In this document: positions 1-64,000 of the stretch, in pieces
Numbering within the stretch: position 1 is the first letter of the stretch
Layout of the letters: every line of letters begins with the position of its first letter
From: Spirochaetaceae bacterium
Lineage (GTDB): Bacteria; Myxococcota_A; UBA9160; UBA4427
Direction: 5' to 3'
NCBI GenBank assembly: GCA_020632655.1
Contig: JACKFD010000009.1
Coordinates: 6,945 to 70,944, forward strand
Length of the DNA stretch: 64,000 nucleotides
The notes under the pieces: model-generated
Told to the model about the DNA's origin: nothing
The model's input: the letters and a program-made list of their open reading frames with translations, nothing else
Database searches by the model: none
Made by a program: the position numbers and the translations under genes

Positions 1-448
1 GGGCCTGCTCGATCAGCAGGCCGAGCGTGTCGGGTGTGCCCGGCTCATGGCCGGGCGCGCGCTCGATGCCGGGTCCGGCGTGGTAGAACGCGCGGCCGCC
101 CCGATAGACCTGGACGAAGAGGTCGGTCGCGGCCAGGCGGGTGGCGCGCTCGAGCAGCGGTTCGATGCGTGCCGGGTCGTCGAGCACGCGGTAGCTGCCC
201 TCGGCGAGGATCCAGAGCCCGCGTGCCGGCGCGTGGACGGCGGCGTGGGAAGGATCCGTCGGGTGCGCATCGTCACGTACACCGACCGCCGCATCGGACC
301 CGCTCGCCATGGGCTGGCTCGAGGCCTGTGCGCCACGGTCCGGCGTCGCGGTGCCCGTCCCGGCGTCGGGCAGGCCGCAGGCGAACGCGAGCAGCGCAAG
401 CAGGAGGCCCGCGACGCGCCGCGTGGCATGGGAGATGGCGTGACGCAT
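1..448 (-). CDS. Partial CDS (N-terminal ~149 codons, continues beyond the left edge): secreted, possibly lipidated glycoside-hydrolase-like protein of the GHL10/DUF187 type
   Basis: Absent from the ORF track because it has no stop in the window. Reverse-strand ATG at 448-446. My translation is stop-free to nt 2: 'MRHAISHATRRVAGLLLALLAFACGLPDAG...ARGLWILAEGSYRVLDDPARIEPLLERATRLAATDLFVQVYRGGRAFYHAGPGIE...'. It has a signal peptide with Cys after the hydrophobic core. The 'RGLWI...LFVQVYRGG.AFY' block resembles the start of the DUF187/GHL10 TIM-barrel family (from memory, not searched). Confidence 0.5.
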   Translation of the reverse strand, partial: MRHAISHATRRVAGLLLALLAFACGLPDAGTGTATPDRGAQASSQPMASGSDAAVGVRDDAHPTDPSHAAVHAPARGLWILAEGSYRVLDDPARIEPLLERATRLAATDLFVQVYRGGRAFYHAGPGIERAPGHEPGTPDTLGLLIEQA

Positions 449-638
449 TCGCGGGTTCAAAGCGCGCACACGGTAACTTCCACGGCCGGTCGGCTCAACG
501 GAAACGGGGGCGCCGCACGTGGCCGGGGCAGCGCACGTGCGCTTGCGGATGGCGTGACGTCGCGTGGGTGCTCGGCGTTTGACAGTGCGCGGTCGCCGTC
601 GGCAGAATCCCGGGCGCGCACGGGGATGGGAGAGGGAT

Positions 639-2774
639 TTGGGACGAAGAACGGGGACGCAGCGACGCGGGTGGCTCGGTGGCACCGCGCTCCTCGGTCT
701 CCTGGTGATGGCGATGGGCCCCGTCGCGCGCTCGGCCTCGGGGCCCGATGGCACGGCCCCGAGCCCCGCGGCGGCGCCTTCGGATCCGATCGTCGGCAGC
801 ATGCCCGCGCCCCCGGCCGATCGCGTGCTCCGGGCGCGCAGCGAGGCGCTGCTGGGCGATCCGGCCGCGCTCTTCCGCGCCGCCGCCGCCGCGATCGAGC
901 AGGAGGATCACGCCCACGCCGACTGGCTCTACGCGCAGCTCGCCCAGCGTCACCCGATCGTCGGGGACCACGCCGGTCTGCTGCGCGCCCGTCTCCAGCT
1001 CTCGAAGGGCCGGGCCGCGGAGGCGCGTCAGATCGCGAGCCAGACGCTCGCCCGGCACGCGGACTCGCCGCTGCGGGCCCGTCTGCACGAGCTGGTCGGC
1101 GAGGCGTTGGCGGCGGAGCGGGACGAGGCGGGGGCCCGACGGGCGTGGTCCGCCGCGCTGGCGGAGACGCGGGACGACGCCCAGCGCGCGGCGCTGCTGC
1201 GTCGCATCGCGCGCAGCCAGGAGCGGTCGGGCGAGGACCGGGCGGCGGGACTGACCTGGCGACGACTCTGGATGGAGCACCCCGCGACCGACGAGGCGCG
1301 CCAGGCGAGCCATCGACTCGACGTGATCGAGGCGCATCTGGGCGAGTCGCTGCGCGGGGCGGGGGAATGGCGGGCCCGGGGTGACCAGCTCTTCCGCGAA
1401 CGGATGAACGACGAGGCGCTCGAGGCCTACGACCGCGCGATCGAGAAGGGCCTGTCGAAGTCGGAGGAACGGCGGCTGCAGAAGCAGCGCGCGCATACGC
1501 TCTTCCGCATGCGACGCTATCCCGAGGCGTTGCTGGCCTTCGAGTCGCTGCCGCAGACGGGGGACACGCCGATCTGGCGTGCGCGCTCGTTGGCCCGGGC
1601 GGATCGTGTCCCCGAGTCGATCGAGGCCTTCGAGCGCATCGTCGCGCGACGCGACTCGAACCGGATCTACGCGCACTACCTGGCGGCCCTGCTGCTGGAC
1701 GGCCGCGAGCGCGACGCCGAAGCGCGGGCGCATTTCCAGGTCGTCGCCGACGATCCGGGCCGCGGCGGGCTCGCACAGGCGGCGCTCTGGCAGCTGGGCT
1801 GGAGCGACTATCGACGGGGCGCCTTTGCGCAGGCGGCGGAGCGTTTCGATCGGCTGGCCGACGCGACGGGCGATCCGATCGAGCGACTGCGTCCGCGTTA
1901 CTGGCGCGCGCGGGCGCTCGAGCAGGGCGGCCGCGCCGACGAGGCGCGGGGACTTCTCGACGCGATCGCGAAGGAGTACCCGCTCTCGTACTACGGATGG
2001 CGGGCCCGGGAGCATCTGGGTGGCGGGGCGCTCGGAGCGGTGGCGCACGACATCGCGCGCGGCAAGGCCGGATTGCGTCCGGGCGAGCTCGAGCGGGTGC
2101 GGATCCTGATGGAGGCGGGGCTCGTCGACGAAGGGGGCGAGGAGACGGCGCTCCTGACCCGTCGCGCGAAAGGGCTCGACGATCGCATCGAGCTCGCGCG
2201 CCTGCTGACCGCCGCCGGCGACTACAACCGCGCCCAGCGCGTGATCGTCGACGCGTACACCACGCCGCTCGCACGCGGGCCCATCGGTGGTCTCGAGGAG
2301 CTGTGGTGGTACGCCTGGCCGTCCGCCTTCGCGGGGATGGTGGACGAGGCGACGCGTCCGGAGGGCAGTATCGCGCCCGAGCTCGTCTATTCGATCATGC
2401 GCGAGGAGAGCGGCTACCGACCGAAGGTGATCTCACCGGTCGGCGCGCGGGGGCTGATGCAGATCATGCGCGAGACGGGGGAGCAGCTCGCCAAGCGGAT
2501 CGGTCGCGAGGGCTTCGATCCCGACCAGCTCTTCGATCCGGCGACGAACATCGAGCTCGGTTCGTTCTACCTGGGCGAGCTCTCACGGCAGTTCCCGACG
2601 AAGCTGTCGGCGGCGATCGCGAGCTACAACGCGGGTCCCCACGTCGTCTCTCGCTGGGTCGAGGGCGATGGTCGGCCCGACGACGAGTGGGTCGAGTCGA
2701 TTCCGTATTCCCAGACGCGGAGCTACGTGAAGCGCGTGACGCGCAGCCTGCAGGCCTATCGGCTGCTCTACTGA
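639..2774 (+). CDS. slt: Soluble lytic murein transglycosylase (Slt70-like: helical-repeat N-domain plus C-terminal SLT domain), periplasmic
   Basis: Track ORF 564..2774. The C-terminus 'ELVYSIMREESGYRPKVISPVGARGLMQIM...IASYNAGPHVVSRW' carries the catalytic Glu-Ser and YNAGP motifs of the SLT domain. A long Ala/Leu/Arg helical-repeat region lies upstream. The signal peptide is 'RRGWLGGTALLGLLVMAMGPVARSASG'. The start is uncertain: in-frame TTG 639 follows GGGAGAGGGA, with GTG 564 and ATG 708 as alternatives. Confidence 0.85.
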   Translation: MGRRTGTQRRGWLGGTALLGLLVMAMGPVARSASGPDGTAPSPAAAPSDPIVGSMPAPPADRVLRARSEALLGDPAALFRAAAAAIEQEDHAHADWLYAQLAQRHPIVGDHAGLLRARLQLSKGRAAEARQIASQTLARHADSPLRARLHELVGEALAAERDEAGARRAWSAALAETRDDAQRAALLRRIARSQERSGEDRAAGLTWRRLWMEHPATDEARQASHRLDVIEAHLGESLRGAGEWRARGDQLFRERMNDEALEAYDRAIEKGLSKSEERRLQKQRAHTLFRMRRYPEALLAFESLPQTGDTPIWRARSLARADRVPESIEAFERIVARRDSNRIYAHYLAALLLDGRERDAEARAHFQVVADDPGRGGLAQAALWQLGWSDYRRGAFAQAAERFDRLADATGDPIERLRPRYWRARALEQGGRADEARGLLDAIAKEYPLSYYGWRAREHLGGGALGAVAHDIARGKAGLRPGELERVRILMEAGLVDEGGEETALLTRRAKGLDDRIELARLLTAAGDYNRAQRVIVDAYTTPLARGPIGGLEELWWYAWPSAFAGMVDEATRPEGSIAPELVYSIMREESGYRPKVISPVGARGLMQIMRETGEQLAKRIGREGFDPDQLFDPATNIELGSFYLGELSRQFPTKLSAAIASYNAGPHVVSRWVEGDGRPDDEWVESIPYSQTRSYVKRVTRSLQAYRLLY

Positions 2775-2942
2775 GGCGGTGGACGCGTGGAGCTGCGTGC
2801 GATCTGCGCCGGGCGTGCGGCCCGTACGGACCTTGTCGGGCCGTCGAGGCCTGGTGGCCGTCGGCCCGATTGAGTCCGCCGCCGAGACGACCGATGGGAG
2901 GCGGTGTCGGCGAGGGCGCCCGCCGGGTCGAGGAGGTTCGCC

Positions 2943-3395
2943 ATGTCCCATCGACGGTCCCAGCGACGCGAGGCCGGCCAGGCGAGCGGCTCGCTCGTGC
3001 TGTTGCTCGTGATCCTCTGTGTCGGCGGCGCCTTCAACTACCATCGGAATCTGCAGCGCGAGCGCGATTCGGAACGCATCCGACCCTACAAGGCCTACGC
3101 GGTGGCGGACCTCGAGGCGCTTCGCGAGGCCTATCGCGCGGAGCTCGAGAGCTCGCGCCGAAGCTTCCAGAGCGCGCAGCGTGCCCGCGCCGGTACGGCC
3201 CGGGACGCCGGCTCCGTCGGACGGAACATCGCCCAGTTCGATCGGACGGCCGCCGCGAGTCGCTCGATTCGCGACGCGGCATCGCAGGTGGCCCAGCGCG
3301 AGGGCCAGATCGCCGAGCTGGATCGCGAGATCCGGCTCCGCAGCGACCTCGGTCAGGGCCTGATGCGGCACCTGCGACGGCTCACGACGATCTGA
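2943..3395 (+). CDS. Hypothetical membrane-anchored coiled-coil protein
   Basis: Track ORF 2904..3395. ATG 2943 lies 7 nt after GAGGAGG. One N-terminal TM segment ('GSLVLLLVILCVGGAF') is followed by a charged, heptad-like helical region ('LEALREAYRAELESSRRSFQSAQ...QIAELDREIRL'). I recognise no family. Confidence 0.5.
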   Translation: MSHRRSQRREAGQASGSLVLLLVILCVGGAFNYHRNLQRERDSERIRPYKAYAVADLEALREAYRAELESSRRSFQSAQRARAGTARDAGSVGRNIAQFDRTAAASRSIRDAASQVAQREGQIAELDREIRLRSDLGQGLMRHLRRLTTI

Positions 3396-3428
3396 GGCTC
3401 GACGCCGGGATCGCGGCGATCACGCGAT

Positions 3429-4214
3429 TCAGGAGTCCTCGAGATCGTCCGAGTCGTCGTCGACGTCTTCCTCGATCTCGATCACGTCGCCCTCGGGCTC
3501 GTCGAACATGTCGTCGGGCGAGCCCAGGTCGTCGAGATCCAGATCGTCATCGTCGCTCGCAGGCGCCTGCTGCTCCTCGTCGTCGAGCAGCTGTGCCATC
3601 GGCCGCACGACCTTCGGGCGCGGCGGCTCCGGTGCGGGCGCCTTCGGCTCCTCGGCGGGGCGGTCGCGCTGGTCGGCGCCGCATTTCGGACAGATGGGCT
3701 CTTCCTTGCCGAGGTCGTAGAACTTCGCGTCGCAGCCGAAGCAGGACCACTTGAAGCCGAGCTTGGGGTGGCGGGGGCCGGTCGGGGTCACGGGCTTCTT
3801 GGGTCGCGATCGCTTGGGGGTGGGTGCGGCGTCCGCTGCGCTCTCTGCTGCGGCCGACTTCGAGGAGCCCGACGACCGGGTCGACGAGCTCTTCTTCTTC
3901 GCCGCCGGGGCCTTCGGGGCGGTCGTCGGCTTCGCGGCCTTCTTCGGTGCCTCCGGTGCGGGGGCGTCGGCCGTGGCCTTCGCGGCCTTGGTCCGGGGGG
4001 CGGCCTTGCTCTTGGCGGCCTTCGGCGCCTTGGCGGCCTTCTTCTTGGGGGCCGCTTTCGAGGCGGCCTTCTTCGTCGTCTTCGCCGGCGCCTTCTTCGC
4101 AGCCTTCTTGGTCGTGCTGCGAGCCTTCTTCGTGGTCCGCTTGGGACTGGCCGAGGCCTTCTTCTTGGTCGGCCGGGCCTTGGCCTTCGAGCTCGTCTTC
4201 TTGCTCGGACTCAT
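3429..4214 (-). CDS. FYDLN_acid (TIGR02300-type) zinc-ribbon protein with a long histone-H1/AlgP-like Lys/Ala/Pro-rich N-terminal extension and a poly-acidic C-terminus
   Basis: Track ORF 3429..4274; the likely start is ATG 4214 ('[10 protein letters not shown]'). The core is '[25 protein letters not shown]', that is CxxC-(K)FYDL(N/G)-CxxC. The C-terminal tail is '[51 protein letters not shown]'. About 150 N-terminal residues are KKAAK/AKAPK-type repeats. Confidence 0.8.
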
Positions 4215-4537
4215 GCGTCTGTCTCCGCCGTCTGTCGCCAGTCTGTCCGTGACCGTTGCCGTGGCCGCGGGCATGGCCGTCCGGGACCGGCCGCACCCGA
4301 TCCGCGTCCGATCGGGCCCTTGGAGCGCTGCGCAACGCGCCGGCCGGCTGCCGGGCGCCGCTTCTCGTTCGCGGGCGCCCGTGCTTGTAGCCGTTCACTG
4401 CGCTCGGGGCCAGTCCCGGGACGACCTCCGCGCCGAGTCCAGCACCTCGGCGGCGCTGGAGACCGACCACGACGGCAGGACGGGCGCTTGCGGGCTTACT
4501 TGCAGCTCGTGGCCGGGATCGGCCCGTCGCCAGGATC

Positions 4538-4585
4538 CCGATCTTCTGATTTACATAATATGTCTTATCGGTGGTGATTGATTCG
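4538..4585 (-). promoter_or_regulatory. Sharply AT-rich island inside a 476-bp non-coding gap; candidate promoter or regulatory site for the FYDLN_acid gene
   Basis: 'gatcttctgatttacataatatgtcttatcggtggtgattgattcgg' is about 33% G+C by hand count of 4541-4580, in a roughly 70+% background. The minus strand reads '...GATAAGACATATTATGTAAATCAG' and contains a TATTAT -10-like hexamer, but there is no convincing -35. Confidence 0.25.
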
Positions 4586-4690
4586 GAGTCCGGCCACCGG
4601 GATCCCCGCGAGCCATCCGCCTCGCGTGCCTACGCCCTGGCGAGCCCGCGGTCCTGCCACCCGTCACGGGCCGGAATCCCGATCCGCTGC

Positions 4691-5425
4691 TCAGCGCCGC
4701 GCGCGCAGCTCCGCCACGAGCGCGGCGACCGATGGATCCACGACGGACTCGGGGAACTCGGACTCGAGTCGCTGATACGTGGCGAGCGCGCGCTCGGCAT
4801 CTTCGGCATCGAGCCAGCAGCGCGTCGCGTCCGCGAGCGCCTGGGCCCGCAACGGATACGACGTCACGCTGGCGGCCCGCTCGTAGGACTCGGCCGCCGC
4901 GCTGGCATCGCCGCGGTTCTCGGCCAGTGCCGCCAGCCGCACGGACGCCAGCGCCGCGACGGCCGAGCCCCGGGCGGAATCCCGCGCGGATGCGAAGCTC
5001 GAGGCGGCGTCTTCGAGGCGCCCGAGCTCGGCCTGGAGCTTGCCCGCCTCGAGCCAGGCCAGCGCCCCCGCGCTCGTGCCCGCGTTGACCCGCCCCACCT
5101 CGGCGAAGCGATCCGCGTACTCCGTCCGCACGCGGCTCGCGAGCTCGGCGTTCGCCGGCTCGAGGATCGGCCCGCCCGCCGGATCCGCGCCCATCGCCTT
5201 GCGGTATTGGCTCGTCGTCCGCGCCAGCGCGTCGGCGGCTTCATCCCGGGCGTCGGAGCTGTGCTGGACGTAGAGACCGACCACCGCCGCGAGCACGAGC
5301 AAGCCGGCGATCGTGCCGAGGATCAGGGCCGCGTTCCGGGACGCCCATTCAGCGACCCGATCTCCGGTCGCCTCGATCTCGGCGAGGGTCTGCGAGGCGG
5401 ACGGCGTGGGCGGCTTCTTGGCCAC
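4691..5425 (-). CDS. YfgM-like (UPF0070) single-pass membrane protein with a TPR-like periplasmic domain
   Basis: This is the C-terminal part of track ORF 4691..6457. In-frame GTG 5425 is preceded by AAGGAA. Sequence: 'VAKKPPTPSASQTLAEIEATGDRVAEWASRNAALILGTIAGLLVLAAVVGLYV...' followed by Ala-rich TPR-like helices. It lies immediately downstream of der; yfgM and der are linked in many proteobacteria. Confidence 0.6.
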   Translation of the reverse strand: MAKKPPTPSASQTLAEIEATGDRVAEWASRNAALILGTIAGLLVLAAVVGLYVQHSSDARDEAADALARTTSQYRKAMGADPAGGPILEPANAELASRVRTEYADRFAEVGRVNAGTSAGALAWLEAGKLQAELGRLEDAASSFASARDSARGSAVAALASVRLAALAENRGDASAAAESYERAASVTSYPLRAQALADATRCWLDAEDAERALATYQRLESEFPESVVDPSVAALVAELRARR

Positions 5426-5589
5426 GAGGGATTCCTTCGGCCGGTGAACCGGGCTTTGGGGCCCACCGGGAGCTCGGGGCGCGTCTCTCCGAGCCGACTG
5501 CAGGCCGGAGGCACGGGGAAAGCCCCTCTTCGGGCGCCCGAGTGTATCCGAGACCCGCTGGAGTTCGAGACCGGCCGCGCCCTTCCCGC

Positions 5590-6975
5590 CTAGCCGTCCT
5601 CTCCGGCGCCGGGGCCCCGGCGACCGCTCCGTCTTCGCAGCTGGATGCGGACCGGTGTGCCCTCGAAGCCGAAGCTCTCTCGCAGGCGGTTCTCGAGGAA
5701 GCGGACGTAGGAGGTCTGGATCGAGCGCGGATCGGTGCAGAAGACGACGAAGGTCGGCGGCCGGACGGCGACCTGCGACGCGTAGAAGAGCTTGTTCGGT
5801 CGCTTGGCCGCGCCCCGACTCGCCATCGACGGCGGATGCTTCTCGGCGACGTCGCGCAGCCAGCGGTTGAGGTCCGCCGTCGGGACGCGCTGCTCGGCGG
5901 CCGAGGCGACCTTCTGGAGTCGCTCGAATAGCGTCCCGAAGCCGGCACCGGTCCGCGCCGAGACCGCCAGCACGGGGACGTCCGACATGAAGCGGAGCCC
6001 GTGGGCGATGTCGGCGAGCACGTCGCGCCGCCGGTCTCGGGCAACCCGATCCCATTTGTTGGCCAGAACGACGGCGGCGCAGCCGTGCTCGCGCACCAGC
6101 GAGGCGACGCGCGCGTCCTGATCCGTGATGCCTTCGGCGGCGTCGACCACGAGCAGCGCGACCTCGGCGCGCTCGAGCGTGCGGAGGGTCATCAGCGCAC
6201 CGCCGTGCTCCCCGGGTCCCTGTCGTCGGCCGACCTTGCGCAGGCCGGCCGTGTCGACGAGCACGTAGTCGCGACCGTCGCGGGTGATCGCGATGTCGAC
6301 GGCGTCTCGCGTCGTGCCCGGCGAGTCTGCGACGACCGTCCTCTCCTCCCCGACGAGGCGATTCGCGATCGAGCTCTTGCCCACGTTCGGCCGACCCACG
6401 ATCGCCACGCGCAGCGCCTCGTCGCCTGCCATGCGAGCGGCGTCCGCATCCTCCCATGCCTCCGCGGGCAGCGCTTCGACGACGTCCTCGAGCGCATCGA
6501 AGGCACCGCCCCCGTGCTCGCCCGACACGGCGAAGGTGCGCTCGATGCCGAGCCGGAAGAACTCGTGGACCCGCTCCTGGTGATGCATCGGCTGATCGAT
6601 CTTGTTCACCAGCAGGGCCAGCGGCTTGCCCGACCGACGCAGGGTCGCGGCGATCGACTCGTCCTCGGGTACGAGCCCCTGCTTGCCGTCGACGACGAAG
6701 AGGATCACGTCGGCGCTCTCGACCGCCGAGCGTGCCTGGGCCTGGACGGCGGCGTCGAGGCTCTCGCCTCGAGCCGGGTCGAGTCCGGCCGTATCCACCA
6801 GCCAGATCCGTCGCCCCGCCACCTCGATGCGTTCCGCGATGCGATCACGCGTGAGTCCGGGTTGGTTCGCGACGAGCGCGCGTCGATAGCCCGCATAACG
6901 ATTGAAGAGCGTCGACTTGCCGACGTTCGGACGGCCGACGAGGGCCACGACGGGGAGTCGGAGGGGCTGGCTCAT
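5590..6975 (-). CDS. der: Ribosome-biogenesis GTPase Der (EngA), double G-domain plus KH-like C-domain
   Basis: Track ORF 5590..7176, with ATG 6975 ('MSQPLRLPVVALVGRPNVGKSTLFNR'). The second G-domain is 'LRVAIVGRPNVGKSSIANRL...DTAGLRK'. The DTAG and NKxD motifs are each present twice. Confidence 0.95.
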   Translation of the reverse strand: MSQPLRLPVVALVGRPNVGKSTLFNRYAGYRRALVANQPGLTRDRIAERIEVAGRRIWLVDTAGLDPARGESLDAAVQAQARSAVESADVILFVVDGKQGLVPEDESIAATLRRSGKPLALLVNKIDQPMHHQERVHEFFRLGIERTFAVSGEHGGGAFDALEDVVEALPAEAWEDADAARMAGDEALRVAIVGRPNVGKSSIANRLVGEERTVVADSPGTTRDAVDIAITRDGRDYVLVDTAGLRKVGRRQGPGEHGGALMTLRTLERAEVALLVVDAAEGITDQDARVASLVREHGCAAVVLANKWDRVARDRRRDVLADIAHGLRFMSDVPVLAVSARTGAGFGTLFERLQKVASAAEQRVPTADLNRWLRDVAEKHPPSMASRGAAKRPNKLFYASQVAVRPPTFVVFCTDPRSIQTSYVRFLENRLRESFGFEGTPVRIQLRRRSGRRGPGAGEDG

Positions 6976-6998
6976 GGCGCGGCAGGATAGCGGCCGGC

Positions 6999-8069
6999 TC
7001 AGCCGGCGGATTCCGCGGCGCGGGATCGGGTCCCTCGCGCATCGCGGCGGGATGGCCCGCGCTCGGCCTCGGCCGTGGCGGTCTGCACGCCCTGCTCGCG
7101 GGCCCCGGTCTCGTCGCCCGCGAGGAAGCGCTCGACCCGCGCGAAGATCGCGTCGGCGTCGGCCGGATCGAACCACTCGACGTCGGGCACGGCGCGGATC
7201 CAGGTGCGCTGGCGGCGCGCGAAGCGTCGCGTGTCCGTCTCGAGCGCGGCCAGCGCATTCACCAGCGTGTCCGCGCCGTCGACGACGGGCTGGATGTGTC
7301 GGTAGCCGATCGCCTGCATCGGCCGCAGCTCCGGTCCGTAGCCGAGCTCGCGCAGCTGGCGCACTTCCCGCAGCAGCCCGCCGTCGATCATCGCCTTGGA
7401 GCGGCGCGCGATGCGCTCGTGCAGCGCCTCGCGGCCGGGATCGATGCAGAGGTGCAGGACGCGGAAGGGGCGATCGCGGAAGCCGTGTGCGTCGCGCACG
7501 GACGAGGCGCGCTGGCCCGACTGCTCGAGGATCTCGAGGGCGCGGACGACCCGGCGCACGTCGTTCGGGTGGATCTTGTCGGCGGCTTCGGGATCGAATT
7601 CGGCGAGGCGGCGATGGAGGCGGGTCGGGTCGCCCTCGCCCTCGGCGCGGGACTGCTCGCGCTCCAGACGTTCTCGAATGTGCGGGTCCGCGCGACCGGT
7701 CTCGACGAGGCCGTCGAGGAAGGCGCGGATGTAGAGCCCGGTTCCCCCGGTCAGGAACACGACGTGGCCGCGCGCGTGGATCGCGGCGGCGGCGGCGCGA
7801 GCCTCCTGCGCATAACGTCCCGCGCTGTAGTGCTCGTCGGGATTCGCGACGTCGAAGAGGTGGTGCGGCACCCGGCGGCGCTCCTCGGCCGTGGGCTTCG
7901 CCGTCCCGATGTCCATGTGACGGAAGACCTGCATCGAGTCCGCGTTGACGATCTCGCCGTCGAAACGCTCGGCCAGGGCGATGGCGAGCTCCGTCTTGCC
8001 GGACGCGGTCGGGCCCGTGATCACGACGACGGGGGGTCGGGGATCGCGCTGGTCGGTCTCGGCGGGCAT
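6999..8069 (-). CDS. miaA: tRNA dimethylallyltransferase (tRNA delta2-isopentenylpyrophosphate transferase)
   Basis: 'VVVITGPTASGKTELAIALAERFDGEIVNADSMQVFRHMDIGTAKPT..ER..VPHHL' is the canonical MiaA N-terminus. The gene sits between mutL and der. Confidence 0.93.
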   Translation of the reverse strand: MPAETDQRDPRPPVVVITGPTASGKTELAIALAERFDGEIVNADSMQVFRHMDIGTAKPTAEERRRVPHHLFDVANPDEHYSAGRYAQEARAAAAAIHARGHVVFLTGGTGLYIRAFLDGLVETGRADPHIRERLEREQSRAEGEGDPTRLHRRLAEFDPEAADKIHPNDVRRVVRALEILEQSGQRASSVRDAHGFRDRPFRVLHLCIDPGREALHERIARRSKAMIDGGLLREVRQLRELGYGPELRPMQAIGYRHIQPVVDGADTLVNALAALETDTRRFARRQRTWIRAVPDVEWFDPADADAIFARVERFLAGDETGAREQGVQTATAEAERGPSRRDARGTRSRAAESAG

Positions 8070-8181
8070 GTCGGGGTCTTCTCGGGGCGGCCGGGCGTCC
8101 GGCCGGGTTCGCAGGGGGCGGGAGGCTAGCAGGTTCGGCGCCCGGGCCCGTTCGCGCGCGGCGGAGCGCCGGGCGCGGGGA

Positions 8182-10140
8182 TCAGCGTCGGCGGAATCGC
8201 TGCTCGAGATCGGCGTGGTCCAACAGGATCGCGACGGGCCGACCGTGGGGACAGGTCGGCGCCCAGGGAATGGTGTCGAGGCCGCTCAGGATCGCGGCCT
8301 GCTCCGCCTCGGGCAGCCGATCTCCGAAGCGGCGCGCGGCGTGACAGGCCATCGTCGCGAAGAGCCGATCGAGACCCGGGAGCCAGCGCACGACCCCCTC
8401 GCTGGCGTCGTCGCCCCGCTCGACCTCGCCGAGCGCCGCCGCCAGCTCGCCGACGAGCTCCCCGACGTCGCGCCCCGTGAGCTCCGCGGGAATCGCCCGG
8501 ACGAGCACGGTGCCTTCGCCGAAGGCCTCGACCTCGAATCCCAGCCGCTCGACGAGGCTGGCGCCCTCCTCCAGCGCCGCGACCGCGTCGGCCGACAACG
8601 AGACGGCCTGCGGGACGAGCAGCCCCTGCCGCGCCACGCCCTGCTCGAGCCAGCGCTGCCGCAGCCCCTCGTAGAGGATGCGCTCGTGGGCGGCGTGCTG
8701 GTCGACGACGATCAGACCGCGGTCGCTCTCGGCGAGCAGGTAGCTCGCGCGGAGCTGACCGAGCAGACGCAGCGATCCGAAGGCCGGCACCGGCCGAGTC
8801 GTCTCGGACGGAGGTCCGAGCGCGCCCTCGTCGAAGGCCCGGCCCGAGGGCGACGCTTCCGCCCGTGCCTGCAGCTCGTGCCCGGCCGACTCGGCGACGC
8901 GATCGATCGCGGGACTGCGGCCGGCGAAGATCCAGTCGTCGGTTCCGGGCGCGGAGGTGGACGCGACGCGTCCGCTCGCTCCGTAGGTCGCCGCCCGCTG
9001 CGCCCCGGCCCGCATCCCGGGCGGTGCGGCCGCGCCATCGCCCACGTCGCTCGGGGGGGCCGCGCCGCGCACGCCCCCGAGCCAGGCCCGGCGGCTCATC
9101 GCCTCGCGCACGGCGCGCCGGATCGCGCGATGGATGGCCTGCGGATCCGCGAAGCGGACCTCCCACTTGGCGGGGTGGACGTTGACGTCGACCGAGTCCG
9201 GCGGGACCTCGAGCAGCAGCACGGCGACCGGGAAGCGCCCCCGCGGCAGCAGATCTCGATACGCCTCGGTCAACGCGTGCCGCAGCAGACGATCCCGCAC
9301 GGGCCGCCCGTTCACGTAGAGGTAGAGCCCCTGCCCGTTCGGTCGCGTGCGCTCGGGGCTCGACACGAAGGCGTGGATCCTCGCCTCGGGCGTGTCGTAC
9401 TCGATCTCGACGAGCGCAGCCGCATCGTCGTCGGGCAGGATCATCGCCACCCGCTCCGCGAGCGACCGACAGGTCGGCCAGACCGTCGCGTCGCGGTCGT
9501 CGCGCTGGAGCTCGACGTGGATGTCCGGACGGACCAGAGCGAGCCGCGCCAGCCAGTCGGCGATGTGCCCCCACTCGGTGCCGGCGCGCTTCAGGAACTT
9601 GCGTCGCGCGGGTACGGCGGCAAAGAGATCGGCCACCTCGATGCGCGTGCCCTCGGGCGCTCCGGCCGCGCGCTCGCTCACCACGCGACCCGCGTCGCAG
9701 CGGATCTCGTAGCCGGTGTCGTGACCTCGCGCGCGACTCACGATGCGGAAGCGCGAGACGGAGGCGATCGCGGGCAGCGCCTCGCCCCGGAATCCGAAGC
9801 TGGCGATCCGCATCAGATCTGCGGCCGAACGGAGCTTGCTCGTCGCGTGGCGCTGGAGCGCCATCGGCAGCTCCGCCGGCGTCATCCCCACGCCGTCGTC
9901 GGTCACTGCAATCAATGCCGCACCGCCGTCCCGCACCTCGACCCGGATCCGCCGCGCCTCCGCATCGAGGCTGTTCTCGACGAGCTCCTTCACGACCGAG
10001 GCCGGTCGTTCGACCACCTCCCCGGCCGCGATCTGGTCGACCAGCGCATCGGAGAGCAGTCGGATCCGCCCCTTCTCGGGGGGCGCGGTGGGGTCCGATT
10101 CGGTCGTCACGGGGCCTCGAGTCCGGGTCGGGATCGGCAC
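8182..10140 (-). CDS. mutL: DNA mismatch repair protein MutL
   Basis: 'IRLLSDALVDQIAAGEVVERPASVVKELVENSLDAEARRIRVEV.DGG...V.DDGVGM' is the GHKL ATPase N-domain. It is followed by the dimerisation C-domain ('LGQLRASYLLAESDRGLIVVDQHAAHERILYE'). Confidence 0.95.
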   Translation of the reverse strand: MPIPTRTRGPVTTESDPTAPPEKGRIRLLSDALVDQIAAGEVVERPASVVKELVENSLDAEARRIRVEVRDGGAALIAVTDDGVGMTPAELPMALQRHATSKLRSAADLMRIASFGFRGEALPAIASVSRFRIVSRARGHDTGYEIRCDAGRVVSERAAGAPEGTRIEVADLFAAVPARRKFLKRAGTEWGHIADWLARLALVRPDIHVELQRDDRDATVWPTCRSLAERVAMILPDDDAAALVEIEYDTPEARIHAFVSSPERTRPNGQGLYLYVNGRPVRDRLLRHALTEAYRDLLPRGRFPVAVLLLEVPPDSVDVNVHPAKWEVRFADPQAIHRAIRRAVREAMSRRAWLGGVRGAAPPSDVGDGAAAPPGMRAGAQRAATYGASGRVASTSAPGTDDWIFAGRSPAIDRVAESAGHELQARAEASPSGRAFDEGALGPPSETTRPVPAFGSLRLLGQLRASYLLAESDRGLIVVDQHAAHERILYEGLRQRWLEQGVARQGLLVPQAVSLSADAVAALEEGASLVERLGFEVEAFGEGTVLVRAIPAELTGRDVGELVGELAAALGEVERGDDASEGVVRWLPGLDRLFATMACHAARRFGDRLPEAEQAAILSGLDTIPWAPTCPHGRPVAILLDHADLEQRFRRR

Positions 10141-10343
10141 GATTTAGACCCGCGGGGATTGCGGCGTGGAATCGGGCCGATGGCGGGAATTCCTGACAGA
10201 TTGCGGTGATGGCGGGTTAACATGCGTCTGATTCGGCGTCAACTTGGGTGACGAGCGGAAAACAACCCGCAATAATCATTGACAAAGGTCCGGAATCCAA
10301 ATACTTCTGGATCCGTCACGATTCTACCTGGGGGCCTCGTGCC
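10141..10343. promoter_or_regulatory. Divergent, comparatively AT-rich intergenic region between mutL and the bEBP-like regulator
   Basis: It contains 'aataatcaTTGACAaaggtccggaatccaaatacttc', with TTGACA at 10279-10284. The putative -10 (TACTTC) is weak, so no promoter is assigned precisely. Confidence 0.3.
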
Positions 10344-11321
10344 ATGTCCGAACAGCATTCCGGTCTCGGCGCCACGCGCGTCGAGTCGACCACACTCGAA
10401 CGATCGGGCTCGGCGACACGCGACGCGGCGACGGGCGCGAGCGGGCGCGCGATCGGTCGACGGCGCAGCGATCGTATCATCTCGGCGAGCGCCGCGATGC
10501 AGCAGGTCGTGGATCAGGCGAGCGCGATCGCACGCTCGGACGAGGCCGTGTTGATCCGCGGACAGAGCGGAACCGGACGTCGACACGTCGCGCGCGCGAT
10601 CCACCAGTGGAGCACCCGGGCCGGTGGGGTCCTGGTGGAGGTGGCGCTCGCAGGGCTCGCTGAGGCCGCGCAGCTACGCGAGCTCTTCGGCGACGGCGCT
10701 GCGGCACCCGGGGCCGTCGCGCGTGCACGCAGCGGCTCCCTGCTCCTGCAGGATGCGGAGCAGCTCGCGACCGCCGTCGCGCACAAGCTCGGCGAGGCGC
10801 TGCGCGCGACCAACGGGTCCGTCCAACGTCCTCGGTTGCTCGCCACGGTCGGCGCCGGTGCAGACACGCCGCTCTCGGTGGTCGGCGGCACGCGAATCGA
10901 GATCTCCCCCCTCAGTGCCCGCAGCGAGGACGTCCTGCCGCTGGCGGCGCATTTCCTGGCGGAGATCGCCGCGGAGGAGTCGATCGAGCCGATCGGGTTC
11001 AGCCCCGATGCGCGTCGCTGGCTGGTCGAGGAGCGCTGGCCGGGCAACGTACGGGAGCTGCGTGAGCGAATCCGCCAGGCCATCCGACTCTCCGGGCAGG
11101 CCGCCGTCTCGGCCGAGGCGCTCATGCTGGCGACGGACGGCGATGACGTGCCGTCCTTCAAGGACGCGAAGCGTGCCTTCGAGACGCGCTACGTCGAGGG
11201 CCTGCTGCGCCGCTGTGGTGGCAACATCAGCCGGGCCGCTCGGATGGCCAAGAAGGACCGCAAGGACTTCTACGACGTGATCCGACGAACGGGCGTCGAT
11301 CCGGCCCAGTTCCGAGGCTGA
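10344..11321 (+). CDS. Sigma-54-interaction-domain (bEBP-like) transcriptional regulator with degenerate ATPase and GAFTGA motifs and a C-terminal Fis-type HTH
   Basis: Track ORF 10248..11321, with ATG 10344. Motifs: 'VLIRGQSGTGRRHVARAIH' (Walker A with Arg in place of Lys), 'ELFGDGAAAPGAVARA' (no GAFTGA), 'GSLLLQDAEQL' (Walker B D-A rather than D-E), 'WPGNVRELRERI', and the HTH 'GGNISRAARMAKKDRKDFYDVIRR'. There is no receiver or sensor domain. Confidence 0.75.
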   Translation: MSEQHSGLGATRVESTTLERSGSATRDAATGASGRAIGRRRSDRIISASAAMQQVVDQASAIARSDEAVLIRGQSGTGRRHVARAIHQWSTRAGGVLVEVALAGLAEAAQLRELFGDGAAAPGAVARARSGSLLLQDAEQLATAVAHKLGEALRATNGSVQRPRLLATVGAGADTPLSVVGGTRIEISPLSARSEDVLPLAAHFLAEIAAEESIEPIGFSPDARRWLVEERWPGNVRELRERIRQAIRLSGQAAVSAEALMLATDGDDVPSFKDAKRAFETRYVEGLLRRCGGNISRAARMAKKDRKDFYDVIRRTGVDPAQFRG

Positions 11322-11360
11322 GGACCGGCCGGCTGAGGCCGGACCGCTCTTCGGCTCGTC

Positions 11361-12206
11361 GTGCGGGAGGCCCCCCGAGCGGTGCGTGTCGCCATCGTCC
11401 AGGTCTGCTCCAGCGACGATCTGGATCGGAACCTCGCCCACGCCGAAGCGGGGATCCGGGAGGCCGCCGAGCGCGGGGCGCACTTCGTCGCACTGCCCGA
11501 GAACTTCGCCTACATGCGCCGCGAGGGGGGACGCTTCCCCTGCGTGCAGGGACCGGATGGCGAGATCGTGCGCGCCCTGCGCGGATGGGCGGCCCAGAAC
11601 GCGGTCTGGCTTCTGGGAGGCACCTTCCCCGAGGCGATCCCGGGTGCGGCCGCGGACGATGCACGGGTCCACAACACCAGCATCCTCGTCGCTCCCGACG
11701 GCCGCGAGGTCGCTCGCTACCGGAAGATCCATCTCTTCGACGTCCGCCTCGGTCCACGTCCCGAAGACGCCTATCGCGAGTCGACGTGGTTCGCGCCGGG
11801 CGACGCCGTCGTGGTCGCGCCGACGGACTTCGGTCCCGTTGGCCTCAGCATCTGCTACGACCTGCGCTTCCCCGAGCTCTATCGCGCGCTGGTCGATCGG
11901 GGCGCGCGCTGGCTCGTCGTTCCGAGCGCTTTCACGCCGGAGACGGGCAAGGATCATTGGGAGGTCCTGCTTCGCGCCAGGGCGATCGAGAGTCAGTGCT
12001 ACGTGATCGCGCCGGCGCAATGCGGTCGGCACGCGCCGGACCGTGCGAGCCACGGACGCTCGCTCGTGATCGATCCCTGGGGCCTCGTCCTCGCGCAGGC
12101 GGGCGACGAGCCGAAAGTCCTCGTCGCCGACTGCCCGACGGAGGCGGTCGACCGCGTGCGCGAACGTGTGCCCGCCCTCACCCATCGCCGCCTGCCGGCG
12201 TCGTGA
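11361..12206 (+). CDS. Carbon-nitrogen hydrolase family protein (nitrilase superfamily, omega-amidase/Nit-like)
   Basis: GTG start. Glu-Lys-Cys triad contexts are present: 'FVALPENFAY', 'YRKIHLFDV', 'GLSICYDLRFPELYR'. The end is 'PSAFT..TGKDHWEVLLRARAIESQCYVIAPAQCG'. Confidence 0.88.
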   Translation: MREAPRAVRVAIVQVCSSDDLDRNLAHAEAGIREAAERGAHFVALPENFAYMRREGGRFPCVQGPDGEIVRALRGWAAQNAVWLLGGTFPEAIPGAAADDARVHNTSILVAPDGREVARYRKIHLFDVRLGPRPEDAYRESTWFAPGDAVVVAPTDFGPVGLSICYDLRFPELYRALVDRGARWLVVPSAFTPETGKDHWEVLLRARAIESQCYVIAPAQCGRHAPDRASHGRSLVIDPWGLVLAQAGDEPKVLVADCPTEAVDRVRERVPALTHRRLPAS

Positions 12207-12340
12207 TCCAGCGCCGGCCCCCACGCCAGATGCACCCGGATGCTCAAGGCGCCTGGAGGGCCGACCGATACCGGCCCCGTGGCGCTTCGGTCCGGGCGGC
12301 GGAGGGATCCGTTCGGGCGGCGTCGAGGGAAAGATCATCG

Positions 12341-12667
12341 ATGAGCGATGCGGATGGCGCGCTGGGGACGGGTCGGCTCGAGATCCTGAACGGGGGCTTC
12401 GAGGGCATGACCTACGACCTCGTCGCCGAGGAGGTCGTGATCGGTCGCAATCCGACGACCGACATCACGCTGCTCGACGAAGGCATCAGCCGCGAACATG
12501 CGCTGATCCTCTTCGACGCCGACGCGCCGGGCTACGTCATCGAGGATCTCCAGTCGACCAACGGCACCAAGGTCAACGGCAAGCGCGTGCGTTCTGCCCC
12601 GCTATCCGAGGGTGACGAGATCCAGATCGGGCAGACGCTGTTCCGGTTCCTGCTCGTCAAGGACTGA
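12341..12667 (+). CDS. FHA domain-containing protein (108 aa)
   Basis: This is the tail of track ORF 11585..12667, with ATG 12341. 'VIGRNPTTDITLLDEGISREHALILFD...YVIEDLQSTNGTKVNGKRV....L.EGDEIQIGQTLFRF' is a canonical FHA core. Confidence 0.85.
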   Translation: MSDADGALGTGRLEILNGGFEGMTYDLVAEEVVIGRNPTTDITLLDEGISREHALILFDADAPGYVIEDLQSTNGTKVNGKRVRSAPLSEGDEIQIGQTLFRFLLVKD

Positions 12668-12791
12668 CGGGCACGCCGCCCTTCCCGGCTCCGTGCAGGC
12701 GTTCGCGCTTGCACTCCCCCGCATCGTCTCGATAGCCTCCCCTGAAGCCCTAAGGCCCCGAGCGGGCGGCCGCGGCTTCCGGGAGGGGACG

Positions 12792-13574
12792 GTGCGACGG
12801 GACAAGTACGATCGACGAGTGGGACACGATGCGCGGGCGCGGGCTTCGCGGAGTCCGTCGCGGAGACGCCCCCGCCCCACCCCGCTCGCGGCCCTTCTCT
12901 GGCTCGTGCTGCCTCTGATCCCGCTGGTCGCCTGCAGCCCGCGCCCGAGTCCGCCGCCCCCGGCGCCGGCCGTCGAGGGCTACGTCGTCGGTGCCCCCGA
13001 CGTCCTGGAGATCCACATCCTTCCGGAGCCCGAGATCGAACGCGAGGTGCGGGTGCGTCCCGACGGCATGATCTCCGTCGATCTCGTCGGGGACGTGCAG
13101 GCCGCGGGCCGGACGCCGACCGAGATCGCCCAGGCGATCCAGGCGGACATCTCGCGTTTCAAGCGCGACGCCTCGGTCAGCGTGACGGTCGTCGACTCCC
13201 CGAGCCAGTTCGTCACGGTCTACGGCGAGGTGCGGCGGCCCGGGACCTTTGCCCTCGAGACCGAGACCCGCGTCTCCGAGGCGATCGGTCTGGTGGGCGG
13301 GGCGATGCCCTTCGCCTCCTTGAACAAGGTCCGGGTGGTCCGCACCAGCGGACGCGACACGGAAGTGATCGCCATCCACCTGAAGGACATCGAGCGCGGC
13401 GATCTGAGCACCAACATCGTGGTCGAGGAAGGCGACCTGATCGTGGTGCCGCCGACCGTGCTCGCGAAGATCGGCTACGCCTTCCAGATGCTGCTCTTCC
13501 CGCTCCAGCCGCTGCTGAGCGGAGCGGGAGCAGTCGGCGGTGCGGCTGCCGGGGCGACCGCGATCAGCAACTGA
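12792..13574 (+). CDS. Polysaccharide export protein (Wza/Poly_export plus SLBB type; resembles the PEP-CTERM-locus exporter subfamily), lipoprotein
   Basis: Track ORF 12612..13574. In-frame GTG 12792 lies 5 nt after GGAGG (GTG 12819 is an alternative). The signal is 'LLWLVLPLIPLVAC'. 'GYVVGAPDVLEIHILPEPEIEREVRVRPDGMISVDLVGDVQAAGRTPTEIAQAI' is Poly_export-like, followed by 'VTVYGEVRRPGTFAL....VSEAIGLVGG' (SLBB). Confidence 0.8.
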   Translation: MRRDKYDRRVGHDARARASRSPSRRRPRPTPLAALLWLVLPLIPLVACSPRPSPPPPAPAVEGYVVGAPDVLEIHILPEPEIEREVRVRPDGMISVDLVGDVQAAGRTPTEIAQAIQADISRFKRDASVSVTVVDSPSQFVTVYGEVRRPGTFALETETRVSEAIGLVGGAMPFASLNKVRVVRTSGRDTEVIAIHLKDIERGDLSTNIVVEEGDLIVVPPTVLAKIGYAFQMLLFPLQPLLSGAGAVGGAAAGATAISN

Positions 13575-13908
13575 GTCGGCGTGCCGCCGAGGGGCGCGGT
13601 CCGAGCCGTCGTGCCACGGGTCGACGCGCCATCTCCCCGCAGGCCGCGGGCGAGGCCGATCGGCCCGGCGGGCCGGGCTTGTTCCCGGGGCGATCGTGCC
13701 GACGATCGCCGATTGCGCGTATCCGGAACGCGTGGCGCGAGCACTCATCTCGGGGCCCCGGGCGCCCGATCCAGTGGGGACGGCGAGCGTCGGGCGGGTC
13801 GTCTCATCGCAACCGGAGGCCGACCGGGAAGATTCAGAGCAGGCGTGCGGCGCGGATCCGAAGCCGAGCACCGAGCGACGACAGGGCGGAAGGGAAGAGG
13901 ACGCAAGG

Positions 13909-14757
13909 ATGTACGAGAGCTTCTTCGGGCTGCGTGAGCTGCCCTTCTCGCTCACGCCCGATCCGCGCTTCCTCTGGCTCTCGGAGACGCACGAGGAAGG
14001 ACTCGCGACGCTCGTCTATGGGATCACGCGCCACAAGGGCTTCCTGCTGCTGACCGGCGAGGTCGGCACGGGCAAGACGACGCTGCTGCGCGCCGCGCTC
14101 CGGGAGCTGCCCCGGGATACGGACACGGCGCTGATCATCAACACGATCGGCCTCACGCCCCTCGATCTGCTCAAGCTGATCGCCGCCGAGTTCGGCATCG
14201 AGGGCCGCTTCGAGTCGACCGCAGACTACCTGATCGCGATCAATCGCATGTTGCTCGAGCGACTGCGCTCCGGTCGCAATACGGTACTCATCATCGACGA
14301 GGCACAGAACCTGGACGCCGCGACCCTCGAAGAGGTGCGCCTCCTGTCGAACCTCGAGACCGATACGGCGAAGTTGATGCAGATCGTGCTCACGGGGCAG
14401 CCCGAGCTGATCCGCAAGCTCTCGCATCCGTCCCTGCGTCAGCTACGCCAGCGCATCGCGATCGAGCACCACATGGAGCCGCTCAGCGAGGATCAGGTCG
14501 TGCCCTACCTGGCGCATCGCATCGACGTCGCCGGAGGACGCTACGAGGAGATCTTCGAGCCTGGCGTGGAGCGTGTCTTCTACTGGTTCTCGCAGGGCTG
14601 TCCCCGACTCATCAGCCTTCTCGCCGACCGGGTACTGCTCGCCGCCTACGCCAAGCAGCTCGCGCCGATCGGTCCCGACTTCGTCGAGGTGAAGGCCAAG
14701 GCGATGAGCGCGACGCGGGCCGCCGGGCTCGCCTCGGACCTCGAGATCAAGCGCTAG
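13909..14757 (+). CDS. ExeA/GspA-like AAA ATPase (resembles the PEP-CTERM-locus 'secretion ATPase' subfamily)
   Basis: This is the tail of track ORF 13540..14757, with ATG 13909 after AAGAGGA. The N-terminus is 'MYESFFGLRELPFSLTPDPRFLW'. Other motifs: P-loop 'LTGEVGTGKTTL', 'IIDEAQNL', 'LVLTGQPEL'. Confidence 0.85.
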   Translation: MYESFFGLRELPFSLTPDPRFLWLSETHEEGLATLVYGITRHKGFLLLTGEVGTGKTTLLRAALRELPRDTDTALIINTIGLTPLDLLKLIAAEFGIEGRFESTADYLIAINRMLLERLRSGRNTVLIIDEAQNLDAATLEEVRLLSNLETDTAKLMQIVLTGQPELIRKLSHPSLRQLRQRIAIEHHMEPLSEDQVVPYLAHRIDVAGGRYEEIFEPGVERVFYWFSQGCPRLISLLADRVLLAAYAKQLAPIGPDFVEVKAKAMSATRAAGLASDLEIKR

Positions 14758-14807
14758 CGCGAGTGGTCGCGCACGACTCGGCCGAGGCCGCACGCGTCCG
14801 GATCGGA

Positions 14808-14833
14808 CGGCGGCGCACTCGAGCGCGCCGCCG
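14808..14833. terminator. GC-rich hairpin between convergent genes (possible bidirectional terminator, no U-tract)
   Basis: 'cGGCGGCGCactcgagcGCGCCGCCg' forms a 9-bp stem with an 8-nt loop. It lies between the stop of the ATPase gene (14757) and the stop of the DUF5989 gene (14864). Confidence 0.3.
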
Positions 14834-14863
14834 CCCGGTCTCGGATCGCGCGCGGCGATCCGC

Positions 14864-15064
14864 TCAGAAGAGCGTGTAGATGAATGGCGCCGCGGCCGTG
14901 CCACCGAGCAGGACCAGCAGGCCGAGCCCCAGGATCGCGATCACGATCGGGGCGAGCCACCACTTCTTGTTCTCCTTCAGGAAGTCGGTGAACTCGCTTG
15001 CGAGGCTCGAGCGTCCGCCGCTCGCCTGGGCCGCGAAATCGTCCTTCTGCTCGTCCTGGGCCAT
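14864..15064 (-). CDS. DUF5989-family small membrane protein (SxtK-sized partner of carbamoyltransferase/SxtJ loci)
   Basis: '...EFTDFLKENKKWWLAPIVIAILGLGLLVLLGGTAAAPFIYTLF'. The 'KKWWL.PI....L....L....G....PFIYTLF' ending matches what I recall for this family. Confidence 0.75.
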   Translation of the reverse strand: MAQDEQKDDFAAQASGGRSSLASEFTDFLKENKKWWLAPIVIAILGLGLLVLLGGTAAAPFIYTLF

Positions 15065-15171
15065 TCGATTGCTCCCTCCGTCCGGTCGCCTCGGACGGGT
15101 CGTGGGTGGTGCGTTCGGGCTCGTTGCTCACGGGGCGGCGCGCGCCGCCGGATTGCGGCGTGCGAATCGCG

Positions 15172-15618
15172 CTAGAACTGGCGGAAGTAGCTCTCCTTGC
15201 CCCGGCGCGGACGGGGGTCGGACCAGTAGGTCGTTGCCTGCGGCTCGAAGCGGCGCTGGAGCGGGTCCTTGCCGAGGAGTCGGAACAGCAGTCCCGTAGG
15301 CGTGATCAGGCCGTAGAAGAGGAAGCCCATGATCACGTACGAGAGGACGAACCCGATCGGGAAGGAGAGCAGCGTCAGGCCGAGGTAGATCGGCAGGTTC
15401 GCTCGCGGCGCCACCAGCGAGAAGAGCGCCGAGATCCCGGCGAGGGCCGCGAAGGTGCCCGCGACGATCGGCCGGGCGGCGCCGAGCCCGAAGGAGAAGA
15501 CGAGCAGCTCCCGCCAGGCGATGAAGGCGAGGAATCCGAAGCCGACCAGTGCGATCAGTCCGAATTGTCGCAGCGTCCGGTCGTCGGGTCGCCAGTTGAT
15601 CTCGATCATCTTGCTCAT
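15172..15618 (-). CDS. SxtJ-family membrane protein
   Basis: 'MSKMIEINWRPDDRTLRQFGLIALVGFGFLA...' is followed by further TM segments and 'FYGLITPTGLLFRLLGKDPL'. It sits between the carbamoyltransferase and the DUF5989 gene, which is the usual arrangement. Confidence 0.75.
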   Translation of the reverse strand: MSKMIEINWRPDDRTLRQFGLIALVGFGFLAFIAWRELLVFSFGLGAARPIVAGTFAALAGISALFSLVAPRANLPIYLGLTLLSFPIGFVLSYVIMGFLFYGLITPTGLLFRLLGKDPLQRRFEPQATTYWSDPRPRRGKESYFRQF

Positions 15619-15693
15619 TCGAGGATTCCTGCTCGGGCGGCTCGAGTCCGCCGGGTCGGGTCGTGTGGGTGCGGGAGGAGCCTGCGCGCGCGC

Positions 15694-17523
15694 TCAGTCG
15701 AGGGCGAACTCCGCGAGGTACGCATCCACGTCGATCTCCTTCGCGTTCGGCTGGTCCTGCTTCAGGATCACGAAGTTCTCGAGCACGAGTGCGTCCATGT
15801 TCGTGTACATGAAGCAGCGGAAGGCGTCCTCGGGCGTGTTGACGATCGGCTCGCCCCGGACGTTGAAGCTCGTGTTGATCACGACGGGCGAGCCCGTCTT
15901 CTGCTTGAAGCGCTCGATGATCTTGTAGAAACGCGGGTGGTGCTGCATGTCGATCGTCTGCACCCGCGCGGAGTAGTCGACGTGCGTGATCGCCGGGACC
16001 GTCGAACGGAGCTGCTTGAGCTTGTCGAGCCCGCGCGCGCCGTCGTCGTCCACCGCGAGCCGCTTCGCGTCGCGAACCGGCGCCACGAGCAGCATGTAGG
16101 GGCTGTTCTCGTCCGGCCGCATCTCGAAGAACTCGTCGACGTGCTCCCGCAGCACGGCCGGCGCGAAGGGCCGGAACGACTCGCGGAACTTGATCTTCAG
16201 GTTCATCGTCGCCTGCATGTTCCGCGAGCGCGCATCACCGAGGATCGAACGCGATCCGAGCGCGCGCGGGCCGAACTCCGCGCGATCCGAGAAATGCCCC
16301 ACGACCTGCTCGCTCGCGATCAGCTCGGCCACGCGGTCGACGAGCTCGTTCTCGTCCGGGTAGTAGTGGTAGATCGCCTCGGCCGAGTCGAGGTAGGCGC
16401 GGATCTCGTCGTTCGAGAAGCTGGGACCGAGCAGGGATCCGTACTGCGAGTCCTGGGCGACGACCTCGCGCGGCTTGTCGAGCAGCTCGTGCCAGGTGAA
16501 GAGCGCCGCGCCGAGGGCCCCGCCGGCGTCGCCGGCCGCGGGCTGGATCCAGACCTGATCGAAGGGGCCTTCCCGAAGCACGCGCCCGTTGGCCACGCAG
16601 TTGAGCGCGACTCCGCCAGCCATCGTGAGGTTGCGCGCGCCCGTCAGCTCGTGGGCGTAGCGCGCGATCTTGAGCACGATCTCCTCGGTCACCGCCTGGA
16701 TCGAGGCGGCGATGTCCATCTCGCGCTGAGTGATCTCGGTCTCGGCCTTGCGCGGCGGACCGCCGAAGAGCGAGTCCATCTTCCGCGACGTCATCACGTC
16801 ACTGTCGCAGAACCCGAAATAAGACATGTCCATCCGGAACGAGCCGTCGTCCTTGATGTCGAGCAGCTTCTCGATCATCAGGTCCTTGTAGACGGGCTCG
16901 CCGTAGGGCGCGAGGCCCATCAGCTTGTACTCGCCGCTGTTGACCTTGAAGCCCGTGAAGTAGGTGAATGCCGAGTAGAGCAGGCCGAGGGAGTGCGGGA
17001 AACGCATCTCCTTCAGCATCTCGAGGCGGTTGCCCCGGCCGATCGCGATCGAGCCGGTCGCCCACTCCCCCACGCCGTCGAGCGTGAGCACGGCGGCCTC
17101 CTCGAAGGGCGACGGGTAGAACGCGCTGGCGGCATGGGACTCGTGGTGCTCGGTGAAGACGTAGCGGCCCTTGTATTCACGCTTCAGGCCGGCGTCGAGC
17201 TCCCGCGGCGTGTGCAGCTTCTGACGGAGCCAGAGCGGCATGCCCATCAGGAAGAGCTTGAACCCGGACGGCGCGTAGCTGATGTAGGTCTCGAGCAGTC
17301 GATCGAACTTGAGCAGCGGCTTGTCGTAGAAGGTGACGAGGTCGAGGTCCGCGGCGCGGATGCCGCCCTCGGCGAGGCAGAAGTCGACGGCGTTCTCCGG
17401 GAAGCGGTAGTCGTGCTTCTTGCGCGTGAAGCGCTCTTCCTGGGCGGCCGCAACGATCCGGCCGTCCTGGACCAGACAGGCCGCGCTGTCGTGGTAGTAG
17501 GCCGAGATTCCGAGAATGTTCAT
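15694..17523 (-). CDS. Carbamoyltransferase (NodU/CmcH/SxtI family)
   Basis: Part of track ORF 15694..18132, with ATG 17523. 'MNILGISAYYHDSAACLVQDGRIVAAAQEERFTRKKHDYRFP' is the canonical N-terminus. The C-terminal part includes 'TSFNVRGEPIVNTPEDAFRCF'. Confidence 0.93.
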   Translation of the reverse strand: MNILGISAYYHDSAACLVQDGRIVAAAQEERFTRKKHDYRFPENAVDFCLAEGGIRAADLDLVTFYDKPLLKFDRLLETYISYAPSGFKLFLMGMPLWLRQKLHTPRELDAGLKREYKGRYVFTEHHESHAASAFYPSPFEEAAVLTLDGVGEWATGSIAIGRGNRLEMLKEMRFPHSLGLLYSAFTYFTGFKVNSGEYKLMGLAPYGEPVYKDLMIEKLLDIKDDGSFRMDMSYFGFCDSDVMTSRKMDSLFGGPPRKAETEITQREMDIAASIQAVTEEIVLKIARYAHELTGARNLTMAGGVALNCVANGRVLREGPFDQVWIQPAAGDAGGALGAALFTWHELLDKPREVVAQDSQYGSLLGPSFSNDEIRAYLDSAEAIYHYYPDENELVDRVAELIASEQVVGHFSDRAEFGPRALGSRSILGDARSRNMQATMNLKIKFRESFRPFAPAVLREHVDEFFEMRPDENSPYMLLVAPVRDAKRLAVDDDGARGLDKLKQLRSTVPAITHVDYSARVQTIDMQHHPRFYKIIERFKQKTGSPVVINTSFNVRGEPIVNTPEDAFRCFMYTNMDALVLENFVILKQDQPNAKEIDVDAYLAEFALD

Positions 17524-17780
17524 GTCGAGCAGGACCTCTGGTGCCGCGACCCCGCGGGCGACGAATCGGGCGGATCGACGGGGGCTCTCGAGCGCCCGCA
17601 GGGTAGCGGATCCCCCCGCCGAGCGACCCGACTGCGTGGTCTCGAACGGCGCTGGGCCGCTCGAGGCCTCCCGCGAGTAGGTGCCGTATGGACGAGTCCG
17701 GGTGACTTTCCGGCGTGGTCCGGAACGGAGGCCGCTTCCAGACGCCGCCCCGCCCTCGTCGGACACCGCGCGTCTGCGCT

Positions 17781-18104
17781 TCAGCCCTTCTTGAACAGGC
17801 TCTCGAGATCCGCGAGGACCGTGCGCCGGATCTCGTCTCCGGTCGCCGGACCCGATGCGGGTCGGAACCACTCGCATCGGTTCGCCCGGTCCTTGTCGAG
17901 GACGCGATCCGCACCCGGCTCCCGGCACTCGTTGTAGGACGCCGGATCGTGATGCGCGCAGCACAGGCAGACGTGCAGGTCGGCTCGACAACGGTCGCAG
18001 GCATCCCGGAAGCCGACGGATTCGCCCGTGGCGAGCGGGATCTCCGACTGGCAGGCGTGACACTGCATCGCGCAAGCCTGCAGCAGAAGTCGCGCAGTCG
18101 CCAT
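17781..18104 (-). CDS. Small Cys-rich (10 Cys) putative zinc-binding protein
   Basis: 'MQCHACQSEIPL...FRDACDRCRADLHVCLCCAHHDPASYNECREPG...RANRCEWF' has two CxxC pairs plus CxCC. The start is either ATG 18104 or ATG 18068. It lies directly upstream of the carbamoyltransferase on the same strand. Confidence 0.5.
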   Translation of the reverse strand: MATARLLLQACAMQCHACQSEIPLATGESVGFRDACDRCRADLHVCLCCAHHDPASYNECREPGADRVLDKDRANRCEWFRPASGPATGDEIRRTVLADLESLFKKG

Positions 18105-18202
18105 CCGCGCCGCATCGACGCTCGCGTGGCACGCGACGGCGCGATCGATGGCCCGCGCGGACCGGTCAACTTTGTCCGGGCCGGCGCCGATGTCGGGGCA
18201 TC

Positions 18203-18529
18203 ATGTTCGAGCGCAAGCCGCCCATCCGTTCGACCCAGGAAGACGTGCCCGAGCTCGCGGAGCAGATCGACCGCTTCGTGATCGGGCTCGCCGAGCGCAT
18301 CGACGCGATCCAGGACGCCGAGCTCGCCCGGGACACGACGCTCGCGGCGGATCTGGCGGAACGGCTTGCGAACGACGCCGAGCGGCTCGGCTACCCCGTG
18401 ATGGGCCAATGCGCGCGCGGGGTCGTCGCGGCCGCGCGGGACGCGAAGCCGGATGCGCTCCAGGAAGCCGTGGTCGAGCTGACCGACCTCGCCCAGCGCA
18501 TCCGCCGCGGCCATCGCGGCGCGGCCTAG
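18203..18529 (+). CDS. Hypothetical helical protein (108 aa), faintly Hpt-like but lacking the phospho-accepting His context
   Basis: This is the tail of track ORF 17855..18529, with ATG 18203. 'VPELAEQIDRFVIGLAERIDAIQDA.....LAADLAERLANDAERLGYPVMGQCARGVV' looks like a four-helix-bundle composition. The family call is weak. Confidence 0.4.
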   Translation: MFERKPPIRSTQEDVPELAEQIDRFVIGLAERIDAIQDAELARDTTLAADLAERLANDAERLGYPVMGQCARGVVAAARDAKPDALQEAVVELTDLAQRIRRGHRGAA

Positions 18530-19305
18530 ACGAAGAACCAGAAGCCCATCGGCTCGCCGCTCGCATCCGTGAGCCAGCCCTCGCCGAAGACCGCGAGCGC
18601 GAGCAGCGCTGCGTTCGTCACGCCATGCACCAGCATGATCGCGGAGAGACTCCGCCGTCGGTAGAACCACAGGTTCGAGAGCACGATCCACGGCACGCAG
18701 ACCCACCACTCCCAGGGCACGTGTCCGAGCGTGAAGACGACGGTCGTGACGAGCATGCTGAGCGGCGTGTAGCGGGCCAGCGGCTGGTCGCGGAAGTCGG
18801 CGCGGTCGTAGACGTCCGCGATCCGCATCACGAAGCTTCGGATGAAGAGCTCCTCGAAGATCGGTGTCACCAGGGCATAGCCGAAGAGGCGCAGTCCCAG
18901 GATCAGGGTCGTCCATCGCGCGCCCGCCATGGCCGGGTCGAACTCGCCGCCGGGTGCCGGACGCAGGGACGGGAACGCCAGGTAGGGCGCGACCCAGACC
19001 GCCGTCAGGGCGAGACCGACGAGCACGTCCTGGAGGCCGCCCATCCAGCCGATGCGCGCGCCCTCCCCTCGCCACTCGGGATAGGCCCCGCGCAATCGGA
19101 AGGCGATCACCGTCGCGAGCACGGCGGCCGGCTTGAGGAAGAGCAGGAAGGGAGCGGTCTGCTCGGGAAGCCGTTCGCCGAGGACGCCGAGCGCCATGAA
19201 CACGAGGTACGGCGCGAGGTAGGGCCACCAGCCATGGCCCGCATCCGGCCCCCGGCTCCCGGTCGTCGCGGATGCGCGGGGGCTTCGCTCGTCTCGCGGA
19301 TCCAC
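18526..19305 (-). CDS. CPBP-family intramembrane glutamic endopeptidase (CAAX protease/Abi); resembles the exosortase-associated 'CAAX prenyl protease-related' subfamily
   Basis: GTG start. Multi-TM protein with 'TPIFEELFIRSFVMR' (EExxxR), 'TTVVFTLGHVPWEW' and 'IMLVHGVTNAALL' (H...N motifs). Confidence 0.8.
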   Translation of the reverse strand: MDPRDERSPRASATTGSRGPDAGHGWWPYLAPYLVFMALGVLGERLPEQTAPFLLFLKPAAVLATVIAFRLRGAYPEWRGEGARIGWMGGLQDVLVGLALTAVWVAPYLAFPSLRPAPGGEFDPAMAGARWTTLILGLRLFGYALVTPIFEELFIRSFVMRIADVYDRADFRDQPLARYTPLSMLVTTVVFTLGHVPWEWWVCVPWIVLSNLWFYRRRSLSAIMLVHGVTNAALLALAVFGEGWLTDASGEPMGFWFFV

Positions 19306-19342
19306 AGCGTCTCCGGGTGCGTGTGCGGCGAGCGTCCTCCGC

Positions 19343-19405
19343 CGCGGCAGGTCGAGGATCCCGCGCGCCGCGACGCTCGTCGTTCAGCGCGGCAGGTCGA
19401 GGATC
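19343..19405. repeat. Perfect 18-bp direct repeat (CGCGGCAGGTCGAGGATC) at 19343-19360 and 19388-19405
   Basis: Read directly from the sequence. The second copy encodes the last six codons (ILDLPR) of the BKACE gene on the minus strand. The first copy lies in the intergenic spacer 45 bp further downstream. Confidence 0.9.
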
Positions 19406-20280
19406 TTACCCGCCTCCGCGGCCGTCGCGACCGGGCGCCCGACCGAGGCGCAGAGCGCCACGGCCTCCTCGACGAGCTGGAGGTTCGACGGGGCGCGATC
19501 GCCCGCGTAGTCCTCGAGCCCGACCCGTAGGTGCCCCCCGCGCTCGAGCGCGTGACGCGCGACGTCGCCGTCCCAGGGATCTCCGGAGACGACCGCGATC
19601 GACCAGGGCAGGCGCGAATCGCCGAGCATCTCGACGTAGACGTCGAGGGCGCTCCGCGTCGGGGGCAGTCCGAAGAGCAGGTCGACCAGTCCCTCGCCCC
19701 GATAGCTCCGCTCGCCGCCGAAGTAGAAGCGCAGGAACGCGCCCCGCGGCATCGCGCCGGCAGCCTCCCAGGCGAGCGCCGCCCGCAGGAAGCCGGGCTC
19801 GAAGATCGCCATCCCGGGACCGAGTCCGAGCCGCTCGCAGAGCGCGAACTTGTAGGCGATGTCCTTCGGCGAGTTCGCGTAGACCCAATCCGTCTCGAGG
19901 GGTCGTCCGTCCTCGCCCAGCGGCATCAGGTTCAGGCTGCCGGGATCGACGAAGCCCATGCGAAGCGGAAAGGCTCGCGAGAGCGGCTCGAGGTGGCTCG
20001 TCTTCTCCTCGATCGTCCGTCCGAAGACGAGCGTCGGATAGAGGATCGCCTCGGGATGCCGGGCGTGGATCGGCTCGAAATGCTCGAGGTACTGCCGCGC
20101 TCCGGCCTCCCCGCCGACCGAGATGTCGGGCGCGTGGGTATGGACGATCGACGCCCCCGCATCGAGACATCGGATCGCATCCTCGACCAGCCGCTCCTGG
20201 GTCTGCGGCGCGTGCGGATTGCGGGCGGTCGGCGTCGCTCCGTTCAGGGCGACCTCGATGATCACGGGCATCTCGGGCAT
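19384..20280 (-). CDS. 3-keto-5-aminohexanoate cleavage enzyme family protein (BKACE/DUF849)
   Basis: This is the tail of track ORF 19384..21030, with ATG 20280. 'MPVIIEVALNGATP..RNPHAP.T.E.LVEDAIRCLDAGASIVHTHA' is followed by '...HLRVGLEDY' near the C-terminus, the typical BKACE TIM-barrel signature. Confidence 0.85.
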   Translation of the reverse strand: MPEMPVIIEVALNGATPTARNPHAPQTQERLVEDAIRCLDAGASIVHTHAPDISVGGEAGARQYLEHFEPIHARHPEAILYPTLVFGRTIEEKTSHLEPLSRAFPLRMGFVDPGSLNLMPLGEDGRPLETDWVYANSPKDIAYKFALCERLGLGPGMAIFEPGFLRAALAWEAAGAMPRGAFLRFYFGGERSYRGEGLVDLLFGLPPTRSALDVYVEMLGDSRLPWSIAVVSGDPWDGDVARHALERGGHLRVGLEDYAGDRAPSNLQLVEEAVALCASVGRPVATAAEAGKILDLPR

Positions 20281-20297
20281 GCGGGCGCGTGCCTCCC

Positions 20298-21968
20298 TCA
20301 GGCGTAGCGGAGCTGGCGCGGCCGGACGCCCGGCCGGCGATCGAGTCGATCGACGAGGCTCTCGCCGCCCTGCTGGATGGGCACACCGTTGACCAGCACG
20401 TGGCGGATGCCGGTCGGTCCGTCCGCCGTCAGCCGATCGGCGCCGGCCGGGAAGTCGCGCACGCGCCGGATCCGTCCCGGCCCGACCGTGTCCGGCTCGA
20501 AGACGCAGACGTCGGCATGCGCGCCCGGCCGCAGCACCCCGCGGTCCTCGAAGCGGAAGATCGAGGCCGGCTCGCCCGTCAGCTTGTGGACCGCCTGCTC
20601 GAGCGGGATCACGCCGCGCTCGCGCACCCAGTTGCCCAGCAGATCGGTCGGCAGGGGGGCGTCGCAGAGCATGCCGACGTGCGCCCCCGCGTCCGAGAGC
20701 CCGAGCGCCATCTGGCGCTGCTGGAGGAGGTGCTCGATGCCGGCCTCGTCGTCGTTCGCCTGGATGTAGCGGAAGCGGGTCTCGAGCTTCTCTTCGAGCG
20801 AGAGCGCGACCATCGTGTCGAAGGGGTGCTCCCCGCGCTCCTTCGCGATGTCGACGAGCCTGCGATCGATGAGCGCCGCGTGGACCTCGCTCTCGGCCAG
20901 CTCGAAGTTCTCCCAACGCGTCGGCAGCGGCGTGTGCTTGAGCTCTTCGATCGCCTTCTCGCGCCAGGCGGGATCGCGATAGCGCTCGACCCGCTTCTCC
21001 TTCGGCTCGGCGTAGAGCTTCGAGAAGCACTCCGCCTGGTCGAAGGCGAAGGGCGACTTCAGCTGCTGCTGCAGCGTCACCTTGCGCACCGAGATCTGGG
21101 GCCAGACGCCCGTGCCTTTCGCGACCTCCTTCTCGTGCACCGACGCACCATGCTGCCAGAGGCCCGGGATCGCGAGCAGCGCCGTGTAGGTGACCGGGAG
21201 CCCGAGGCGGCGCTGGAACTCGTAGATCTCCTCGAAGGCGAAGCCCCCGCCGAGGGTCGCCTCGACGACGCCCCGCCCGAGCTTCGAGAGCTCACGGGCC
21301 AGGACCTCGAACTCGGGCGGGCCGCCGATCCGGCTGCAGACGGGACGGCCGCCGATGCCGACGTGGGTCGGGGCGAAGCTCGTCGCGAGACCGACGGCAC
21401 CCGCCTCCATGGCCTCCCGCACCGACGCGGCCATCGCCGCGAGCTCGGTCTCCGTCGCGGCGCGCTCGTAGGCCGCGTCCGGGCCCATGTGGAAGAGCCG
21501 AAGCGCGGTATGTCCGACGTAGGCGGCGTAGTTGAGCAGCGTGCCGCGCCGCTCGACCGACGCGAGGTACTCCGGGAAGGTCTCGAAGTCCCACGGAATG
21601 CCCGCCATCAGCGAGGCCGGGTCCATGTCCTCCACCTTCTCGAGCGTGAGCGCGATCGTCTCGCGATCCTTCTCGCGGGTCGGTGCGATCGAGAACCCGC
21701 AGTTGCCCGCGACGACGGTCGTCACGCCGTGGTAGCAGGAGGGCGACAGAGCGGGATCCCAGAAGACCTGCGCGTCGTAGTGCGTGTGGATGTCGACGAA
21801 GCCCGGCGCGACGACTGCGCCGGCGGCATCGAGCTCGCGGTCACCCCGCAGCCCGGGTCCGATCTCGGCGATGCGTCCGTCCCGGACGAGCACGTCCGCT
21901 TCGACGGCGGGCGCGCCCGTCCCGTCGACCACCCGGCCCCCGCGAATCACGATCGACGTCATGCGCAT
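20298..21968 (-). CDS. N-acyl-D-amino-acid deacylase (D-aminoacylase) family amidohydrolase
   Basis: Part of track ORF 20298..22370, with ATG 21968 (or 21962). 'IVIRGGRVVDGTGAPAVEADVLVRDGRIAEIG......ELDAAGAVVAPGFVDIHTHYD' is followed by '...VTTVVAGNCGFS'. The stop lies 17 nt upstream of the BKACE start. Confidence 0.88.
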   Translation of the reverse strand: MRMTSIVIRGGRVVDGTGAPAVEADVLVRDGRIAEIGPGLRGDRELDAAGAVVAPGFVDIHTHYDAQVFWDPALSPSCYHGVTTVVAGNCGFSIAPTREKDRETIALTLEKVEDMDPASLMAGIPWDFETFPEYLASVERRGTLLNYAAYVGHTALRLFHMGPDAAYERAATETELAAMAASVREAMEAGAVGLATSFAPTHVGIGGRPVCSRIGGPPEFEVLARELSKLGRGVVEATLGGGFAFEEIYEFQRRLGLPVTYTALLAIPGLWQHGASVHEKEVAKGTGVWPQISVRKVTLQQQLKSPFAFDQAECFSKLYAEPKEKRVERYRDPAWREKAIEELKHTPLPTRWENFELAESEVHAALIDRRLVDIAKERGEHPFDTMVALSLEEKLETRFRYIQANDDEAGIEHLLQQRQMALGLSDAGAHVGMLCDAPLPTDLLGNWVRERGVIPLEQAVHKLTGEPASIFRFEDRGVLRPGAHADVCVFEPDTVGPGRIRRVRDFPAGADRLTADGPTGIRHVLVNGVPIQQGGESLVDRLDRRPGVRPRQLRYA

Positions 21969-22174
21969 CGCCTCCCGGGCCACCCGTCGACGCAGCGTCG
22001 CTCGGGAGACCGTCGTCGGCCGGGGGTCCGATCGGCGCCCGGATCGGAAGCGCTCGTCCCCGCGGCCCGTTCCGGCCGAGCATCGCAAGCACGGCGGCCC
22101 TCTGCCAGCCACCGGGCCGTCGTTCGGTGGGCGGCCCTCCGCGCGCCGGGCACGGGGGCCGCTGGTCGTGCGAT

Positions 22175-23197
22175 TCAGGACGCCTGCAGCCGCTCGATCG
22201 CCTTGCGCGCCAGATCGTCGTTCTTTCGATCCTTCGGAACCGGGAAGAGGATCCGTTCGGCCACGCCGTCGTACATCGAGAGCAGGATCTCGGGGATCTC
22301 GTCGTAGGTGCCGGAGGGTACGAAGGTGCGCATGATCTCGTCGGTCACGAGAGCGTTCATGTCCTGCCATCGTCCCTCGCGCGTGCAGTCCCGCAGCTTC
22401 TCGCCGACCTCGCGCCAGCCGTGGTACTCGAGCGCGGGCCAGTAGGCGGGCGTGCTGAGCGTGAAGACGAGGCTCTCCCGCGCCGCCGTGAGCTCCTCTT
22501 CGACCTCCGCGCGGGTCGCGCCGGTCGCGATCAGCGGCCCCGCCGTCATCTCGATCCGGACGTCGCGTCCGGCCAGTCGCGATCCCTCCTCGAGGCGCGG
22601 ACGAGTCACCGCCTTCAGGTAGCGCGCCTCGCTGTTGGTCGGATGCGTCTGGATGGCGTCGCCGACCTCGCCGACCGTGCGCGTCATCAGCGGTCCGACG
22701 GCGCCGAGCAGGATCGAGGGCGGACCCGCCTCGAGCGGCCCGGGATTGAAGAAGGGCTGCATGCGGTTGAGCGTGTAGGACTCGCTATGGAAGTCGAGCT
22801 TCGTGCCGTTCTGGAAGGTGTCGAAGCAGGCGCGCACGGCGTTCACGTAGTCGCGCAGCCGCGCGGCCGGGGCGCTCCAGGGCATGCCGAAGCGGCCGAC
22901 GATGTTGCCCTTGACCTGGGTCCCGAGGCCGAGCTGGAAGCGGCCCTTCGAGTAGTCCTGGAGATCCCACGCACCCTGGGCCGCCAACATCGGACTGCGT
23001 GCGAAGGCGACCAGCACGCCCTGGCTCACGCGAAGCCGGGTCGTCGCCCCGAGCGCCGCCATCGCCGACAGCATGCCGTCGTGGACGGCCTCGGCGACGG
23101 AGAGCGTGTCGTAGCCGAGGGATTCGACCCGCCGGGCATGATCGACCACGTCACGCAGCTTCACGTCGGCCCCCATCGTGGCCGTCACCTTCAACAT
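22175..23197 (-). CDS. LLM-class (luciferase-like) flavin/F420-dependent oxidoreductase
   Basis: Part of track ORF 22175..23440, with ATG 23197 after GGGAGA. 'VESLGYDTLSVAEAVHDGMLSAMAALGATTRLRV.QGVLVAFARSP...AQGAWDLQDYSKGRFQLGLG'. Confidence 0.85.
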   Translation of the reverse strand: MLKVTATMGADVKLRDVVDHARRVESLGYDTLSVAEAVHDGMLSAMAALGATTRLRVSQGVLVAFARSPMLAAQGAWDLQDYSKGRFQLGLGTQVKGNIVGRFGMPWSAPAARLRDYVNAVRACFDTFQNGTKLDFHSESYTLNRMQPFFNPGPLEAGPPSILLGAVGPLMTRTVGEVGDAIQTHPTNSEARYLKAVTRPRLEEGSRLAGRDVRIEMTAGPLIATGATRAEVEEELTAARESLVFTLSTPAYWPALEYHGWREVGEKLRDCTREGRWQDMNALVTDEIMRTFVPSGTYDEIPEILLSMYDGVAERILFPVPKDRKNDDLARKAIERLQAS

Positions 23198-23417
23198 CGA
23201 TCCGATCTCCCTGGACGCCCGTCCGTCGCTGAACGATTCGCGTGGCGACCGAGAATAGTCAGCCCCTCCGGACGGCGCTCCTTCGAGCGGACCCGCGGGC
23301 CCCGGGATGAGGACGCGCAGGGCGGCAGCGCCCGGCGCGTTAGACTCGCGTTTCACACCGGCCCGGATCGTGGCGACACGCACCGGGCCGACGAGAGACA
23401 TAGAGGAGGACGGCTCC

Positions 23418-23828
23418 ATGCCCGCACCGATCAAGCGCAACCAGACGCATTCCCTCGTCGTGGGCTACGTGCTCTGGATCTTCGGATTCCTCGGCTCGCA
23501 TCGCTTCTACTTCGGCAAGCCGATCTCGGGGACGATCTGGTTCCTGACCCTCGGCCTGCTCGGCGTGGGCTGGCTGATCGACCTCTTCCTGATGCCGTCC
23601 CTCGAGCGCCAGGCCGAGATCGCCTTCCACGACGGTCCCCTCGACTACAACCTGGCCTGGATCTTCCTCACCTTCCTCGGCGTCTTCGGTGTCCACCGCT
23701 TCTACCTCGGCAAGTGGATCACGGGCGTGCTCTACCTCCTGACGGGCGGTTTGCTCGGTCTCGGCATCATCTACGACTTCTGGACGCTGAACGACCAGGT
23801 CAGCCTCGAGAACGCGCAGGCCGCCTGA
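23418..23828 (+). CDS. TM2 domain-containing membrane protein (two TM2 repeats)
   Basis: Track ORF 23307..23828, with ATG 23418 after GAGGAGGA. The 'GFLGSHRFYFGK...G.IWFLTLGLLGVGWLIDLF' motif occurs twice; the second copy is 'GVFGVHRFYLGKWITGVLYLLTGGLLGLGIIYDFW'. Confidence 0.85.
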   Translation: MPAPIKRNQTHSLVVGYVLWIFGFLGSHRFYFGKPISGTIWFLTLGLLGVGWLIDLFLMPSLERQAEIAFHDGPLDYNLAWIFLTFLGVFGVHRFYLGKWITGVLYLLTGGLLGLGIIYDFWTLNDQVSLENAQAA

Positions 23829-23840
23829 GGGCGGGACGGG

Positions 23841-24395
23841 CTACTTGACGCGCTTGAGGACGTTGCGGTCGGTGTGCTGCATGACGCTGCCCGTGGCCTT
23901 CATCTCGAGGACGGTGGTCTCCTCGTAGGTCCAGGTATCCCCCTCGATGGTGCAGTCGAGCTTGTACTCGACGCAACGCGCGTTCTTCGCCAGATAGGGA
24001 TTCGAGAGCACGCCGAAGACCTCGTCCCCGGAGCGCGCCGAGAGGCTGAACTTCTTCGCGTCGGGCGCGCACTTCCCGCCGGCGAGGATCGTCGACCCGC
24101 GCGGCACCATGAAGCAGCGCATGACTTCCTGGCTCGCCGGATCCCAGATCCAGTAGCCGAGCTCCGTATGGAAGACCGAGTCCTGGCCCTTGCGCTTGGC
24201 GGCCGTCGTGTAGTCGATCACCCAGAGCTTCTGGCTGCCGTTGTCGACGTCGCCGACGACATTGAAGGTCGCCGTCTCGGTGTAGGGGTTCTCCGTGATC
24301 TTCTTGTGCTCATAGCTGTAGGAGACGTCGAGTCCGTCGTTTCCCTGCCAGGTGCCGATCAGGCCGGCGAGCGGTCCGAATTGTTCGTTGGCCAT
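23841..24395 (-). CDS. Nitrobindin/THAP4-like heme-binding beta-barrel (DUF1794/FABP-like) protein
   Basis: 'PLAGLIGTWQGNDGLDVSY' is the GxWxG start of the family. About 180 aa with beta-rich composition. Confidence 0.75.
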   Translation of the reverse strand: MANEQFGPLAGLIGTWQGNDGLDVSYSYEHKKITENPYTETATFNVVGDVDNGSQKLWVIDYTTAAKRKGQDSVFHTELGYWIWDPASQEVMRCFMVPRGSTILAGGKCAPDAKKFSLSARSGDEVFGVLSNPYLAKNARCVEYKLDCTIEGDTWTYEETTVLEMKATGSVMQHTDRNVLKRVK

Positions 24396-24437
24396 GGGTC
24401 TTCCCTTCTGGTGGTCGCGAAGGCGGCCGCCCGGGCG

Positions 24438-24451
24438 TCGCCGCGCGGCGA
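24438..24451. terminator. 14-bp perfect GC palindrome downstream of the peroxiredoxin gene (weak terminator candidate)
   Basis: 'TCGCCGCGCGGCGA' is embedded in 'gggcgTCGCCGCGCGGCGAgccc'. There is no U-tract. Confidence 0.25.
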
Positions 24452-24488
24452 GCCCGTTCGAGCCGTCGGATTCGATCGGGGGTCGGAA

Positions 24489-24962
24489 TCAGAGCGCTGC
24501 GAGGATGGCCTCTGCGCTGCTGACCTCGAACTTCATCGGCGCCTCGACGGCGAGCTTCGTGACCGTGCCGTCCTCGACGATCGCCGCGAAGCGCTGGCAG
24601 CGCAGGCCGAAGCCGATGCCCGAGCCATCGAAGTCGAGCCCGAGGGCCTTCGAGAAGGTGCCGTTGCCGTCGGCGACCAGACGGACCTTGTCCCCGACCC
24701 CGAGCGCCTCGCCCCAGGCCTTCATCACGAAGGCGTCGTTCACGGACAGGCAGACGATCTCGTCCACGCCCTTCGCGCGGATCGCGTCGGCGTGCTCGAC
24801 GAAGCCCGGCAGATGCTTGTTCGAGCAGGTCGGCGTGAAGGCACCGGGTACTGCGAAGAGGACGACCTTGCGGCCTCGAAAGATGTCGTCCGTGCCGACA
24901 TCGGACATGTCCGTCGCCTTGACCGTGACGGACGGGATCTTGTCGCCTTCCTGAATGGCCAT
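24489..24962 (-). CDS. Peroxiredoxin, Prx5 (atypical 2-Cys/1-Cys) subfamily
   Basis: 'KVVLFAVPGAFTPTCSNKHLPGFVEHADAIRAKGVDEIVCLSVNDAFVMKAWG' contains the PGAFTPTC peroxidatic-Cys motif. Confidence 0.92.
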   Translation of the reverse strand: MAIQEGDKIPSVTVKATDMSDVGTDDIFRGRKVVLFAVPGAFTPTCSNKHLPGFVEHADAIRAKGVDEIVCLSVNDAFVMKAWGEALGVGDKVRLVADGNGTFSKALGLDFDGSGIGFGLRCQRFAAIVEDGTVTKLAVEAPMKFEVSSAEAILAAL

Positions 24963-25225
24963 GCCGCGCTTCCTCCTGCGATGGTGCGGTTGCCGGGACC
25001 GATGCGGGCCCGAGCGGACGAACCATAGGGAAGATCGGGCGTCGTGGCGTTCCGTCGGTGCGGCTTGCGGTGCCCTGGGCTCCGGGCCCGGGCATCGGCG
25101 CCGATTGAGCCCGTCGGGTCGCTGGCATAGGCTCTGCGGGCTGCCGGCGACCGGTGGCCGCGGGCCCGGGACGTGTCGCCGACGAGCCCGGTCCGCGCGT
25201 CCCGGTGAGACGATTGGAGGAATCG

Positions 25226-25711
25226 ATGAGTCAGGCCCGCACGCCCGCTTCCCTCGCCGACCTCGGTCTGCCGCGGATCGATCAGGTCGGCTTCGTGGTG
25301 CGGTCGATCGCGGAGGCGCGCGAGCGCTACGGCCCCCTCTTCGGGCCCTGGCACGAGATGGACGGGTCGGTGCAGGCCGCCGACTACCGCGGTCGCAAGG
25401 CCGACGTCGAGCTGGCGATCCTCTTCGGACACTCGGGCGACGTCGAGATGGAATTCATCGAGTGGCGCGGCGGCGAGAGCCCCCATCGCGAGTTCATCGA
25501 GCAGGGACGCGAGGGCATGCACCACCTGCGCTACCGGGTCGACGACGCCGACGCATGGATCGCCCGCCTGGCGCCGCTCGGTTATGCGCCGATCTGGTAC
25601 AAGGTCTTCTCCGCGGACACGGTCTTCGCCTACCTCGAGCGTCCCGGCGACCCGCTGCTGATCGAGTTCCTGCAGATGCCCCCCGGCGGTCCGGGCACCA
25701 GCGGCGACTGA
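25226..25711 (+). CDS. VOC (glyoxalase/bleomycin-resistance/dioxygenase) family protein
   Basis: Track ORF 25154..25711, with ATG 25226 after GGAGGAA. 'IDQVGFVVRSIAEARERY' ... 'GMHHLRYRVDD.DAWIARL'. Confidence 0.8.
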   Translation: MSQARTPASLADLGLPRIDQVGFVVRSIAEARERYGPLFGPWHEMDGSVQAADYRGRKADVELAILFGHSGDVEMEFIEWRGGESPHREFIEQGREGMHHLRYRVDDADAWIARLAPLGYAPIWYKVFSADTVFAYLERPGDPLLIEFLQMPPGGPGTSGD

Positions 25712-25720
25712 GCCGCCCGT

Positions 25721-27007
25721 TCAGTCCTCGTCGGCCATCGCGCGCTCCTCGCGCTTCAGGCCGAAGGCGGCGTCGAGCGCGCCGCGATCGCTGCCCGCGG
25801 CGGAGAGCGACTCGGGCAGGTGCTCCGCGAGGGCCTCGAGCAGGCGATCGAGGTCGTCGAGGGTGTGATGCCGCGTGACGCCGAAGCGGATCCCGGTGCG
25901 ATCCTGTGGCACGGCGGGAAAAAGCGCACAGCTCGGGAGCAGTCCGTCGCGAAGCAGCGCCGACGCGAGCGCCGTCGAGGCAGCCTGCGGGCCGACGCCG
26001 ACGAAGCGGATCGGTACGACGCGCTCGCGGTGCAGCAGCGGCAGGTCGAGCTCCGCCGCACGTCGGTTCACGTGCTCGATCCGCGCGCGGAGCTCGCTTT
26101 GCAGTCGGGGCAGCTCGTCGGAGAGATGCAGCCGAGCGGATGCGACCGCGGCGCCGAGCATGGGGGGCTGGAGCGGTCCGGAGAAGTTGGTCGGGGCGGA
26201 GACGTGCCGCACACGCCGCCGCCAGGCCTCGTTCGGAAATACGAGGGCTGCGCCCCCGGCTGCGAAGGACTTGTTGAGCGACAGCGCCACGACGACCCGG
26301 TCGTGACCCGCCAGCCGATCGAGCGCGTGCCCCCGCCCGAAGCGCCCGGTCCAGCCCGTGCCATGCGCGTCGTCGACGTAGAGATGCAGCCTCGGATGGC
26401 GGTCGAGGAGCCAGGCGAGGGCCTCCACGTCGACCGGATCCCCGTGCATGCTGTAGATGCCGTCGACCAGCAGCCAGACGCGCTCCGTCGAGTCGGCGTG
26501 CTCGCGGAGCGCGTCCTCGAGCGCGTCGAGGCGCGCGTGGGGGAGTCGCGTGACCGGGATGCCGAGCTGCGCGAAGGTCGGCGCGACGGCCTGCACCGAC
26601 ATGTGCACCTGCTGGTCGAGCAGCACGGCATCCCCGGGCTCGACGAGCGAGGGCAACGCCGCCGCGGTCGCGAGCGTCGTCGTCGGGAGCACGAGCACGG
26701 GCGAGCCGGCGATCTCTTCGAGCAGGGCCTCGAGCTCGGCGTAGGGCGGAGCCGAGACGAACGCCCGGGACATCGAGAACTGCGTGCCGAAGCGCCGCGT
26801 CGCCGCGACGGCGCCCTCGATCAGCCGCTCGTCGTGCTCGAGGCCGAGATAGCTGCAGGAGCAGAAGTTGAGCAGCGAGCGTCCGGCGACCCGCACGGTC
26901 CGCCCGTCGAGCAGCTCGTCTTCCGCATCGAGCAAGCCCACGCCGAGCTCCCGGGCGAGGGAGCCGACCGCGTCACAGGCGTCGAAGAGGGTTCGAAGGG
27001 GATGCAT
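25721..27007 (-). CDS. PLP-dependent alpha-oxoamine synthase family enzyme (BioF/KBL/SPT/CqsA superfamily); substrate unknown
   Basis: Part of track ORF 25721..29017, with ATG 27007. Motifs: 'LLNFCSCSYLGLEHDERL', 'LLVDGIYSMHGD', 'LYVDDAHGTGWTGRFGRG', and the Schiff-base Lys context 'VVALSLNKSFAAGGAALVF'. No bio or sphingolipid genes are nearby. Confidence 0.85.
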   Translation of the reverse strand: MHPLRTLFDACDAVGSLARELGVGLLDAEDELLDGRTVRVAGRSLLNFCSCSYLGLEHDERLIEGAVAATRRFGTQFSMSRAFVSAPPYAELEALLEEIAGSPVLVLPTTTLATAAALPSLVEPGDAVLLDQQVHMSVQAVAPTFAQLGIPVTRLPHARLDALEDALREHADSTERVWLLVDGIYSMHGDPVDVEALAWLLDRHPRLHLYVDDAHGTGWTGRFGRGHALDRLAGHDRVVVALSLNKSFAAGGAALVFPNEAWRRRVRHVSAPTNFSGPLQPPMLGAAVASARLHLSDELPRLQSELRARIEHVNRRAAELDLPLLHRERVVPIRFVGVGPQAASTALASALLRDGLLPSCALFPAVPQDRTGIRFGVTRHHTLDDLDRLLEALAEHLPESLSAAGSDRGALDAAFGLKREERAMADED

Positions 27008-27144
27008 GACGGAGGGGCCTGCACGCAGCGGGCGTCCCGCTCCGTTCGGCGCCGGGCCGGCTCGGGAGCGTGACGGCCGACACGGGACCGCTCTCGGGAT
27101 CGGCCGAACCAACGCGCCCTTCCGCTTCCGCGCGAGCCCTCCGC

Positions 27145-28731
27145 CTACACGCGGATTGCGTCGTCGACGCCGGGATCCAGGAGCGGCAGACAGAGTCGTA
27201 CGAGCACGCGTCGGGCATGATCGTGGGGCGCCTCGAGATCGGTCACGAGCAATCCCTCGTCCGCGTCCTCGAGGAGCCGCCGCAGCGGCGTCAGTCTCTC
27301 CGCCTCGACCGGGTACGCTTCGGCGACCAGCCGGATCTCGACGGACGTGGGCGGCGAATCGTCCCGGTCGCCCGTGGTCAGCGCACGCACCTCGAGCCGC
27401 ACCGGTCCCTCCGCCAGCTCCTCGAGCATCGCCGTCGCCCGCAGCAGCAGCGCGCGCAGCGACTCGACGTCGAAGCAGGCGAAGAGGGGCTTCGGCGCGT
27501 CGTCGAGCCCGACCGCGACCGCCGCGGGGCCGAGCTCGTCGACGACCCGTGCGAGGAAGCCGAGCAGGTCGAGACTCGCGATGCCTTGCTCCGCTCCGCC
27601 CTCCCCGCTTCCGGCCCCCGTGATCAGCCGGTCGAGCCGAGCGGAGAGCGCCTGCCAGTCGCGCGCATCCTCCGACAGCAGGTCGAGCAGATGGGCTGCG
27701 AGGGCCTTCGAGCCGCCGTACTCGAGCGCGAAGGCGACCCAGGGCAGCATCCAGTCGAGCGAGGCGGCGAGATCGGCATCTCCGGCCGTCCAGACCTGCA
27801 GTCGTCCGATCACGCGGTCTCCGATGCGGAGGGTGGCCTCTCGCACCGGCGGTCCGACGCAGTCCCCGCACTCGACGGCGCGCGAGGGGTCGCTCTCGGG
27901 ACCACGTCGCGTGAGCCGGACCCCCTGCGCACCGAGACGCCGCTCGAGCAGTCGGCACAGCGTCTCCTGCAGCGAGGGCAGGTCGCGTGGCGGTCCGGCC
28001 ACGAGCAGCGTGCCCAGCTCGTTCAGCCCGTCGAAGGAAGCCGTCTGTCGGCGCAGTCGCTCGCGCAGGGCCGCGATCCGCCGCTCGGAGTCGATCAGCC
28101 GCTCCTCCGCAAAGGCGGCGTCTTCGAGCTCGCGCCCGAGCCGCCTCGCCGGTCCGCGCGGTGCGCTCCGCAGACGCAGCCCGTGCCAGCCCGTCCGACC
28201 CGGGGGCGGCGTGATCAGGAACTCGCCCTCCCGCCCATCCTGCTCGAGCGAGACCAGCGCGTCGGGCTGTCCGAGAAGTCGAGGCATGGCACGGAGCGTG
28301 CCGCGCAGGCCCGCGAAGAACTCGGGACACGCGGGGTGCTCCGGGAGGATCCGCACGACCTCGCGCAGCCGACCGTCGGGCAGTCGCTCGCACGTTCCGG
28401 CGGTGCCGCGGAAGACGAAGGGCCCCCACCATCGCGGCGCCAGGGTGAAGAGCGTGCGCGAGTCGCGCAGCCGTGGCAGGAACCGACGAATCGGACCCGG
28501 CACGCCATCGAGGGTCGCCGCTGCAGCCAGCTCCTCGAGCGTGTCCTCGCCGAGCATCTTGGAGGCGCGGCGTGCGAAGCCCGCGAACTCCGACCACGGC
28601 ACGCGCCCCCAGCGGTTCTCGAAGGCCTCGAGCCGGAGCCCGAGCCCCTCGACGAGCTGCTGGGGATCGAGCCCGCGCGCCCGGGTCGCTGCCACGATCG
28701 GCGCGCTGCACAGACCGGACACATCCGACAT
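27145..28731 (-). CDS. Soluble multidomain sensor-like protein: DUF2378/H-NOX-like N-domain, coiled coil, GAF-like middle, degenerate kinase-like C-domain
   Basis: This is the longest ORF here with a protein-like (Leu/Ala/Glu) composition; the opposing 798-aa ORF is Arg/Gln/Pro-rich. The N-terminus 'GLDPQQLVEGLGLRLEAFENRWGRVPWSEFAGFARRASKMLGED' resembles the Myxococcus TIGR02265/DUF2378 family (from memory). The coiled coil is 'ERRIAALRERLRRQ'. I see no TM segment and no clear H-box, N-box or G-box. Confidence 0.55.
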   Translation of the reverse strand: MSDVSGLCSAPIVAATRARGLDPQQLVEGLGLRLEAFENRWGRVPWSEFAGFARRASKMLGEDTLEELAAAATLDGVPGPIRRFLPRLRDSRTLFTLAPRWWGPFVFRGTAGTCERLPDGRLREVVRILPEHPACPEFFAGLRGTLRAMPRLLGQPDALVSLEQDGREGEFLITPPPGRTGWHGLRLRSAPRGPARRLGRELEDAAFAEERLIDSERRIAALRERLRRQTASFDGLNELGTLLVAGPPRDLPSLQETLCRLLERRLGAQGVRLTRRGPESDPSRAVECGDCVGPPVREATLRIGDRVIGRLQVWTAGDADLAASLDWMLPWVAFALEYGGSKALAAHLLDLLSEDARDWQALSARLDRLITGAGSGEGGAEQGIASLDLLGFLARVVDELGPAAVAVGLDDAPKPLFACFDVESLRALLLRATAMLEELAEGPVRLEVRALTTGDRDDSPPTSVEIRLVAEAYPVEAERLTPLRRLLEDADEGLLVTDLEAPHDHARRVLVRLCLPLLDPGVDDAIRV

Positions 28732-29202
28732 CGCCGCACCCTCCTGCGAGTGTCCCGGGTCGCGAGTCTACGCCGCCGGGCTCGCGAGCGACACGGTGGG
28801 GCCGGCTTCCCCTGCCCTGGAAAATCTGGTAAATCGCCCGAACGGTTCGCATCGCAGAGCGGAAGGGGAGCCGGCCAGGGCGGCCTGGCCCCAGGCCACT
28901 CGAGGCGATGCCCCGATCAGAGGAATCCTCGCCCGGACGGCCGCCAGCGGGCCCGCTCGCCCGCACGCATCGCGCAGTCCGATCCGGGTCCGCCTGGTCC
29001 CTCCATCCCGCACTCACGACGACCCGACGGATCGCCCTGCTTCGTGCGCGGCGAGTTCGGCGATGCGTCCGCCGATCGCGGTCGCAGTGCTCCCGCCGCG
29101 GTCGCCGTCGCGAGGTGCGCCGTGAGCGCCCGGGTGGCCGGGTGCACGGGTGGACGGCTCGCGGTCCGGCATGCGAGGAGGGTGTGGACGAGGAGGCGCG
29201 GC

Positions 29203-29466
29203 ATGGACGAGGAGCGAGCCGAGTCGCTGGTCGACGACTTCGACCGGCTCATGGAGCTGCACGAGGAGTACGCGGACGCGGTCGAGTCCGACGATGCGGA
29301 GACGCGTGAGCTCTGGGAGTCGCTGGATCAGCAGATGAGCGCACTCGCGCGGCGCATCGCGCGTCTGCGCGACGGCGGATCGGCGAGCAAGTCGCAGCTC
29401 GACGACCTCGAAGCGGTCATCGAGGAGCTCGACGAGGCCTACAGCGAGCTCGCCGACCGCCTCTAG
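29203..29466 (+). CDS. Small acidic coiled-coil protein (87 aa)
   Basis: This is the tail of track ORF 27070..29466, with ATG 29203 lying 7 nt after AGGAGG. 'MDEERAESLVDDFDRLMELHEEYADAVESDDAETRELWESLDQQMSALARRIARL...LDDLEAVIEELDEAYSELADRL'. Confidence 0.5.
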   Translation: MDEERAESLVDDFDRLMELHEEYADAVESDDAETRELWESLDQQMSALARRIARLRDGGSASKSQLDDLEAVIEELDEAYSELADRL

Positions 29467-29690
29467 CGCACACGTCCTGCGGGCGGGCTGCACGGCCCCT
29501 CGTCGGTACCGGTGGGTGGCGCGGATCGGCAGGCTCGGCGCCAGGCTGCGGCCGCCGGAACGGATTCGCCGAGGGGCGCAGATGCGCCGGTCGGGTCCAA
29601 TCCGGATTCCGACTCAACTTTTCGCCTGAGCGGTCGACAAGGGGGCGTTGCGCGCCGTGGGGGGACCGCGCGAGCCAGGAGACCGCTCGC

Positions 29691-30470
29691 ATGCGTCACT
29701 TCTCGCTACCCGCCCTGTCCGCCGGGCTCTTCGCCGGTCTGCTCTCGTGGACGGGCCTCGCAGCCGCCGCGGAGTTCCCGCTCGACGTCGAGCTCCGCAC
29801 CGCGCGCACCGCCGCCTTCGGCAGCGTCGTCGTCGAGGCCGAGACGGACGGAAGTCTGCTCTTCGAGGTACGCGTCGACCCCGCAGTGGTGGGTGATCGC
29901 GCGGATCTCGATGCCCTGCACTTCAACCTCGCCGAGGACGTCGAGGGGCTCACGCTCGAGACCCTCGACGCGGTTCGTCGTCCCTACCGACTCGAGCCGG
30001 TCACGCCGCGCTGGGGCGCGCGGGGTGCCGACGGTGCGCGCTTCGATTGGCGCGTCGATCTCGACGATCGGCGATCGGGCCGATGGATGCGACGCCGTGG
30101 CCGCCATCATCCGGCCCACCACGGCCTCGTCGACGAGCGGCTGCAGACCGTCCACTTCCGGCTGCGCGCGGACCGTCCCCTCGACCTCGAGGATCTGCTG
30201 CCCGTCTCGATGACGCATTCGGGTGTCACCGTGCACATGGCCGCCCGGCTCGACCACGGCGTCTTCGAGGACGAACGGCTCTGCGCGATCGCGGGCGCCC
30301 TCGATCCGGCCTCGCTGCCGGCCCCGGAGCCCGAGCCCGAGCCGACGCCCGAGCCCCCGCCGCCGGACGACACGGTGCCGAACCCGGGCGACGTGCCCCC
30401 GGCGCCTCCCGGCTGCACCTGGGTGATCGATCTCTTCACCGGCCAGCCGACCGTGCTCGAGTGCGGATGA
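29691..30470 (+). CDS. Secreted hypothetical protein with a Pro/Glu linker and a Cys-bracketed C-terminal peptide
   Basis: The signal peptide is 'MRHFSLPALSAGLFAGLLSWTGLAAAAE'. The linker is 'PAPEPEPEPTPEPPPPDD' and the C-terminus is 'GCTWVIDLFTGQPTVLECG'. I recognise no family. Confidence 0.5.
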   Translation: MRHFSLPALSAGLFAGLLSWTGLAAAAEFPLDVELRTARTAAFGSVVVEAETDGSLLFEVRVDPAVVGDRADLDALHFNLAEDVEGLTLETLDAVRRPYRLEPVTPRWGARGADGARFDWRVDLDDRRSGRWMRRRGRHHPAHHGLVDERLQTVHFRLRADRPLDLEDLLPVSMTHSGVTVHMAARLDHGVFEDERLCAIAGALDPASLPAPEPEPEPTPEPPPPDDTVPNPGDVPPAPPGCTWVIDLFTGQPTVLECG

Positions 30471-30520
30471 CGCGGCCGACGACGACCCCGGTCGTGTGAT
30501 GGGTGCTCCGATCCGGGTCG

Positions 30521-30550
30521 GGCGCGCGTGACTCTCGAGTCGCGCGCGCC
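30521..30550. terminator. Long GC hairpin between convergent genes (candidate bidirectional intrinsic terminator)
   Basis: 'GGCGCGCGTGACTCtcGAGTCGCGCGCGCC' forms a stem of about 13-14 bp with one G-T pair. On the plus strand it is followed by 'TTGCTCGTT'. Confidence 0.4.
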
Positions 30551-30584
30551 TTGCTCGTTCGGGTCCCGCGCTCCGGCTGGCTCC

Positions 30585-31208
30585 TCAGCGTGCGCCGGCG
30601 CGCCACGTCAATCGGCTCGAAGCCACGATGAGGGCGAGCGCGAGCGCCACGAGTGCCCAGGGAAGCGTCGCGCCGGAGACCGCTGGCGGCGGCGTCACGC
30701 TCCCCTCGTCCCCGGCGAAATTCGTCGGCGAGTTCGTCGCGACGGAGAGCGTCATGGTCGCGAGATCGCGATGCAGGGAGAGCACGCCGTCGGTCGGCAG
30801 CGCGCCCGGCGCCAGCACGAGCTGATCGGTGAAGGCCCGGTAGCCGAGCGTGTCGCCCTCCGGATCGAAGAACCCGTCGGGCATGATGTAGTCGGGGGTC
30901 GGTGCGCCCGGCAGGTCGGCGAACCCCTGGGTCGCGATCAGCAGCCAGCGGAAGGCGGTGGGGCCCGTCAGGTGGTTCGGGAAGGCGTAGGTCGCCGTGT
31001 TGCTGGTGATCGACGTCGAGGCCATGCGGGTCTCGACGTCGCTGCCGCAGCATTCCTGCATCTCGATGAACTGCAGGGTGCCGTCGGCGTTGCTGTAGAT
31101 TTCCGTGAATCGCCAGAGATGGTTCTTGGCCGAGACCGCCGTCGGCACGAGCAGCACGATCGCGAGCCATCCGAGCCAGACCGTGACGTGTCGGGTCGAC
31201 TGCGACAT
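30585..31208 (-). CDS. Secreted lamin-tail-domain-like protein with a C-terminal TM helix and basic tail
   Basis: Part of track ORF 30585..31547, with ATG 31208. The signal is 'VTVWLGWLAIVLLVPTAVSA'. 'FTEIYSNADGTLQFIEMQ' is LTD-like. The C-terminus is 'TPPPAVSGATLPWALVALALALIVASSRLTWRAGAR'. Confidence 0.5.
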   Translation of the reverse strand: MSQSTRHVTVWLGWLAIVLLVPTAVSAKNHLWRFTEIYSNADGTLQFIEMQECCGSDVETRMASTSITSNTATYAFPNHLTGPTAFRWLLIATQGFADLPGAPTPDYIMPDGFFDPEGDTLGYRAFTDQLVLAPGALPTDGVLSLHRDLATMTLSVATNSPTNFAGDEGSVTPPPAVSGATLPWALVALALALIVASSRLTWRAGAR

Positions 31209-31249
31209 GAAGCGAGACTGACATACTCCATCCCAGGACGACAAGCGGA

Positions 31250-32356
31250 ATGCGCAGCGTGCTCCGCCGACGACGACGAGGGAGGATCGGGCGCCAACCC
31301 GCCGTCGTGATCGCGACGGTCGTCGCCGCGATCGGGTGCGGGGCGCCCGAGCCCCTTCCGGCCCATCGCATCGCCTCCCTCTCGCCTCGGGGCACGCGGA
31401 TGCTCGAGCGACTGGGGCTCGAGGCCTCGATCGTCGCGGCGGACCCGGCGAGCCGGGCCCGACTACCGCATCCCGTGTCGGTCGTCCGGGGGCTCGCTGA
31501 CGTGTCGCCCCATCGCCCGACGCTGGTGCTGCTCCCGGAGCCACCACGCGAAGAGGATCCGGCCGCGAACGGACTGCTGGATCGGGGCGTCCCCTTCGTC
31601 GTCACGTCGCCCCACGATCTCGAGGAGGCGCTCGCGCTCTACGAGCAGCTCGGTGCGTGGCTCGAGGAGGACGGGCGGGGCCGTCGCGTCGCAAGCGAGG
31701 TGGCCGCGCCATTCCTCGCCCGGGGCAGCGCCCTGCTGGCGCGGAGTCGCCCCTGCCTGGCGATCGTGGTCGGCGCGGACCCGCTCGTGCTGGCCGGTGG
31801 CCACAGCTTCGAGACGGATCTGCTCCAGGCACTCGGCGCCGAGTCGGTGACGCATCCGGGCGAGTCGTGGCGCGAATCGATGAGCGCCGAGGCGCTGCGT
31901 GCCCTTGCCCCCGATCTCGTGGTCGTCGCGGTCGAGCCGGGGCATTCCGAGCCCGCGGCGAGCAGCTTGGGGGCGAAGCTCGCCCCCCTGCCCGTCCGGC
32001 AGGCGACGCTCGACATCGACGCCCTCTGGCTCGCCGATCCGACGGACACGCTCCGGGTGCTGGGTCCGTTCGTCGAGCTCGGCCGAAGTCTTCGCTCGCA
32101 GGCGGCCGAGCCGCCCCGGAACTGCGCCCTGCCCGGCGCCAGCGGTCGTCCCGGCGAGTCGACGGCGCCGGCCGCCAACGCCGGGGGCGCACGCGATCCA
32201 GTTCCAGATCCAACATCGACGTCGCGCCCCGTCCTCGACGGGACCGCGGTCGGTCAGTCGGCCCGGGCGGCCACCTCGGCGCGCAGCTGGAGTGCGCCGA
32301 CGCCACCGGCCCAGTCCACCAGTCGGAAGCGCTCGCCCGACTCGATCCACTCGTAG
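31250..32356 (+). CDS. Periplasmic substrate-binding protein (BtuF/FhuD-like Peripla_BP_2 type), possible lipoprotein
   Basis: The signal is 'RRRRRGRIGRQPAVVIATVVAAIGCG'. 'IASLSPRGTRMLERLGLEASIVA' and 'DLVVVAVEP' match the class-III SBP pattern. The last roughly 90 aa are low-complexity and overlap the convergent gene, so the true C-terminus or frame there is doubtful. Confidence 0.55.
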   Translation: MRSVLRRRRRGRIGRQPAVVIATVVAAIGCGAPEPLPAHRIASLSPRGTRMLERLGLEASIVAADPASRARLPHPVSVVRGLADVSPHRPTLVLLPEPPREEDPAANGLLDRGVPFVVTSPHDLEEALALYEQLGAWLEEDGRGRRVASEVAAPFLARGSALLARSRPCLAIVVGADPLVLAGGHSFETDLLQALGAESVTHPGESWRESMSAEALRALAPDLVVVAVEPGHSEPAASSLGAKLAPLPVRQATLDIDALWLADPTDTLRVLGPFVELGRSLRSQAAEPPRNCALPGASGRPGESTAPAANAGGARDPVPDPTSTSRPVLDGTAVGQSARAATSARSWSAPTPPAQSTSRKRSPDSIHS

Positions 32357-33168
32357 AGGGACGAGCCCTCGTCCTCGGCGAGCAGGCGATCCCCGCCGAC
32401 CCGGGCGCTCGCGTGCACGAGTCCGTGATCACGACCCGCGAGGTGTCTGGAGTAGGGATCGTTTCCGGACGAGAGCGGCGACAGCAGCTCGATCTCGAGG
32501 GGGCCACTCCGGGCGAGCACGCGAAGGAAGGGCTGCGCCCCTTCGGCGGTCCGCAGCCGCATGCGCATCGGTTCCGGTCCCGCCCATCCGAAGGCCTCGC
32601 GGAAGAAGCGCAGCGCGCCGTCGAAGTCCCGTGCGACGACGGTCGCGCGGTCGAGGGCGAGGCGCTCGGCGTCGGGAGCCCAGGCGCGCTGGCGGGTCGC
32701 ACCGCCCGCCGCGTCGGCCCGGACGGGCTCGAGCAGCTCGAACATCGCCGGTCCGGTCGGCACGTCGACGAAGGCGATCCGCACGCCGTCGTACTCGTTG
32801 CGGTCGTCGAGCCGGGCTCCGAGCGCGACCAGTCGCGCCAGTGCCGCGTCGCGCTCGCCACAGACGAGTCCGAGATGCTGCGCGCCCCGGCCGTAGCGCG
32901 TCTGATAGGTCGCGATCGCATCGCGACCGGCGTGGACGTGGATCAGCTCCACCTGCACGGAGCCGGCCATGCCGAGGGCGACCTCCGTGCGGCGCGGCCC
33001 GGTCCAATCCCGGTACGACGCCTCCGGCAGATCCGCCGTGAAGCCCTGGAAGGGGCCCCAGCCGAACCGATCGACACATTCCTGCGTCGCCTTCGGCACG
33101 TCGTCCACGACGAAGCAGATCTGGACGGCCTGCAGTCGGCTGCGCGAATCCGGCCTCTCGACGTCCAT
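32254..33168 (-). CDS. Two-domain VOC (glyoxalase/dioxygenase-fold) protein
   Basis: Part of track ORF 32254..33708, with ATG 33168. 'LQAVQICFVVDDVPKATQECVDRFGWGPF', 'VELIHV', 'GAQHLGLV'. The second module is 'LDRATVVARDFDGALRFFREAFGW'. Confidence 0.75.
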   Translation of the reverse strand: MDVERPDSRSRLQAVQICFVVDDVPKATQECVDRFGWGPFQGFTADLPEASYRDWTGPRRTEVALGMAGSVQVELIHVHAGRDAIATYQTRYGRGAQHLGLVCGERDAALARLVALGARLDDRNEYDGVRIAFVDVPTGPAMFELLEPVRADAAGGATRQRAWAPDAERLALDRATVVARDFDGALRFFREAFGWAGPEPMRMRLRTAEGAQPFLRVLARSGPLEIELLSPLSSGNDPYSRHLAGRDHGLVHASARVGGDRLLAEDEGSSLYEWIESGERFRLVDWAGGVGALQLRAEVAARAD

Positions 33169-33517
33169 CGGGTGCGGGCTCCTCCGATCGCGGGATGCTA
33201 TCGGACGCCGATCCGGATCGCGTGCGCGGCGCGATCGCCGACCTGCGGCCGGTCGTGATGGCCGCGACGCACCGCGTTGCACCGATCGGCGTTCGCGCCT
33301 ACTCTCGCGGCTCCATGGTGCTCCCACTCGAGCGCTCACTCGACGTCTCGTCACGTCGGACCGCCAGCGACGCGCGCCCTGCCTGATCGGGTGCGTCGGC
33401 CTCCTCGCCCGCCGTGCGGGTCTCCGGTCGGACCGTTTGCGATCCGCCGTGCGCAAGCACCTCGCGACGGTCGATTCCGCGAGGCGATTCCCAGGAAGCG
33501 AGGTGGCGCCTTCCGTG

Positions 33518-34099
33518 ATGGCTTCGATTCCAGGCCCTGCGCAGGACCTGGCCCCCTCGTGCCGGCGGTCTGCGCCGAGCGCGCGGATCCTCGCGAGCCG
33601 GCGGGCTCGCCTCGTCCTCGCCGGTCTCGTCCTCTCGCTGGTCTCGGCCCGTGGCGCGATGGCCGCGGGGCCGGATGCGGAGGGTGCGGGATCCGACGGG
33701 CCGGCCACGTCGATCGAGCTCTCCGTGTCGCCGAGCGAGTCCGCGGACGGGGTCTACCAGCTCAGCTGGACGGCGTCGGGTCCCGTTCGGATCGAGGAGT
33801 CCACGCAGGCGGACTTTGCGAGCGTGCGCGTGGTCTACGCCGGACGCGATCGCGCCACGACGCTCACGGGCCGTCGCGACGGCCGCTACCACTACCGCGC
33901 GCGAGCGCTCGCGTCGTCTGGAGCGCTCGCCGTCGGGGGTGCGATCTCGGCGCCCGTCTCCGTTCAGGTCTCGCACCATCCGCTCTCCCGTGCGCTGCTC
34001 TTCTTCGGCGTGGGTGGCTTCGTGTTCGTCGCGACGGTCGGGCTGATCGTGGTCGGTGATCGTCGACTCGCACAGGAGCGCTGCGATGACCGTGGCTGA
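33518..34099 (+). CDS. Bitopic membrane protein with an FN3-like extracytoplasmic domain
   Basis: This is the tail of track ORF 32969..34099, with ATG 33518. The N-terminal TM/signal is 'RLVLAGLVLSLVSARGAMA'. 'GVYQLSWTASGPVRIEESTQADFASVRVVYAG.....LTGRRDGRYHYRARAL' is FN3-like. The C-terminal TM is 'ALLFFGVGGFVFVATVGLIVVG'. Confidence 0.5.
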   Translation: MASIPGPAQDLAPSCRRSAPSARILASRRARLVLAGLVLSLVSARGAMAAGPDAEGAGSDGPATSIELSVSPSESADGVYQLSWTASGPVRIEESTQADFASVRVVYAGRDRATTLTGRRDGRYHYRARALASSGALAVGGAISAPVSVQVSHHPLSRALLFFGVGGFVFVATVGLIVVGDRRLAQERCDDRG

Positions 34100-35351
34100 T
34101 GCGAGCGCCTCGCAGCCGGCCGCCCTCGCCGTCGACGAGGGTCGCCTGCTGCACGACCTCGAGGCGCTGTCCTCCATCGGACGTCGCGACGAGGCCGGCA
34201 TCCATCGCCTCGCCTTCAGCGAGGACGACCTCGCGGGTCGCGCCTGGCTCGTCGATCGCATCGAGGCGGCGGGGCTCGAGGCGCGGATCGACGGGGCGGC
34301 GAATCTCGGCGCGCGCTGGCCCGCCGACGACGAGCGGCCGCCGATCATGACGGGCTCCCATCTCGACACGGTGCCCGGCGCGGGCTGGCTCGACGGCGCG
34401 CTCGGCGTCGTCGCCGGCCTCGAGGTGCTGCGCGTGCTCCGCGAGCACGACATATCACTCGCGCGACCGGTCGAGCTCGTGGCGTTCAGCGACGAAGAGG
34501 GGCGCTTCGGCGGCATGCTCGGGTCCCAGGCGATGAGCGGCCAGCTCACGCCGGAATTCCTCGAGCGCGCGGTCGACCTCGAGGGGCGTCGGCTCGCGGA
34601 CGCGATGGCGGCCTGCGGCTTCCGGGCCCTCGACGCGCTGCGTGCGGAGCGGGAGCCTGGCTCGGTCGAGGCCTTCGTCGAGCTGCACATCGAGCAGGGC
34701 CCCGTGCTCGAGAGCGCCGGGCGATCGATCGGGCTGGTCGACGGGATCACGGGCCTGTTCCGCTGGGACGCCCGATTCGTGGGCGAGCCGAATCACGCCG
34801 GTACGACGCCGATGGAGCTCCGTCGCGACGCCTTCCAGGCCCTGGCCGAGGCCTCGCTCGGCATCCCGCAGGTCCTCGCGGAGCACGGCAGCGCGCGCAG
34901 CCGCGCCACGATCGGGCGTGTGCAGCTCGTCCCCGGCGCCGCGAACGTCGTACCTGGTGAGGCGCTCTTCTCGCTCGAGGTCCGCGACACCGATCCCGCC
35001 GTGCTGCTCGCACTCTCCGACGCCTTCCGTCGCCAGCTCGCCGAGATCGCCCGCCGAAGGCGACTCGCCTTCGATTTCGAGACCAAGAGCGAGCTCGCCC
35101 CCGTGGCCTGTCACGACCGCGTCCAGTCGGCGATCGAGCGGGCCTGCCGACGGCTCGAGATCGATCCCCTGCGCATGCCGAGCGGCGCCGCCCACGACAC
35201 GCAGATGCTCGCCCGCCTCGCGCCGGCCGGCATGATCTTCGTGCCGAGTCGTGGGGGTCGGAGCCACTCCCCGGCCGAATGGACCTCGCCCGCGGACCTC
35301 GTCCGCGGGGCCAACGTCCTCCTTCACACGATGCTGGAGCTCGCCCGATGA
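34086..35351 (+). CDS. M20-family Zn-dependent amidohydrolase of the allantoate amidohydrolase / N-carbamoyl-amino-acid (beta-ureidopropionase-type) group
   Basis: Track ORF 34056..35351, with ATG 34086. Motifs: 'GIHRLAFS..D...R.WL...IE.AGLE..ID.AANL', 'MTGSHLDTVPGAGWLDGALGVVAGLEVLR', 'VAFSDEEGRFGG', 'PSGAAHDTQ'. Confidence 0.88.
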   Translation: MTVADASASQPAALAVDEGRLLHDLEALSSIGRRDEAGIHRLAFSEDDLAGRAWLVDRIEAAGLEARIDGAANLGARWPADDERPPIMTGSHLDTVPGAGWLDGALGVVAGLEVLRVLREHDISLARPVELVAFSDEEGRFGGMLGSQAMSGQLTPEFLERAVDLEGRRLADAMAACGFRALDALRAEREPGSVEAFVELHIEQGPVLESAGRSIGLVDGITGLFRWDARFVGEPNHAGTTPMELRRDAFQALAEASLGIPQVLAEHGSARSRATIGRVQLVPGAANVVPGEALFSLEVRDTDPAVLLALSDAFRRQLAEIARRRRLAFDFETKSELAPVACHDRVQSAIERACRRLEIDPLRMPSGAAHDTQMLARLAPAGMIFVPSRGGRSHSPAEWTSPADLVRGANVLLHTMLELAR

Positions 35352-36148
35352 GTGGTGCCGAACCGAAGTCTTCCACCGCCCCGGACGCGCCCGCTCCGGT
35401 GCTCGAGCCGCCCGTCCAGGTGGAGCACCCGGAGTTCCTGAACGTCGATCCGCTCCGGGACAGCTACCGCGCCGCCTTCACCGAGGCCCCCGCGCTCAAG
35501 CGTTCGCTGCTGCATGCACACACGGCGCTGCTCTGCATCGACATGCAGTACCTCGACGCCGTTCGGGGTTACGGCGTGTTCGCGAACGCCGAGGTCTCGG
35601 GCGTGCCGCTCGAAGCGCAGGAGTACTACTTCGATCGCCTCGAGCAGGTCGTTCTGCCCAACGTGCGGCATCTCCAGGACGCCTTCCGCGAGGCCGGGCT
35701 CGAGGTCATCCACACGCGCATCCAGTCGCTGACCCGGGACGGCCGCGATCGCAGCCCCGGCCACAAGCGCCTCGGGCTGCACGCCGCCCCCGGCTCGAAG
35801 GAGGCGCAATTCGTCGAGCTGGTCGCCCCCGAGCCCGACGAGATCGTCGTCGACAAGACGGCCTCGGGCGTCTTCAACTCGACGAACCTGACCTACGTGC
35901 TCCGCAACCTCGGCATCACGGCGCTCTTCGTGACCGGGGTCTACTCGAACGAGTGCGTGTCGACGGCGATTCGCGACGCCTGCGATCTGGGCTTCTACGT
36001 CACGCTGATCTCGGACGGCTGCGCGACGGTCACACCGGAGCTGCAGCAGGCCACGCTCACGACCATGAAGGACCGCTACGCCCGCGTGATCACGGCGGCG
36101 GAGGCGATCGAGGAGGTCCGCGCGGTGACGAGCATCGACCATGGATGA
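35348..36148 (+). CDS. Isochorismatase-family cysteine hydrolase (amidase-type) with an N-terminal extension
   Basis: Track ORF 35279..36148. ATG 35348 overlaps the upstream stop (ATGA). D-K-C triad contexts are present: 'ALLCIDMQ', 'VVDKTASGVFNSTNL', 'LFVTGVYSNECVSTAIRDA'. Confidence 0.85.
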   Translation: MSGAEPKSSTAPDAPAPVLEPPVQVEHPEFLNVDPLRDSYRAAFTEAPALKRSLLHAHTALLCIDMQYLDAVRGYGVFANAEVSGVPLEAQEYYFDRLEQVVLPNVRHLQDAFREAGLEVIHTRIQSLTRDGRDRSPGHKRLGLHAAPGSKEAQFVELVAPEPDEIVVDKTASGVFNSTNLTYVLRNLGITALFVTGVYSNECVSTAIRDACDLGFYVTLISDGCATVTPELQQATLTTMKDRYARVITAAEAIEEVRAVTSIDHG

Positions 36149-37601
36149 GGTGCGGACGGCGATCCTCGACCCGATGATCGGCTGGATCGTGCTCGCCGCG
36201 TTCAGCGTGCTCTGGATCCTGCTCGGCTGGTGGTTCGGTCGGGACTCGGAGGATCTCGAGGGCTTCATGCTGGCGGGGCGCCGGGTGGGGCTCGCTCTGG
36301 GCGTGGCGACGGCGATGGCGACCTGGGTCACGAGCAATACGACGATGGCCGCGCCACAGCTCGCCCTGCAGCTCGGGCTCTGGGGCATGATCGGCTACTC
36401 GCTCGGTGCGGTCGGACTCATCCTCTTCGCCCCGCTCGCGCGGCGCATCCGCAGTCTGATGCCGGGGGGATTCACGAGCGGTGACTTCGTCCGACTCCGC
36501 TACGGGACGACTGCCTGGCGCGTCTTCCTCGGCATCTCGCTCTTCTACGCCCTGGGCTGGCTGATCTCGATGGGAACGGCCGGCGGCGTGCTGATCCACG
36601 CACTGACCGGGATCGACTACCGGCTCGGCATGACGGTCATCCTCGCGATCTGCGTCGCGTACACGCTCCTCGGTGGGCTGCGCGCCGTGATCGGAACGGA
36701 CTTCCTGCAGACCGTGATCATCCTCGTCGGCGTGGTCGTGCTCGCCTGGCTGGCGATCCGTCGCGTCGGCTTCGAGCCGATGCACGCGGCCGTTCTCGCG
36801 GAGCGACCGGCGCTGCTCGACCTGCTCTTTCCCGCGGCGATCATGTTCCTCTTCAACAACCTGCTCTTCGGCATCGGCGAGATCTTCCACTCGAACGTCT
36901 GGTGGAGCCGGGCCTTCGCATTCCGGGAGGGCGTGGGCCTGCCGGCCTACCTGATCGCGGGGCTGCTCTGGATCCCGATCCCGGTCGTGGCGGGCTTCGT
37001 GGCCCTCGGCGTGCCGGCGCTCGCGCTGAACGTGCCCTCCGCCGACATGGTCGGACCGATGGTGGCGGCGGAGCTGCTCGGCCAGAGCGGCGCGGTGCTG
37101 GTCTTCGTGGTCGTGTTCGCGGCGCTCGCGTCGAGCCTCGATTCGCTGCTGGCCGCGACCTCGGATCTCGTCCTCACGGACCTCTATCGCGGCCATCTGC
37201 GGCCCGATGCGACGGCGGCGGAGCTGGCCCGCGCGGCGCGCTGGATCGTGCTGGGACTCGGGCTGCTGACCTGGCTGCTCTGTCTGCCGCGGGTCGCGAC
37301 CCTGGCCGCCCTGCTGCACTTCACGGGGGCCTTCGTCGCGAGCACGATCTGGCCGATCGCGGCCGGTCTCTACTGGCGGAACGCGAGCTCGCAGGGAGCC
37401 GTGCTCGGGATGCTCCTCGGCACGGCGAGCGGACTCCTCGCCTATCACGTGATCGGCTTCTACGTCGCGGCGCTGGTGTCGGCGGCGGTCTCGATGGCCG
37501 TCGTGCTGATCGCGACACGCATTGCGCCCGATCGATTCGAGTGGCACGAACTGGCGACGTCATCGGTCGCGGCCGGGCGTTCGGAAGGAGGATCCACATG
37601 A
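36141..37601 (+). CDS. Sodium:solute symporter (SSS) family transporter
   Basis: About 13 TM segments. 'LEGFMLAGRRVGLALGVATAMATWVTSNTTM' is the SSS N-terminal signature. The start overlaps the upstream stop by 8 nt. Confidence 0.9.
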   Translation: MDEVRTAILDPMIGWIVLAAFSVLWILLGWWFGRDSEDLEGFMLAGRRVGLALGVATAMATWVTSNTTMAAPQLALQLGLWGMIGYSLGAVGLILFAPLARRIRSLMPGGFTSGDFVRLRYGTTAWRVFLGISLFYALGWLISMGTAGGVLIHALTGIDYRLGMTVILAICVAYTLLGGLRAVIGTDFLQTVIILVGVVVLAWLAIRRVGFEPMHAAVLAERPALLDLLFPAAIMFLFNNLLFGIGEIFHSNVWWSRAFAFREGVGLPAYLIAGLLWIPIPVVAGFVALGVPALALNVPSADMVGPMVAAELLGQSGAVLVFVVVFAALASSLDSLLAATSDLVLTDLYRGHLRPDATAAELARAARWIVLGLGLLTWLLCLPRVATLAALLHFTGAFVASTIWPIAAGLYWRNASSQGAVLGMLLGTASGLLAYHVIGFYVAALVSAAVSMAVVLIATRIAPDRFEWHELATSSVAAGRSEGGST

Positions 37602-37720
37602 TCGCCTCGATCGGCTTCCTCGAGGTCCTCGTGACGGGCGCGACGATCGTGGCGACGGCCTCGCCGATCGTGCTGCTCGGGCTCTGGGTGCGCGATGCGC
37701 TCCGGGGAGACCTCTGGTGA
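37598..37720 (+). CDS. 40-aa single-TM peptide, symporter small accessory protein type
   Basis: 'MIASIGFLEVLVTGATIVATASPIVLLGLWVRDALRGDLW'. The ATG follows GGAAGGAGGA and overlaps the SSS stop (ATGA). It is visible only as the tail of track ORF 36902..37720. Confidence 0.6.
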   Translation: MIASIGFLEVLVTGATIVATASPIVLLGLWVRDALRGDLW

Positions 37721-38775
37721 GCGTCGACTCGCGCAAGCTCCTCGCACGACCGCTCCAGGACGAGCCGTCTCTCGACGTCCAGGGATTCGACCGACCGCGG
37801 GCCTTCATGGACCGCGTGGCGGAGGACCTCGCTCCGCTGCTCGAGATCGCCAACCGCCCCGTGCTCACTGCCCGCCAGTTCGGCCGCGATCAGCTCGTAC
37901 AGCTCTGTCGCCTGGCGGCCCGCTACGAGACGCAGCCGAGCGTCATCAACCGCCCGCTCACGGGCAAGATCCTGATCAGCGCGTTCTACGAGCCGAGCAC
38001 GCGGACGCGGCTCTCCTTCGAGAGCGCATGGCATCGCCTGGGCGGCGACGTCATGTCGATCACGGATCCCCTCTCGACCGGCCTCGCGAAGGGCGAGTCG
38101 CTCTTCGACATCGGCGAGATGCTGAACCACTACGGCGACGTGGTCGTCCTGCGCGACAGCGACGAGCGCTCCGTGTACGAGATGCTCGAGGCCCTGCGCA
38201 TCCCGATCGTGAACGCCGGAAACGGTCTCGACGAGCATCCGACCCAGGCCCTCGCCGACGTCTACGCGCTGCTGAAGTGGCGTCCCTCCCTCGTCGATGG
38301 CCACTCGGACGAGTCGCCGGCGAGGATCGGGGTCGTCGGCGTACCCGGGCGGATGCGCACGATCCGGAGCCTCTTGATCCTGCTCTCCCGCTTCGCCCCG
38401 GGGCTCGCCGAGATCGTGATCGTGACCGACGAGCGCGAGCCCTTCGAGCCGGATCAGCGCGAGGAGCTCGAGGAGGCGGGCCTGCGCATCGAGGTCGTCG
38501 ACGATCTCGACGTCGTCCTGCCCACCCTCGACGTCGTCTACATCAACTCGATCGCCTGGAAGCACGGGGACTACGAGTCGCTGGGCGCGCGCTACCGCTT
38601 GAGCGAACAGTCCCCCTTCAAGCCGGGTGCGATCGTGCTGCATCCCCTGGCGCGCGGCGGCGAGCTCGATCGCAGCATCGATGCCACGGCCCACAACTGG
38701 TACTTCGCCCAGGCACGCGGTGCCGTGTTCATCCGCATGGCGTTGCTCTCGGCCCTGTCCAAGACCTACGCCTGA
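37717..38775 (+). CDS. Aspartate/ornithine carbamoyltransferase-family protein (ATCase-like, atypical motifs, N-terminal extension)
   Basis: Part of track ORF 37522..38775. GTG 37717 overlaps the upstream stop (GTGA). Motifs: 'FYEPSTRTRLSFE' (STRTR), 'DEHPTQALAD' (HPTQ), 'GRMRTIRSL' (canonical PyrB has GRTVHSL), 'VLHPLARG' (canonical HPLPR). Confidence 0.8.
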   Translation: MSVDSRKLLARPLQDEPSLDVQGFDRPRAFMDRVAEDLAPLLEIANRPVLTARQFGRDQLVQLCRLAARYETQPSVINRPLTGKILISAFYEPSTRTRLSFESAWHRLGGDVMSITDPLSTGLAKGESLFDIGEMLNHYGDVVVLRDSDERSVYEMLEALRIPIVNAGNGLDEHPTQALADVYALLKWRPSLVDGHSDESPARIGVVGVPGRMRTIRSLLILLSRFAPGLAEIVIVTDEREPFEPDQREELEEAGLRIEVVDDLDVVLPTLDVVYINSIAWKHGDYESLGARYRLSEQSPFKPGAIVLHPLARGGELDRSIDATAHNWYFAQARGAVFIRMALLSALSKTYA

Positions 38776-38859
38776 GCCACCCCGCGCACGACCACCTCGA
38801 GTGGCTCGTCGCGCGGCTCGCCCCCCTCGCCCCCCATCCACGAACGGAGGATCCCGACC

Positions 38860-40887
38860 TTGTGTGGCATCGCCGGCGTATTCCACGCGGACCGCGACAG
38901 GCCGATCGACCCGGAGACCCTGGTCGCGATGGCCGCGATCCAGCATCACCGCGGTCCCGACGGCTTCGGCTGGCAGGCCTTCGACGGGATCGGCATGAGC
39001 CACGCGCGCTTGTCGATCATCGACCTCGACGCGAATCGAGGCCGACAGCCTTTCGTGAGCGCGGACCGTCGTTTCCTGCTCGCCCAGAACGGCGAGTTCT
39101 ACGACTACCAGCGCATCCGTGCCGAGCTCGTGGCGCGCGGCGCCCGATTCGCGACCAGGAGCGACTCGGAGATCCTGCTCCATCTCGCGCCTCGCCTCGG
39201 GGTCGAAGAGAGCCTGCCCCATCTGCGCGGCGAGTTCGCCTTCGCCCTCTACGATCGGGATGCCGACGAGCTCTCGCTCGTTCGGGACCGCTTCGGGATC
39301 AAGCCGCTCTACTACGTCGTCGTCGGCGACCGGCTCGTCTTCGGATCCGAGCTGAAGGTGCTCTTCGCGCATCCCGACGTGCCGCGTCGTTTCGATCCGG
39401 CCGGGCTCTTCCATCAGCTCATGCAGACCATCGTGCCCGGCACCACGGCCTTCGCCGGCATCCGTCAGGTGCCGCCGGGACACGTCGTACGGGTGCGACG
39501 TCGGGACGGCCGGCTGCAGGTCGAGGAGCGACGCTACTGGGACATCGACTTTCCCGAGGCGGGGGGGCACGCGGCCACGACCGATGCGGAGGCCGTCGAC
39601 GTCGTGCGCAGCGGCCTGCTCGAGGCGGTGCAGCTGCGGCTCGAGGCCGACGTCCCCGTCGGTTGCTACCTCTCGGGCGGGATCGACTCCTGCTCGATCC
39701 TCGGCCTGGCATCGGCGGTCCGCCAGGGGCCCGTGAAGGCGTTCACGATCGGCTTTGACAATGCCGACTACGACGAGACACCGATCGCCCGGGAGATGGC
39801 GCGATCGGTCGACGCGGATCAGGACGTCCTGCGGCTCGATGCGACGCATCTCTACGATCATTTCGAGGAGACGCTCTGGCATACCGAGCGCACGATCTAC
39901 AACACCCTCGCCGTGGCGAAGCTCCTGATGAGTCGCCACGTCCGGGACGCGCACTACAAGGTCGTCGTCACGGGCGAGGGATCCGACGAGCTCTTCGCCG
40001 GCTACCCGGCCTTCCGCAACGATCTCTTCCTGCACGGCGCCGACGAGCTGCCCGCATCCGATCGCGAGGAGTGGGCTCGCGCGCTCCACGATCAGAACGC
40101 GCTGTTCAAGGGGGCCATGCTCGCCGAGGCGGAGATCGTCGATCCGGCGCTCACCTCGCGTGTCGGGTTCACCCCCGCCTGCCTGCAGCCCTGGCTGGCC
40201 GCCGCGCGACACGTGCCGGGACTGCTCCATCCGGACGTCGCCCGGGAGCTCACGGGCTACGACCCCGGCGCGGCCATCGCCGAGGCCCTCGATGCGTCGG
40301 CTCTCGCGAAGCGCCATCCGCTCGATCGGGCGCAGTACGTCTGGATCAAGACGATGCTCGAGGGGCAGATCCTGACCTGGGGCGGGGATCGCGTGGACAT
40401 GGCGAACTCGATGGAGGCGCGCCCGGCCTTCCTCGACCACCACCTCGCGGAGCGGGCGGCGACCCTGCCGCCCTCCGTGCGCATCCGGGGGCGCACGGAG
40501 AAGTGGGTGCTGCGGGAGGCGATGAAGGGCCTGCTGCCGCGGGTGCTCTACGAGCGCGAGAAGTTCGCGTTCATGGCTCCGCCGGCGCATACCGACCCGC
40601 ATAAGTGGGCGGCCATGCGCGGTCTGGCCGAGCGACACCTCTCGCCGGAGGCGATCGCATCCGCGGGCCTGCTCTCCGTCGACGGGGTCGACGCCCTCTT
40701 CGCGCTGCACGATGCGCCCGACACGACGGATGCGACGCGCAACACCCTCGATGCCGTCTTCAATCACATGATCGGCGTGCAGGTGCTGCACGCGCATTTC
40801 GTGGCGGCCGACGTGCCCGCGCTGGCCCGTGCCCGGGCTCGCGAGCTCGGCTGGTCGGCGGCGGGGGCCGAGCCCGCTCGAGCGTGA
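38860..40887 (+). CDS. Asparagine synthetase B-family glutamine amidotransferase (AsnB-like, 675 aa)
   Basis: TTG start after ACGGAGGA, giving 'MCGIAGVF' (Ntn catalytic Cys2). Other motifs: 'RLSIIDL', 'LAQNGEFYDY', and the PP-loop 'VGCYLSGGIDSCSI'. Confidence 0.9.
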   Translation: MCGIAGVFHADRDRPIDPETLVAMAAIQHHRGPDGFGWQAFDGIGMSHARLSIIDLDANRGRQPFVSADRRFLLAQNGEFYDYQRIRAELVARGARFATRSDSEILLHLAPRLGVEESLPHLRGEFAFALYDRDADELSLVRDRFGIKPLYYVVVGDRLVFGSELKVLFAHPDVPRRFDPAGLFHQLMQTIVPGTTAFAGIRQVPPGHVVRVRRRDGRLQVEERRYWDIDFPEAGGHAATTDAEAVDVVRSGLLEAVQLRLEADVPVGCYLSGGIDSCSILGLASAVRQGPVKAFTIGFDNADYDETPIAREMARSVDADQDVLRLDATHLYDHFEETLWHTERTIYNTLAVAKLLMSRHVRDAHYKVVVTGEGSDELFAGYPAFRNDLFLHGADELPASDREEWARALHDQNALFKGAMLAEAEIVDPALTSRVGFTPACLQPWLAAARHVPGLLHPDVARELTGYDPGAAIAEALDASALAKRHPLDRAQYVWIKTMLEGQILTWGGDRVDMANSMEARPAFLDHHLAERAATLPPSVRIRGRTEKWVLREAMKGLLPRVLYEREKFAFMAPPAHTDPHKWAAMRGLAERHLSPEAIASAGLLSVDGVDALFALHDAPDTTDATRNTLDAVFNHMIGVQVLHAHFVAADVPALARARARELGWSAAGAEPARA

Positions 40888-40983
40888 TTCGCGTTCGGCG
40901 CATGCGGCCCGCGTGCGCCGGGTGCCCTATCGTGCCGGAAGGCCAGGCGTCGGATCCGACGGTCTTGTGCACGGGAGCGTCGC

Positions 40984-43050
40984 TTGATGGCGGGAGGGGC
41001 GTGGGTCGCCTGGATGGCAGCGGGAGCGGTCCTGGCCTCGGCGGCGCGGGGCCTCGGGCGCCGACGCGGGACCGCGGCGATGGCCGCCGGGCCGCCGGAG
41101 GTGAGCGATCGGGCGCCTGCGAGTGCGGCCGATCCCCGCTTTGCGGCCCTGGTGGAGGGCACCCGGGAGATCATCTTCGAGATCCGCGAGGATGGCCGCG
41201 TCGCGAGCGCCTTCGGCACGGCCCATACCGGCTGGTCCACCGAGCAGGTCCTCGGCCTCTCGGCCTTCGACTTCGCGCACCCCGAGGACGCGGCCGCCAT
41301 GCGCGAGGCGCTGACGGCCTTCGTCGACCGGGGCGATGCGCGGCCGCGCGAGGTGCGCGGCCTCCACGCGGACGGCGTGTATCGCTGGTACGAGCTCCGA
41401 GCGGCCCGCTACACGACGCCCGACGGCGAGCCCCGCGTGCTCGTGATGGGCCAGGACATCGAAGAGCGGAAGCAGGCCGAGCTCGCCCTGCGTGAGAGCG
41501 AGCAGCGCTTCCGATCCCTGGTCGATCAGTCGCCCTTCGGCGTGCTGATCGTCGACGGCCAGCTGAACGTCGTCGCCGCAAACCGGGCTTATGCCGAGCT
41601 CGTTGGCGCCGGATCCGTCGAGACACTCGGTCCGCACAACCTCTGGAAGTCGCCGGCCCTCGCCGCAGTCTCGACCCACGAGCTGATCGAGCGGGTCGCT
41701 TCCGGCGAGCGGATCGTGACGGAGGTGTCCTACACGAGCCTCTTCGGCAAGCAGGTCGATGTCCGCGCGCACATCGCACCGCTCTCGGACGAGCGCGGTC
41801 AGGTCGTCGGCGCGCAGCTCCTCTTCGAGGACGTCTCCGCCAGCCGGGCGCTCGAGGACCAGCTCCGCCAGTCCCAGAAGATGGAGGCGGTCGGTCGCCT
41901 GGCCGGCGGCATCGCCCACGACTTCAACAACTACCTGACCGTCATCCTCGGATGCGGCGAAGCGATTCGCGAAGACAGCCCGCCGGGCAGCGAGATCCAC
42001 GAGGCCTCCGACCAGATCGTCGAGGCGGCGGAGCGCTCGGCGGCGCTGACCCGGCAGCTGCTCGCCTTCAGCCGCCGACAGGTGACGCGGCCCGAAGTCG
42101 TCGACCTCGGGGACATCGTCTCCCGGCTCGAACCGATCCTCCGGCGCGTGCTCGGCGACGGGATCGCGCTGCGCTGCGAGGTCCGACCGGGTCGTCCGTC
42201 GATCTGGGCTGATCCATCGCTGCTCGAGCAGGTCCTGATGAACCTCACGGCCAACGCGCGCGATGCGATGGCGCAGGGCGGATGCCTCGAGATCGTCGTC
42301 TCTCCGGCGCCGTCGACCGAGGCGGAGGCCGGAGGGAGCCGACCGGCGGTGATGCTGGAGGTGCGGGACGAGGGCGTCGGCATGGAGCCTGCGACGCGCG
42401 CACGCATCTTCGAGCCCTTCTTCACGACCAAGCCCGAATCTCTCGGCACGGGGCTCGGCCTGTCGACCGTCTACGGCATCGTGCGGCAGCTCGGCGGTTC
42501 GATCGAGGTCGAGAGCGAGCCGGGTCGGGGAAGCAGGTTCCGGATCTCGATTCCGGAATGCGACGAAGAGCGCGTGCTCGCTGCGCGTACCGGTCGCATC
42601 CCCCAGCCGGATCTGGGCGGCAACGAGCGCATCCTGCTGGTCGAGGACGAGGCGACGATCCGGGGACTCGCCGCCGACGTGCTTCGGCGCGGGGGCTACG
42701 CGGTCGTCGAGGCGGTGGATGGCTGTGATGCGCTGGATCGCCTGCGCAAGGACCGGACGCGCTTCGACCTCGTCCTGACCGACGTGCTGATGCCCCGGAT
42801 GAACGGGGTCGAGCTCGCGCGTGCCTTGCGGACGGAGGAGCCGGAGCTGCCCGTGCTCTTCATGTCGGGTTATGCGGAGGCGATGCTCGAGCAGGACGGC
42901 GGTCTCCCCCGCGACGTCGATCTCCTGCAGAAGCCCTTCTCGCCGCGCAGTCTCCGCGCTCGGGTGCGCGCCGTGCTCGATCGGAAGGCGGAGCCCGCCG
43001 CCGGGTCCCCTGCCTCGGAGGCCGCATCCGGATCGGGCGCCGACGCCTGA
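40984..43050 (+). CDS. PAS-domain hybrid sensor histidine kinase / response regulator
   Basis: Two PAS regions ('[22 protein letters not shown]'). The H-box is '[22 protein letters not shown]'. HATPase motifs are '[10 protein letters not shown]', 'DEGVGM' and '[11 protein letters not shown]'. The receiver is '[11 protein letters not shown]...[14 protein letters not shown]'. The start could be TTG 40984 or ATG 40987. Confidence 0.9.
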
Positions 43051-43276
43051 ACGCGTCGCCACCGAGCCCTCATGCCACGCACGCGTGGCGTTCCGTCCCG
43101 CTGCCCGCGTGGTGCAACCGGGCCCGTCCTCCGGCAAATACACCAGATTGCGACGGTCGGCGCCTTCGCACGAAGGCTGCTCGTGACCGCAGACGAAGAG
43201 CCCTTCGGAGCACCCCATCCCTCCGACCGGCGGCCGGTCTCGGAAGGGGCGGGCACGATCGAATGGGAGCGGGGAG

Positions 43277-43660
43277 ATGACCGTCCTGGCCTGGAGCGAC
43301 GCCTTCGATGTGGGCGTCGACAAGATGAACGAGGAGCATCAGCGGCTGATCGATCTGATGAATCGACTGCACGACCTCTACGAGGGCGACGCGAGTCGAT
43401 CCGAGCAGAAGAAGACCTTCGACGAGCTCGCGAAGTACACCGTCAAGCACTTCGCCGACGAGGAGGCCTACATGGAGTCGATCGAGTGGCCCGGTCTCGT
43501 CACCCATCGCCACATCCACGCCAAGCTGCTCGACGACCTTGGCACGCACAAGGCGGCCTTCGACAAGGGCGGCGAGCTCTCCTCGAAGCTCTTCTCGTTC
43601 CTCAAGATCTGGCTGAAGGCGCACATCCAGGGCATCGATCGGAAATACGGCGGGCGCTGA
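43277..43660 (+). CDS. Bacteriohemerythrin (hemerythrin-like metal-binding protein)
   Basis: 'LAWSDAFDVGVDKMNEEHQRLIDLMN...HFADEEAYM......THRHIHAKL....LKIWLKAHIQGIDRKY' contains the H-HxxxE-H-HxxxxD diiron ligand pattern. Confidence 0.88.
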   Translation: MTVLAWSDAFDVGVDKMNEEHQRLIDLMNRLHDLYEGDASRSEQKKTFDELAKYTVKHFADEEAYMESIEWPGLVTHRHIHAKLLDDLGTHKAAFDKGGELSSKLFSFLKIWLKAHIQGIDRKYGGR

Positions 43661-43964
43661 GCCCGCACGGGGACTCCCGCCCGCGTCGGGGCCGACGGGT
43701 CGAGCGGTCGCGCACGGCTCGTCCGGACGCCCTTGCCCGGCCGCCGGCCGACCTGGATCGATCGCAACGATCACGCGAGAATCCGGATGGTTGTGAGCCT
43801 TGTCTCAGACGGCGCTCGAGGTTCGGTCGGCTCATCTCCGTGGCGATTGGCGCAGGAGCGGATGGCCCCGTAGCGTCTGCCGGGCGCGGCCCGCGACGTC
43901 GCATCGACGTCGGCGCGCCGGGCGCAGAGCGCGGCCCCGATGGGCGAGCGCCGGGAGTCCCGCC

Positions 43965-45032
43965 ATGTCGAGCCAGCGCGTGATCGATACCGACGGCCAC
44001 TTCGACGAGCCGGAGGACGTCTGGCCGGACCTTCTCCCGGCGCGCTACCGCGAGATGGCACCGCGCTTCGTCGTCGACAACCAGGGGCGCTACCGACAGC
44101 TCGTCGGCGGTCGCCTCAAGCCCTACATCCCCTTCCCGCCCGGCGCGAAGCCCGGAGGCATGTCGCCGGGTGGTCGCGATCCGAAGGTCCGACTGGCGGA
44201 CATGGATCGCGAGGGGATCGACGTGATGATGATGTACCCGACGACGGGACTCTTCTTCTACGGCATTCCCGAGCTCGACGTGACCGTTGCCCTGTGTCGC
44301 GCGTACAACGACTGGGCGCACGCGTTCTGCAGCGCCAGCCCCGAGCGTCTGATCGCCCCCGTGCTCGTGCCCCAGATGGACGTCGGCGCTTCCCTCGCCG
44401 AGCTGCGCCGCGGCGTCGAGGAGCTCGGCCAGCGCGGCGCCGTCCTGCGCCCCAATCCCGTCGGCGGGCGCACCCTCGACGACCCGGCCCTCGACCCGCT
44501 CTGGAGTCTGCTCGAGGAGCTCGACGTCCCCGTCGTGCTGCACGAGGGAACGACCCAGGACGTGCCCCAGGTCGGTCGGGACCGCTACGACAACTTCCTC
44601 TTCCGTCACATGCTGAGCCACGCCTTCGAGCAGCAGATGGGGCTGCTCAGCCTGATCTGCGGGGGCGTCCTCGAACGACATCCCGGCCTCCGCGTGCTGA
44701 TCGTCGAGGCCGGTGTCGGCTGGGTGCCCTACTGGCTCGATCGGATGGACCACCACGTCGAGAAGTGGGGCTTCGCGAGCCTGGCGCTGCCGCTCACGCC
44801 GACCGAGTACTTCCAGCGACAATGTTTCGTGTCGGCGGACTCCGACGAGAGCCTGCTGCCTTTCGTGGTCGACGCGATCGGCGACGGCAACGTCTGCTTC
44901 TCGACCGACTACCCGCATCCCGATCACGCCTTCGAGGGCATCGTCGCGGAGCTCACGTCGCGCAGCGACCTCTCCGAGACGACCAAGCGTCGGATCCTCT
45001 GCGACAACGCCGAGCGCCTGCTCGGCCGCTGA
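43965..45032 (+). CDS. Amidohydrolase_2 (ACMSD/metal-dependent hydrolase/decarboxylase) family protein
   Basis: This is the tail of track ORF 43800..45032, with ATG 43965. 'VIDTDGHFDEP', 'RLADMDREGIDV', 'VPVVLHEG', 'FSTDYPHPD'. Confidence 0.85.
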   Translation: MSSQRVIDTDGHFDEPEDVWPDLLPARYREMAPRFVVDNQGRYRQLVGGRLKPYIPFPPGAKPGGMSPGGRDPKVRLADMDREGIDVMMMYPTTGLFFYGIPELDVTVALCRAYNDWAHAFCSASPERLIAPVLVPQMDVGASLAELRRGVEELGQRGAVLRPNPVGGRTLDDPALDPLWSLLEELDVPVVLHEGTTQDVPQVGRDRYDNFLFRHMLSHAFEQQMGLLSLICGGVLERHPGLRVLIVEAGVGWVPYWLDRMDHHVEKWGFASLALPLTPTEYFQRQCFVSADSDESLLPFVVDAIGDGNVCFSTDYPHPDHAFEGIVAELTSRSDLSETTKRRILCDNAERLLGR

Positions 45033-45128
45033 GGCCGCGCCCGCCACGATCCCCGCAACGGCTGGATCGCGCATCACATCGTCCTGCCCGCGACCCCGAT
45101 ACGCTGCCGCGCCGGGAGGGTCGAGGGG

Positions 45129-46691
45129 ATGCGGACGTTCGTCCGACGGGTCGCGGGCCGGACCCGGGTGCTGGGAGTCGGGATCGCGGTTGCGGGTCTG
45201 CTCGCCGAGCCGGTGGCGGGACAGAGCCCGTCCTGCGACCTCTGGGATGCGGATCGCGACGGGGTCGTCGAGGTCGCCGACGTCGGTGGGCTGATCGCCC
45301 TTCGCGTGCGCGTACGCAGCTGTCGCTCGGTCGACTTCTCGGCGGCTGCGGAGTGTCGGGCGCTCGACCTGGCGCAGGACGGTCGCCTCGATGTGCTCGA
45401 CACGATCGTGCTCCAAGCGCGGCTGCAGAGCGTCTGGCCCTGTCTGAGCAGCGGAGCCATTCGGCCTCTGCCGCCGGGCTGTGTGTCGCTCGACAGCGAC
45501 TTCGACGGGCTGCTGACGGCAAGCGACGTCGCCTACCTGACGACACTCAGCGCGCGCTGGCCCGCGTGCGCGTCGGTCGATCTGAGCAGTCTGGCCTGCC
45601 AGGACGCGGACCTGGATGGCGACCAGCGCGTCTCGACCGCGGACGCGACGATCGCCGAGGGCCTCGTGAGCGACTTCGGTCGCTGCGTCGGGCAGCGAAC
45701 GACCGCGACCGCGGGGCTGTGGGTCGATCGCGAGAGGCTCTCGGAGCGTCCGACCGACGGACCCGGCTGGTCCGCGCTCTATGCCGAGGCGAGCGAGCCG
45801 CAACGCGTGCCCGATCTTTCGAATCAGGACGATCCGGCCAATACGCGCACACTGGCGAAGGCCCTGGTCGGCGTCCGTCTGGGTCGTGAGGATCTCGTCG
45901 ACGAGGTGCATCGCGCACTGCGCGAGGTCACCTACGGTGGAAGCGAGGCCGGCGCCGACACGCTCGCCCTCGGCCGCGAGGTCGCTGCCTACGTCTTCGC
46001 CGCCGATCTGATCGATCTCGCTTCCCTCGACCCGGCGCTCGACGCCGACTTCCGGACCTGGCTGGACGTCCTTCGGCGGCGGGACTTCTCCGGAAGGACC
46101 CTGATCTCGACCCACGAGGACCGACCGAACAACTGGGGCACGCATGCCGGGGCGACCCGCGTCGCGATCGCCCTCTACCTGGGCGACGAAGGGGACCTGG
46201 CGGCCGCGGTCGAGGTCCATCGTGCCTGGCTCGGCGAGGCCTCGTCGCACGTCGGCTTCCGCTACGGATCCCTGGACTGGCAGCCCGACCCCTTGCGTCC
46301 CGTCGCGATCGGGCCGCGAGGCGCGCGCCGCGACGGTCTCGATCTCGACGGCGCTCTGCCCGAGGAGATGCGTCGCGGCGGCGGGCTCAGCGATCCGCCC
46401 GTCCATACGGGCTACGTCTGGGAGGCGCTGCAGGGCGCTGTCGTGACGACGGAGCTGCTGGCCCGGCACGGATATCCCGACGCCTGGCATTGGGGCGACG
46501 ACGCACTCGTGCGGGCGCTCGCCTGGCTCGCGCGGACCGATGCTCGATACGGCGGCTGGTGGGCGACCGGGGACGATCCCTGGATCGTCTGGCTGGTCGA
46601 TCGCGCGACCGGGTCGGCATTCCTCGCGCCCGCCGGCGGTCGTCCCGGGAAGAACGCGGGCTTCACGGAGTGGACCCACGCCCCACGCTAG
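45129..46691 (+). CDS. Secreted protein: four Cys-bracketed dockerin/EF-hand-like repeats fused to an alginate-lyase-like (alpha/alpha toroid) domain
   Basis: The signal is 'RVLGVGIAVAGLLAEPVAG'. The repeats are 'CDLWDADRDGVVEVADV...C', 'CRALDLAQDGRLDVLDT...C', 'CVSLDSDFDGLLTASDV...C' and 'CQDADLDGDQRVSTADA...C'. The C-terminal 'HEDRPNNWGTHAGATRVAIALYLGD' resembles the alginate-lyase (PF05426-type) NNH/W region (from memory). Confidence 0.55.
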   Translation: MRTFVRRVAGRTRVLGVGIAVAGLLAEPVAGQSPSCDLWDADRDGVVEVADVGGLIALRVRVRSCRSVDFSAAAECRALDLAQDGRLDVLDTIVLQARLQSVWPCLSSGAIRPLPPGCVSLDSDFDGLLTASDVAYLTTLSARWPACASVDLSSLACQDADLDGDQRVSTADATIAEGLVSDFGRCVGQRTTATAGLWVDRERLSERPTDGPGWSALYAEASEPQRVPDLSNQDDPANTRTLAKALVGVRLGREDLVDEVHRALREVTYGGSEAGADTLALGREVAAYVFAADLIDLASLDPALDADFRTWLDVLRRRDFSGRTLISTHEDRPNNWGTHAGATRVAIALYLGDEGDLAAAVEVHRAWLGEASSHVGFRYGSLDWQPDPLRPVAIGPRGARRDGLDLDGALPEEMRRGGGLSDPPVHTGYVWEALQGAVVTTELLARHGYPDAWHWGDDALVRALAWLARTDARYGGWWATGDDPWIVWLVDRATGSAFLAPAGGRPGKNAGFTEWTHAPR

Positions 46692-46733
46692 AAGGCGCGA
46701 GCTCGGGCGCCGCTCGCACTGGCCCCCCTTCTT

Positions 46734-47825
46734 TCAGGGAAAGAGCCGGATCGAGGCTCCGGGCGGCGGCGCGTATCGCCGGGCGGGGCGCGCGGGCCTC
46801 GTCCGGCGACTCGCCGGCGCGGACGCCGCGCCGCTCGCGAGGGTCTCCTCCTCGTCGTCGCCCGTCCAGGCCGGGCTCGCCGGCCCCGGCGGCGCGGGCG
46901 ACTCGGCCGCGGACGGGCTCGCACCCGGCGGCTCGGGACGGGCCATCGCCGCGAGGGCCATCAGCGCGCTCGGCCCCGTTCGGCGTACGTAGGCCGGCGG
47001 CGGCTCGAAGCGATCGGCGTCGTACGCCTCGCGAGTGACGCGCCGCAGGAGGATCGCGCTGCGCGGACGCCCGTCCACCCGGCGCTCGAAGCGCAGCGGC
47101 AATCCGTCGAATTGCGAGATCAGGTCGAGTGGCTGATCGGGCACGAGCTCGAGGGGCGTATTCCCCGGCGTCCCCATCGCATCGCGCTGGAAGTTCGCGA
47201 GCACGCGGAAGACCTCGAAGTCCGAGGGCTCGAGTCCGATCTGCTCCCACGAAGCGATGCACGCCTCGCCCAGCAGCCGCTCGGCGCGATGCAGCGCCAC
47301 GCGCTCGCAGGCGAATCCCGAGAACTCGTCGCGCACCCCGGATCGCGTGACGACGACCGGCTCCTCGATGCGATCGACCTCCTGACGCGAGACGCCGAGC
47401 ATGCGCTCGAGGGCCTTGCGCTGGTCGCTCGGCAGGCCCGCGAGCTGCGAGGAGGCCTCGTGGCGTGCCCGGCGATGCGACTCCGAGAGCCGCGCGAGCA
47501 GGTCCCGCTCGACGTCGACGTAGCTGCGGGTGCGGTCGGAGATCCCGTAGAGGCGGTCGCGATCCCCCCGGAAGAGCAGCGCGGCCCCGGGATCGACGGC
47601 GCCGGGACTGCGTTGCTCGATCCGCACGCGGCGGCCGGCGCTCCAGATCGTCGCCTCGAGGATCGGCTGCGCCTCGCCGTGCTCGAAGAACTCGAGCTCG
47701 AAGCGCAGCGTCTCCTCCGCACGGACGGCACTCGCCATGAGCAGCGCGAGGAGGACGAGGAGGCAGAGCGGGACGAATCGCGCTCCCGCCGTGGCGCGCC
47801 GCAGCGCGCGGGATCGGATCGACAT
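46734..47825 (-). CDS. Secreted hypothetical protein (DUF4412-like beta-rich domain) with a low-complexity Pro/Ala/Ser tail
   Basis: The signal is 'FVPLCLLVLLALLMASAVRAEE'. 'LRFELEFFEHGEAQPILEATIWSAGRRVRIEQ'. The C-terminal ~90 aa are low-complexity, so the real extent is uncertain. Confidence 0.5.
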   Translation of the reverse strand: MSIRSRALRRATAGARFVPLCLLVLLALLMASAVRAEETLRFELEFFEHGEAQPILEATIWSAGRRVRIEQRSPGAVDPGAALLFRGDRDRLYGISDRTRSYVDVERDLLARLSESHRRARHEASSQLAGLPSDQRKALERMLGVSRQEVDRIEEPVVVTRSGVRDEFSGFACERVALHRAERLLGEACIASWEQIGLEPSDFEVFRVLANFQRDAMGTPGNTPLELVPDQPLDLISQFDGLPLRFERRVDGRPRSAILLRRVTREAYDADRFEPPPAYVRRTGPSALMALAAMARPEPPGASPSAAESPAPPGPASPAWTGDDEEETLASGAASAPASRRTRPARPARRYAPPPGASIRLFP

Positions 47826-47973
47826 CGAGGGTCTCCGGTTCGGCCGCGGGGCGTGCTGCGGCGTGGACCGGAGACCCGGATCGGGAGAAGACCCGGATGA
47901 ATTGAACCGGGAGAGTCGATTTCAAACAGGAGCGGACCGGATCCGCTGGGAGCGGAGCGGGCTGCGGAGCGCG

Positions 47974-48393
47974 CTAGGCGTTTCCGGCTCCGGGACCGCT
48001 CACCTCGGGCGTGTCGCCGTGGGTCTCGAGGATCTCGACGAGGTAGCCGTCGGGGTCGCGCACGAAGGCGGCCGTGACGGGCCAATGCTCGAGGCGCTCG
48101 GGCGCCGACACGGACTCGGCGCCGGCCTCCATGCAGCGCGCGTAGAGACCTTCGCAGTCGTCCGTGTCGAGATAGAGCTTCCAGAAGCCGTTGCCGTGCT
48201 CGATCGGGCCCTTCTGGTTGCGATGCCAGGCGAGCTGGATGCGATGGCCGCTCTCGCCGGCGAGGATCACCTCGCGGAACTCCGGCGTCTCGACCCGATG
48301 CGTGATGCGCAGGCCGATCGCCTTCTCGTAGAAATCGACGCTGCGCTGCAGGTCGGAGACGTTGATGCAGTACTGGTCGATGCTGACCTTCAC
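47974..48393 (-). CDS. VOC family protein (lactoylglutathione-lyase-like)
   Basis: 'INVSDLQRSVDFYEKAIGLRI' ... 'FVRDPDGYLVEILE'. Confidence 0.85.
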   Translation of the reverse strand: MKVSIDQYCINVSDLQRSVDFYEKAIGLRITHRVETPEFREVILAGESGHRIQLAWHRNQKGPIEHGNGFWKLYLDTDDCEGLYARCMEAGAESVSAPERLEHWPVTAAFVRDPDGYLVEILETHGDTPEVSGPGAGNA

Positions 48394-48419
48394 GGGGACT
48401 CCTCGGCTCGGGGCGGAAA

Positions 48420-49643
48420 TCAGACCTGCTCGCGGGGCTTCTGGAAGAGCGCCTTCTCGGGGCCGATCCGAGCCGCCAGCGGCGCGAGCTTCTCGACGTC
48501 GAGGCCGTAGAAGCCGACGGCGTTCATGCCGAGCATCGCCTCGAGCTCCGCGTCCGGCAGGCCGTGGAGCGAGTCGAGCTGCTGCTTCCGGGTGACGGGC
48601 CAGCTGCCCTCGGGATGCGGATAGTCACTGCCCCACATCATGTTCCCGACGCCGATCGCATGGCGCAGCTCGGCCTCACGCCGGGACATGCAGGAGGCGC
48701 CGATCATCACGTTCTTGCGGAAGGTCTCGACGGGAGACTCGGCGAGGTGACCACGGAAGTCGCCCAGCTTCTGGGATTCCCGGGACTCCCGGTAGTGGAA
48801 CTCCAGGCGCTCGACGTAGTCCGGCACCCAGGCCGAGGTGCCTTCCGTGAGCGCGACCTTGAGCCTCGGAAAGCGCGTGAAGACGCCCCCCCAGAGCATG
48901 AAGGTCAGCGGTCGGGTCAGCCAGACATGGACCTCCATCAGGTACGCACCGACCGCGCCCGGCGGCACGCGCCCGTCCTCGCCCGGCGGCAGCGGACCGA
49001 AGAACTGCTCCATCGGCGCGGGGCCCGAGTGGAAGTGGATCGGCATGTCGAGCTCCTGACACACCGCCCAGAACGGGTCGTATTTCGGATGGTGATAGGC
49101 GTCGAAGTCGCCCCACATCGGCGGCAGCAGCACGCCGGCGAGGCCGTTCTTCTTGGCCTCCCGCGTCTTCGCGACCGCGAGGTCGACGTCCCAGTAGACG
49201 GGGATGCAGGCGAGTCCGATCCGTCGCTCGGGCGCCGTCTGCACGAACTCCGTGATGAAGCGGTTGTGCGCGTCGCAGCCCGCCCACATCAGCTCGGCGC
49301 TTGCGCCTTCCGGACGCATCGTGAAGCCCGCGCCGAAGGGCGGCGAGTTCATTTCGGTCACGCCGTCCGGGAAGAGCACCTCGGCGACGATGCCGTCCTC
49401 GTCGAGCACCTTGTCCCGCGCGGTCGGGTCCCAGGCGCCGGCGAGCTCGGCATCGCGGCCGCGGCGCCAGTCCTCGTTGATCTCCGTGATGAGGAAGTAG
49501 TCGCTCATCCGCGAGGTCGCCTCGATCTGGATCGGCAGCGCCTCGTCGAAGGCCTTGCGGTACTTCGGGTCGACGTAGGGTCGGTAGTCCGCCGCGTGGA
49601 GGCCGGCATGACCGTCGGACGAGATGACGAGGTAGCGATCCAT
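48420..49643 (-). CDS. Amidohydrolase_2 family protein (paralog A)
   Basis: This is the tail of track ORF 48420..51062, with ATG 49643. 'MDRYLVISSDGHAG', 'DEDGIVAEVLFP', 'MPIHFHSG', 'MWGSDYPHPEG'. Confidence 0.85.
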   Translation of the reverse strand: MDRYLVISSDGHAGLHAADYRPYVDPKYRKAFDEALPIQIEATSRMSDYFLITEINEDWRRGRDAELAGAWDPTARDKVLDEDGIVAEVLFPDGVTEMNSPPFGAGFTMRPEGASAELMWAGCDAHNRFITEFVQTAPERRIGLACIPVYWDVDLAVAKTREAKKNGLAGVLLPPMWGDFDAYHHPKYDPFWAVCQELDMPIHFHSGPAPMEQFFGPLPPGEDGRVPPGAVGAYLMEVHVWLTRPLTFMLWGGVFTRFPRLKVALTEGTSAWVPDYVERLEFHYRESRESQKLGDFRGHLAESPVETFRKNVMIGASCMSRREAELRHAIGVGNMMWGSDYPHPEGSWPVTRKQQLDSLHGLPDAELEAMLGMNAVGFYGLDVEKLAPLAARIGPEKALFQKPREQV

Positions 49644-49684
49644 GGCTGTCTCCTGATTCCTGGTGGGCAGCGGTCGGGCGCGGA

Positions 49685-50953
49685 TCAGGCCTGTCCGCGG
49701 ATCTCCGCGATCGTCGGCCCGATCTCGGCCGCGACGGGACGAAGTGCTTCGACGTCGAAGCCGTAGATCCGCGCGGCATTGAGTCCGAGGATGTCCCGGA
49801 TCTCCTGCTCGGGGTAGTCGCCGAAGGTCTCGGTCAGGGCCTTCATCGTATTCGGCCAGGTGCCCTCGAGATGCGGGTAATCCGAGCCCCACATGATCTT
49901 CTCGACGCCGAGCTCGTGCCGGAAGCGCGCCTCGTGCGGCTTGAGGAACGAGGCGCCGAGATAGCAGTTCTGCTGGAAGTAGCCCGTCGGCCCGAGCGAG
50001 AGACCGCGGGTGAAGTGCTTGAAGATCGGATCCTGGGCCTTGAACTCCAGCACCCGCAGCTTCTCGAGCACCCAGCCGATCCCGGCCTCGGTCAGTACGT
50101 ACTTGAGCTTCGGATGCCGCTCGAAGACGCCCGACCACATCATCGCCGTGAAGGGTCGCTGGGCCCACATGTCGACCTCGCTGATGAACATCGCCGTCGC
50201 GCACTCGACGTCGCCGTAGTCCGGCGACCAGCCCGAATGCGTCTGGATCGGCATGTCGAGCTCCTCGCAGACGGCCCAGAGCGGCTCGTAGCGCGGATGG
50301 TGGTAGAAGGGATGCTCGCCCGTGCTGGTCGGGAGCAGCACGCCGCCCCAGAGCCCCCACGCCTTCGCGTCGCGGATCTCCTGGACCGTCGTGTCGATGT
50401 CGTCGACGTTGACGAGCGCGACGCCCGCCATGCGCGCCGGATTCGCCTTGCACAGGTCCGCCAGCCAGCGGTTGTAGGCCCGGCAGCCCGCGAGGTTCAG
50501 CTCCGGCGTCACGGCGTGCCGGTACTGCATCAGGCCCGCGCCGAAGGGCGCCATCTGCGGAAAGATCACCTCCCCCGCCGTGCCGTCGTCGTCGAGCTCC
50601 TTCATGCGCACGATCGGATCCCACTCGCCCCGCCGCGGCGCGAAGGGATTCGTCGGATCCGCGAGCATCGCGATCAGGTCCTTGTCGCTCGCCGCGAGCA
50701 TCGGATTCTCGAGCGTCTCGCGCCGGTAGCGCCCCGCGTCCCCCGCCTTCGCGTCGTAGGCCTCGACCGCCTCCTGATCGAAGAAGGTCCCGACCCGGCT
50801 CATCATCTCGCGCGTGTACTGCACCCACCAGGCGTTGGCGGCATCGTGGTACTTCGCGGGCATGTAGTCGTTGTACTGCGAGGGCAGCGTCCCGGCGTGG
50901 CAGTCGGAGCTGATGATGAGGACGCGCTCGTCGCCGTTCTCGTTCGCGTGCAT
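49685..50953 (-). CDS. Amidohydrolase_2 family protein (paralog B, tandem to A)
   Basis: 'VLIISSDCHAG', 'DDDGTAGEVIFP', 'MPIQTHSG', 'MWGSDYPHLEG'. It is collinear with paralog A. Confidence 0.85.
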   Translation of the reverse strand: MHANENGDERVLIISSDCHAGTLPSQYNDYMPAKYHDAANAWWVQYTREMMSRVGTFFDQEAVEAYDAKAGDAGRYRRETLENPMLAASDKDLIAMLADPTNPFAPRRGEWDPIVRMKELDDDGTAGEVIFPQMAPFGAGLMQYRHAVTPELNLAGCRAYNRWLADLCKANPARMAGVALVNVDDIDTTVQEIRDAKAWGLWGGVLLPTSTGEHPFYHHPRYEPLWAVCEELDMPIQTHSGWSPDYGDVECATAMFISEVDMWAQRPFTAMMWSGVFERHPKLKYVLTEAGIGWVLEKLRVLEFKAQDPIFKHFTRGLSLGPTGYFQQNCYLGASFLKPHEARFRHELGVEKIMWGSDYPHLEGTWPNTMKALTETFGDYPEQEIRDILGLNAARIYGFDVEALRPVAAEIGPTIAEIRGQA

Positions 50954-50977
50954 GCAAGGATCTCCTGGAGCTACGGG

Positions 50978-51595
50978 CTAGGCGTTCGGGAGCAGACCGA
51001 CGAGGAAGGCGCCGATCGCGCGGGTGCGCTGCTCGATGTCGTAGTCGTCGCGATGGATCCACTCGAGGGTCGTCGAGTAGATCGCACCGAGGACGACCTC
51101 CGTGAAGGTCTCGATCGGGGCGTTCGGGGGCAGCTCGCCGGGGCCCCCCGCGGCGAGCAGCGCGCGGATCGCGTCGGACACGCGGATCTCGCCCTCGGTC
51201 GCGTGCGCCGTGCCGTGGGCGGCGCCGAAGAAGGCACCGACGAACTCGCGATGGATCGGGCCCAGCTCGGCGGCGCGTCGCCGGAGCGCCTCGAAGAGGC
51301 CCTCGAGCCGGGCCCGCGTCGAGTCTCCGCTCTCGCGCGCCTCGTCGACGGTCGTCACCAGTCGGGACACCGCGTCGTGCGCGAGGGCCTCGACCAGATG
51401 CGACTTCGTCGGGAAGTGATTGCAGAGCGTCCGCTTCGCGACGTCCGCCGCTTCGCAGACGTCGTCGATCTTCGTGCCCTCGATGCCGCGCTCGGCGAAG
51501 AGCGCCTCCGCGCAGGCGAGCACGTGCGCCCGGAAGGCCTGGACACGTCGGTCCACCCGGTTCGCGGGGGCTTCGAGGGGGGTCGCCTGGGACAT
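50978..51595 (-). CDS. TetR/AcrR family transcriptional regulator
   Basis: Track ORF 50978..51628, with ATG 51595 after AGGAGG. The HTH is 'AEALFAERGIEGTKIDDVCEAADVAKRTLCNHFPTKSHLV'. Confidence 0.85.
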   Translation of the reverse strand: MSQATPLEAPANRVDRRVQAFRAHVLACAEALFAERGIEGTKIDDVCEAADVAKRTLCNHFPTKSHLVEALAHDAVSRLVTTVDEARESGDSTRARLEGLFEALRRRAAELGPIHREFVGAFFGAAHGTAHATEGEIRVSDAIRALLAAGGPGELPPNAPIETFTEVVLGAIYSTTLEWIHRDDYDIEQRTRAIGAFLVGLLPNA

Positions 51596-51654
51596 TCGGC
51601 CTCCTGGCATCCGGTTGCCAGTTGGCATGTAATTGCCTCAGGTGGAGGGTGCCG

Positions 51655-52329
51655 TCAAGGCGCGGGCGGCCCCGCGCAGGCGTCGAGGAGCGTCCGGATG
51701 CGCGGCGTCCGGGCGAGATCGAGGGGCACGCGACCCTGGGGATCCCGCACGCTGCAGGCAGCGCCGCCCCGCTCGATCAGCACCTCGACGGCCTCCGCGT
51801 GCCGCGGGGTCCCGCCCGAGGCCGCGCGGTGCAAGGGCCAGAGGCCGTCCTTCGGCGCGGGACCATTGCCCGGGACGGCGAGGGCCTCGAGCACGCGAAG
51901 GACGGCGGCGCGTCCCTGGAAGGCCGCTGCGTGCCAGACCGTGTAGCCGTCCTTCTCCGGAATCGTCGGATCGGCGCCCGCCTCGATCAGCACGCGCACG
52001 ACCTCCGCGTGGCCGCGCAGGGCCGCGCCGACGAGCGCCGTCTGGAGCCCGGGGCCGACGTAGCGCGCCCGGTGCTCGTCGATGCGCGCCCCCGCGGCAA
52101 TCGAGTCCCGGACGGCCTTCGCATCCCCGCGGCTCGCCGCGACGAGCAGGCGTCGGGTCGCGGCATCCGCGGCCGCGGGGTCGACCGATGCCGGGGCCGG
52201 CTGGGCCCGAATGGGCACGGCGGGGACCGAGACGATGGCGAACGCGACGAGTACGAGGGCCAGCCGCACGACGACGCCCGGGGTGGCCACGCGTCGGGCC
52301 GCCGGTCGAGCCCCCCGCCCTGCCCTCAT
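51655..52329 (-). CDS. Secreted ankyrin-repeat protein
   Basis: This is the tail of track ORF 51655..53115. ATG 52329 overlaps the upstream stop (ATGA). The signal is 'VVVRLALVLVAFAIVSVPAVPIRA'. The repeats are 'LLVAASRGDAKAVRDSIAAGARID', 'ALRGHAEVVRVLIEAGADP' and 'AAFQGRAAVLRVL'. Confidence 0.8.
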   Translation of the reverse strand: MRAGRGARPAARRVATPGVVVRLALVLVAFAIVSVPAVPIRAQPAPASVDPAAADAATRRLLVAASRGDAKAVRDSIAAGARIDEHRARYVGPGLQTALVGAALRGHAEVVRVLIEAGADPTIPEKDGYTVWHAAAFQGRAAVLRVLEALAVPGNGPAPKDGLWPLHRAASGGTPRHAEAVEVLIERGGAACSVRDPQGRVPLDLARTPRIRTLLDACAGPPAP

Positions 52330-53018
52330 GCGATGCTCCGCAGGATCCACTCGCTCGAGAGCGTCAGATTCACCGACGCGGGATCCGCAAAGCCCACCGC
52401 CTGCATCTCGTCGAACAGAGCCTGCGAGGAGTAGAGCTGCTTCGGGTCGAGCCACTCCTCGAGCCGATCCCAGCGCTCGACGACGATCCCCCGCCACGCC
52501 GGCGCGCCCGGCGTCAGCACCCTCGCCACCACGTTTCGCACATAACATCGCCGCGTCGGATGCAGCGCGAAGGACAGCTGCGAGATCCGCCCGTGCCAGC
52601 GCTCGAAGAACGTCTCGTCGGGCAGACCCGACGGCTGGGAGAAGGTCACGAGCTGCGTGACGCCCGGACTCGGCTCGCCGTCCGCCCAGTCCCGCGCCGC
52701 ATAGGGCTGGACGACGGATTCGGTCACGAGATAGCCCGCCAGGCCCGTCCCCAGTCCAGCGAGTGCCTCCTCGACGATCCCGCGGCGATCGACCGTGTCC
52801 AGCCAGACGAAGACGGCCGCGCCGATCTCGCGTCCGCGACCCGTGAGATGCGCGTCCGTCACGCGCGGGTCGTCCGCGAGGTCGGGGATCTCGAGCGTGA
52901 GTCCGCGGACATGGGCGTCGGCGAGCAGCGCAGGCGCGACGTGCTCCCGGAGCGGTCGCGCCAGGGCGGCGCCCGGGGTGGTTGCGTCCTTCAGCACGAA
53001 GTAGGCGAGCTTTTCCAT
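52326..53018 (-). CDS. Hypothetical protein, possibly a tandem EthD/Dabb-like fold
   Basis: 230 aa with a protein-like composition, translationally coupled to the ankyrin gene. 'MEKLAYFVLKD....' and 'ETFFERWHGRISQL' are EthD-like. The family call is weak. Confidence 0.45.
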   Translation of the reverse strand: MEKLAYFVLKDATTPGAALARPLREHVAPALLADAHVRGLTLEIPDLADDPRVTDAHLTGRGREIGAAVFVWLDTVDRRGIVEEALAGLGTGLAGYLVTESVVQPYAARDWADGEPSPGVTQLVTFSQPSGLPDETFFERWHGRISQLSFALHPTRRCYVRNVVARVLTPGAPAWRGIVVERWDRLEEWLDPKQLYSSQALFDEMQAVGFADPASVNLTLSSEWILRSIA

Positions 53019-53220
53019 GATCCTCCCGCGCGCGGGCCCCCCGGCCTACCGGGCGGCCGACGGGACCGCGCCGGCTCCAGGGCGCGTCCAGCGTACGGAA
53101 TCGGAGCGCCTGCACGCGACCCGATCGGGATCTCGGCCGTCGACCGGGCCCGATCGGATATCGTGGCGCCCGGCCGGCTCACTCCGATCGCGGGGCCAGG
53201 CCGCCGGAGGAGCCCGCGCG

Positions 53221-54102
53221 ATGACGAGACGATTCGAAGACGGCTTCGCCGGCCGGGTGGCCGTCGTCACGGGGGGCGGCGATGGCATCGGTGCCGCGCT
53301 CGTCCGTCGCCTGACGGCGGAGGGCTGCGACGTCGCCACGTGCGACGTGGTCGAGTCGAAGGTCCAGGCGACCGCCGAGGCCTGCGCGGCCGCGGGACAC
53401 GCCGGCACGGTCCTGCACCGGGCCGTCGACATCCGCGAGGAGGCCGCGCTCGTCGCCTTCCGGGAGGCCGTCGCCGCGTGGCGTCCGCACGTGAACCTGC
53501 TCTGCAACATCGCGGGCATCGGCGGCGGTGGCAGCTTCGTCGCCGGTCCGCGCGAAGAGTGGGAGCGCACCTTCGAGACCTCCTGGCTCGGCGTCTACTA
53601 CTCGACCCGCGCCTTCCTCCCCCTGCTGCTGCGGGCCGACGCAGGCCAGGTCGTGAACATGAGCTCGGTCAAGGCCTTCTGGGCCTCCCGCGGTCCCGGC
53701 CGGCCGCATAGCGCCTACAGCACGGCCAAGGCGGCGATCAAGGGCTTTACGGAGAGCCTGATCACCGACTTCGCGACCCACGCCCCGCACCTGCGCGCCG
53801 CCGTCGTATTCCCCGGCCACGTCGGCACCTCGATCACGCTCAACACGCTTCGGCTGCATCGTGGCGCGACGCTCGATGCGGCGACCGAGCGAGACGTCGC
53901 GCAGCAGGCGGAGGCGTTCCGCGAGAGTGCGCCCCTCACGCCGGACGACGCGGCGCGGATCGTGCTCGACGGGGTGCGGCGGGGCGAGTGGCGGATCCTC
54001 GTGGGCGAGGACGCGGCGGCCCTCGACCGACGGGTGCGCGCCGATCCGACCTCGATCTACGACGAGGACTTCGAGGGGATCGTCGTCGAGGCGGTGCGGT
54101 AG
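53221..54102 (+). CDS. SDR family oxidoreductase
   Basis: This is the tail of track ORF 53017..54102, with ATG 53221. 'VAVVTGGGDGIGAAL' (TGxxxGxG), 'NIAGIG', 'VNMSS...YSTAKAA' (S-YxxxK). Confidence 0.88.
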   Translation: MTRRFEDGFAGRVAVVTGGGDGIGAALVRRLTAEGCDVATCDVVESKVQATAEACAAAGHAGTVLHRAVDIREEAALVAFREAVAAWRPHVNLLCNIAGIGGGGSFVAGPREEWERTFETSWLGVYYSTRAFLPLLLRADAGQVVNMSSVKAFWASRGPGRPHSAYSTAKAAIKGFTESLITDFATHAPHLRAAVVFPGHVGTSITLNTLRLHRGATLDAATERDVAQQAEAFRESAPLTPDDAARIVLDGVRRGEWRILVGEDAAALDRRVRADPTSIYDEDFEGIVVEAVR

Positions 54103-54173
54103 ACCCGTGCACGTCCCGTGTCCCGGGCCCCGCGCATCGGTTACCGTGCGACGCGCCTACCGTGGAGGAATGC

Positions 54174-55397
54174 ATGCTGAAGTCGATGGCCGAGCGATAC
54201 CCGCGCCCCTCCTGGGTCCGCCGCGTGAACGTCATGGGCGACTCCGTCGGCGGGGCCGACCGTCTGGTCTCCCTCGACGTCGATGAGCTCGTCGATCTCG
54301 CGAAGACCTCGACGGGGCTGTCGGACTTCGGCGACTTCGACGGGGACTGGCGCGGGCGGCTCGACGCGCTGGTCACGTCGATGGAGCAGCACGCGAACCT
54401 GAACGTCGTGGGGCGGCTGCTCGAGCGGCAGGAGATCCTGCGCTGTCTCCGCACGCGGCTCTTCATGACGCGACGTCTCCACGAGCATCCGGCGATCCTC
54501 GACGAGAAGATCGACGCGCCCGTCATCGTCACGGGACAGGGCCGTTCCGGCACGACGATCCTCTTCGAGCTGCTCTCGCAGGATCCGACCTCACGCAGCA
54601 TCTCCGCCGTCGATGCGGCGCATCCCGTGCCGCCCGTGAACGATCCCGAGCGGCTGCTCGCCATGACCGAGTGCGAGCACGAGCTGTGGACGGACGTCCA
54701 GCCCGAGTTCGCGACGATCCACGAGATGGGGGCGCATCTGCCCGTGGAGTGCATCCACGCGATGATGCCCTCCTTCGGCGCGTTTCAATGGTGGATGTTC
54801 GCGGACGTGCCCGACTGGGCGCCGGACTTCGTGGCGTCGATGCAGTTCCACAAGGTCTTCCTGCAGATGATGCAGTTCGGCAAGCCCGAGGCGCGCTGGG
54901 TGCTGAAGACGCCCGTCTACCTGCCGATCCTGGATCTCGTCTTCGCGACGTACCCCGACGCCTGGATCGTCCTGACCCATCGCGACCCGCTCAAGACGAT
55001 TCCCTCCGGTCTCTCGACGCTCGCCTCCTGTCGCTGGCATCGCAGCGACACCGTCGACCTCGACCGCATCCGCGCGGGCGGAACGGGCATCTTCGACCTG
55101 ATGGTCCACATCCTCGACCGCCGGAAGAAGGGCGAGCTGCCCGATCGCTTCGTCGACCTGCATTTCCAGGAGCAGATGCGGGATCCCGTCGCCGCGATCG
55201 AAGGCGCCTACGCCCGGATCGGTCGTCCTTTCGCGGCCGACTACGCGGCGCGCATCCGCGACTACCTCGCACACAAGCCGAAGAACAAGTTCGGCAAGCA
55301 TCGCTACGAGCCCGAGGACTGGGGCTACACGAAGGCCGAGATCCGCGCGAGCACGCAGGCCTACGTCGAAGCCTACGGCGTCTCACTCGAGGACTGA
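54174..55397 (+). CDS. Sulfotransferase family protein (Sulfotransfer_3-like)
   Basis: This is the tail of track ORF 53988..55397, with ATG 54174 after GGAGGAA. 'PVIVTGQGRSGTTILFELL' is the 5'-PSB loop. 'WVLKTPVYL' and 'IVLTHRDPLKTIPS' form the 3'-PB-like region. Confidence 0.8.
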   Translation: MLKSMAERYPRPSWVRRVNVMGDSVGGADRLVSLDVDELVDLAKTSTGLSDFGDFDGDWRGRLDALVTSMEQHANLNVVGRLLERQEILRCLRTRLFMTRRLHEHPAILDEKIDAPVIVTGQGRSGTTILFELLSQDPTSRSISAVDAAHPVPPVNDPERLLAMTECEHELWTDVQPEFATIHEMGAHLPVECIHAMMPSFGAFQWWMFADVPDWAPDFVASMQFHKVFLQMMQFGKPEARWVLKTPVYLPILDLVFATYPDAWIVLTHRDPLKTIPSGLSTLASCRWHRSDTVDLDRIRAGGTGIFDLMVHILDRRKKGELPDRFVDLHFQEQMRDPVAAIEGAYARIGRPFAADYAARIRDYLAHKPKNKFGKHRYEPEDWGYTKAEIRASTQAYVEAYGVSLED

Positions 55398-55410
55398 GGC
55401 AGAACCGGCC

Positions 55411-56232
55411 TCAGCGCAGCGGCTTGCGCCCCACGCCGATCACGTGCACGGGGCCCGGCAGGCTGAAGTCCGATCGCCGCGCGAGGGCGAGGGCCTCCTC
55501 GGCGACCTTCGCCTCGATCAACCCGCCGGCGACGAGTCCCGGCACGGCGTACTCGAGGCCGAGCAGATAGCTCTCGGCGCCCGGGGTGCCGCCGACCAGC
55601 GTGCGCCGCGTCTCGTCGACGGCGACGTCCTCGAGCGACAGCTGCATCAGATCCGCCCGCATCCGACTCCCGTAGCGCCGCTTCCAATGCGGGCTTCGCC
55701 TGAGCCCCGCCGCCGTCGCCGCGTCGTGCAGCGCCCGAAAGGCCTCGGGCAGCGGTGCCTCGTCGATCGTGACGAAGTCCCCGTCCTCGATCAGCAGCCA
55801 GCCCCCCGGCTCGAGCACGTCGACCAGGCGCGCGAGGGCAGCGAGCGGATCCGGGAGATGCTCGATCACGTTGCGCGCGTGGGCGACCTGGAAATGGTCG
55901 CGCGGAAGCGGCGCGGCCATCAGGTCGGCCTCGACCAGGGCGACGGGGGGCTTCGTCTCGACATGGAATCGCAGGTCGAGGTCGAGAGAGACGACCTCGC
56001 CCTCGGGCCCCACGCGCTCGCCGAGCCATCGGGAGATCGTGCCGGCCCCCGGTCCGACCTCCAGGCATCGCCAGCCCGGCGCCAGGCCGAGCGCCTCGAT
56101 ACGCGCTCGGGTGGTGGCGTCGAGCAGCTCCGCCATCTCGAGCAGCCTGCGCCGCTCGAGCGCGGCGATCGGCTCGTCTCGCGAGACACGGTAGAGGCCG
56201 CTCGTGGACTCGGACTCGACGTTCGGACTCAT
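55411..56232 (-). CDS. Class I SAM-dependent methyltransferase
   Basis: 'RCLEVGPGAGTISRWL' (motif I), 'VVSLDLD' and 'VLEPGGWLLIED'. Confidence 0.85.
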   Translation of the reverse strand: MSPNVESESTSGLYRVSRDEPIAALERRRLLEMAELLDATTRARIEALGLAPGWRCLEVGPGAGTISRWLGERVGPEGEVVSLDLDLRFHVETKPPVALVEADLMAAPLPRDHFQVAHARNVIEHLPDPLAALARLVDVLEPGGWLLIEDGDFVTIDEAPLPEAFRALHDAATAAGLRRSPHWKRRYGSRMRADLMQLSLEDVAVDETRRTLVGGTPGAESYLLGLEYAVPGLVAGGLIEAKVAEEALALARRSDFSLPGPVHVIGVGRKPLR

Positions 56233-56331
56233 GCGCGGCGGGCTCCTTCGTCCGCGGAGCCCGGGCGCGCCGCGGGTCGCGGAGGCTAGCTCAGCGACGG
56301 GCCTGCCCGGGTTCCGATCGGAGGCGCCGAT

Positions 56332-57540
56332 TCACGCATCGACCGCCGGCAGGACCGCCAGGACCTCCGTCTCGCAGAGCAGATCCGGGCGGCAGATCGG
56401 CGCGGCGACGAGCACGTTCGGGAAGCCCGTAAAGCCAGCGGCACGCAGCCGCGCTTGCAGGCGGGCCGCGTCGGCGGGATCTCGCAGATAGGTCACGGCG
56501 GAGACGACGTCGCGCAGCCCCGCGCCCTGGCCCTCGAGCAGGGCCGAGACGTTGCGCAGCATGCGGTCGACCTGGGCGTCGAGGTCTCCCGCGTGGGCCG
56601 TCCGTCCGCGCTCGTCGATGCTCGCCGTGCCCGACAGGTGCAGCGAGACCTTGTTCGCCTCCGCGACGCGCAGGCCCCGGACGAAGTCGGCGCCGTACTC
56701 CCAGGCCTCGTTGAGCGTCGGGCTGTGCATCACGGTGCGGGGGCGTGGACGAGCCGACGCGAGTGCGTGGACGGTGAGGCCGAGATCGCTCGCGGCGAGA
56801 GCCGGCCCGCCGCCGATCCCGGTGCTGGCCGGCGGCGGATCGATCCCCCGAGCTGCGAAGAAGGTCCGCCGGGCGCGATTGAGTTCGGCGTAGTCGCGAT
56901 CGATGTCGCGACAATGGAGCCAGGTCCGGACGACGTCGCCGAAGTCGAGTCCTTCTCGGCGGAGCAGCCCTTCCGCCCGCTCGAAGAGGTCGAGGGCCTG
57001 CGCCCGGGCGCCCGCGCCCCGGCCGCAGAGGCCGGCCACGCGCAGGTGGCGCTCGTCGCCGAGTCGAAAGCCGAGCGCTCGCGAAGGGGCCCGAGCGGCG
57101 TTCGCGCCGCCCGTCCCGGGTGCCGTGCACTCGACCAGCAAGTCCCCGTCCCGCGGCGCGAGGGCCTGGCCTGCGATCTCGACGTGGGCGCCTTCGCGAA
57201 GGGGCGCCTGCTCGATCGCCGCACGCGCGGGGCAGCCGCCCAGCGCGTCCCGCTCGCCGAACGCGACGGCGCGGGCGTCGCGCACCGGCTCGAGGTCCGC
57301 GGCGAGGCTGCGCAGGTAGACGGTCTCGGAGACGATCGTTGGAAACGGTCCGCCCGCGCCCTCGAGCACGGCGCGCAGGGCGTCGTAGATCGCCTCGGCC
57401 TGCGCACGAGCCGAGGGTGCAGCCTCGCCGGTCGGTCGGCCCGCGAAGAAGATCTCGCGGGCGATCGGACCCTCGACGCAACGAAGCTCGATCGTGCACC
57501 CACGCGCCTCGATCGTCTGCGCGAGCGGATGGGACGACAT
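56332..57540 (-). CDS. Protein built of three tandem RidA/YjgF-like modules, the architecture of FkbO/Hyg5/XanB2-type chorismatases
   Basis: This is the tail of track ORF 56332..58863, with ATG 57540. Module 3 is 'LHLSGTASIDERGRTAHAGDLDAQVDRMLRNVSALLEGQGAGLRDVVSAVTYLRD...ETEVLAVL'. Module 2 is 'QALDLFERAEGLLRREGLDFGDVVRTWLHCRDIDRDYAELNRARRTFF'. Module 1 is 'QAEAIYDALRAVLEGAGGPFPTIVSETVYLR'. Chorismatases are pseudo-trimers of the YjgF fold (established structural knowledge). Confidence 0.6.
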   Translation of the reverse strand: MSSHPLAQTIEARGCTIELRCVEGPIAREIFFAGRPTGEAAPSARAQAEAIYDALRAVLEGAGGPFPTIVSETVYLRSLAADLEPVRDARAVAFGERDALGGCPARAAIEQAPLREGAHVEIAGQALAPRDGDLLVECTAPGTGGANAARAPSRALGFRLGDERHLRVAGLCGRGAGARAQALDLFERAEGLLRREGLDFGDVVRTWLHCRDIDRDYAELNRARRTFFAARGIDPPPASTGIGGGPALAASDLGLTVHALASARPRPRTVMHSPTLNEAWEYGADFVRGLRVAEANKVSLHLSGTASIDERGRTAHAGDLDAQVDRMLRNVSALLEGQGAGLRDVVSAVTYLRDPADAARLQARLRAAGFTGFPNVLVAAPICRPDLLCETEVLAVLPAVDA

Positions 57541-57551
57541 CGGGCAGCGGC

Positions 57552-58793
57552 CTAGCACCCGTCGGTTGGCAGCTCCCCATCGGGCTCGGAGGAGAAGAAC
57601 GTGATCGCGCCATTGTCCTCGAAGCAGTTCCCGACGCCGGGCTCGAAGGGCGGCGTCTGGACGTAGAGGATGTCGACGCCCGGCAATCCGATCGGGGGTG
57701 GGTTCGCGCCGTTGTTGGCGAGCGCATTGCCCGTGACGAGGTTGCGATTCGCCGACGGGTCGGCGATCGGCGGGTCGTTCTCGCAGTTGCGACTCGGGTC
57801 GCCGAGCGACGTCGCCGTACACCAGCCGAGCACGCCGATGCCGACGAAATCGTGGCCCTCGATCCGGTTGTCCCGGATCTCGTGGTCCGACACGCCGAGC
57901 AGCAGCACGCCGACGCCGGCCGGGACGCCGGCCTGGAAGCTGCCGGGCGGCGCCGGGTTCGGGAGGTTGTTGTCGTGGATGCGGTTGTGCGCGATCACCC
58001 AGTCGGTCATGACGGGTCTCGGCGGGTTGCCCGCGGCGTTCGGATGGAAGAGACCGACGCCGACCGTGTTGTCGTGGATGTCGTTGTGCCAGACCTTGAC
58101 GTCGTTCGAGACCGAGATCTCGAGACCGATCGGGCTGCCGAAGACCTCGTTGCCCACGACGCGGACGTTCTCGGAGCCCGCCACCCACATCGCGGTATCG
58201 AGCGAGCCGTAGGAGACGTTGCGCATGACGAGCCCGTTCGCCGAGAGCGTCGGGTAGATGCCGTTGTTGAGGTTGTCGATCGATTCGTTGTTGACGAAGC
58301 GGAAGCCGTCCACCCAGCGGGTCTGGATGCCGTTCTGCGGGAAGCCCTCGACGCTGAATCCGCGGATGTAGAAGCCGTCGAGCTCGTCGGGGCAGCTCGT
58401 GTCGCGGTACTCGCAGCCAGCGGGCGCCGCGTAGATACCCGTCTCCTGGCTGCCCGTGTGGAGCAGTCGGACCTTGGCCTCGGGGCCTCGGTCGCCGGGT
58501 CCACGTCCATGTCGATGTCCCGCTCCGTGCCCTCGCCCGGCTCGCGCCTTGCCGATCAGGCGAAGGTTCGGCGTGCTGATGCGCAGGCCATAGCGGGTGT
58601 TCTGCGTCTCCTGATAGGTGCCGGGCTCGACGAGGATCGTATCCCCGGGCGACGCGCGGTCGATCGCGGCCTGGATCGACTGGCCGGGCCGCACGCGATG
58701 GACCTTCGCGTCGGCAGCGCCGGCGATCAGCAGGAGCCCGACGGCCAGCCAGGCCGTCGTCATGGGGCGCTTCAACATGCTCTTCATCTTCAT
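57552..58793 (-). CDS. Secreted right-handed parallel beta-helix repeat protein (NosD/pectate-lyase-fold-like)
   Basis: Part of track ORF 57552..59360, with ATG 58793. The signal is 'MTTAWLAVGLLLIAGAADA'. 'VRPGQSIQAAIDRASPGDTILVEPGTYQE' is followed by repeated 'N.I..N..G..L' units ('VVGNEVFGSPIGLEISVSNDVKVWHNDIHDNTVGVGL'). Confidence 0.75.
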   Translation of the reverse strand: MKMKSMLKRPMTTAWLAVGLLLIAGAADAKVHRVRPGQSIQAAIDRASPGDTILVEPGTYQETQNTRYGLRISTPNLRLIGKARAGRGHGAGHRHGRGPGDRGPEAKVRLLHTGSQETGIYAAPAGCEYRDTSCPDELDGFYIRGFSVEGFPQNGIQTRWVDGFRFVNNESIDNLNNGIYPTLSANGLVMRNVSYGSLDTAMWVAGSENVRVVGNEVFGSPIGLEISVSNDVKVWHNDIHDNTVGVGLFHPNAAGNPPRPVMTDWVIAHNRIHDNNLPNPAPPGSFQAGVPAGVGVLLLGVSDHEIRDNRIEGHDFVGIGVLGWCTATSLGDPSRNCENDPPIADPSANRNLVTGNALANNGANPPPIGLPGVDILYVQTPPFEPGVGNCFEDNGAITFFSSEPDGELPTDGC

Positions 58794-59038
58794 CGTTCGA
58801 CGATCCCCTCGCTCGGGTCCGGCGCGCAGGGAAGTCCCGCAAAGGAGCCAACGCGCGCTGCACCCCGTCCCTTCTATCCCGAAGGGTGTCGCAGTGTCAA
58901 CCACGGAGAGGCGGAGGCGCGTCACTTCCGGGAGCGGGTCGCTATCGTCGGCGCTCGGCCCGATGCCGGACGACGGCGGATCCCGCGTGGCGACCCGCCC
59001 ACAGCCTGCTCGCCAATCGGGATCGAGAGAGGGCCTCG

Positions 59039-61447
59039 ATGGAAGCGCGCTCCCGCCGCCACCCCGCCTCCCGGGCCGAGTCGACCCGGCGCACGAGCCC
59101 GCGAGCCGTCGTGCTCGGACTCGCGGTCCTCGCGCTCGCGGCCTGCGAGTCCGACGGCGAACGGGTCGAGGCGGTCGCCTTCCCGACCGGCCCCTCTGGT
59201 CGCCTCGAGATCGAGTACCCCCTCGACGAGACCCTCTTCCCGCCCGAGATCGTCGCGCCCACCCTCGTCTGGCGGGACGAGACAGAGGGCGTCGAAGCCT
59301 GGCAGGTGCTGATCCGCCTGGACCCCTCCGAGGCGCCGCTGCGCTTCGAGAGCGCTGCACCGCGCTTCCGTCCGTCCGAGGCCGACTGGCAGGAGATCAA
59401 GCGCCGATCCGTCGCCCGCGACGCGGAGATCGCCGTCGTCGGCGTGGGCGCCGACCGCGAGCCTCGCTCGTCGGGCATGGCTCGCATCCGCACGTCGACC
59501 GACCCCGTCGGCGACTCGATCTTCTATCGCGAGGTCCCCCTGCCCTTCATCGACGCCGTGCAGGATCCCTCGCGCATCCGCTGGCGCTTCGGCTCGATCG
59601 ACTCCGAGGCGCGTCCGCCGATCGTGCTCGAGGACCTCCCGGTCTGCGGCAACTGCCACTCCTTCGCGGGTGACGGGAGCGTCCTCGGCCTCGACGTCGA
59701 CTACGGCAACGACAAGGGCGCCTACGCGATCCTGCCCGTGTCGCGCGACATGGTCCTCGACGACGAGCGCATCATCACCTGGAGCGACTACGAGCGCGAG
59801 GACGGCGAGACCACCTTCGGTCTGCTCTCCCAGGTCTCGCCCGACGGGCGCTACGTCGTCAGCACGGTCAAGGACCGCGCCGTCTTCGTCGCCACGCCCG
59901 AGATCGCCTTCTCGCAGCTCTTCTTCCCGATCAAGGGCATCCTCGTCGTCTACGACACGCAGACCGGGACCTACGCCTCCCTGCCCGGCGCGGACGATCC
60001 CGACTACGTCCAGAGCAATCCCACATGGAGCCCCGACGGCGAGTGGATCGTCTTCGCCCGCACGAAGGCCTACCGCAAGCCCTCGATCGAGGCGTCGACG
60101 TCCGTCCTGCTCGACGAGAAGGACGTGCCCGAATTCGTCGATGGCCGGGAGCCCTTCCGCTACGACCTCTACCGCGTGCCGTGGAACGGCGGCCGGGGTG
60201 GCGAGGCGCGACCGATCGCCGGCGCCTCGCAGAATGGGAGGAGCAACTACTTCGCCGAGTTCTCACCCGACGGGAAGTGGATCGTCTTCTGCCAGGCCGA
60301 CAGCTACATGCTGCTCATGCCCGACAGCGAGCTCTTCATCGTCCCCGCCGAGGGCGGTGAGGCGCGCCGGCTGCGTGCCAACACGAAGCTCATGAACTCC
60401 TGGCACAGCTTCGACTCGAACGGACGCTGGCTCGTCTTCTCCTCCAAGGCCAACACGCCCTACACACAGCTCTTCCTCACGCACATCGACGAGCAAGGCG
60501 AATCGACGCCCCCCGTCCTGCTCGAGCGCTTCACCGCCGAGGACCGCGCCGCCAACATCCCGGAGTTCGTGCCCCTCGAAGCCTCGGCCATCGCGAAGAT
60601 CGACGAGCGCTTCCTCGACGCCTACTCCTTCCTTCGCGCCGGGATGGCGAACGAGAGGACGGGCAACTACCCGGGCGCCGTCCGCGCCTACGAGCGGGGC
60701 CTGGCCGTCGAGCCCGAGAACGTCGAGCTCCTGAATGCGCTCGGCTTCTCCTGGTTCCAGCAGGGCGAGAGCGCTCGCGCCGTCGAGGCCTTCGAGAAGG
60801 CCCTCGCCGTCGACCCCGGTCACGCCAAGGCGCACAACAACATGGCCCTCGCCGCGATCGATCTCGGCGAGCTCGAGCTGGCCGAGGCGCATTACCGCGA
60901 GTCCCTCGCGATCGAGCCCCAGCCCGCGATCCTGAACGACCTCGGCTTCGTGCTCGAGCGACAGGGGATGCCCGAGGAGGCGGCGGAGCAGTACCGGGCG
61001 GCGCTCGCGCTCGCACCGGACTCCGCCTCGGCGAACTACAACTACGCGGCGTACCTCACGCGGCAGGGCGAGCTCGCGCTCGCGGAGCGACATTTCCGTG
61101 CGGCGCTCGCGCGGGAGTCGAGCAGCGCGGCGCAGACCGGGCTGGGGGTCGTGCTGCGGCAGACGGGGCGGATGGAGGAGGCGGTCGCGACGCTGCGGGC
61201 GGCGGTCGAGTCGGATCCGGGGAATGCGGCGGCGTACGACCAGCTCGGGACGACGCTTGTGCAGATGGGGAAGCTGCCGGGCGCCGCCGAGACCTATCGC
61301 GCACTCGTTCACGCGCGGCCGAGTCCGGCGGCGCATCGGGAGCTGGCCAACGTCCTGGATCGGCTCGGGCAGACGGAGGAGGCACAGCGGGAGCGCGGGA
61401 CGGCAGAGGCGCTCGAGCGCGCGGATGTCGGCCGGCCGATGCCCTAG
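59039..61447 (+). CDS. Lipoprotein with a TolB-like beta-propeller (PD40 repeats), one CXXCH motif and C-terminal TPR repeats
   Basis: Track ORF 58886..61447, with ATG 59039. The lipobox is 'LAVLALAAC'. Other motifs: 'LPVCGNCHSF', 'SNPTWSPDGEWIVFAR', 'FSPDGKWIVFCQ', and at least five TPR units ('AVRAYERGLAVEPENVELLNALG...'). Confidence 0.8.
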   Translation: MEARSRRHPASRAESTRRTSPRAVVLGLAVLALAACESDGERVEAVAFPTGPSGRLEIEYPLDETLFPPEIVAPTLVWRDETEGVEAWQVLIRLDPSEAPLRFESAAPRFRPSEADWQEIKRRSVARDAEIAVVGVGADREPRSSGMARIRTSTDPVGDSIFYREVPLPFIDAVQDPSRIRWRFGSIDSEARPPIVLEDLPVCGNCHSFAGDGSVLGLDVDYGNDKGAYAILPVSRDMVLDDERIITWSDYEREDGETTFGLLSQVSPDGRYVVSTVKDRAVFVATPEIAFSQLFFPIKGILVVYDTQTGTYASLPGADDPDYVQSNPTWSPDGEWIVFARTKAYRKPSIEASTSVLLDEKDVPEFVDGREPFRYDLYRVPWNGGRGGEARPIAGASQNGRSNYFAEFSPDGKWIVFCQADSYMLLMPDSELFIVPAEGGEARRLRANTKLMNSWHSFDSNGRWLVFSSKANTPYTQLFLTHIDEQGESTPPVLLERFTAEDRAANIPEFVPLEASAIAKIDERFLDAYSFLRAGMANERTGNYPGAVRAYERGLAVEPENVELLNALGFSWFQQGESARAVEAFEKALAVDPGHAKAHNNMALAAIDLGELELAEAHYRESLAIEPQPAILNDLGFVLERQGMPEEAAEQYRAALALAPDSASANYNYAAYLTRQGELALAERHFRAALARESSSAAQTGLGVVLRQTGRMEEAVATLRAAVESDPGNAAAYDQLGTTLVQMGKLPGAAETYRALVHARPSPAAHRELANVLDRLGQTEEAQRERGTAEALERADVGRPMP

Positions 61448-61618
61448 GCGGTGTGGCGCCCCCTTCATGTGGAAGCGGAACGATCACCTCGCGGACCACT
61501 TCGTCGCAGTCGGGAAGAAGCTGACGCCACCGCTTCGAGCCCTCGAGCAGATTTACGGAGTCCAGCTCCACCTGCACGCGGCGAAGAGGCTCGGCAGCGA
61601 CGAGCTGTGGGTGCAGAT

Positions 61619-62566
61619 TCACGGAACGACTGTCCAGATCCTCCTGCTCTCGGTCGGCCTGCAGAACGCCGTTGCCCCCCGCCCGGCCCAGCTGACTGAG
61701 ACGGAGTCGGCCGAGCTGTTCGAGGGGCTTGGTTGGCGCCCGCCGCCTCGCCCTCCTCCCCGGGTCCCGGGCGCCCTCGGCGTCAGAAGCGAAACGATCG
61801 TCGGCGGCGCCGCGGGCGGGAGCATCACGCGCGGGCGCGCCCCGGGGCGGATATGGCCGTCGAGTCGCGCCACGGCGGCGTCGAAGTCGCCTTCGGACTG
61901 ATGAGCTGTGATGAACGAGGCCCTGGTCACCCGGGCGACGATCGCATTCGACTCGTTGCTAGTGGGCGACAACCACCAAAGCGACTCGGGTTCCCCCAGG
62001 TCGAAGAACACGTGGACGCTGCTCGTGACCCACTCTTCGACCAGCTTGCTCGCCGGGGACCACAGCTTCCGAACGGGCTGGTTCGTGATGGCGGGGCTCC
62101 ACTCGGCAAGAGCCTTGTAAAACCGAGGGGCGTCGGTCTTCCGTCGCGTGCCATCCACGACCCAGACCATCCCTCCGTAGAACGCCTCTCGCGATCGCCG
62201 CTCCTCTGGCTTGATGTGGGATTGCTGGATCTCGACCACCCAGCCCTGATCCGTCTTCACGTCCGCGATGCGGGCTTCGCCGTCTCCCTCGTGCCGGACC
62301 TCGTGCCATGGCTCCGGGAAGTGCGCCTTCCACCCCTTGTGCCACTCGGTCTCGGGCTCCCACCAGGGATCGCACGCCCGCATCTTCGCGTGTGCCCAGT
62401 GCCAAAGGTTCTTCGGCCCGCACCGGGCAACCGTAGGTTCCCCGCAGCCAATGCAGGTGCAGTGTAGCCCTTCGCGCAGCGGCTCCCGGCGTCCGTCGCG
62501 ACCAGCGCGATAGGCATCAGCACGGCTCAGCCTCCCGGACCTATTGGTTGCACAATGATGTGCCAT
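61619..62566 (-). CDS. CoiA-like (competence protein CoiA family) putative nuclease
   Basis: 'CIGCGEPTVARCGPKNLWHWAHAK...CDPWWEPETEWHKGWKAHF.......EARIADVKTDQGWVVEIQQSHIKPEERRSREAFYGGMVWVVDG' matches the CoiA pattern (Zn-ribbon, HxxH, E..H..WK, D-x-EIQ-S, then W-V-(V/L)-D). The C-terminal ~70 aa are low-complexity. Confidence 0.7.
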   Translation of the reverse strand: MAHHCATNRSGRLSRADAYRAGRDGRREPLREGLHCTCIGCGEPTVARCGPKNLWHWAHAKMRACDPWWEPETEWHKGWKAHFPEPWHEVRHEGDGEARIADVKTDQGWVVEIQQSHIKPEERRSREAFYGGMVWVVDGTRRKTDAPRFYKALAEWSPAITNQPVRKLWSPASKLVEEWVTSSVHVFFDLGEPESLWWLSPTSNESNAIVARVTRASFITAHQSEGDFDAAVARLDGHIRPGARPRVMLPPAAPPTIVSLLTPRAPGTRGGGRGGGRQPSPSNSSADSVSVSWAGRGATAFCRPTESRRIWTVVP

Positions 62567-62670
62567 AACCGGTCACGAGGCCCTGGACCCTCAGGCTACC
62601 ACCGCGGGCCCGCACGGCGCCCCGATCGTGGTAGGCTGGCGCTGCGGCTCACCCGGAGGATCCCCACTCG

Positions 62671-63408
62671 ATGCTCGTACGTGCCCTGCTTCTGTCGTTA
62701 TTCCTCTCCTCGACCGCTCACGCCGCCACGACCTACAAAGTGCCGTTCACTGTGGTGCCGGGATCGGTCACTTCCACTCCGGCCGGCTACGCGACATCAA
62801 GCACGCCCATTCCTGTATCGTTTCCAGTCTCGGGGCAAGCCGTTGCCGACTCGACAGTCCAGAGGTGCACTGTCGGCCTAGTAAGCGTCGCTCCCGAAAT
62901 TGTGAATGACGGCATCGAGTTCGAGATCGACGGCTATTCGATCGGATCCGGGTGCACGCTCGGCGGTCGCGTCGAGTTCGAGATGGAGATTCAAGTTCCC
63001 GAGCTGGGAGGCACGACGACAAGCGCGCTTCTCGTGTCTACCCCCTTGTCATTCAGTTTCATCGACTACCGTCGAGTACGGGCCGAGATGGTGCGCTTAG
63101 GGACCTGCTGGTCGAGCGCTTCCCCGGAAACGCCTATCCGCACATCCGATAACGCGCCGACGATCCGGTGGGACGGCGACAATCCTGGGCCAATCTCCGA
63201 CCCGACTGAACTAGTTCATTGGATCCCCGGCGACACGATCCGCTTCCCGGTCTCGATCGAAATCAGAATGGACAGCGACGCCACGCACAACGCTCAGGGC
63301 GCGGCACGCGTCCGTTACGAGTACCGCGTGACCGTCCCCGAGCCATCTGCAGCTCTACCGATCGGCGTTCCGACCTTGGCGGGGCTGGCCTCGATGCGTG
63401 GTCGATGA
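62671..63408 (+). CDS. PEP-CTERM sorting-domain protein (exosortase cargo)
   Basis: RBS GGAGGA. The signal is 'MLVRALLLSLFLSSTAHA'. The C-terminus 'VTVPEPSAALPIGVPTLAGLASMRGR' has the PEP motif, a hydrophobic helix and a basic tail. Confidence 0.8.
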   Translation: MLVRALLLSLFLSSTAHAATTYKVPFTVVPGSVTSTPAGYATSSTPIPVSFPVSGQAVADSTVQRCTVGLVSVAPEIVNDGIEFEIDGYSIGSGCTLGGRVEFEMEIQVPELGGTTTSALLVSTPLSFSFIDYRRVRAEMVRLGTCWSSASPETPIRTSDNAPTIRWDGDNPGPISDPTELVHWIPGDTIRFPVSIEIRMDSDATHNAQGAARVRYEYRVTVPEPSAALPIGVPTLAGLASMRGR

Positions 63409-63412
63409 ACCC

Positions 63413-64000
63413 ATGCGTCGCCTACTGATCCCCCTGTTTCTGGCACTCACACTCCCGTCCCTCGCCTTCGCGCAGCCGCTCCCGATCGACCAGACCTGCG
63501 CCGAGGTGACTGGCTGCTTCCCGGGCGACGATCCGGGGTTCCCGGTGACGATCACGCAGCCGGGCGAGTACGTACTTGCGAGCGACCTTTTCAACGACGT
63601 CTCCGCTGGCTGGACGATCGACGCGCTGACCAACGCGGTCGAGATCGACATGGCAGGTCACTTCATCGACGGTTACACGCCACTTGACGTCGCCAATGGA
63701 GTGCGTGGTGGAGCGGTGACTCTTCGGAATGGGAGCTTCCACGGCGTGGGATTCGTGGCGGACGGAGCGGTCCTTGTCGAGGATGTGGTCGCCTCGACTT
63801 GGTATGCGGGCATCTCAAGCCCCAACGATACAGTCTTCCGAAGAGTGCGGCTGATGGGATCGAACGACTACGTCCTCGTCCAGTGTGATCACTGCGACCT
63901 TCAGGACGTCACAATAGTTTCAGATCCAGCCGTCGTAGTTTCAGCGACATCCGCCTCCCTGGAGCGGGTGAGCATTTCCGCCAACACGAGGATGACGGTC
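63413..64000 (+). CDS. Partial CDS (N-terminal 196 codons, runs off the right edge): secreted protein, possibly beta-helix-like
   Basis: Absent from the ORF track because it has no stop in the window. The ATG lies 5 nt after the upstream stop. My translation: 'MRRLLIPLFLALTLPSLAFAQPLPIDQTCAEVTGCFPGDDPGFPVTITQPGEYVLASDLFND...VEIDMAGHFIDG...VTLRNGSFHGVGF...'. It is stop-free to nt 64000. Confidence 0.6.
   Translation, partial: MRRLLIPLFLALTLPSLAFAQPLPIDQTCAEVTGCFPGDDPGFPVTITQPGEYVLASDLFNDVSAGWTIDALTNAVEIDMAGHFIDGYTPLDVANGVRGGAVTLRNGSFHGVGFVADGAVLVEDVVASTWYAGISSPNDTVFRRVRLMGSNDYVLVQCDHCDLQDVTIVSDPAVVVSATSASLERVSISANTRMTV

Follow-up and report, generated by a model that had tools for sequence, protein, structure and literature searches.

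The FYDLN_acid family (PF09538/TIGR02300) is widespread, with members in Alphaproteobacteria, Myxococcota and Acidobacteriota, among others. The canonical short forms, such as those of Alphaproteobacteria, Myxococcus xanthus and Thermoanaerobaculia, carry a CxxC-x3-KFYDL-x-CPxC ribbon after an LGxK motif, followed by a short basic or linker segment and then by a disordered tail rich in Asp and Glu. Lys/Ala/Pro tails of the H1-like kind are known from AlgP and PhaF of Pseudomonas, Hc1 and Hc2 of Chlamydia, the HupB/MDP1 tails of mycobacteria and the basic domain of CarD in some myxobacteria. In the delta subunit (RpoE) of the Firmicutes RNA polymerase, a lysine tract is combined with a long polyacidic disordered tail, which mimics nucleic acid and contacts the lysine tract in cis. 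Among eukaryotic proteins, the acidic tail of HMGB1 folds back on the basic part that binds DNA and thereby weakens this binding, and histone H1 and prothymosin-alpha form a very tight, fully disordered complex.

The window analysed here, that is, the whole stretch of 64,000 nucleotides of DNA, has a G+C content of 70.5% and holds a complete coding sequence for a long form of the FYDLN_acid protein at 3429–4214 on the minus strand, recognized from its ORF translation and a Pfam match. The open frame comprises 261 codons and a stop codon (3429–3431). The identical 261-aa protein was called on the NCBI contig JAGQJS010000003.1 of assembly GCA_020430525.1, a genome assembled from metagenomic data and assigned to an uncultured member of the Myxococcota. 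The ATG at 4214 is preceded, at a spacing of 8 nt, by a Shine–Dalgarno (SD) sequence, GGAG (4223–4226, minus strand). All of the following parts lie on the same strand. Residues 1–141 (3792–4214) form a basic disordered arm of degenerate in-frame repeats, delimited by composition, GC content by codon position, repeat periods and pLDDT. Some gene callers begin a 120-aa 'short form' (P0091) at an internal GTG (Val142; 3789–3791). The folded core (3645–3785), marked out by invariant residues and a pLDDT of 74–89, consists of a conserved lead-in and a C4 zinc ribbon (C158, C161, C175 and C178, with the motif KFYDLG); the ribbon proper spans residues 158–178 of the ORF translation (3681–3743). A conserved linker motif at residues 201–214 (3573–3614), kept across the order as RPMxxLLDDEE, includes a short helix at 208–211 predicted by AlphaFold2. 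By composition, the acidic disordered tail begins at residue 212 and runs to residue 261 (3432–3581), and a conserved MFD motif lies within it (3498–3515).

The composition of the two ends was strongly opposed. The arm contains 38 Lys, 7 Arg, 40 Ala and 17 Pro, with only four acidic residues and a net charge of +41, and is made almost entirely of Lys, Ala, Pro, Ser and Thr. The tail contains 19 Asp and 8 Glu in its 50 residues and no Lys or Arg, for a net charge of −27. The isoelectric point, computed separately for each half, was 11.9 before the ribbon (residues 1–157) and 4.1 after it (residues 179–261), and the whole 261-aa protein has a net charge of +16. Lysine makes up 27% of the arm, compared to 1.5% of the product of the neighbouring SLT gene, and a six-frame scan of the whole 5.29-Mb genome placed its densest lysine window in the arm (22 Lys in 60 residues), a density far above chance. 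The composition and the Pfam match thus bear out the central claim of the preliminary description, which saw in a single polypeptide a strongly basic Lys/Ala/Pro half, a FYDLN_acid ribbon and an acidic tail.

The gene is a local ortholog of the FYDLN_acid zinc-ribbon/acidic-tail protein. PF09538 matched residues 150–257 (profile positions 4–97 of 105) with 45.2 bits, against a cut-off of 23.9, and scored 48.9 bits in the whole-genome scan. The two CxxC pairs that characterize PF09538 (C158/C161 and C175/C178) surround K164-F-Y-D-L168 in the place of [KR]FYDLN, the last residue of the motif being Gly rather than Asn in the clade of the window, and residues C158, C161, F165, Y166, D167, L168, C175, P176 and C178 were invariant across 98 aligned sequences. 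The C-terminal low-complexity region of the family, about half Asp and Glu, corresponds to residues 212–261. The narrower assignment to TIGR02300 in the preliminary description was not upheld, with scores of 22.0 bits (full length) and 23.6 bits (residues 140–261 alone), against an equivalog cut-off of 41.65; on the same model, a protein of the M. xanthus type scored 40.0 and an alpha-like member (P0089) 60.3. Canonical members are short (~95–150 aa), with the ribbon at the extreme N-terminus, about 8–12 residues from the start; here, 157 residues precede the first Cys of a protein of 261 aa. The net charge also differs, at +16 rather than about −19, as does the motif, which reads FYDLG rather than FYDLN. 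The chromosomal neighbourhood, on the other hand, is that of the canonical short forms of Myxococcota. The 261-aa protein is a lineage-specific variant of a catalogued family, and not a new system.

The likeness to the other described proteins is looser. Residues 1–141 share with the bacterial H1-like and AlgP-like proteins a Lys/Ala/Pro composition (about 25% Lys, 25% Ala and 12% Pro), degenerate repeats, predicted disorder and the nature of an appendage on another module; they differ in having no detectable homology and in standing on the same chain as a polyacidic tail. A search of Pfam and NCBIfam returned no H1-type family, such as NF038053 or the linker-histone domain, for the 261-aa protein at E ≤ 1; the best score for NF038053 (hist_H1_lk_Burk), E = 0.19, was obtained on a relative. 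The earlier label 'H1/AlgP-like' therefore holds as a description of composition and not as a statement of homology. The delta subunit is alike in its small folded head, lysine tract and long polyacidic disordered tail; however, its head is a HARE-HTH and not a zinc ribbon, the sequences are not similar, and the basic part of the present protein lies at the N-terminus and has about ten times the length. HMGB1 and the H1/prothymosin-alpha pair have oppositely charged disordered segments in common with it, but are eukaryotic and unrelated in sequence, and serve as analogues of the inferred competition in cis only.

To accept the arm as part of the protein, the start at 4214 has to be accepted. 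Public gene calls of 118–124 aa for this gene and its close relatives (P0091–P0096), which include NCBI records under the name 'FYDLN acid domain-containing protein', begin at an internal GTG or ATG and omit the entire basic arm. If these calls were right, only the 120-aa form from the GTG (Val142) would be made, and the Lys-rich region would be an untranslated leader, a reading that we consider extremely unlikely. The GC content of the arm at codon positions 1, 2 and 3 was 0.49, 0.70 and 0.91; at the third position (GC3), the arm and the remainder of the gene had the same value, 0.908, and the neighbouring gene had 0.875, and the upstream gap was flat across positions (0.66–0.74). The arm showed an AAG/GCC codon periodicity, with AAG used for 37 of its 38 lysines. 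No SD sequence lies ahead of the internal GTG, and the position equivalent to Val142 is Ile, Leu or Gln in several relatives. The relatives share conserved starts at the head of the arm (M-S-P-S/T-K-K-K or M-A-A-S-K-K-K), and in at least 12 of them a stop codon stands 0–10 codons upstream of the conserved SD and ATG. A search that was blind to reading frame, for an SD sequence, 4–11 nt and an ATG with the conserved second and third codons, gave a single match at the locus of each of the 18 relatives, and every match shared the reading frame of the ribbon. The distance from this start motif to the first Cys codon ranged from 357 to 570 nt and took 16 distinct values, and it was a multiple of three at all 18 loci. 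These sequence features indicate that the ATG at 4214 is the start, as the preliminary description had assumed, and that the arm is coding and the 261-aa gene real; the 118–124-aa versions look like mis-called starts. Annotation pipelines sometimes cut such genes to the usual length of the family, and over half of the protein is lost in the process.

The distribution of the arm was examined at three levels. Within the phylum, the family was present in 129 of 251 sampled Myxococcota genomes, and in 39 of the 41 genomes of the order to which the window belongs. Most of the loci read in this order were long-armed, with 100–180 residues in most members; in four (L005, L011, L016 and L021) the arm was still basic at 37–41 residues. 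Both the length (37 to ~180 aa) and the sequence of the arm were hypervariable across the order, and the composition alone was conserved. In the remaining classes of the phylum, a short form of 95–150 aa with the ribbon 8–12 residues from the start was encoded at 26 of the 27 loci read. The proteins of Myxococcus xanthus and Anaeromyxobacter are short as well. More broadly, an exhaustive search of 1.84 billion cluster representatives (50% identity), with the ribbon and tail as the query, returned 938 matching representatives; among the best 150 of these, 82 had a basic N-terminal extension of 50 aa or more (median 120), whilst 54 were short. The median net charge was +16 for long forms (n = 135) and −19 for short forms (n = 138). 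Compensation between the charges of arm and tail was not found, the correlation (r = 0.36) being opposite in direction to neutralisation.

The nearest named records were all metagenome-assembled genomes (MAGs), labelled as Myxococcota or 'Deltaproteobacteria' bacterium, UBA4427 or TMED88, and a few carried Spirochaetales labels that are evidently mistaken. Four loci labelled 'uncultured Spirochaetaceae/Spirochaetales bacterium' (L099, L115, L118 and L119) nevertheless group with the Myxococcota clade of the window, and their labels look wrong; the protein of L099 is the same as that of a genome of the same genus (G013). The preliminary description had asked whether the Lys-rich extension is specific to a lineage, and the census shows that it is. 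Most members of the family do not already carry the extension, so the arm is specific to a clade, and the long N-terminal arm is confined to one order of uncultured Myxococcota.

The preliminary description had called the gene a fusion, and on this point the comparison gave a different answer. The order FYDLN / convergent gene / SLT / GHL10 / queA / tgt was common to loci encoding the 261-aa, 214-aa and 119-aa forms, and the long form at the same chromosomal place as the short forms marks the gene as an ortholog and not as a new fusion gene. The arm repeats are degenerate, with periods of 9, 15 and 33 nt, all multiples of three, which explains rapid in-frame changes in arm length. Taken together, the shared synteny, the short basic intermediates of 37–41 aa and the repeat structure point to expansion in situ. 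The arm thus appears to have arisen ahead of the ribbon, from a few basic residues, by in-frame duplication of units of 9, 15 and 33 nt. Its presence shifts the net charge of the protein from about −19, as in the short forms, to about +16. The convergent gene (window 2904–3395, plus strand) encodes a protein of ~145–150 aa that has a single membrane helix at its N-terminus, a coiled coil and no Pfam match, and adjoins FYDLN and SLT across Myxococcota, next to both long and short FYDLN forms (L022, L026, L077 and L078).

Lys-rich repeats were found at other positions in other families. In three loci from other Myxococcota families (L061, L064 and L066), repeats of the AKKAPAKK type follow the acidic tail at the C-terminus, with a GC3 of 0.91–1.0; L063 and L067 also have C-terminal repeats, with a lower GC3 (0.85 and 0.67). 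In L075 and L041, from a sister family of the same class, a Lys-rich stretch separates the ribbon from the tail. The orthologs with C-terminal repeats are the mirror image of the layout in the window. As the repeats stand at different positions in different families, a polycation would have been added to FYDLN_acid more than once, and their place at the C-terminus or after the ribbon speaks for recurrent expansion and against domain fusion. Repeated Lys-rich gains at the other end of the protein suggest that the function of the family benefits from a polycation in cis.

Upstream of the gene lies a non-coding gap of 476 bp (4215–4690, minus strand), in which the GC content is flat across codon positions and which extends to a yfgM-like gene. 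At the position of the gap, between the yfgM-like gene and FYDLN, 18 relatives of the same genus (L015, L017, L018, L026 and 14 further loci) hold a gene for a 226-aa exported protein on the same strand as FYDLN and without a Pfam match. No remnant of this gene was found in the gap or elsewhere in the genome of the window. Since the gene is absent from the whole genome and held by 18 relatives of the same genus, the gap looks like a deletion scar. The preliminary description was right that an unusually long gap is present; its alternative, that the 476 bp form a leader, fits less well, and the gap looks mainly like the scar of a lost gene. Searches of the gap found no Rfam family (E ≤ 1; one match at chance level lay outside the gap), no tRNA, no sigma-70-like promoter and no convincing terminator.

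One element in the gap was conserved. GACTGG-N17-GAACGGCTACAAGCAC, of 35 nt (4381–4415, minus strand; 167–200 nt before the ATG), is shared by 21 loci of the same genus in which its flanks are not conserved, and is a candidate promoter or operator. It shows no sigma-70 consensus, and a reading as a sigma-54 or ECF promoter was dropped after inspection by eye, as neither the spacing nor the bases were conserved. The second half of the element, with the bases that follow, is similar to the PNGYKLERFV codons in the UDP-sugar pyrophosphorylase gene found upstream in sister families. In one such locus (L078), a UDPGP-family gene (PF01704; 4514–6004) overlaps the start codon of FYDLN (6001–6645), which suggests translational coupling; this upstream UDPGP gene has been lost from the genus of the window. 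Judged by this resemblance, the 35-nt element may be what is left of a UDP-sugar pyrophosphorylase gene, now serving as a promoter or operator. An AT-rich island is also present (37.5% G+C over 4538–4585) and holds GATAAGACATATTATGTAAATCAGAAGAT at 4541–4569 on the minus strand. A stretch of 33 nt at about 4550–4582 is 82% identical to the spacer right after the yfgM-like gene in L026.

Structure prediction was performed with AlphaFold2 and the alignment of 98 sequences. The model was confident only at residues ~140–190 (pLDDT 74–89), with two short strands, and gave a tentative helix at 208–211; the arm and the tail were disordered, with a pLDDT mostly below 50 in the arm. The ~45 residues around the four cysteines are thus the only part predicted to fold. 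A Foldseek search of the PDB returned generic small zinc ribbons only (such as S27e and Rpb12), with a best E of 4, and the best match of a profile search among PDB sequences had an E of 0.29. The 261-aa protein has neither a signal peptide nor a membrane segment. In the literature (FYDLN, TIGR02300 and PF09538, as well as H1-like, Myxococcus and zinc ribbon terms), only mentions in tables were found, and no paper on the function of the family. One paper shows that a FYDLN_acid gene is kept in the reduced genome of Liberibacter and contains a variable GAA repeat (PMC11649586).

The best explanation of these results, which we hold as moderately probable in its entirety, combines the expansion of the arm by repeats with a tethering role for the arm, a competing acidic tail and a conserved partner. 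The protein would be cytoplasmic. The polycationic arm would bind polyanions without specificity, most likely chromosomal DNA, and so tether the conserved ribbon to the nucleoid, where the ribbon, the helix of the linker motif and the MFD motif would contact a partner conserved across the family. The polyanionic tail would act as a mimic of nucleic acid in competition with DNA, either for the protein's own arm, a self-inhibition on which salt or ligand would act, or for basic surfaces on the partner. We infer the binding of DNA or another polyanion, with competition from the tail, and the case for DNA is argued purely from composition. The neighbouring genes gave no link to chromatin, being UDP-sugar pyrophosphorylase, SLT and der/yfgM in the myxobacterial loci and aroA-cmk/rpsA/ihfB at an alpha-like short form. 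At the locus of the latter (L179, encoding P0089), FYDLN_acid and a fused aroA-cmk gene are divergent neighbours, and rpsA, sppA and an IHF/HU gene come after the latter, a neighbourhood quite unlike the myxobacterial one. The literal form of the earlier suggestion, in which the acidic half was likened to a histone chaperone, can be set aside, since no histone-fold gene (PF00808) was found in the 91%-complete genome by a search that recovered the archaeal controls.

Lysine-rich tails are not restricted to this gene in the genome of the window, and this bears directly on the meaning of the arm. Five genes with such tails (genome G000; C9:39195–41150(+), C27:157236–160283(−), C1:422324–425320(+), C22:23836–26265(+) and C24:146718–147251(−)) were recorded. 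The tails occur on DNA enzymes, namely topoisomerase I (C-terminal) and a RecQ-like helicase, and also on the metabolic enzymes GlmU (C-terminal) and pyruvate phosphate dikinase (N-terminal ARKAGKTAKTT repeats); given the latter two, such a tail by itself is no mark of a nucleoid protein. In the RecQ-like helicase, the Lys/Ala N-terminus is followed by four acidic TAAELIEDDDER repeats. A small coiled-coil protein of the same genome has a Lys-rich low-complexity tail as well. The arm could accordingly be a generic habit of the lineage without a role at DNA, which binds another polyanion (polyphosphate granules, rRNA or ribosomes) or serves as a solubility or entropic spacer, the protein then functioning as the short FYDLN_acid forms do. 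The tails on GlmU and pyruvate phosphate dikinase would fit this, as would an arm that varies from 37 to ~180 aa within the order with nothing but its composition conserved, and the H1-like protein AlgP of Pseudomonas has reportedly been seen at polyphosphate granules. A mere habit is harder to reconcile with an arm that has stayed in frame throughout ~80 clusters (50% identity) and that forms the densest Lys tract of the genome, and the independent gains at the other terminus suggest selection tied to the FYDLN_acid protein itself; we regard this reading as somewhat unlikely.

A bolder form of the argument would make FYDLN_acid proteins polyanionic mimics of nucleic acid that regulate a conserved DNA or RNA enzyme, with a polycation gained in cis independently in several lineages of Myxococcota. 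The results would be single-chain polyampholytes that either neutralise themselves or undergo condensation with DNA; they would represent a novel type of nucleoid protein and a bacterial one-chain analogue of the H1/prothymosin-alpha pair; we think this distinctly unlikely. A related reading, which is a shade more doubtful still, has the FYDLN_acid core bind RNA polymerase or a DNA enzyme while the tail mimics nucleic acid, as in delta (RpoE) or the gyrase inhibitor YacG, and the arm merely raises the local concentration on DNA. It would account for the layout of the short forms (for example ...KGGGRKRKPAEPEEEEE...), in which a small folded head is followed by a short basic patch and a polyacidic disordered tail, in parallel to the lysine tract and acidic tail of delta. 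One member is named 'predicted nucleic acid-binding Zn-ribbon protein' in a JGI record, and the family is retained in the reduced Liberibacter genome (PMC11649586). However, Foldseek and the profile search of the PDB gave no similarity in sequence or fold to delta or YacG, and the loci read showed no co-localisation with genes for RNA polymerase or gyrase. A further reading, drawn from the neighbourhood, would give the protein a role in the cell envelope or in UDP-sugar metabolism, where it would act together with the UDP-sugar pyrophosphorylase to which it is translationally coupled in sister families: L004, L006, L009, L013, L043, L093 and L097 have the UDPGP gene immediately upstream and on the same strand, in L078 this gene overlaps the start of FYDLN, and the SLT and GHL10 genes are conserved downstream. 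Such a role is very unlikely in our view, as the coupling is absent from the window's own genus and from other phyla, the protein lacks a signal peptide or membrane segment, and the family is far more widespread than the UDPGP neighbourhood.

Polycationic tails, gained repeatedly at either end of the protein, are a concrete hint, open to testing, that FYDLN_acid proteins may act at or close to DNA or another polyanion, and their orthologs offer natural pairs with and without the arm for experiments.

Follow-up and report, generated by a model that had tools for sequence, protein, structure and literature searches.

An Alpha-Oxoamine Synthase Paired with a Soluble Sensor/Pseudokinase in an Uncultured Myxobacterium: A Possible Synthase–Receptor Module

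Introduction

Alpha-oxoamine synthases (AOS) are enzymes that yield alpha-aminoketones. In two described systems, CqsA/CqsS (PMC3285556) and the Lgs/TetR pair of Bacteroides fragilis (PMC13080023), a member of this family serves as a signal synthase and is encoded beside its own receptor. The window analysed here is a 64-kb stretch of DNA from a contig of an uncultured myxobacterium metagenome-assembled genome (MAG), in which an AOS gene lies next to a gene for a soluble protein with a degenerate histidine-kinase core. The initial annotation proposed that the two might be a cytoplasmic variant of CqsA/CqsS. We find that the pair looks like an undescribed kind of signal-maker and signal-receptor, and not like a part of biotin, heme or sphingolipid metabolism.

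Organization of the Locus

The three open reading frames (ORFs) that had been described for this region are all present where they were placed; they were reproduced by independent gene calls on the source contig, and their codon-position GC pattern backs their coding status:

25721..27007, (-) strand: AOS, PLP-dependent, 428 aa, stand-alone (PF00155, 2e-22; Alb29/PRK07505-like family)
27008..27144, (-) strand: spacer of 137 bp from the sensor gene to the AOS gene (order, strand and short gaps recur in relatives)
27145..28731, (-) strand: soluble sensor/pseudo-histidine kinase, 528 aa (homologues; AF2 model, pLDDT 84; Foldseek)
29203..29466, (+) strand: acidic coiled-coil ORF, 87 aa, divergent from the sensor gene (gene call)

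The sensor gene is thus upstream of the AOS gene, at the distance and on the strand first reported, and the two do not overlap. The 137-bp spacer showed no site resembling a promoter or a terminator, and the two genes are probably transcribed together. The divergent 87-aa ORF is as acidic as had been claimed (28 D/E for 9 K/R), but its Pfam matches are all sub-threshold and no homologue adjoins the pair in any of 11 related genome loci (L003-L013; tblastn, E<=1e-5); on these comparisons, it is a mere neighbour, outside the conserved module. Pfam matches within +/-10 kb and in 20 further long ORFs across the window revealed no biotin, sphingolipid or heme-synthesis gene among the ORFs scanned, in line with the absence noted initially.

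The AOS Belongs to No Housekeeping Family

The translation contains the AOS motifs NFCSCSYLGLEH, DDAHGTG and SLNKSF, as first reported, together with a family signature:

26264..26281, (-) strand: SLNKSF motif with the PLP-binding lysine K246 (translation; aligns to K236 of BioF)
26837..26860, (-) strand: family signature SCSYLGLE, with Cys51 in place of Asn47 of BioF and KBL

Lysine occupies the K246 column in all 92 aligned sequences of the AOS family, and cysteine the Cys51 position in 91 of them. Alignment with Escherichia coli BioF shows that none of the catalytic residues is missing (H135, D182, S186, D212, H215, S243 and K246), and the enzyme is catalytically intact as judged by its active-site residues. 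The C-terminal GNAT domain that many orthologues carry is missing from the window AOS, and no separate GNAT copy was found in the 64-kb window.

The best NCBIfam match of the AOS, NF005697, reaches 246 bits for a cut-off of 342, and scores against the equivalog models are 2.5- to 7-fold under their cut-offs: bioF, 160 versus 426; SPT, 116 versus 500; KBL, 111 versus 460; ALAS, 64 versus 339; and CqsA/LqsA, 65 versus 428 bits. Assignment to BioF, KBL, SPT, ALAS or CqsA was rejected because every score is far under the curated cut-off, and by these models the AOS fits none of the housekeeping equivalogs. Among solved structures, Alb29 is its nearest relative (8xha; 1.7e-38, 136 bits, residues 31-388), and no CqsA structure is among the PDB matches at E<=1e-10. 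In a neighbor-joining (NJ) tree, computed without bootstrap and with E. coli Kbl as root and BioF as second reference, the AOS family forms a long branch apart from both E. coli enzymes.

A Constrained Ligand-Binding Fold on a Kinase Relic

The 528-aa protein is divided as follows:

28192..28731, (-) strand: N-terminal ligand-binding domain, aa 1-180 (predicted H-NOX/VirS-N/V4R-type fold, non-heme)
28000..28152, (-) strand: coiled-coil linker, aa 194-244 (one continuous helix in the AF2 model)
27775..27981, (-) strand: GAF-like alpha/beta domain, aa 251-319 (fold only: AF2 secondary structure; Foldseek)
27613..27774, (-) strand: long helix in DHp position, aa 320-373 (H-box segment deleted; comparison with a kinase alignment)
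27172..27579, (-) strand: CA (HATPase_c) relic, aa 385-520 (no N-box Asn, no G1 motif, F/G2 segment deleted)

It has no transmembrane (TM) helix, the highest 19-residue Kyte-Doolittle mean being 1.48. Neither Pfam nor NCBIfam returns a single match, DUF2378 and the Pfam GAF included. Structure searches with the whole AF2 model retrieved histidine-kinase cores, CA domains and GAF-containing phytochromes, with RetS among the best matches; the GAF-like region matched GAF-containing phytochromes and WalK, and the CA relic the CA domains of NtrB, MprB, ThkA and LvrB. The domain order that the initial annotation had read from the letters, a coiled coil, a GAF-like middle and an ATPase fold stripped of its boxes, in a protein without TM helices, thus stands. 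Of its DUF2378/H-NOX-like N-domain, the H-NOX-like fold is kept and DUF2378 is not.

Modelled alone (pLDDT 89.8, pTM 0.84), the N-domain superposes on H-NOX (6bde, TM 0.62) and on the N-domain of Mycobacterium tuberculosis VirS (8rcw, TM 0.62, rmsd 3.8 A). Its predicted fold is that of small-molecule sensors, among them H-NOX, the drug-binding VirS domain and MopR. Neither the conserved His nor the YxSxR motif is found in it in the family alignment, from which the domain is judged non-heme; it gives no match to PF07700 and no sequence-level match in the PDB. The only family-level link is a weak match to PF12625 (AraC-type N-terminal ligand domain) in 16 of 31 relatives (best E 2e-6). RWWGP (28420-28434), C114 and DGRxRE are among the invariant residues, and mean pairwise identity is 74% in the N-domain versus 42-52% across the remaining protein, which on alignment makes the N-domain the most constrained part of the sensor.

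Aligned with the genuine kinases of its family, the window protein lacks the H-box helix and each of the N, G1, F and G2 boxes; P0156, P0160, P0164 and others have AHDxNN where it shows a deletion. His347, in the DHp-position helix, is not conserved in the family, and Asn occurs just twice in the entire 528 residues (positions 39 and 237). The kinase core is, from its sequence, a catalytically dead relic. Because there is also no recognisable output domain, a signalling role would need another partner.

The kinase chemistry was lost while the fold was kept, the CA relic still showing 43% mean pairwise identity, as might be expected if the 528-aa protein were a regulatory subunit that, by binding the AOS, adjusts its activity or its supply of substrate. 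The H-NOX-like domain would then be an allosteric or substrate-presenting module and the degenerate kinase only a dimerization scaffold. Stand-alone H-NOX proteins do regulate partner enzymes through direct contact, and the common order and strand, the short gaps and the lack of a terminator fit as well. We nevertheless consider such a subunit improbable: the absence of gene overlap gives no sign of translational coupling, divergent arrangements of the two genes (L012, L041, L049, L072, L105 and L107) disfavour stoichiometric co-expression, and the ancestral forms are kinases equipped for a full phosphorelay.

The Sensor–AOS Pair Is Conserved

In species-representative genomes, sensor homologues adjoin an enzyme of the AOS clade at 10 of 11 loci; the AOS immediately follows the sensor, on its strand, in nine, is divergent in one and is absent from one, where the sensor is truncated. 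The other neighbour genes of the window gave no tblastn match at these 11 loci, and all-against-all clustering of neighbours was confounded by spurious high-GC ORFs. The sensor also lies just upstream in all eight metagenomic loci with enough upstream DNA (L022-L028, L057), whose AOS are 62-66% identical to that of the window; two of these eight repeat loci of the genome set. At 48% identity or less, no sensor was detected beside the AOS, some of these contigs being without upstream DNA. In the NJ tree, the sensor-linked AOS, that of the window included, form a single clade, outside which no sensor was found beside an AOS. All members carrying the pair come from MAGs or metagenomes, and none from a cultured organism. 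On this synteny, the pairing is not due to chance.

JGI names homologues of the AOS '7-keto-8-aminopelargonate synthetase-like enzyme', which would suit ordinary metabolism, the AOS being the BioF, KBL or SPT of the organism and its neighbour an unrelated, decaying kinase gene. This explanation is hardly credible, and the synteny and HMM results in effect refute it: the equivalog scores, the long branch, the family-wide Cys in place of Asn47, the near-perfect sensor linkage across the AOS clade, the strong constraint on the sensor N-domain and the lack of bio, spt or hem genes among the ORFs scanned all argue against it. The initial annotation had left room for a synthase nested in BioF or SPT, for a pair that is not syntenic in relatives and for a 528-aa ORF with neither homologues nor fold. 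What we found is a synthase outside both families by NCBIfam scores and apart from BioF in the NJ tree, a pair that is syntenic in almost every relative, and a sensor with homologues and a confidently predicted fold, H-NOX/V4R-type domain and kinase core alike.

Distant Relatives and the Role of the Pair

The linkage persists to about 21-32% sensor identity and is seen with outputs of four types, namely a genuine hybrid kinase, a relic kinase, a receiver and a truncated form. Genuine HisKA+HATPase_c+REC kinases show it (P0156/L014, P0160/L015, P0164/L104, P0178/L105 and P0198/L107), and in deeper relatives genuine hybrid histidine kinases adjoin AOS-GNAT fusions (fusions occur in L006-L010, L012, L014, L104, L105 and elsewhere). 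The invariant sensor motifs are identical whether or not the partner AOS bears a GNAT domain, which would be surprising if the two forms led to different final products. In a small, hand-picked sample out of 1093 family matches, the gene context was read for nine sensor-family proteins, and each adjoins a C-C-bond-forming enzyme that produces ketones: an AOS or AOS-GNAT in six and an ALS-like (acetolactate-synthase-like) TPP enzyme in three, with a FabH-like KAS III also present in two of these three. ALS/ScyA-type TPP carboligases yield alpha-hydroxyketones.

These data lead us to propose, at about an even chance, that the two genes form a conserved synthase–receptor module, here in reduced form, in which the AOS makes an alpha-aminoketone and the pocket of its neighbour binds the product, a derivative or an intermediate. 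We infer the product, its binding by the sensor, the output and the direction of control. The AOS would condense an amino acid with an acyl-thioester into an alpha-aminoketone, and the N-terminal H-NOX/VirS-type pocket would bind this product, a close derivative or a pathway intermediate. The ancestral sensor would have been a cytoplasmic histidine kinase of the hybrid type (sensor module, HisKA, HATPase_c and receiver) coupling ligand binding to a phosphorelay, and its partner an AOS with a GNAT/FemAB-like acyltransferase domain fused to it, a form that persists in the deeper relatives. Both partners would then have been reduced in the window lineage, the kinase losing its phospho-acceptor helix and nucleotide-binding boxes and the AOS its GNAT domain. 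With its kinase chemistry lost, the 528-aa protein would have to act as a ligand-dependent pseudokinase, whose output might be protein-protein contact with another kinase, a regulator or the synthase itself.

Adjacency, however, fits detection of a product and control of the enzyme by another cue alike. The sensor may detect an unrelated cue or a shared precursor (acyl-CoA, fatty acid or redox state) and control the AOS pathway, whose product would be a lipid or secondary metabolite and no signal; the window's pseudokinase would then act on a second kinase that drives expression. We regard this as possible, though rather unlikely. Response-regulator genes beside the AOS-GNAT operon, LuxR-type (REC+GerE) in L105 and a sigma54 activator in L107, fit plain transcriptional control equally well, the cytochrome-c-like and methyltransferase genes downstream of AOS-GNAT in distant loci look biosynthetic, and the GNAT fusion suggests an N-acylated aminoketone, that is, lipid-like chemistry. 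A common precursor is a possible ligand because acyl-thioesters or keto acids are the starting materials of both the AOS and the KAS III/TPP partners. On the other hand, the linkage outlasts the loss of all kinase function, the two genes alone are conserved at the locus, and no conserved transporter, tailoring enzyme or lipid-assembly gene surrounds the pair in the window's clade. Moreover, members of the wider AOS-GNAT family are also paired with signalling proteins of the PAS-GGDEF-EAL type, which are not transcription factors.

Comparison with Known Systems

Alb29 of Streptomyces albogriseolus, an AOS using L-glutamate and acyl-CoA, is, of the enzymes with a solved structure, closest to the window AOS and, like it, falls outside the BioF, KBL, SPT and ALAS equivalogs. 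It works in the albogrisin natural-product gene cluster, however, and not beside a sensor, and the similarity is only moderate, so that substrate specificity is not transferable. The orthologues that are AOS-GNAT fusions resemble BioF2-type bifunctional enzymes (PF00155 + PF13480), whereas the window copy is without GNAT; NCBI names one of them 'bifunctional aminotransferase class I/II-fold PLP-dependent enzyme/GNAT family N-acetyltransferase', and our literature search found no functional characterization of AOS/GNAT fusions.

The N-domain shares the predicted fold of the Kordia algicida H-NOX protein and the VirS N-domain, and domains of its type are likewise genetically coupled to kinases and c-di-GMP enzymes. 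It differs from H-NOX in having no heme-ligating His, YxSxR motif or PF07700 match and in being fused to a kinase where H-NOX is free-standing. RetS and DivL are pseudo-histidine kinases that also keep the kinase fold without phosphotransfer chemistry, but the loss is far greater in the window protein, which has neither the H-box helix nor any ATP-binding box.

In Lgs/TetR (PMC13080023), an AOS-family enzyme is likewise encoded beside a cytoplasmic receptor proposed to bind the released small-molecule product. Its TetR repressor has a direct DNA-binding output, whereas the sensor/(pseudo)kinase here has no DNA-binding domain, and the likeness drawn here is one of gene arrangement. The alpha-hydroxyketone quorum-sensing systems CqsA/CqsS (Vibrio) and LqsA/LqsS (Legionella) also set an AOS-family enzyme beside a histidine-kinase-type receptor, and the ancestral form of the present module would equally be a hybrid kinase with a receiver domain. 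The differences are that the window AOS lies outside the CqsA/LqsA clade, that their six-TM domain is replaced by a cytoplasmic H-NOX/VirS-fold domain, that the window kinase appears catalytically dead, and that many orthologues of the window synthase have a fused GNAT domain. Membership in the CqsA/CqsS family was rejected on the equivalog score, the lack of a CqsA structure among PDB matches at E<=1e-10, and a sensor without a six-TM domain or, in the window, a kinase. What stands of the initial proposal is the cytoplasmic pair itself, upheld by the deep linkage, the four output types and the TPP-enzyme partners: the module is analogous to CqsA/CqsS, and not a member of that family.

Genes at the Locus

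In this window of about 71% G+C, three reading frames are each supported by six-frame ORF analysis, by their codon-position GC pattern and by independent gene calls (those on the matching Myxococcota MAG GCA_041389465.1), and the synthase motifs quoted in the initial annotation are present:

25721-27007, minus strand: alpha-oxoamine synthase (AOS) gene, 428 aa
27145-28731, minus strand: sensor-like gene, 528 aa, 137 bp upstream of the AOS gene on the same strand
29203-29466, plus strand: acidic ORF, 87 aa

No promoter-like or terminator-like site was found between the two minus-strand genes, and searches around the pair for a sigma70 promoter, an intrinsic terminator and a sigma54 promoter consensus found none. 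No bio (including bioA, bioB, and bioD), sphingolipid or heme genes occur among the window ORFs scanned, and the earlier remark that none lies nearby holds in that scope.

Directly downstream of the AOS gene, positions 22175-25711 hold a stress- or redox-looking gene set (a glyoxalase-fold protein, AhpC/redoxin, a THAP4/nitrobindin-like heme-binding barrel, a TM2 protein and a TIGR03617 F420-dependent LLM oxidoreductase), none of which is conserved beside the pair in relatives. Further away, genes for a carbamoyltransferase (Carbam_trans_N and Carbam_trans_C) and, after it, a small protein resembling SxtJ (PF19588) occupy 15172-18165 (minus strand), a pairing known in the saxitoxin cluster, with an 88-aa ORF just past it at 14864-15127.

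The Synthase

The AOS matches PF00155 (Aminotran_1_2; 2e-22) and has the PLP lysine, stacking histidine and aspartate of the alpha-oxoamine synthase superfamily (PLP fold type I). By alignment, its H135, D212, H215, and K246 correspond to BioF H133, D204, H207, and K236, each invariant among 92 family sequences; D182, S186, and S243, which align with BioF E175, S179, and T233, are conserved across the same set. BioF Asn47 is replaced by Cys (91 of 92 sequences) within the signature SCSYLGLE. The placement of the enzyme was based on HMM scores, on the ranking of PDB matches and on an unbootstrapped neighbor-joining tree that had E. coli Kbl as its root and BioF as a further reference. The top NCBIfam match was NF005697 (PRK07505, labelled "hypothetical protein"), at 246 bits for a cut-off of 342, and the enzyme fell below the equivalog cut-off of every family against which the initial annotation had suggested placing it.

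NCBIfam scores of the AOS against named families (score; cut-off, in bits)
BioF (TIGR00858): 160; 426
SPT: 116; 500
KBL: 111; 460
CqsA/LqsA autoinducer synthase (NF005526): 65.5; 428
ALAS: 64; 339

In the PDB, the best matches were to an Alb29-type AOS (136 bits), a Thermus AOS (97), KBL (94), SPT (83), E. coli BioF (81), and ALAS (50), with no CqsA chain among the matches at E ≤ 1e-10. Alb29 is an AOS that uses L-glutamate and acyl-CoA in albogrisin biosynthesis (PMC11906848). In the tree, the AOS branch is long and lies apart from E. coli BioF. Because the catalytic residues are conserved and the equivalog scores are far below their cut-offs, the enzyme appears to be an active member of an uncharacterised AOS clade. 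A tblastn search of plasmids retrieved only AOS genes about 31-37% identical, on Ralstonia and Sinorhizobium megaplasmids, and the literature on PRK07505, on PF12625, on AOS and GNAT fusions, and on bCerS/Spt of Myxococcus offered nothing informative.

A Soluble Sensor-Like Protein with a Relic Kinase Core

The 528-aa protein gave no Pfam or NCBIfam match, including none to HisKA or HATPase_c, and a PDB sequence/profile search with its family returned no significant match. No hydrophobic stretch reaches TM level, as the initial annotation had noted. Structure prediction, which had been proposed as a check, yielded a confident AF2 model (pLDDT 84) with a soluble fold, for which Foldseek found histidine-kinase cores (WalK, DesK, RetS, and ZraS), CA domains (NtrB, MprB, ThkA, and LvrB) and GAF-containing phytochromes. 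The suggested GAF-like middle is thus seen by fold only, with no Pfam GAF, GAF_2, or GAF_3 match.

Modelled alone (pLDDT 89.8, pTM 0.84), the N-domain (aa 1-180) resembles H-NOX proteins (TM 0.62), the N-domain with which M. tuberculosis VirS binds drugs (8rcw; TM 0.62, rmsd 3.8 Å) and, more weakly, the MopR phenol sensor. Its residues W101, W102, C114, and R121 are invariant. It has no invariant His, no YxSxR motif and no PF07700 (HNOB) match. The H-NOX-like label therefore survives for the fold but not for the heme site: with neither a conserved His nor YxSxR, the modelled domain is H-NOX-like at the fold level only, and not a heme H-NOX. The alternative label DUF2378 has to be dropped, being absent from the matches of all 31 family members at E ≤ 1. 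PF12625 (the VirS-type, AraC-type N-terminal ligand-binding domain) matches weakly in 16 of 31 relatives (best E 2.2e-6), with no match in the window protein at E ≤ 1, and a precomputed PF12625 match exists for three database relatives.

Searching 1.84 billion representative proteins with a profile retrieved 1093 relatives, many of which carry the same N-module followed by HisKA and HATPase_c (with or without REC), by PAS-GGDEF-EAL, or by a histidine kinase, REC and an AraC-HTH. By descent and fold the window protein is a histidine kinase: the relatives P0156, P0160, and P0164 share its N-module and have Pfam HisKA, HATPase_c, and REC domains. Alignment with the genuine kinases of its family shows what has been lost: the H-box helix (AHDxNN) in its entirety, the Asn of the N-box, the DxGxG motif of G1 and the F/G2 segment (FEPFFTTK...GTGLGLS). 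This bears out the first description of the protein as a histidine-kinase fold stripped of its boxes. The sole His of the DHp-position helix, H347, is not conserved in the family. With these losses the protein is a pseudokinase and not a catalytically active histidine kinase. The relatives nearest to it have a relic CA domain or a receiver domain at their end, or are truncated, and mean pairwise identity in this close group is 74% in the N-domain and 42-52% in the other parts.

At 40888-43050 (plus strand), 12 kb from the pseudokinase and immediately preceded by an asparagine-synthase gene (38776-40887), lies the gene of a hybrid histidine kinase of the genuine type, with two PAS domains, HisKA, HATPase_c, and REC. 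This kinase could be a partner of the pseudokinase, and its position near the pair is not conserved elsewhere.

Linkage of the Sensor and Synthase Genes

We scanned the sensor side in one genome per species, which gave 11 loci, all in Myxococcota-type MAGs. Nine of them have an AOS orthologue (62-68% identity) immediately downstream in the same orientation, and in one it is divergent; it is absent in the remaining locus, L011, where the sensor is truncated. The L011 ORF (9965-10690, 242 aa) consists of the N-domain only and could represent either a free-standing sensor domain or part of a broken gene. The other window neighbors, including the 87-aa gene, had no tblastn match in the 11 genome loci. 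Spurious ORFs from high-GC contigs confounded an all-against-all clustering of neighboring ORFs, in which no genes other than the sensor and the AOS were broadly shared.

The enzyme side was surveyed in 80 metagenomic loci. Wherever the AOS was 62-66% identical to that of the window and enough upstream DNA was available, the sensor lay just upstream (8/8, two of these duplicating genome loci). At 49-54% identity many loci also have the sensor, there a genuine kinase; at 48% or below none was detected, some of these contigs having no upstream DNA. In the unbootstrapped tree the sensor-linked AOSs form one clade, and the genuine hybrid kinases P0156, P0160, P0164, P0178, and P0198, 21-32% identical to the window protein, adjoin an AOS. 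Co-occurrence in relatives, raised as a check in the initial annotation, was thus observed in 10 of 11 genome loci and in all eight testable close metagenome loci. This synteny makes it very probable that the two genes are functionally coupled. That their adjacency is incidental, the AOS being a housekeeping BioF or SPT, is extremely improbable beside such linkage and the scores of 160 and 116 bits against these two families.

The module is known from MAGs and metagenomes, with no cultured host known. For contigs with the Myxococcota-type module, some MAG records (P0032, L004, and L012) give Spirochaetaceae or Spirochaetales as the source, also for a protein that matches the window AOS at 100% identity; these labels likely reflect mis-binning or mislabelling.

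The GNAT Fusion and a Putative Ancestral Form

At most linked loci the AOS frame runs without a stop into a PF13480 domain of about 400 aa (GNAT/FemAB-like, "BioF2-like"). These AOS-GNAT proteins, of about 810-860 aa, occur at loci L006-L010, L012, L014, L022-L028, L104, L105, and L107 (e.g., L006:11487-13931); the stand-alone AOS is the form in the subclade of the window (window, L003-L005, and L013). The extension had no significant match in a PDB sequence/profile search and no NCBIfam match. No copy of PF13480 lies in the 64-kb window, and no stand-alone GNAT partner from the MAG of the window appeared among 71 matches, a weak negative given a word-index-limited search. The older module would have combined a cytoplasmic hybrid kinase with an AOS-GNAT fusion. 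We read the window module as a doubly reduced version of it, because relatives have AOS-GNAT and genuine kinases while the window AOS stands alone.

A bacterial ceramide pathway (Spt plus N-acyltransferase) was considered for AOS-GNAT but found no support: SPT scores are low, no CerR-like or bCerS context was observed, and no literature link was found. One contig, L037, carries tandem AOS-GNAT genes (1944-4361 and 5944-8430) with no sensor nearby.

Wider Contexts and Interpretation

The neighborhood was read for nine sensor-family proteins, a small sample, and every one of them adjoins a C-C synthase that forms ketones. This synthase is an AOS or AOS-GNAT in six cases and an acetolactate-synthase (ALS)-like TPP enzyme in three:

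L017:967-2694, minus strand: TPP-linked sensor locus
L106:2134-4970: TPP-linked sensor locus
L109:1541-4388: TPP-linked sensor locus

The three TPP enzymes score 362-393 bits on the ALS model (cut-off 538), and those of L017 and L106 are 37% identical. In L106 and L109 the enzyme also matches ScyA-related models, and a FabH-like KAS III gene separates the TPP enzyme gene from the sensor gene, the three genes sharing a strand. AOS enzymes produce alpha-aminoketones and ALS/ScyA-type carboligases alpha-hydroxyketones; CAI-1 is an alpha-hydroxyketone derived from an AOS product.

In another AOS-GNAT clade, a divergent PAS-GGDEF-EAL gene (~527 aa) lies just upstream (L020, L040, L063, L086, L088, and L096; e.g., L020:5695-7278), and the AOS of the actinobacterium Spirilliplanes yamanashiensis (L018:4928-11611) sits between a multi-TM GGDEF-EAL gene and a PAS-GGDEF-EAL gene. 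The sensor N-module is absent from these GGDEF-EAL neighbors of distant AOS genes. Two separate AOS clades repeatedly have, near the AOS, a gene of the PEBP/YbhB family whose product begins with a hydrophobic stretch resembling a signal peptide (L006:15090-15659, L026:9604-10173, and loci L059-L087); this gene is absent from the window. Three loci have a cytochrome-c-like gene (~300 aa) directly after AOS-GNAT (L104:8938-9849, L105:1705-2595, and L107:1370-2344); L105 additionally has an O-methyltransferase and a LuxR-type response regulator, and L107 a sigma54-type response regulator.

The repeated pairing with signalling proteins favors a synthase-receptor reading over plain metabolism. We consider it an even chance that the sensor binds the product of the enzyme or a metabolite of its pathway, a direction of coupling that we infer. 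The alternative, in which the sensor controls the AOS pathway in response to another cue or precursor, agrees with the response regulators near the AOS operon in L105 and L107 and is a lesser but real possibility. That the 528-aa protein, in a family that also includes genuine kinases, is a direct regulatory subunit of the enzyme seems unlikely.

Returning to the sensor as receptor, we tentatively suggest that the window may hold the reduced pseudokinase version, from an uncultured Myxococcota lineage, of an unrecognised, widespread intracellular signalling class. In such a class a non-heme H-NOX/VirS-fold domain, fused to kinases, pseudokinases, receivers, or c-di-GMP enzymes, would sense alpha-substituted ketones made by the enzyme encoded next door: alpha-aminoketones for AOS or AOS-GNAT, and alpha-hydroxyketones for ALS-like TPP enzymes. 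If true, synthase-receptor signalling would reach Myxococcota and other uncultured lineages through a different AOS clade and a soluble H-NOX-fold sensor, and the large orphan family of PF12625/H-NOX-like non-heme domains would gain a candidate ligand class. The loci would also offer a natural series for module decay or rewiring, from hybrid kinase to relic kinase to receiver-only or truncated forms on the sensor side, and from AOS-GNAT to AOS alone on the enzyme side. The hypothesis is directly testable because expression of just two genes suffices.

Comparison with Known Synthase-Receptor Pairs

So far, AOS-derived autoinducers such as CAI-1 and LAI-1 have been linked to membrane kinases with six TM helices, from a small number of Gammaproteobacteria and related bacteria. 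CqsS and LqsS combine a six-TM ligand domain with a functional HisKA/HATPase_c core, whereas the window sensor is soluble and has neither. The initial proposal of a CqsA/CqsS-type pair is therefore sustained in part: the genes are adjacent and co-inherited, as in such systems, but the pair falls outside the family on both proteins, in synthase score (65.5 against 428 bits) and in receptor architecture (no six-TM domain or active kinase). The likeness to CqsA/CqsS of Vibrio (PMC3285556) would thus lie in the manner of working, as a synthase with its receptor. In a more recent case an AOS-derived signal is tied to a TetR repressor in Bacteroides (PMC13080023), and by analogy the window module may work in the same manner as this Lgs/TetR pair, again as synthase and receptor.
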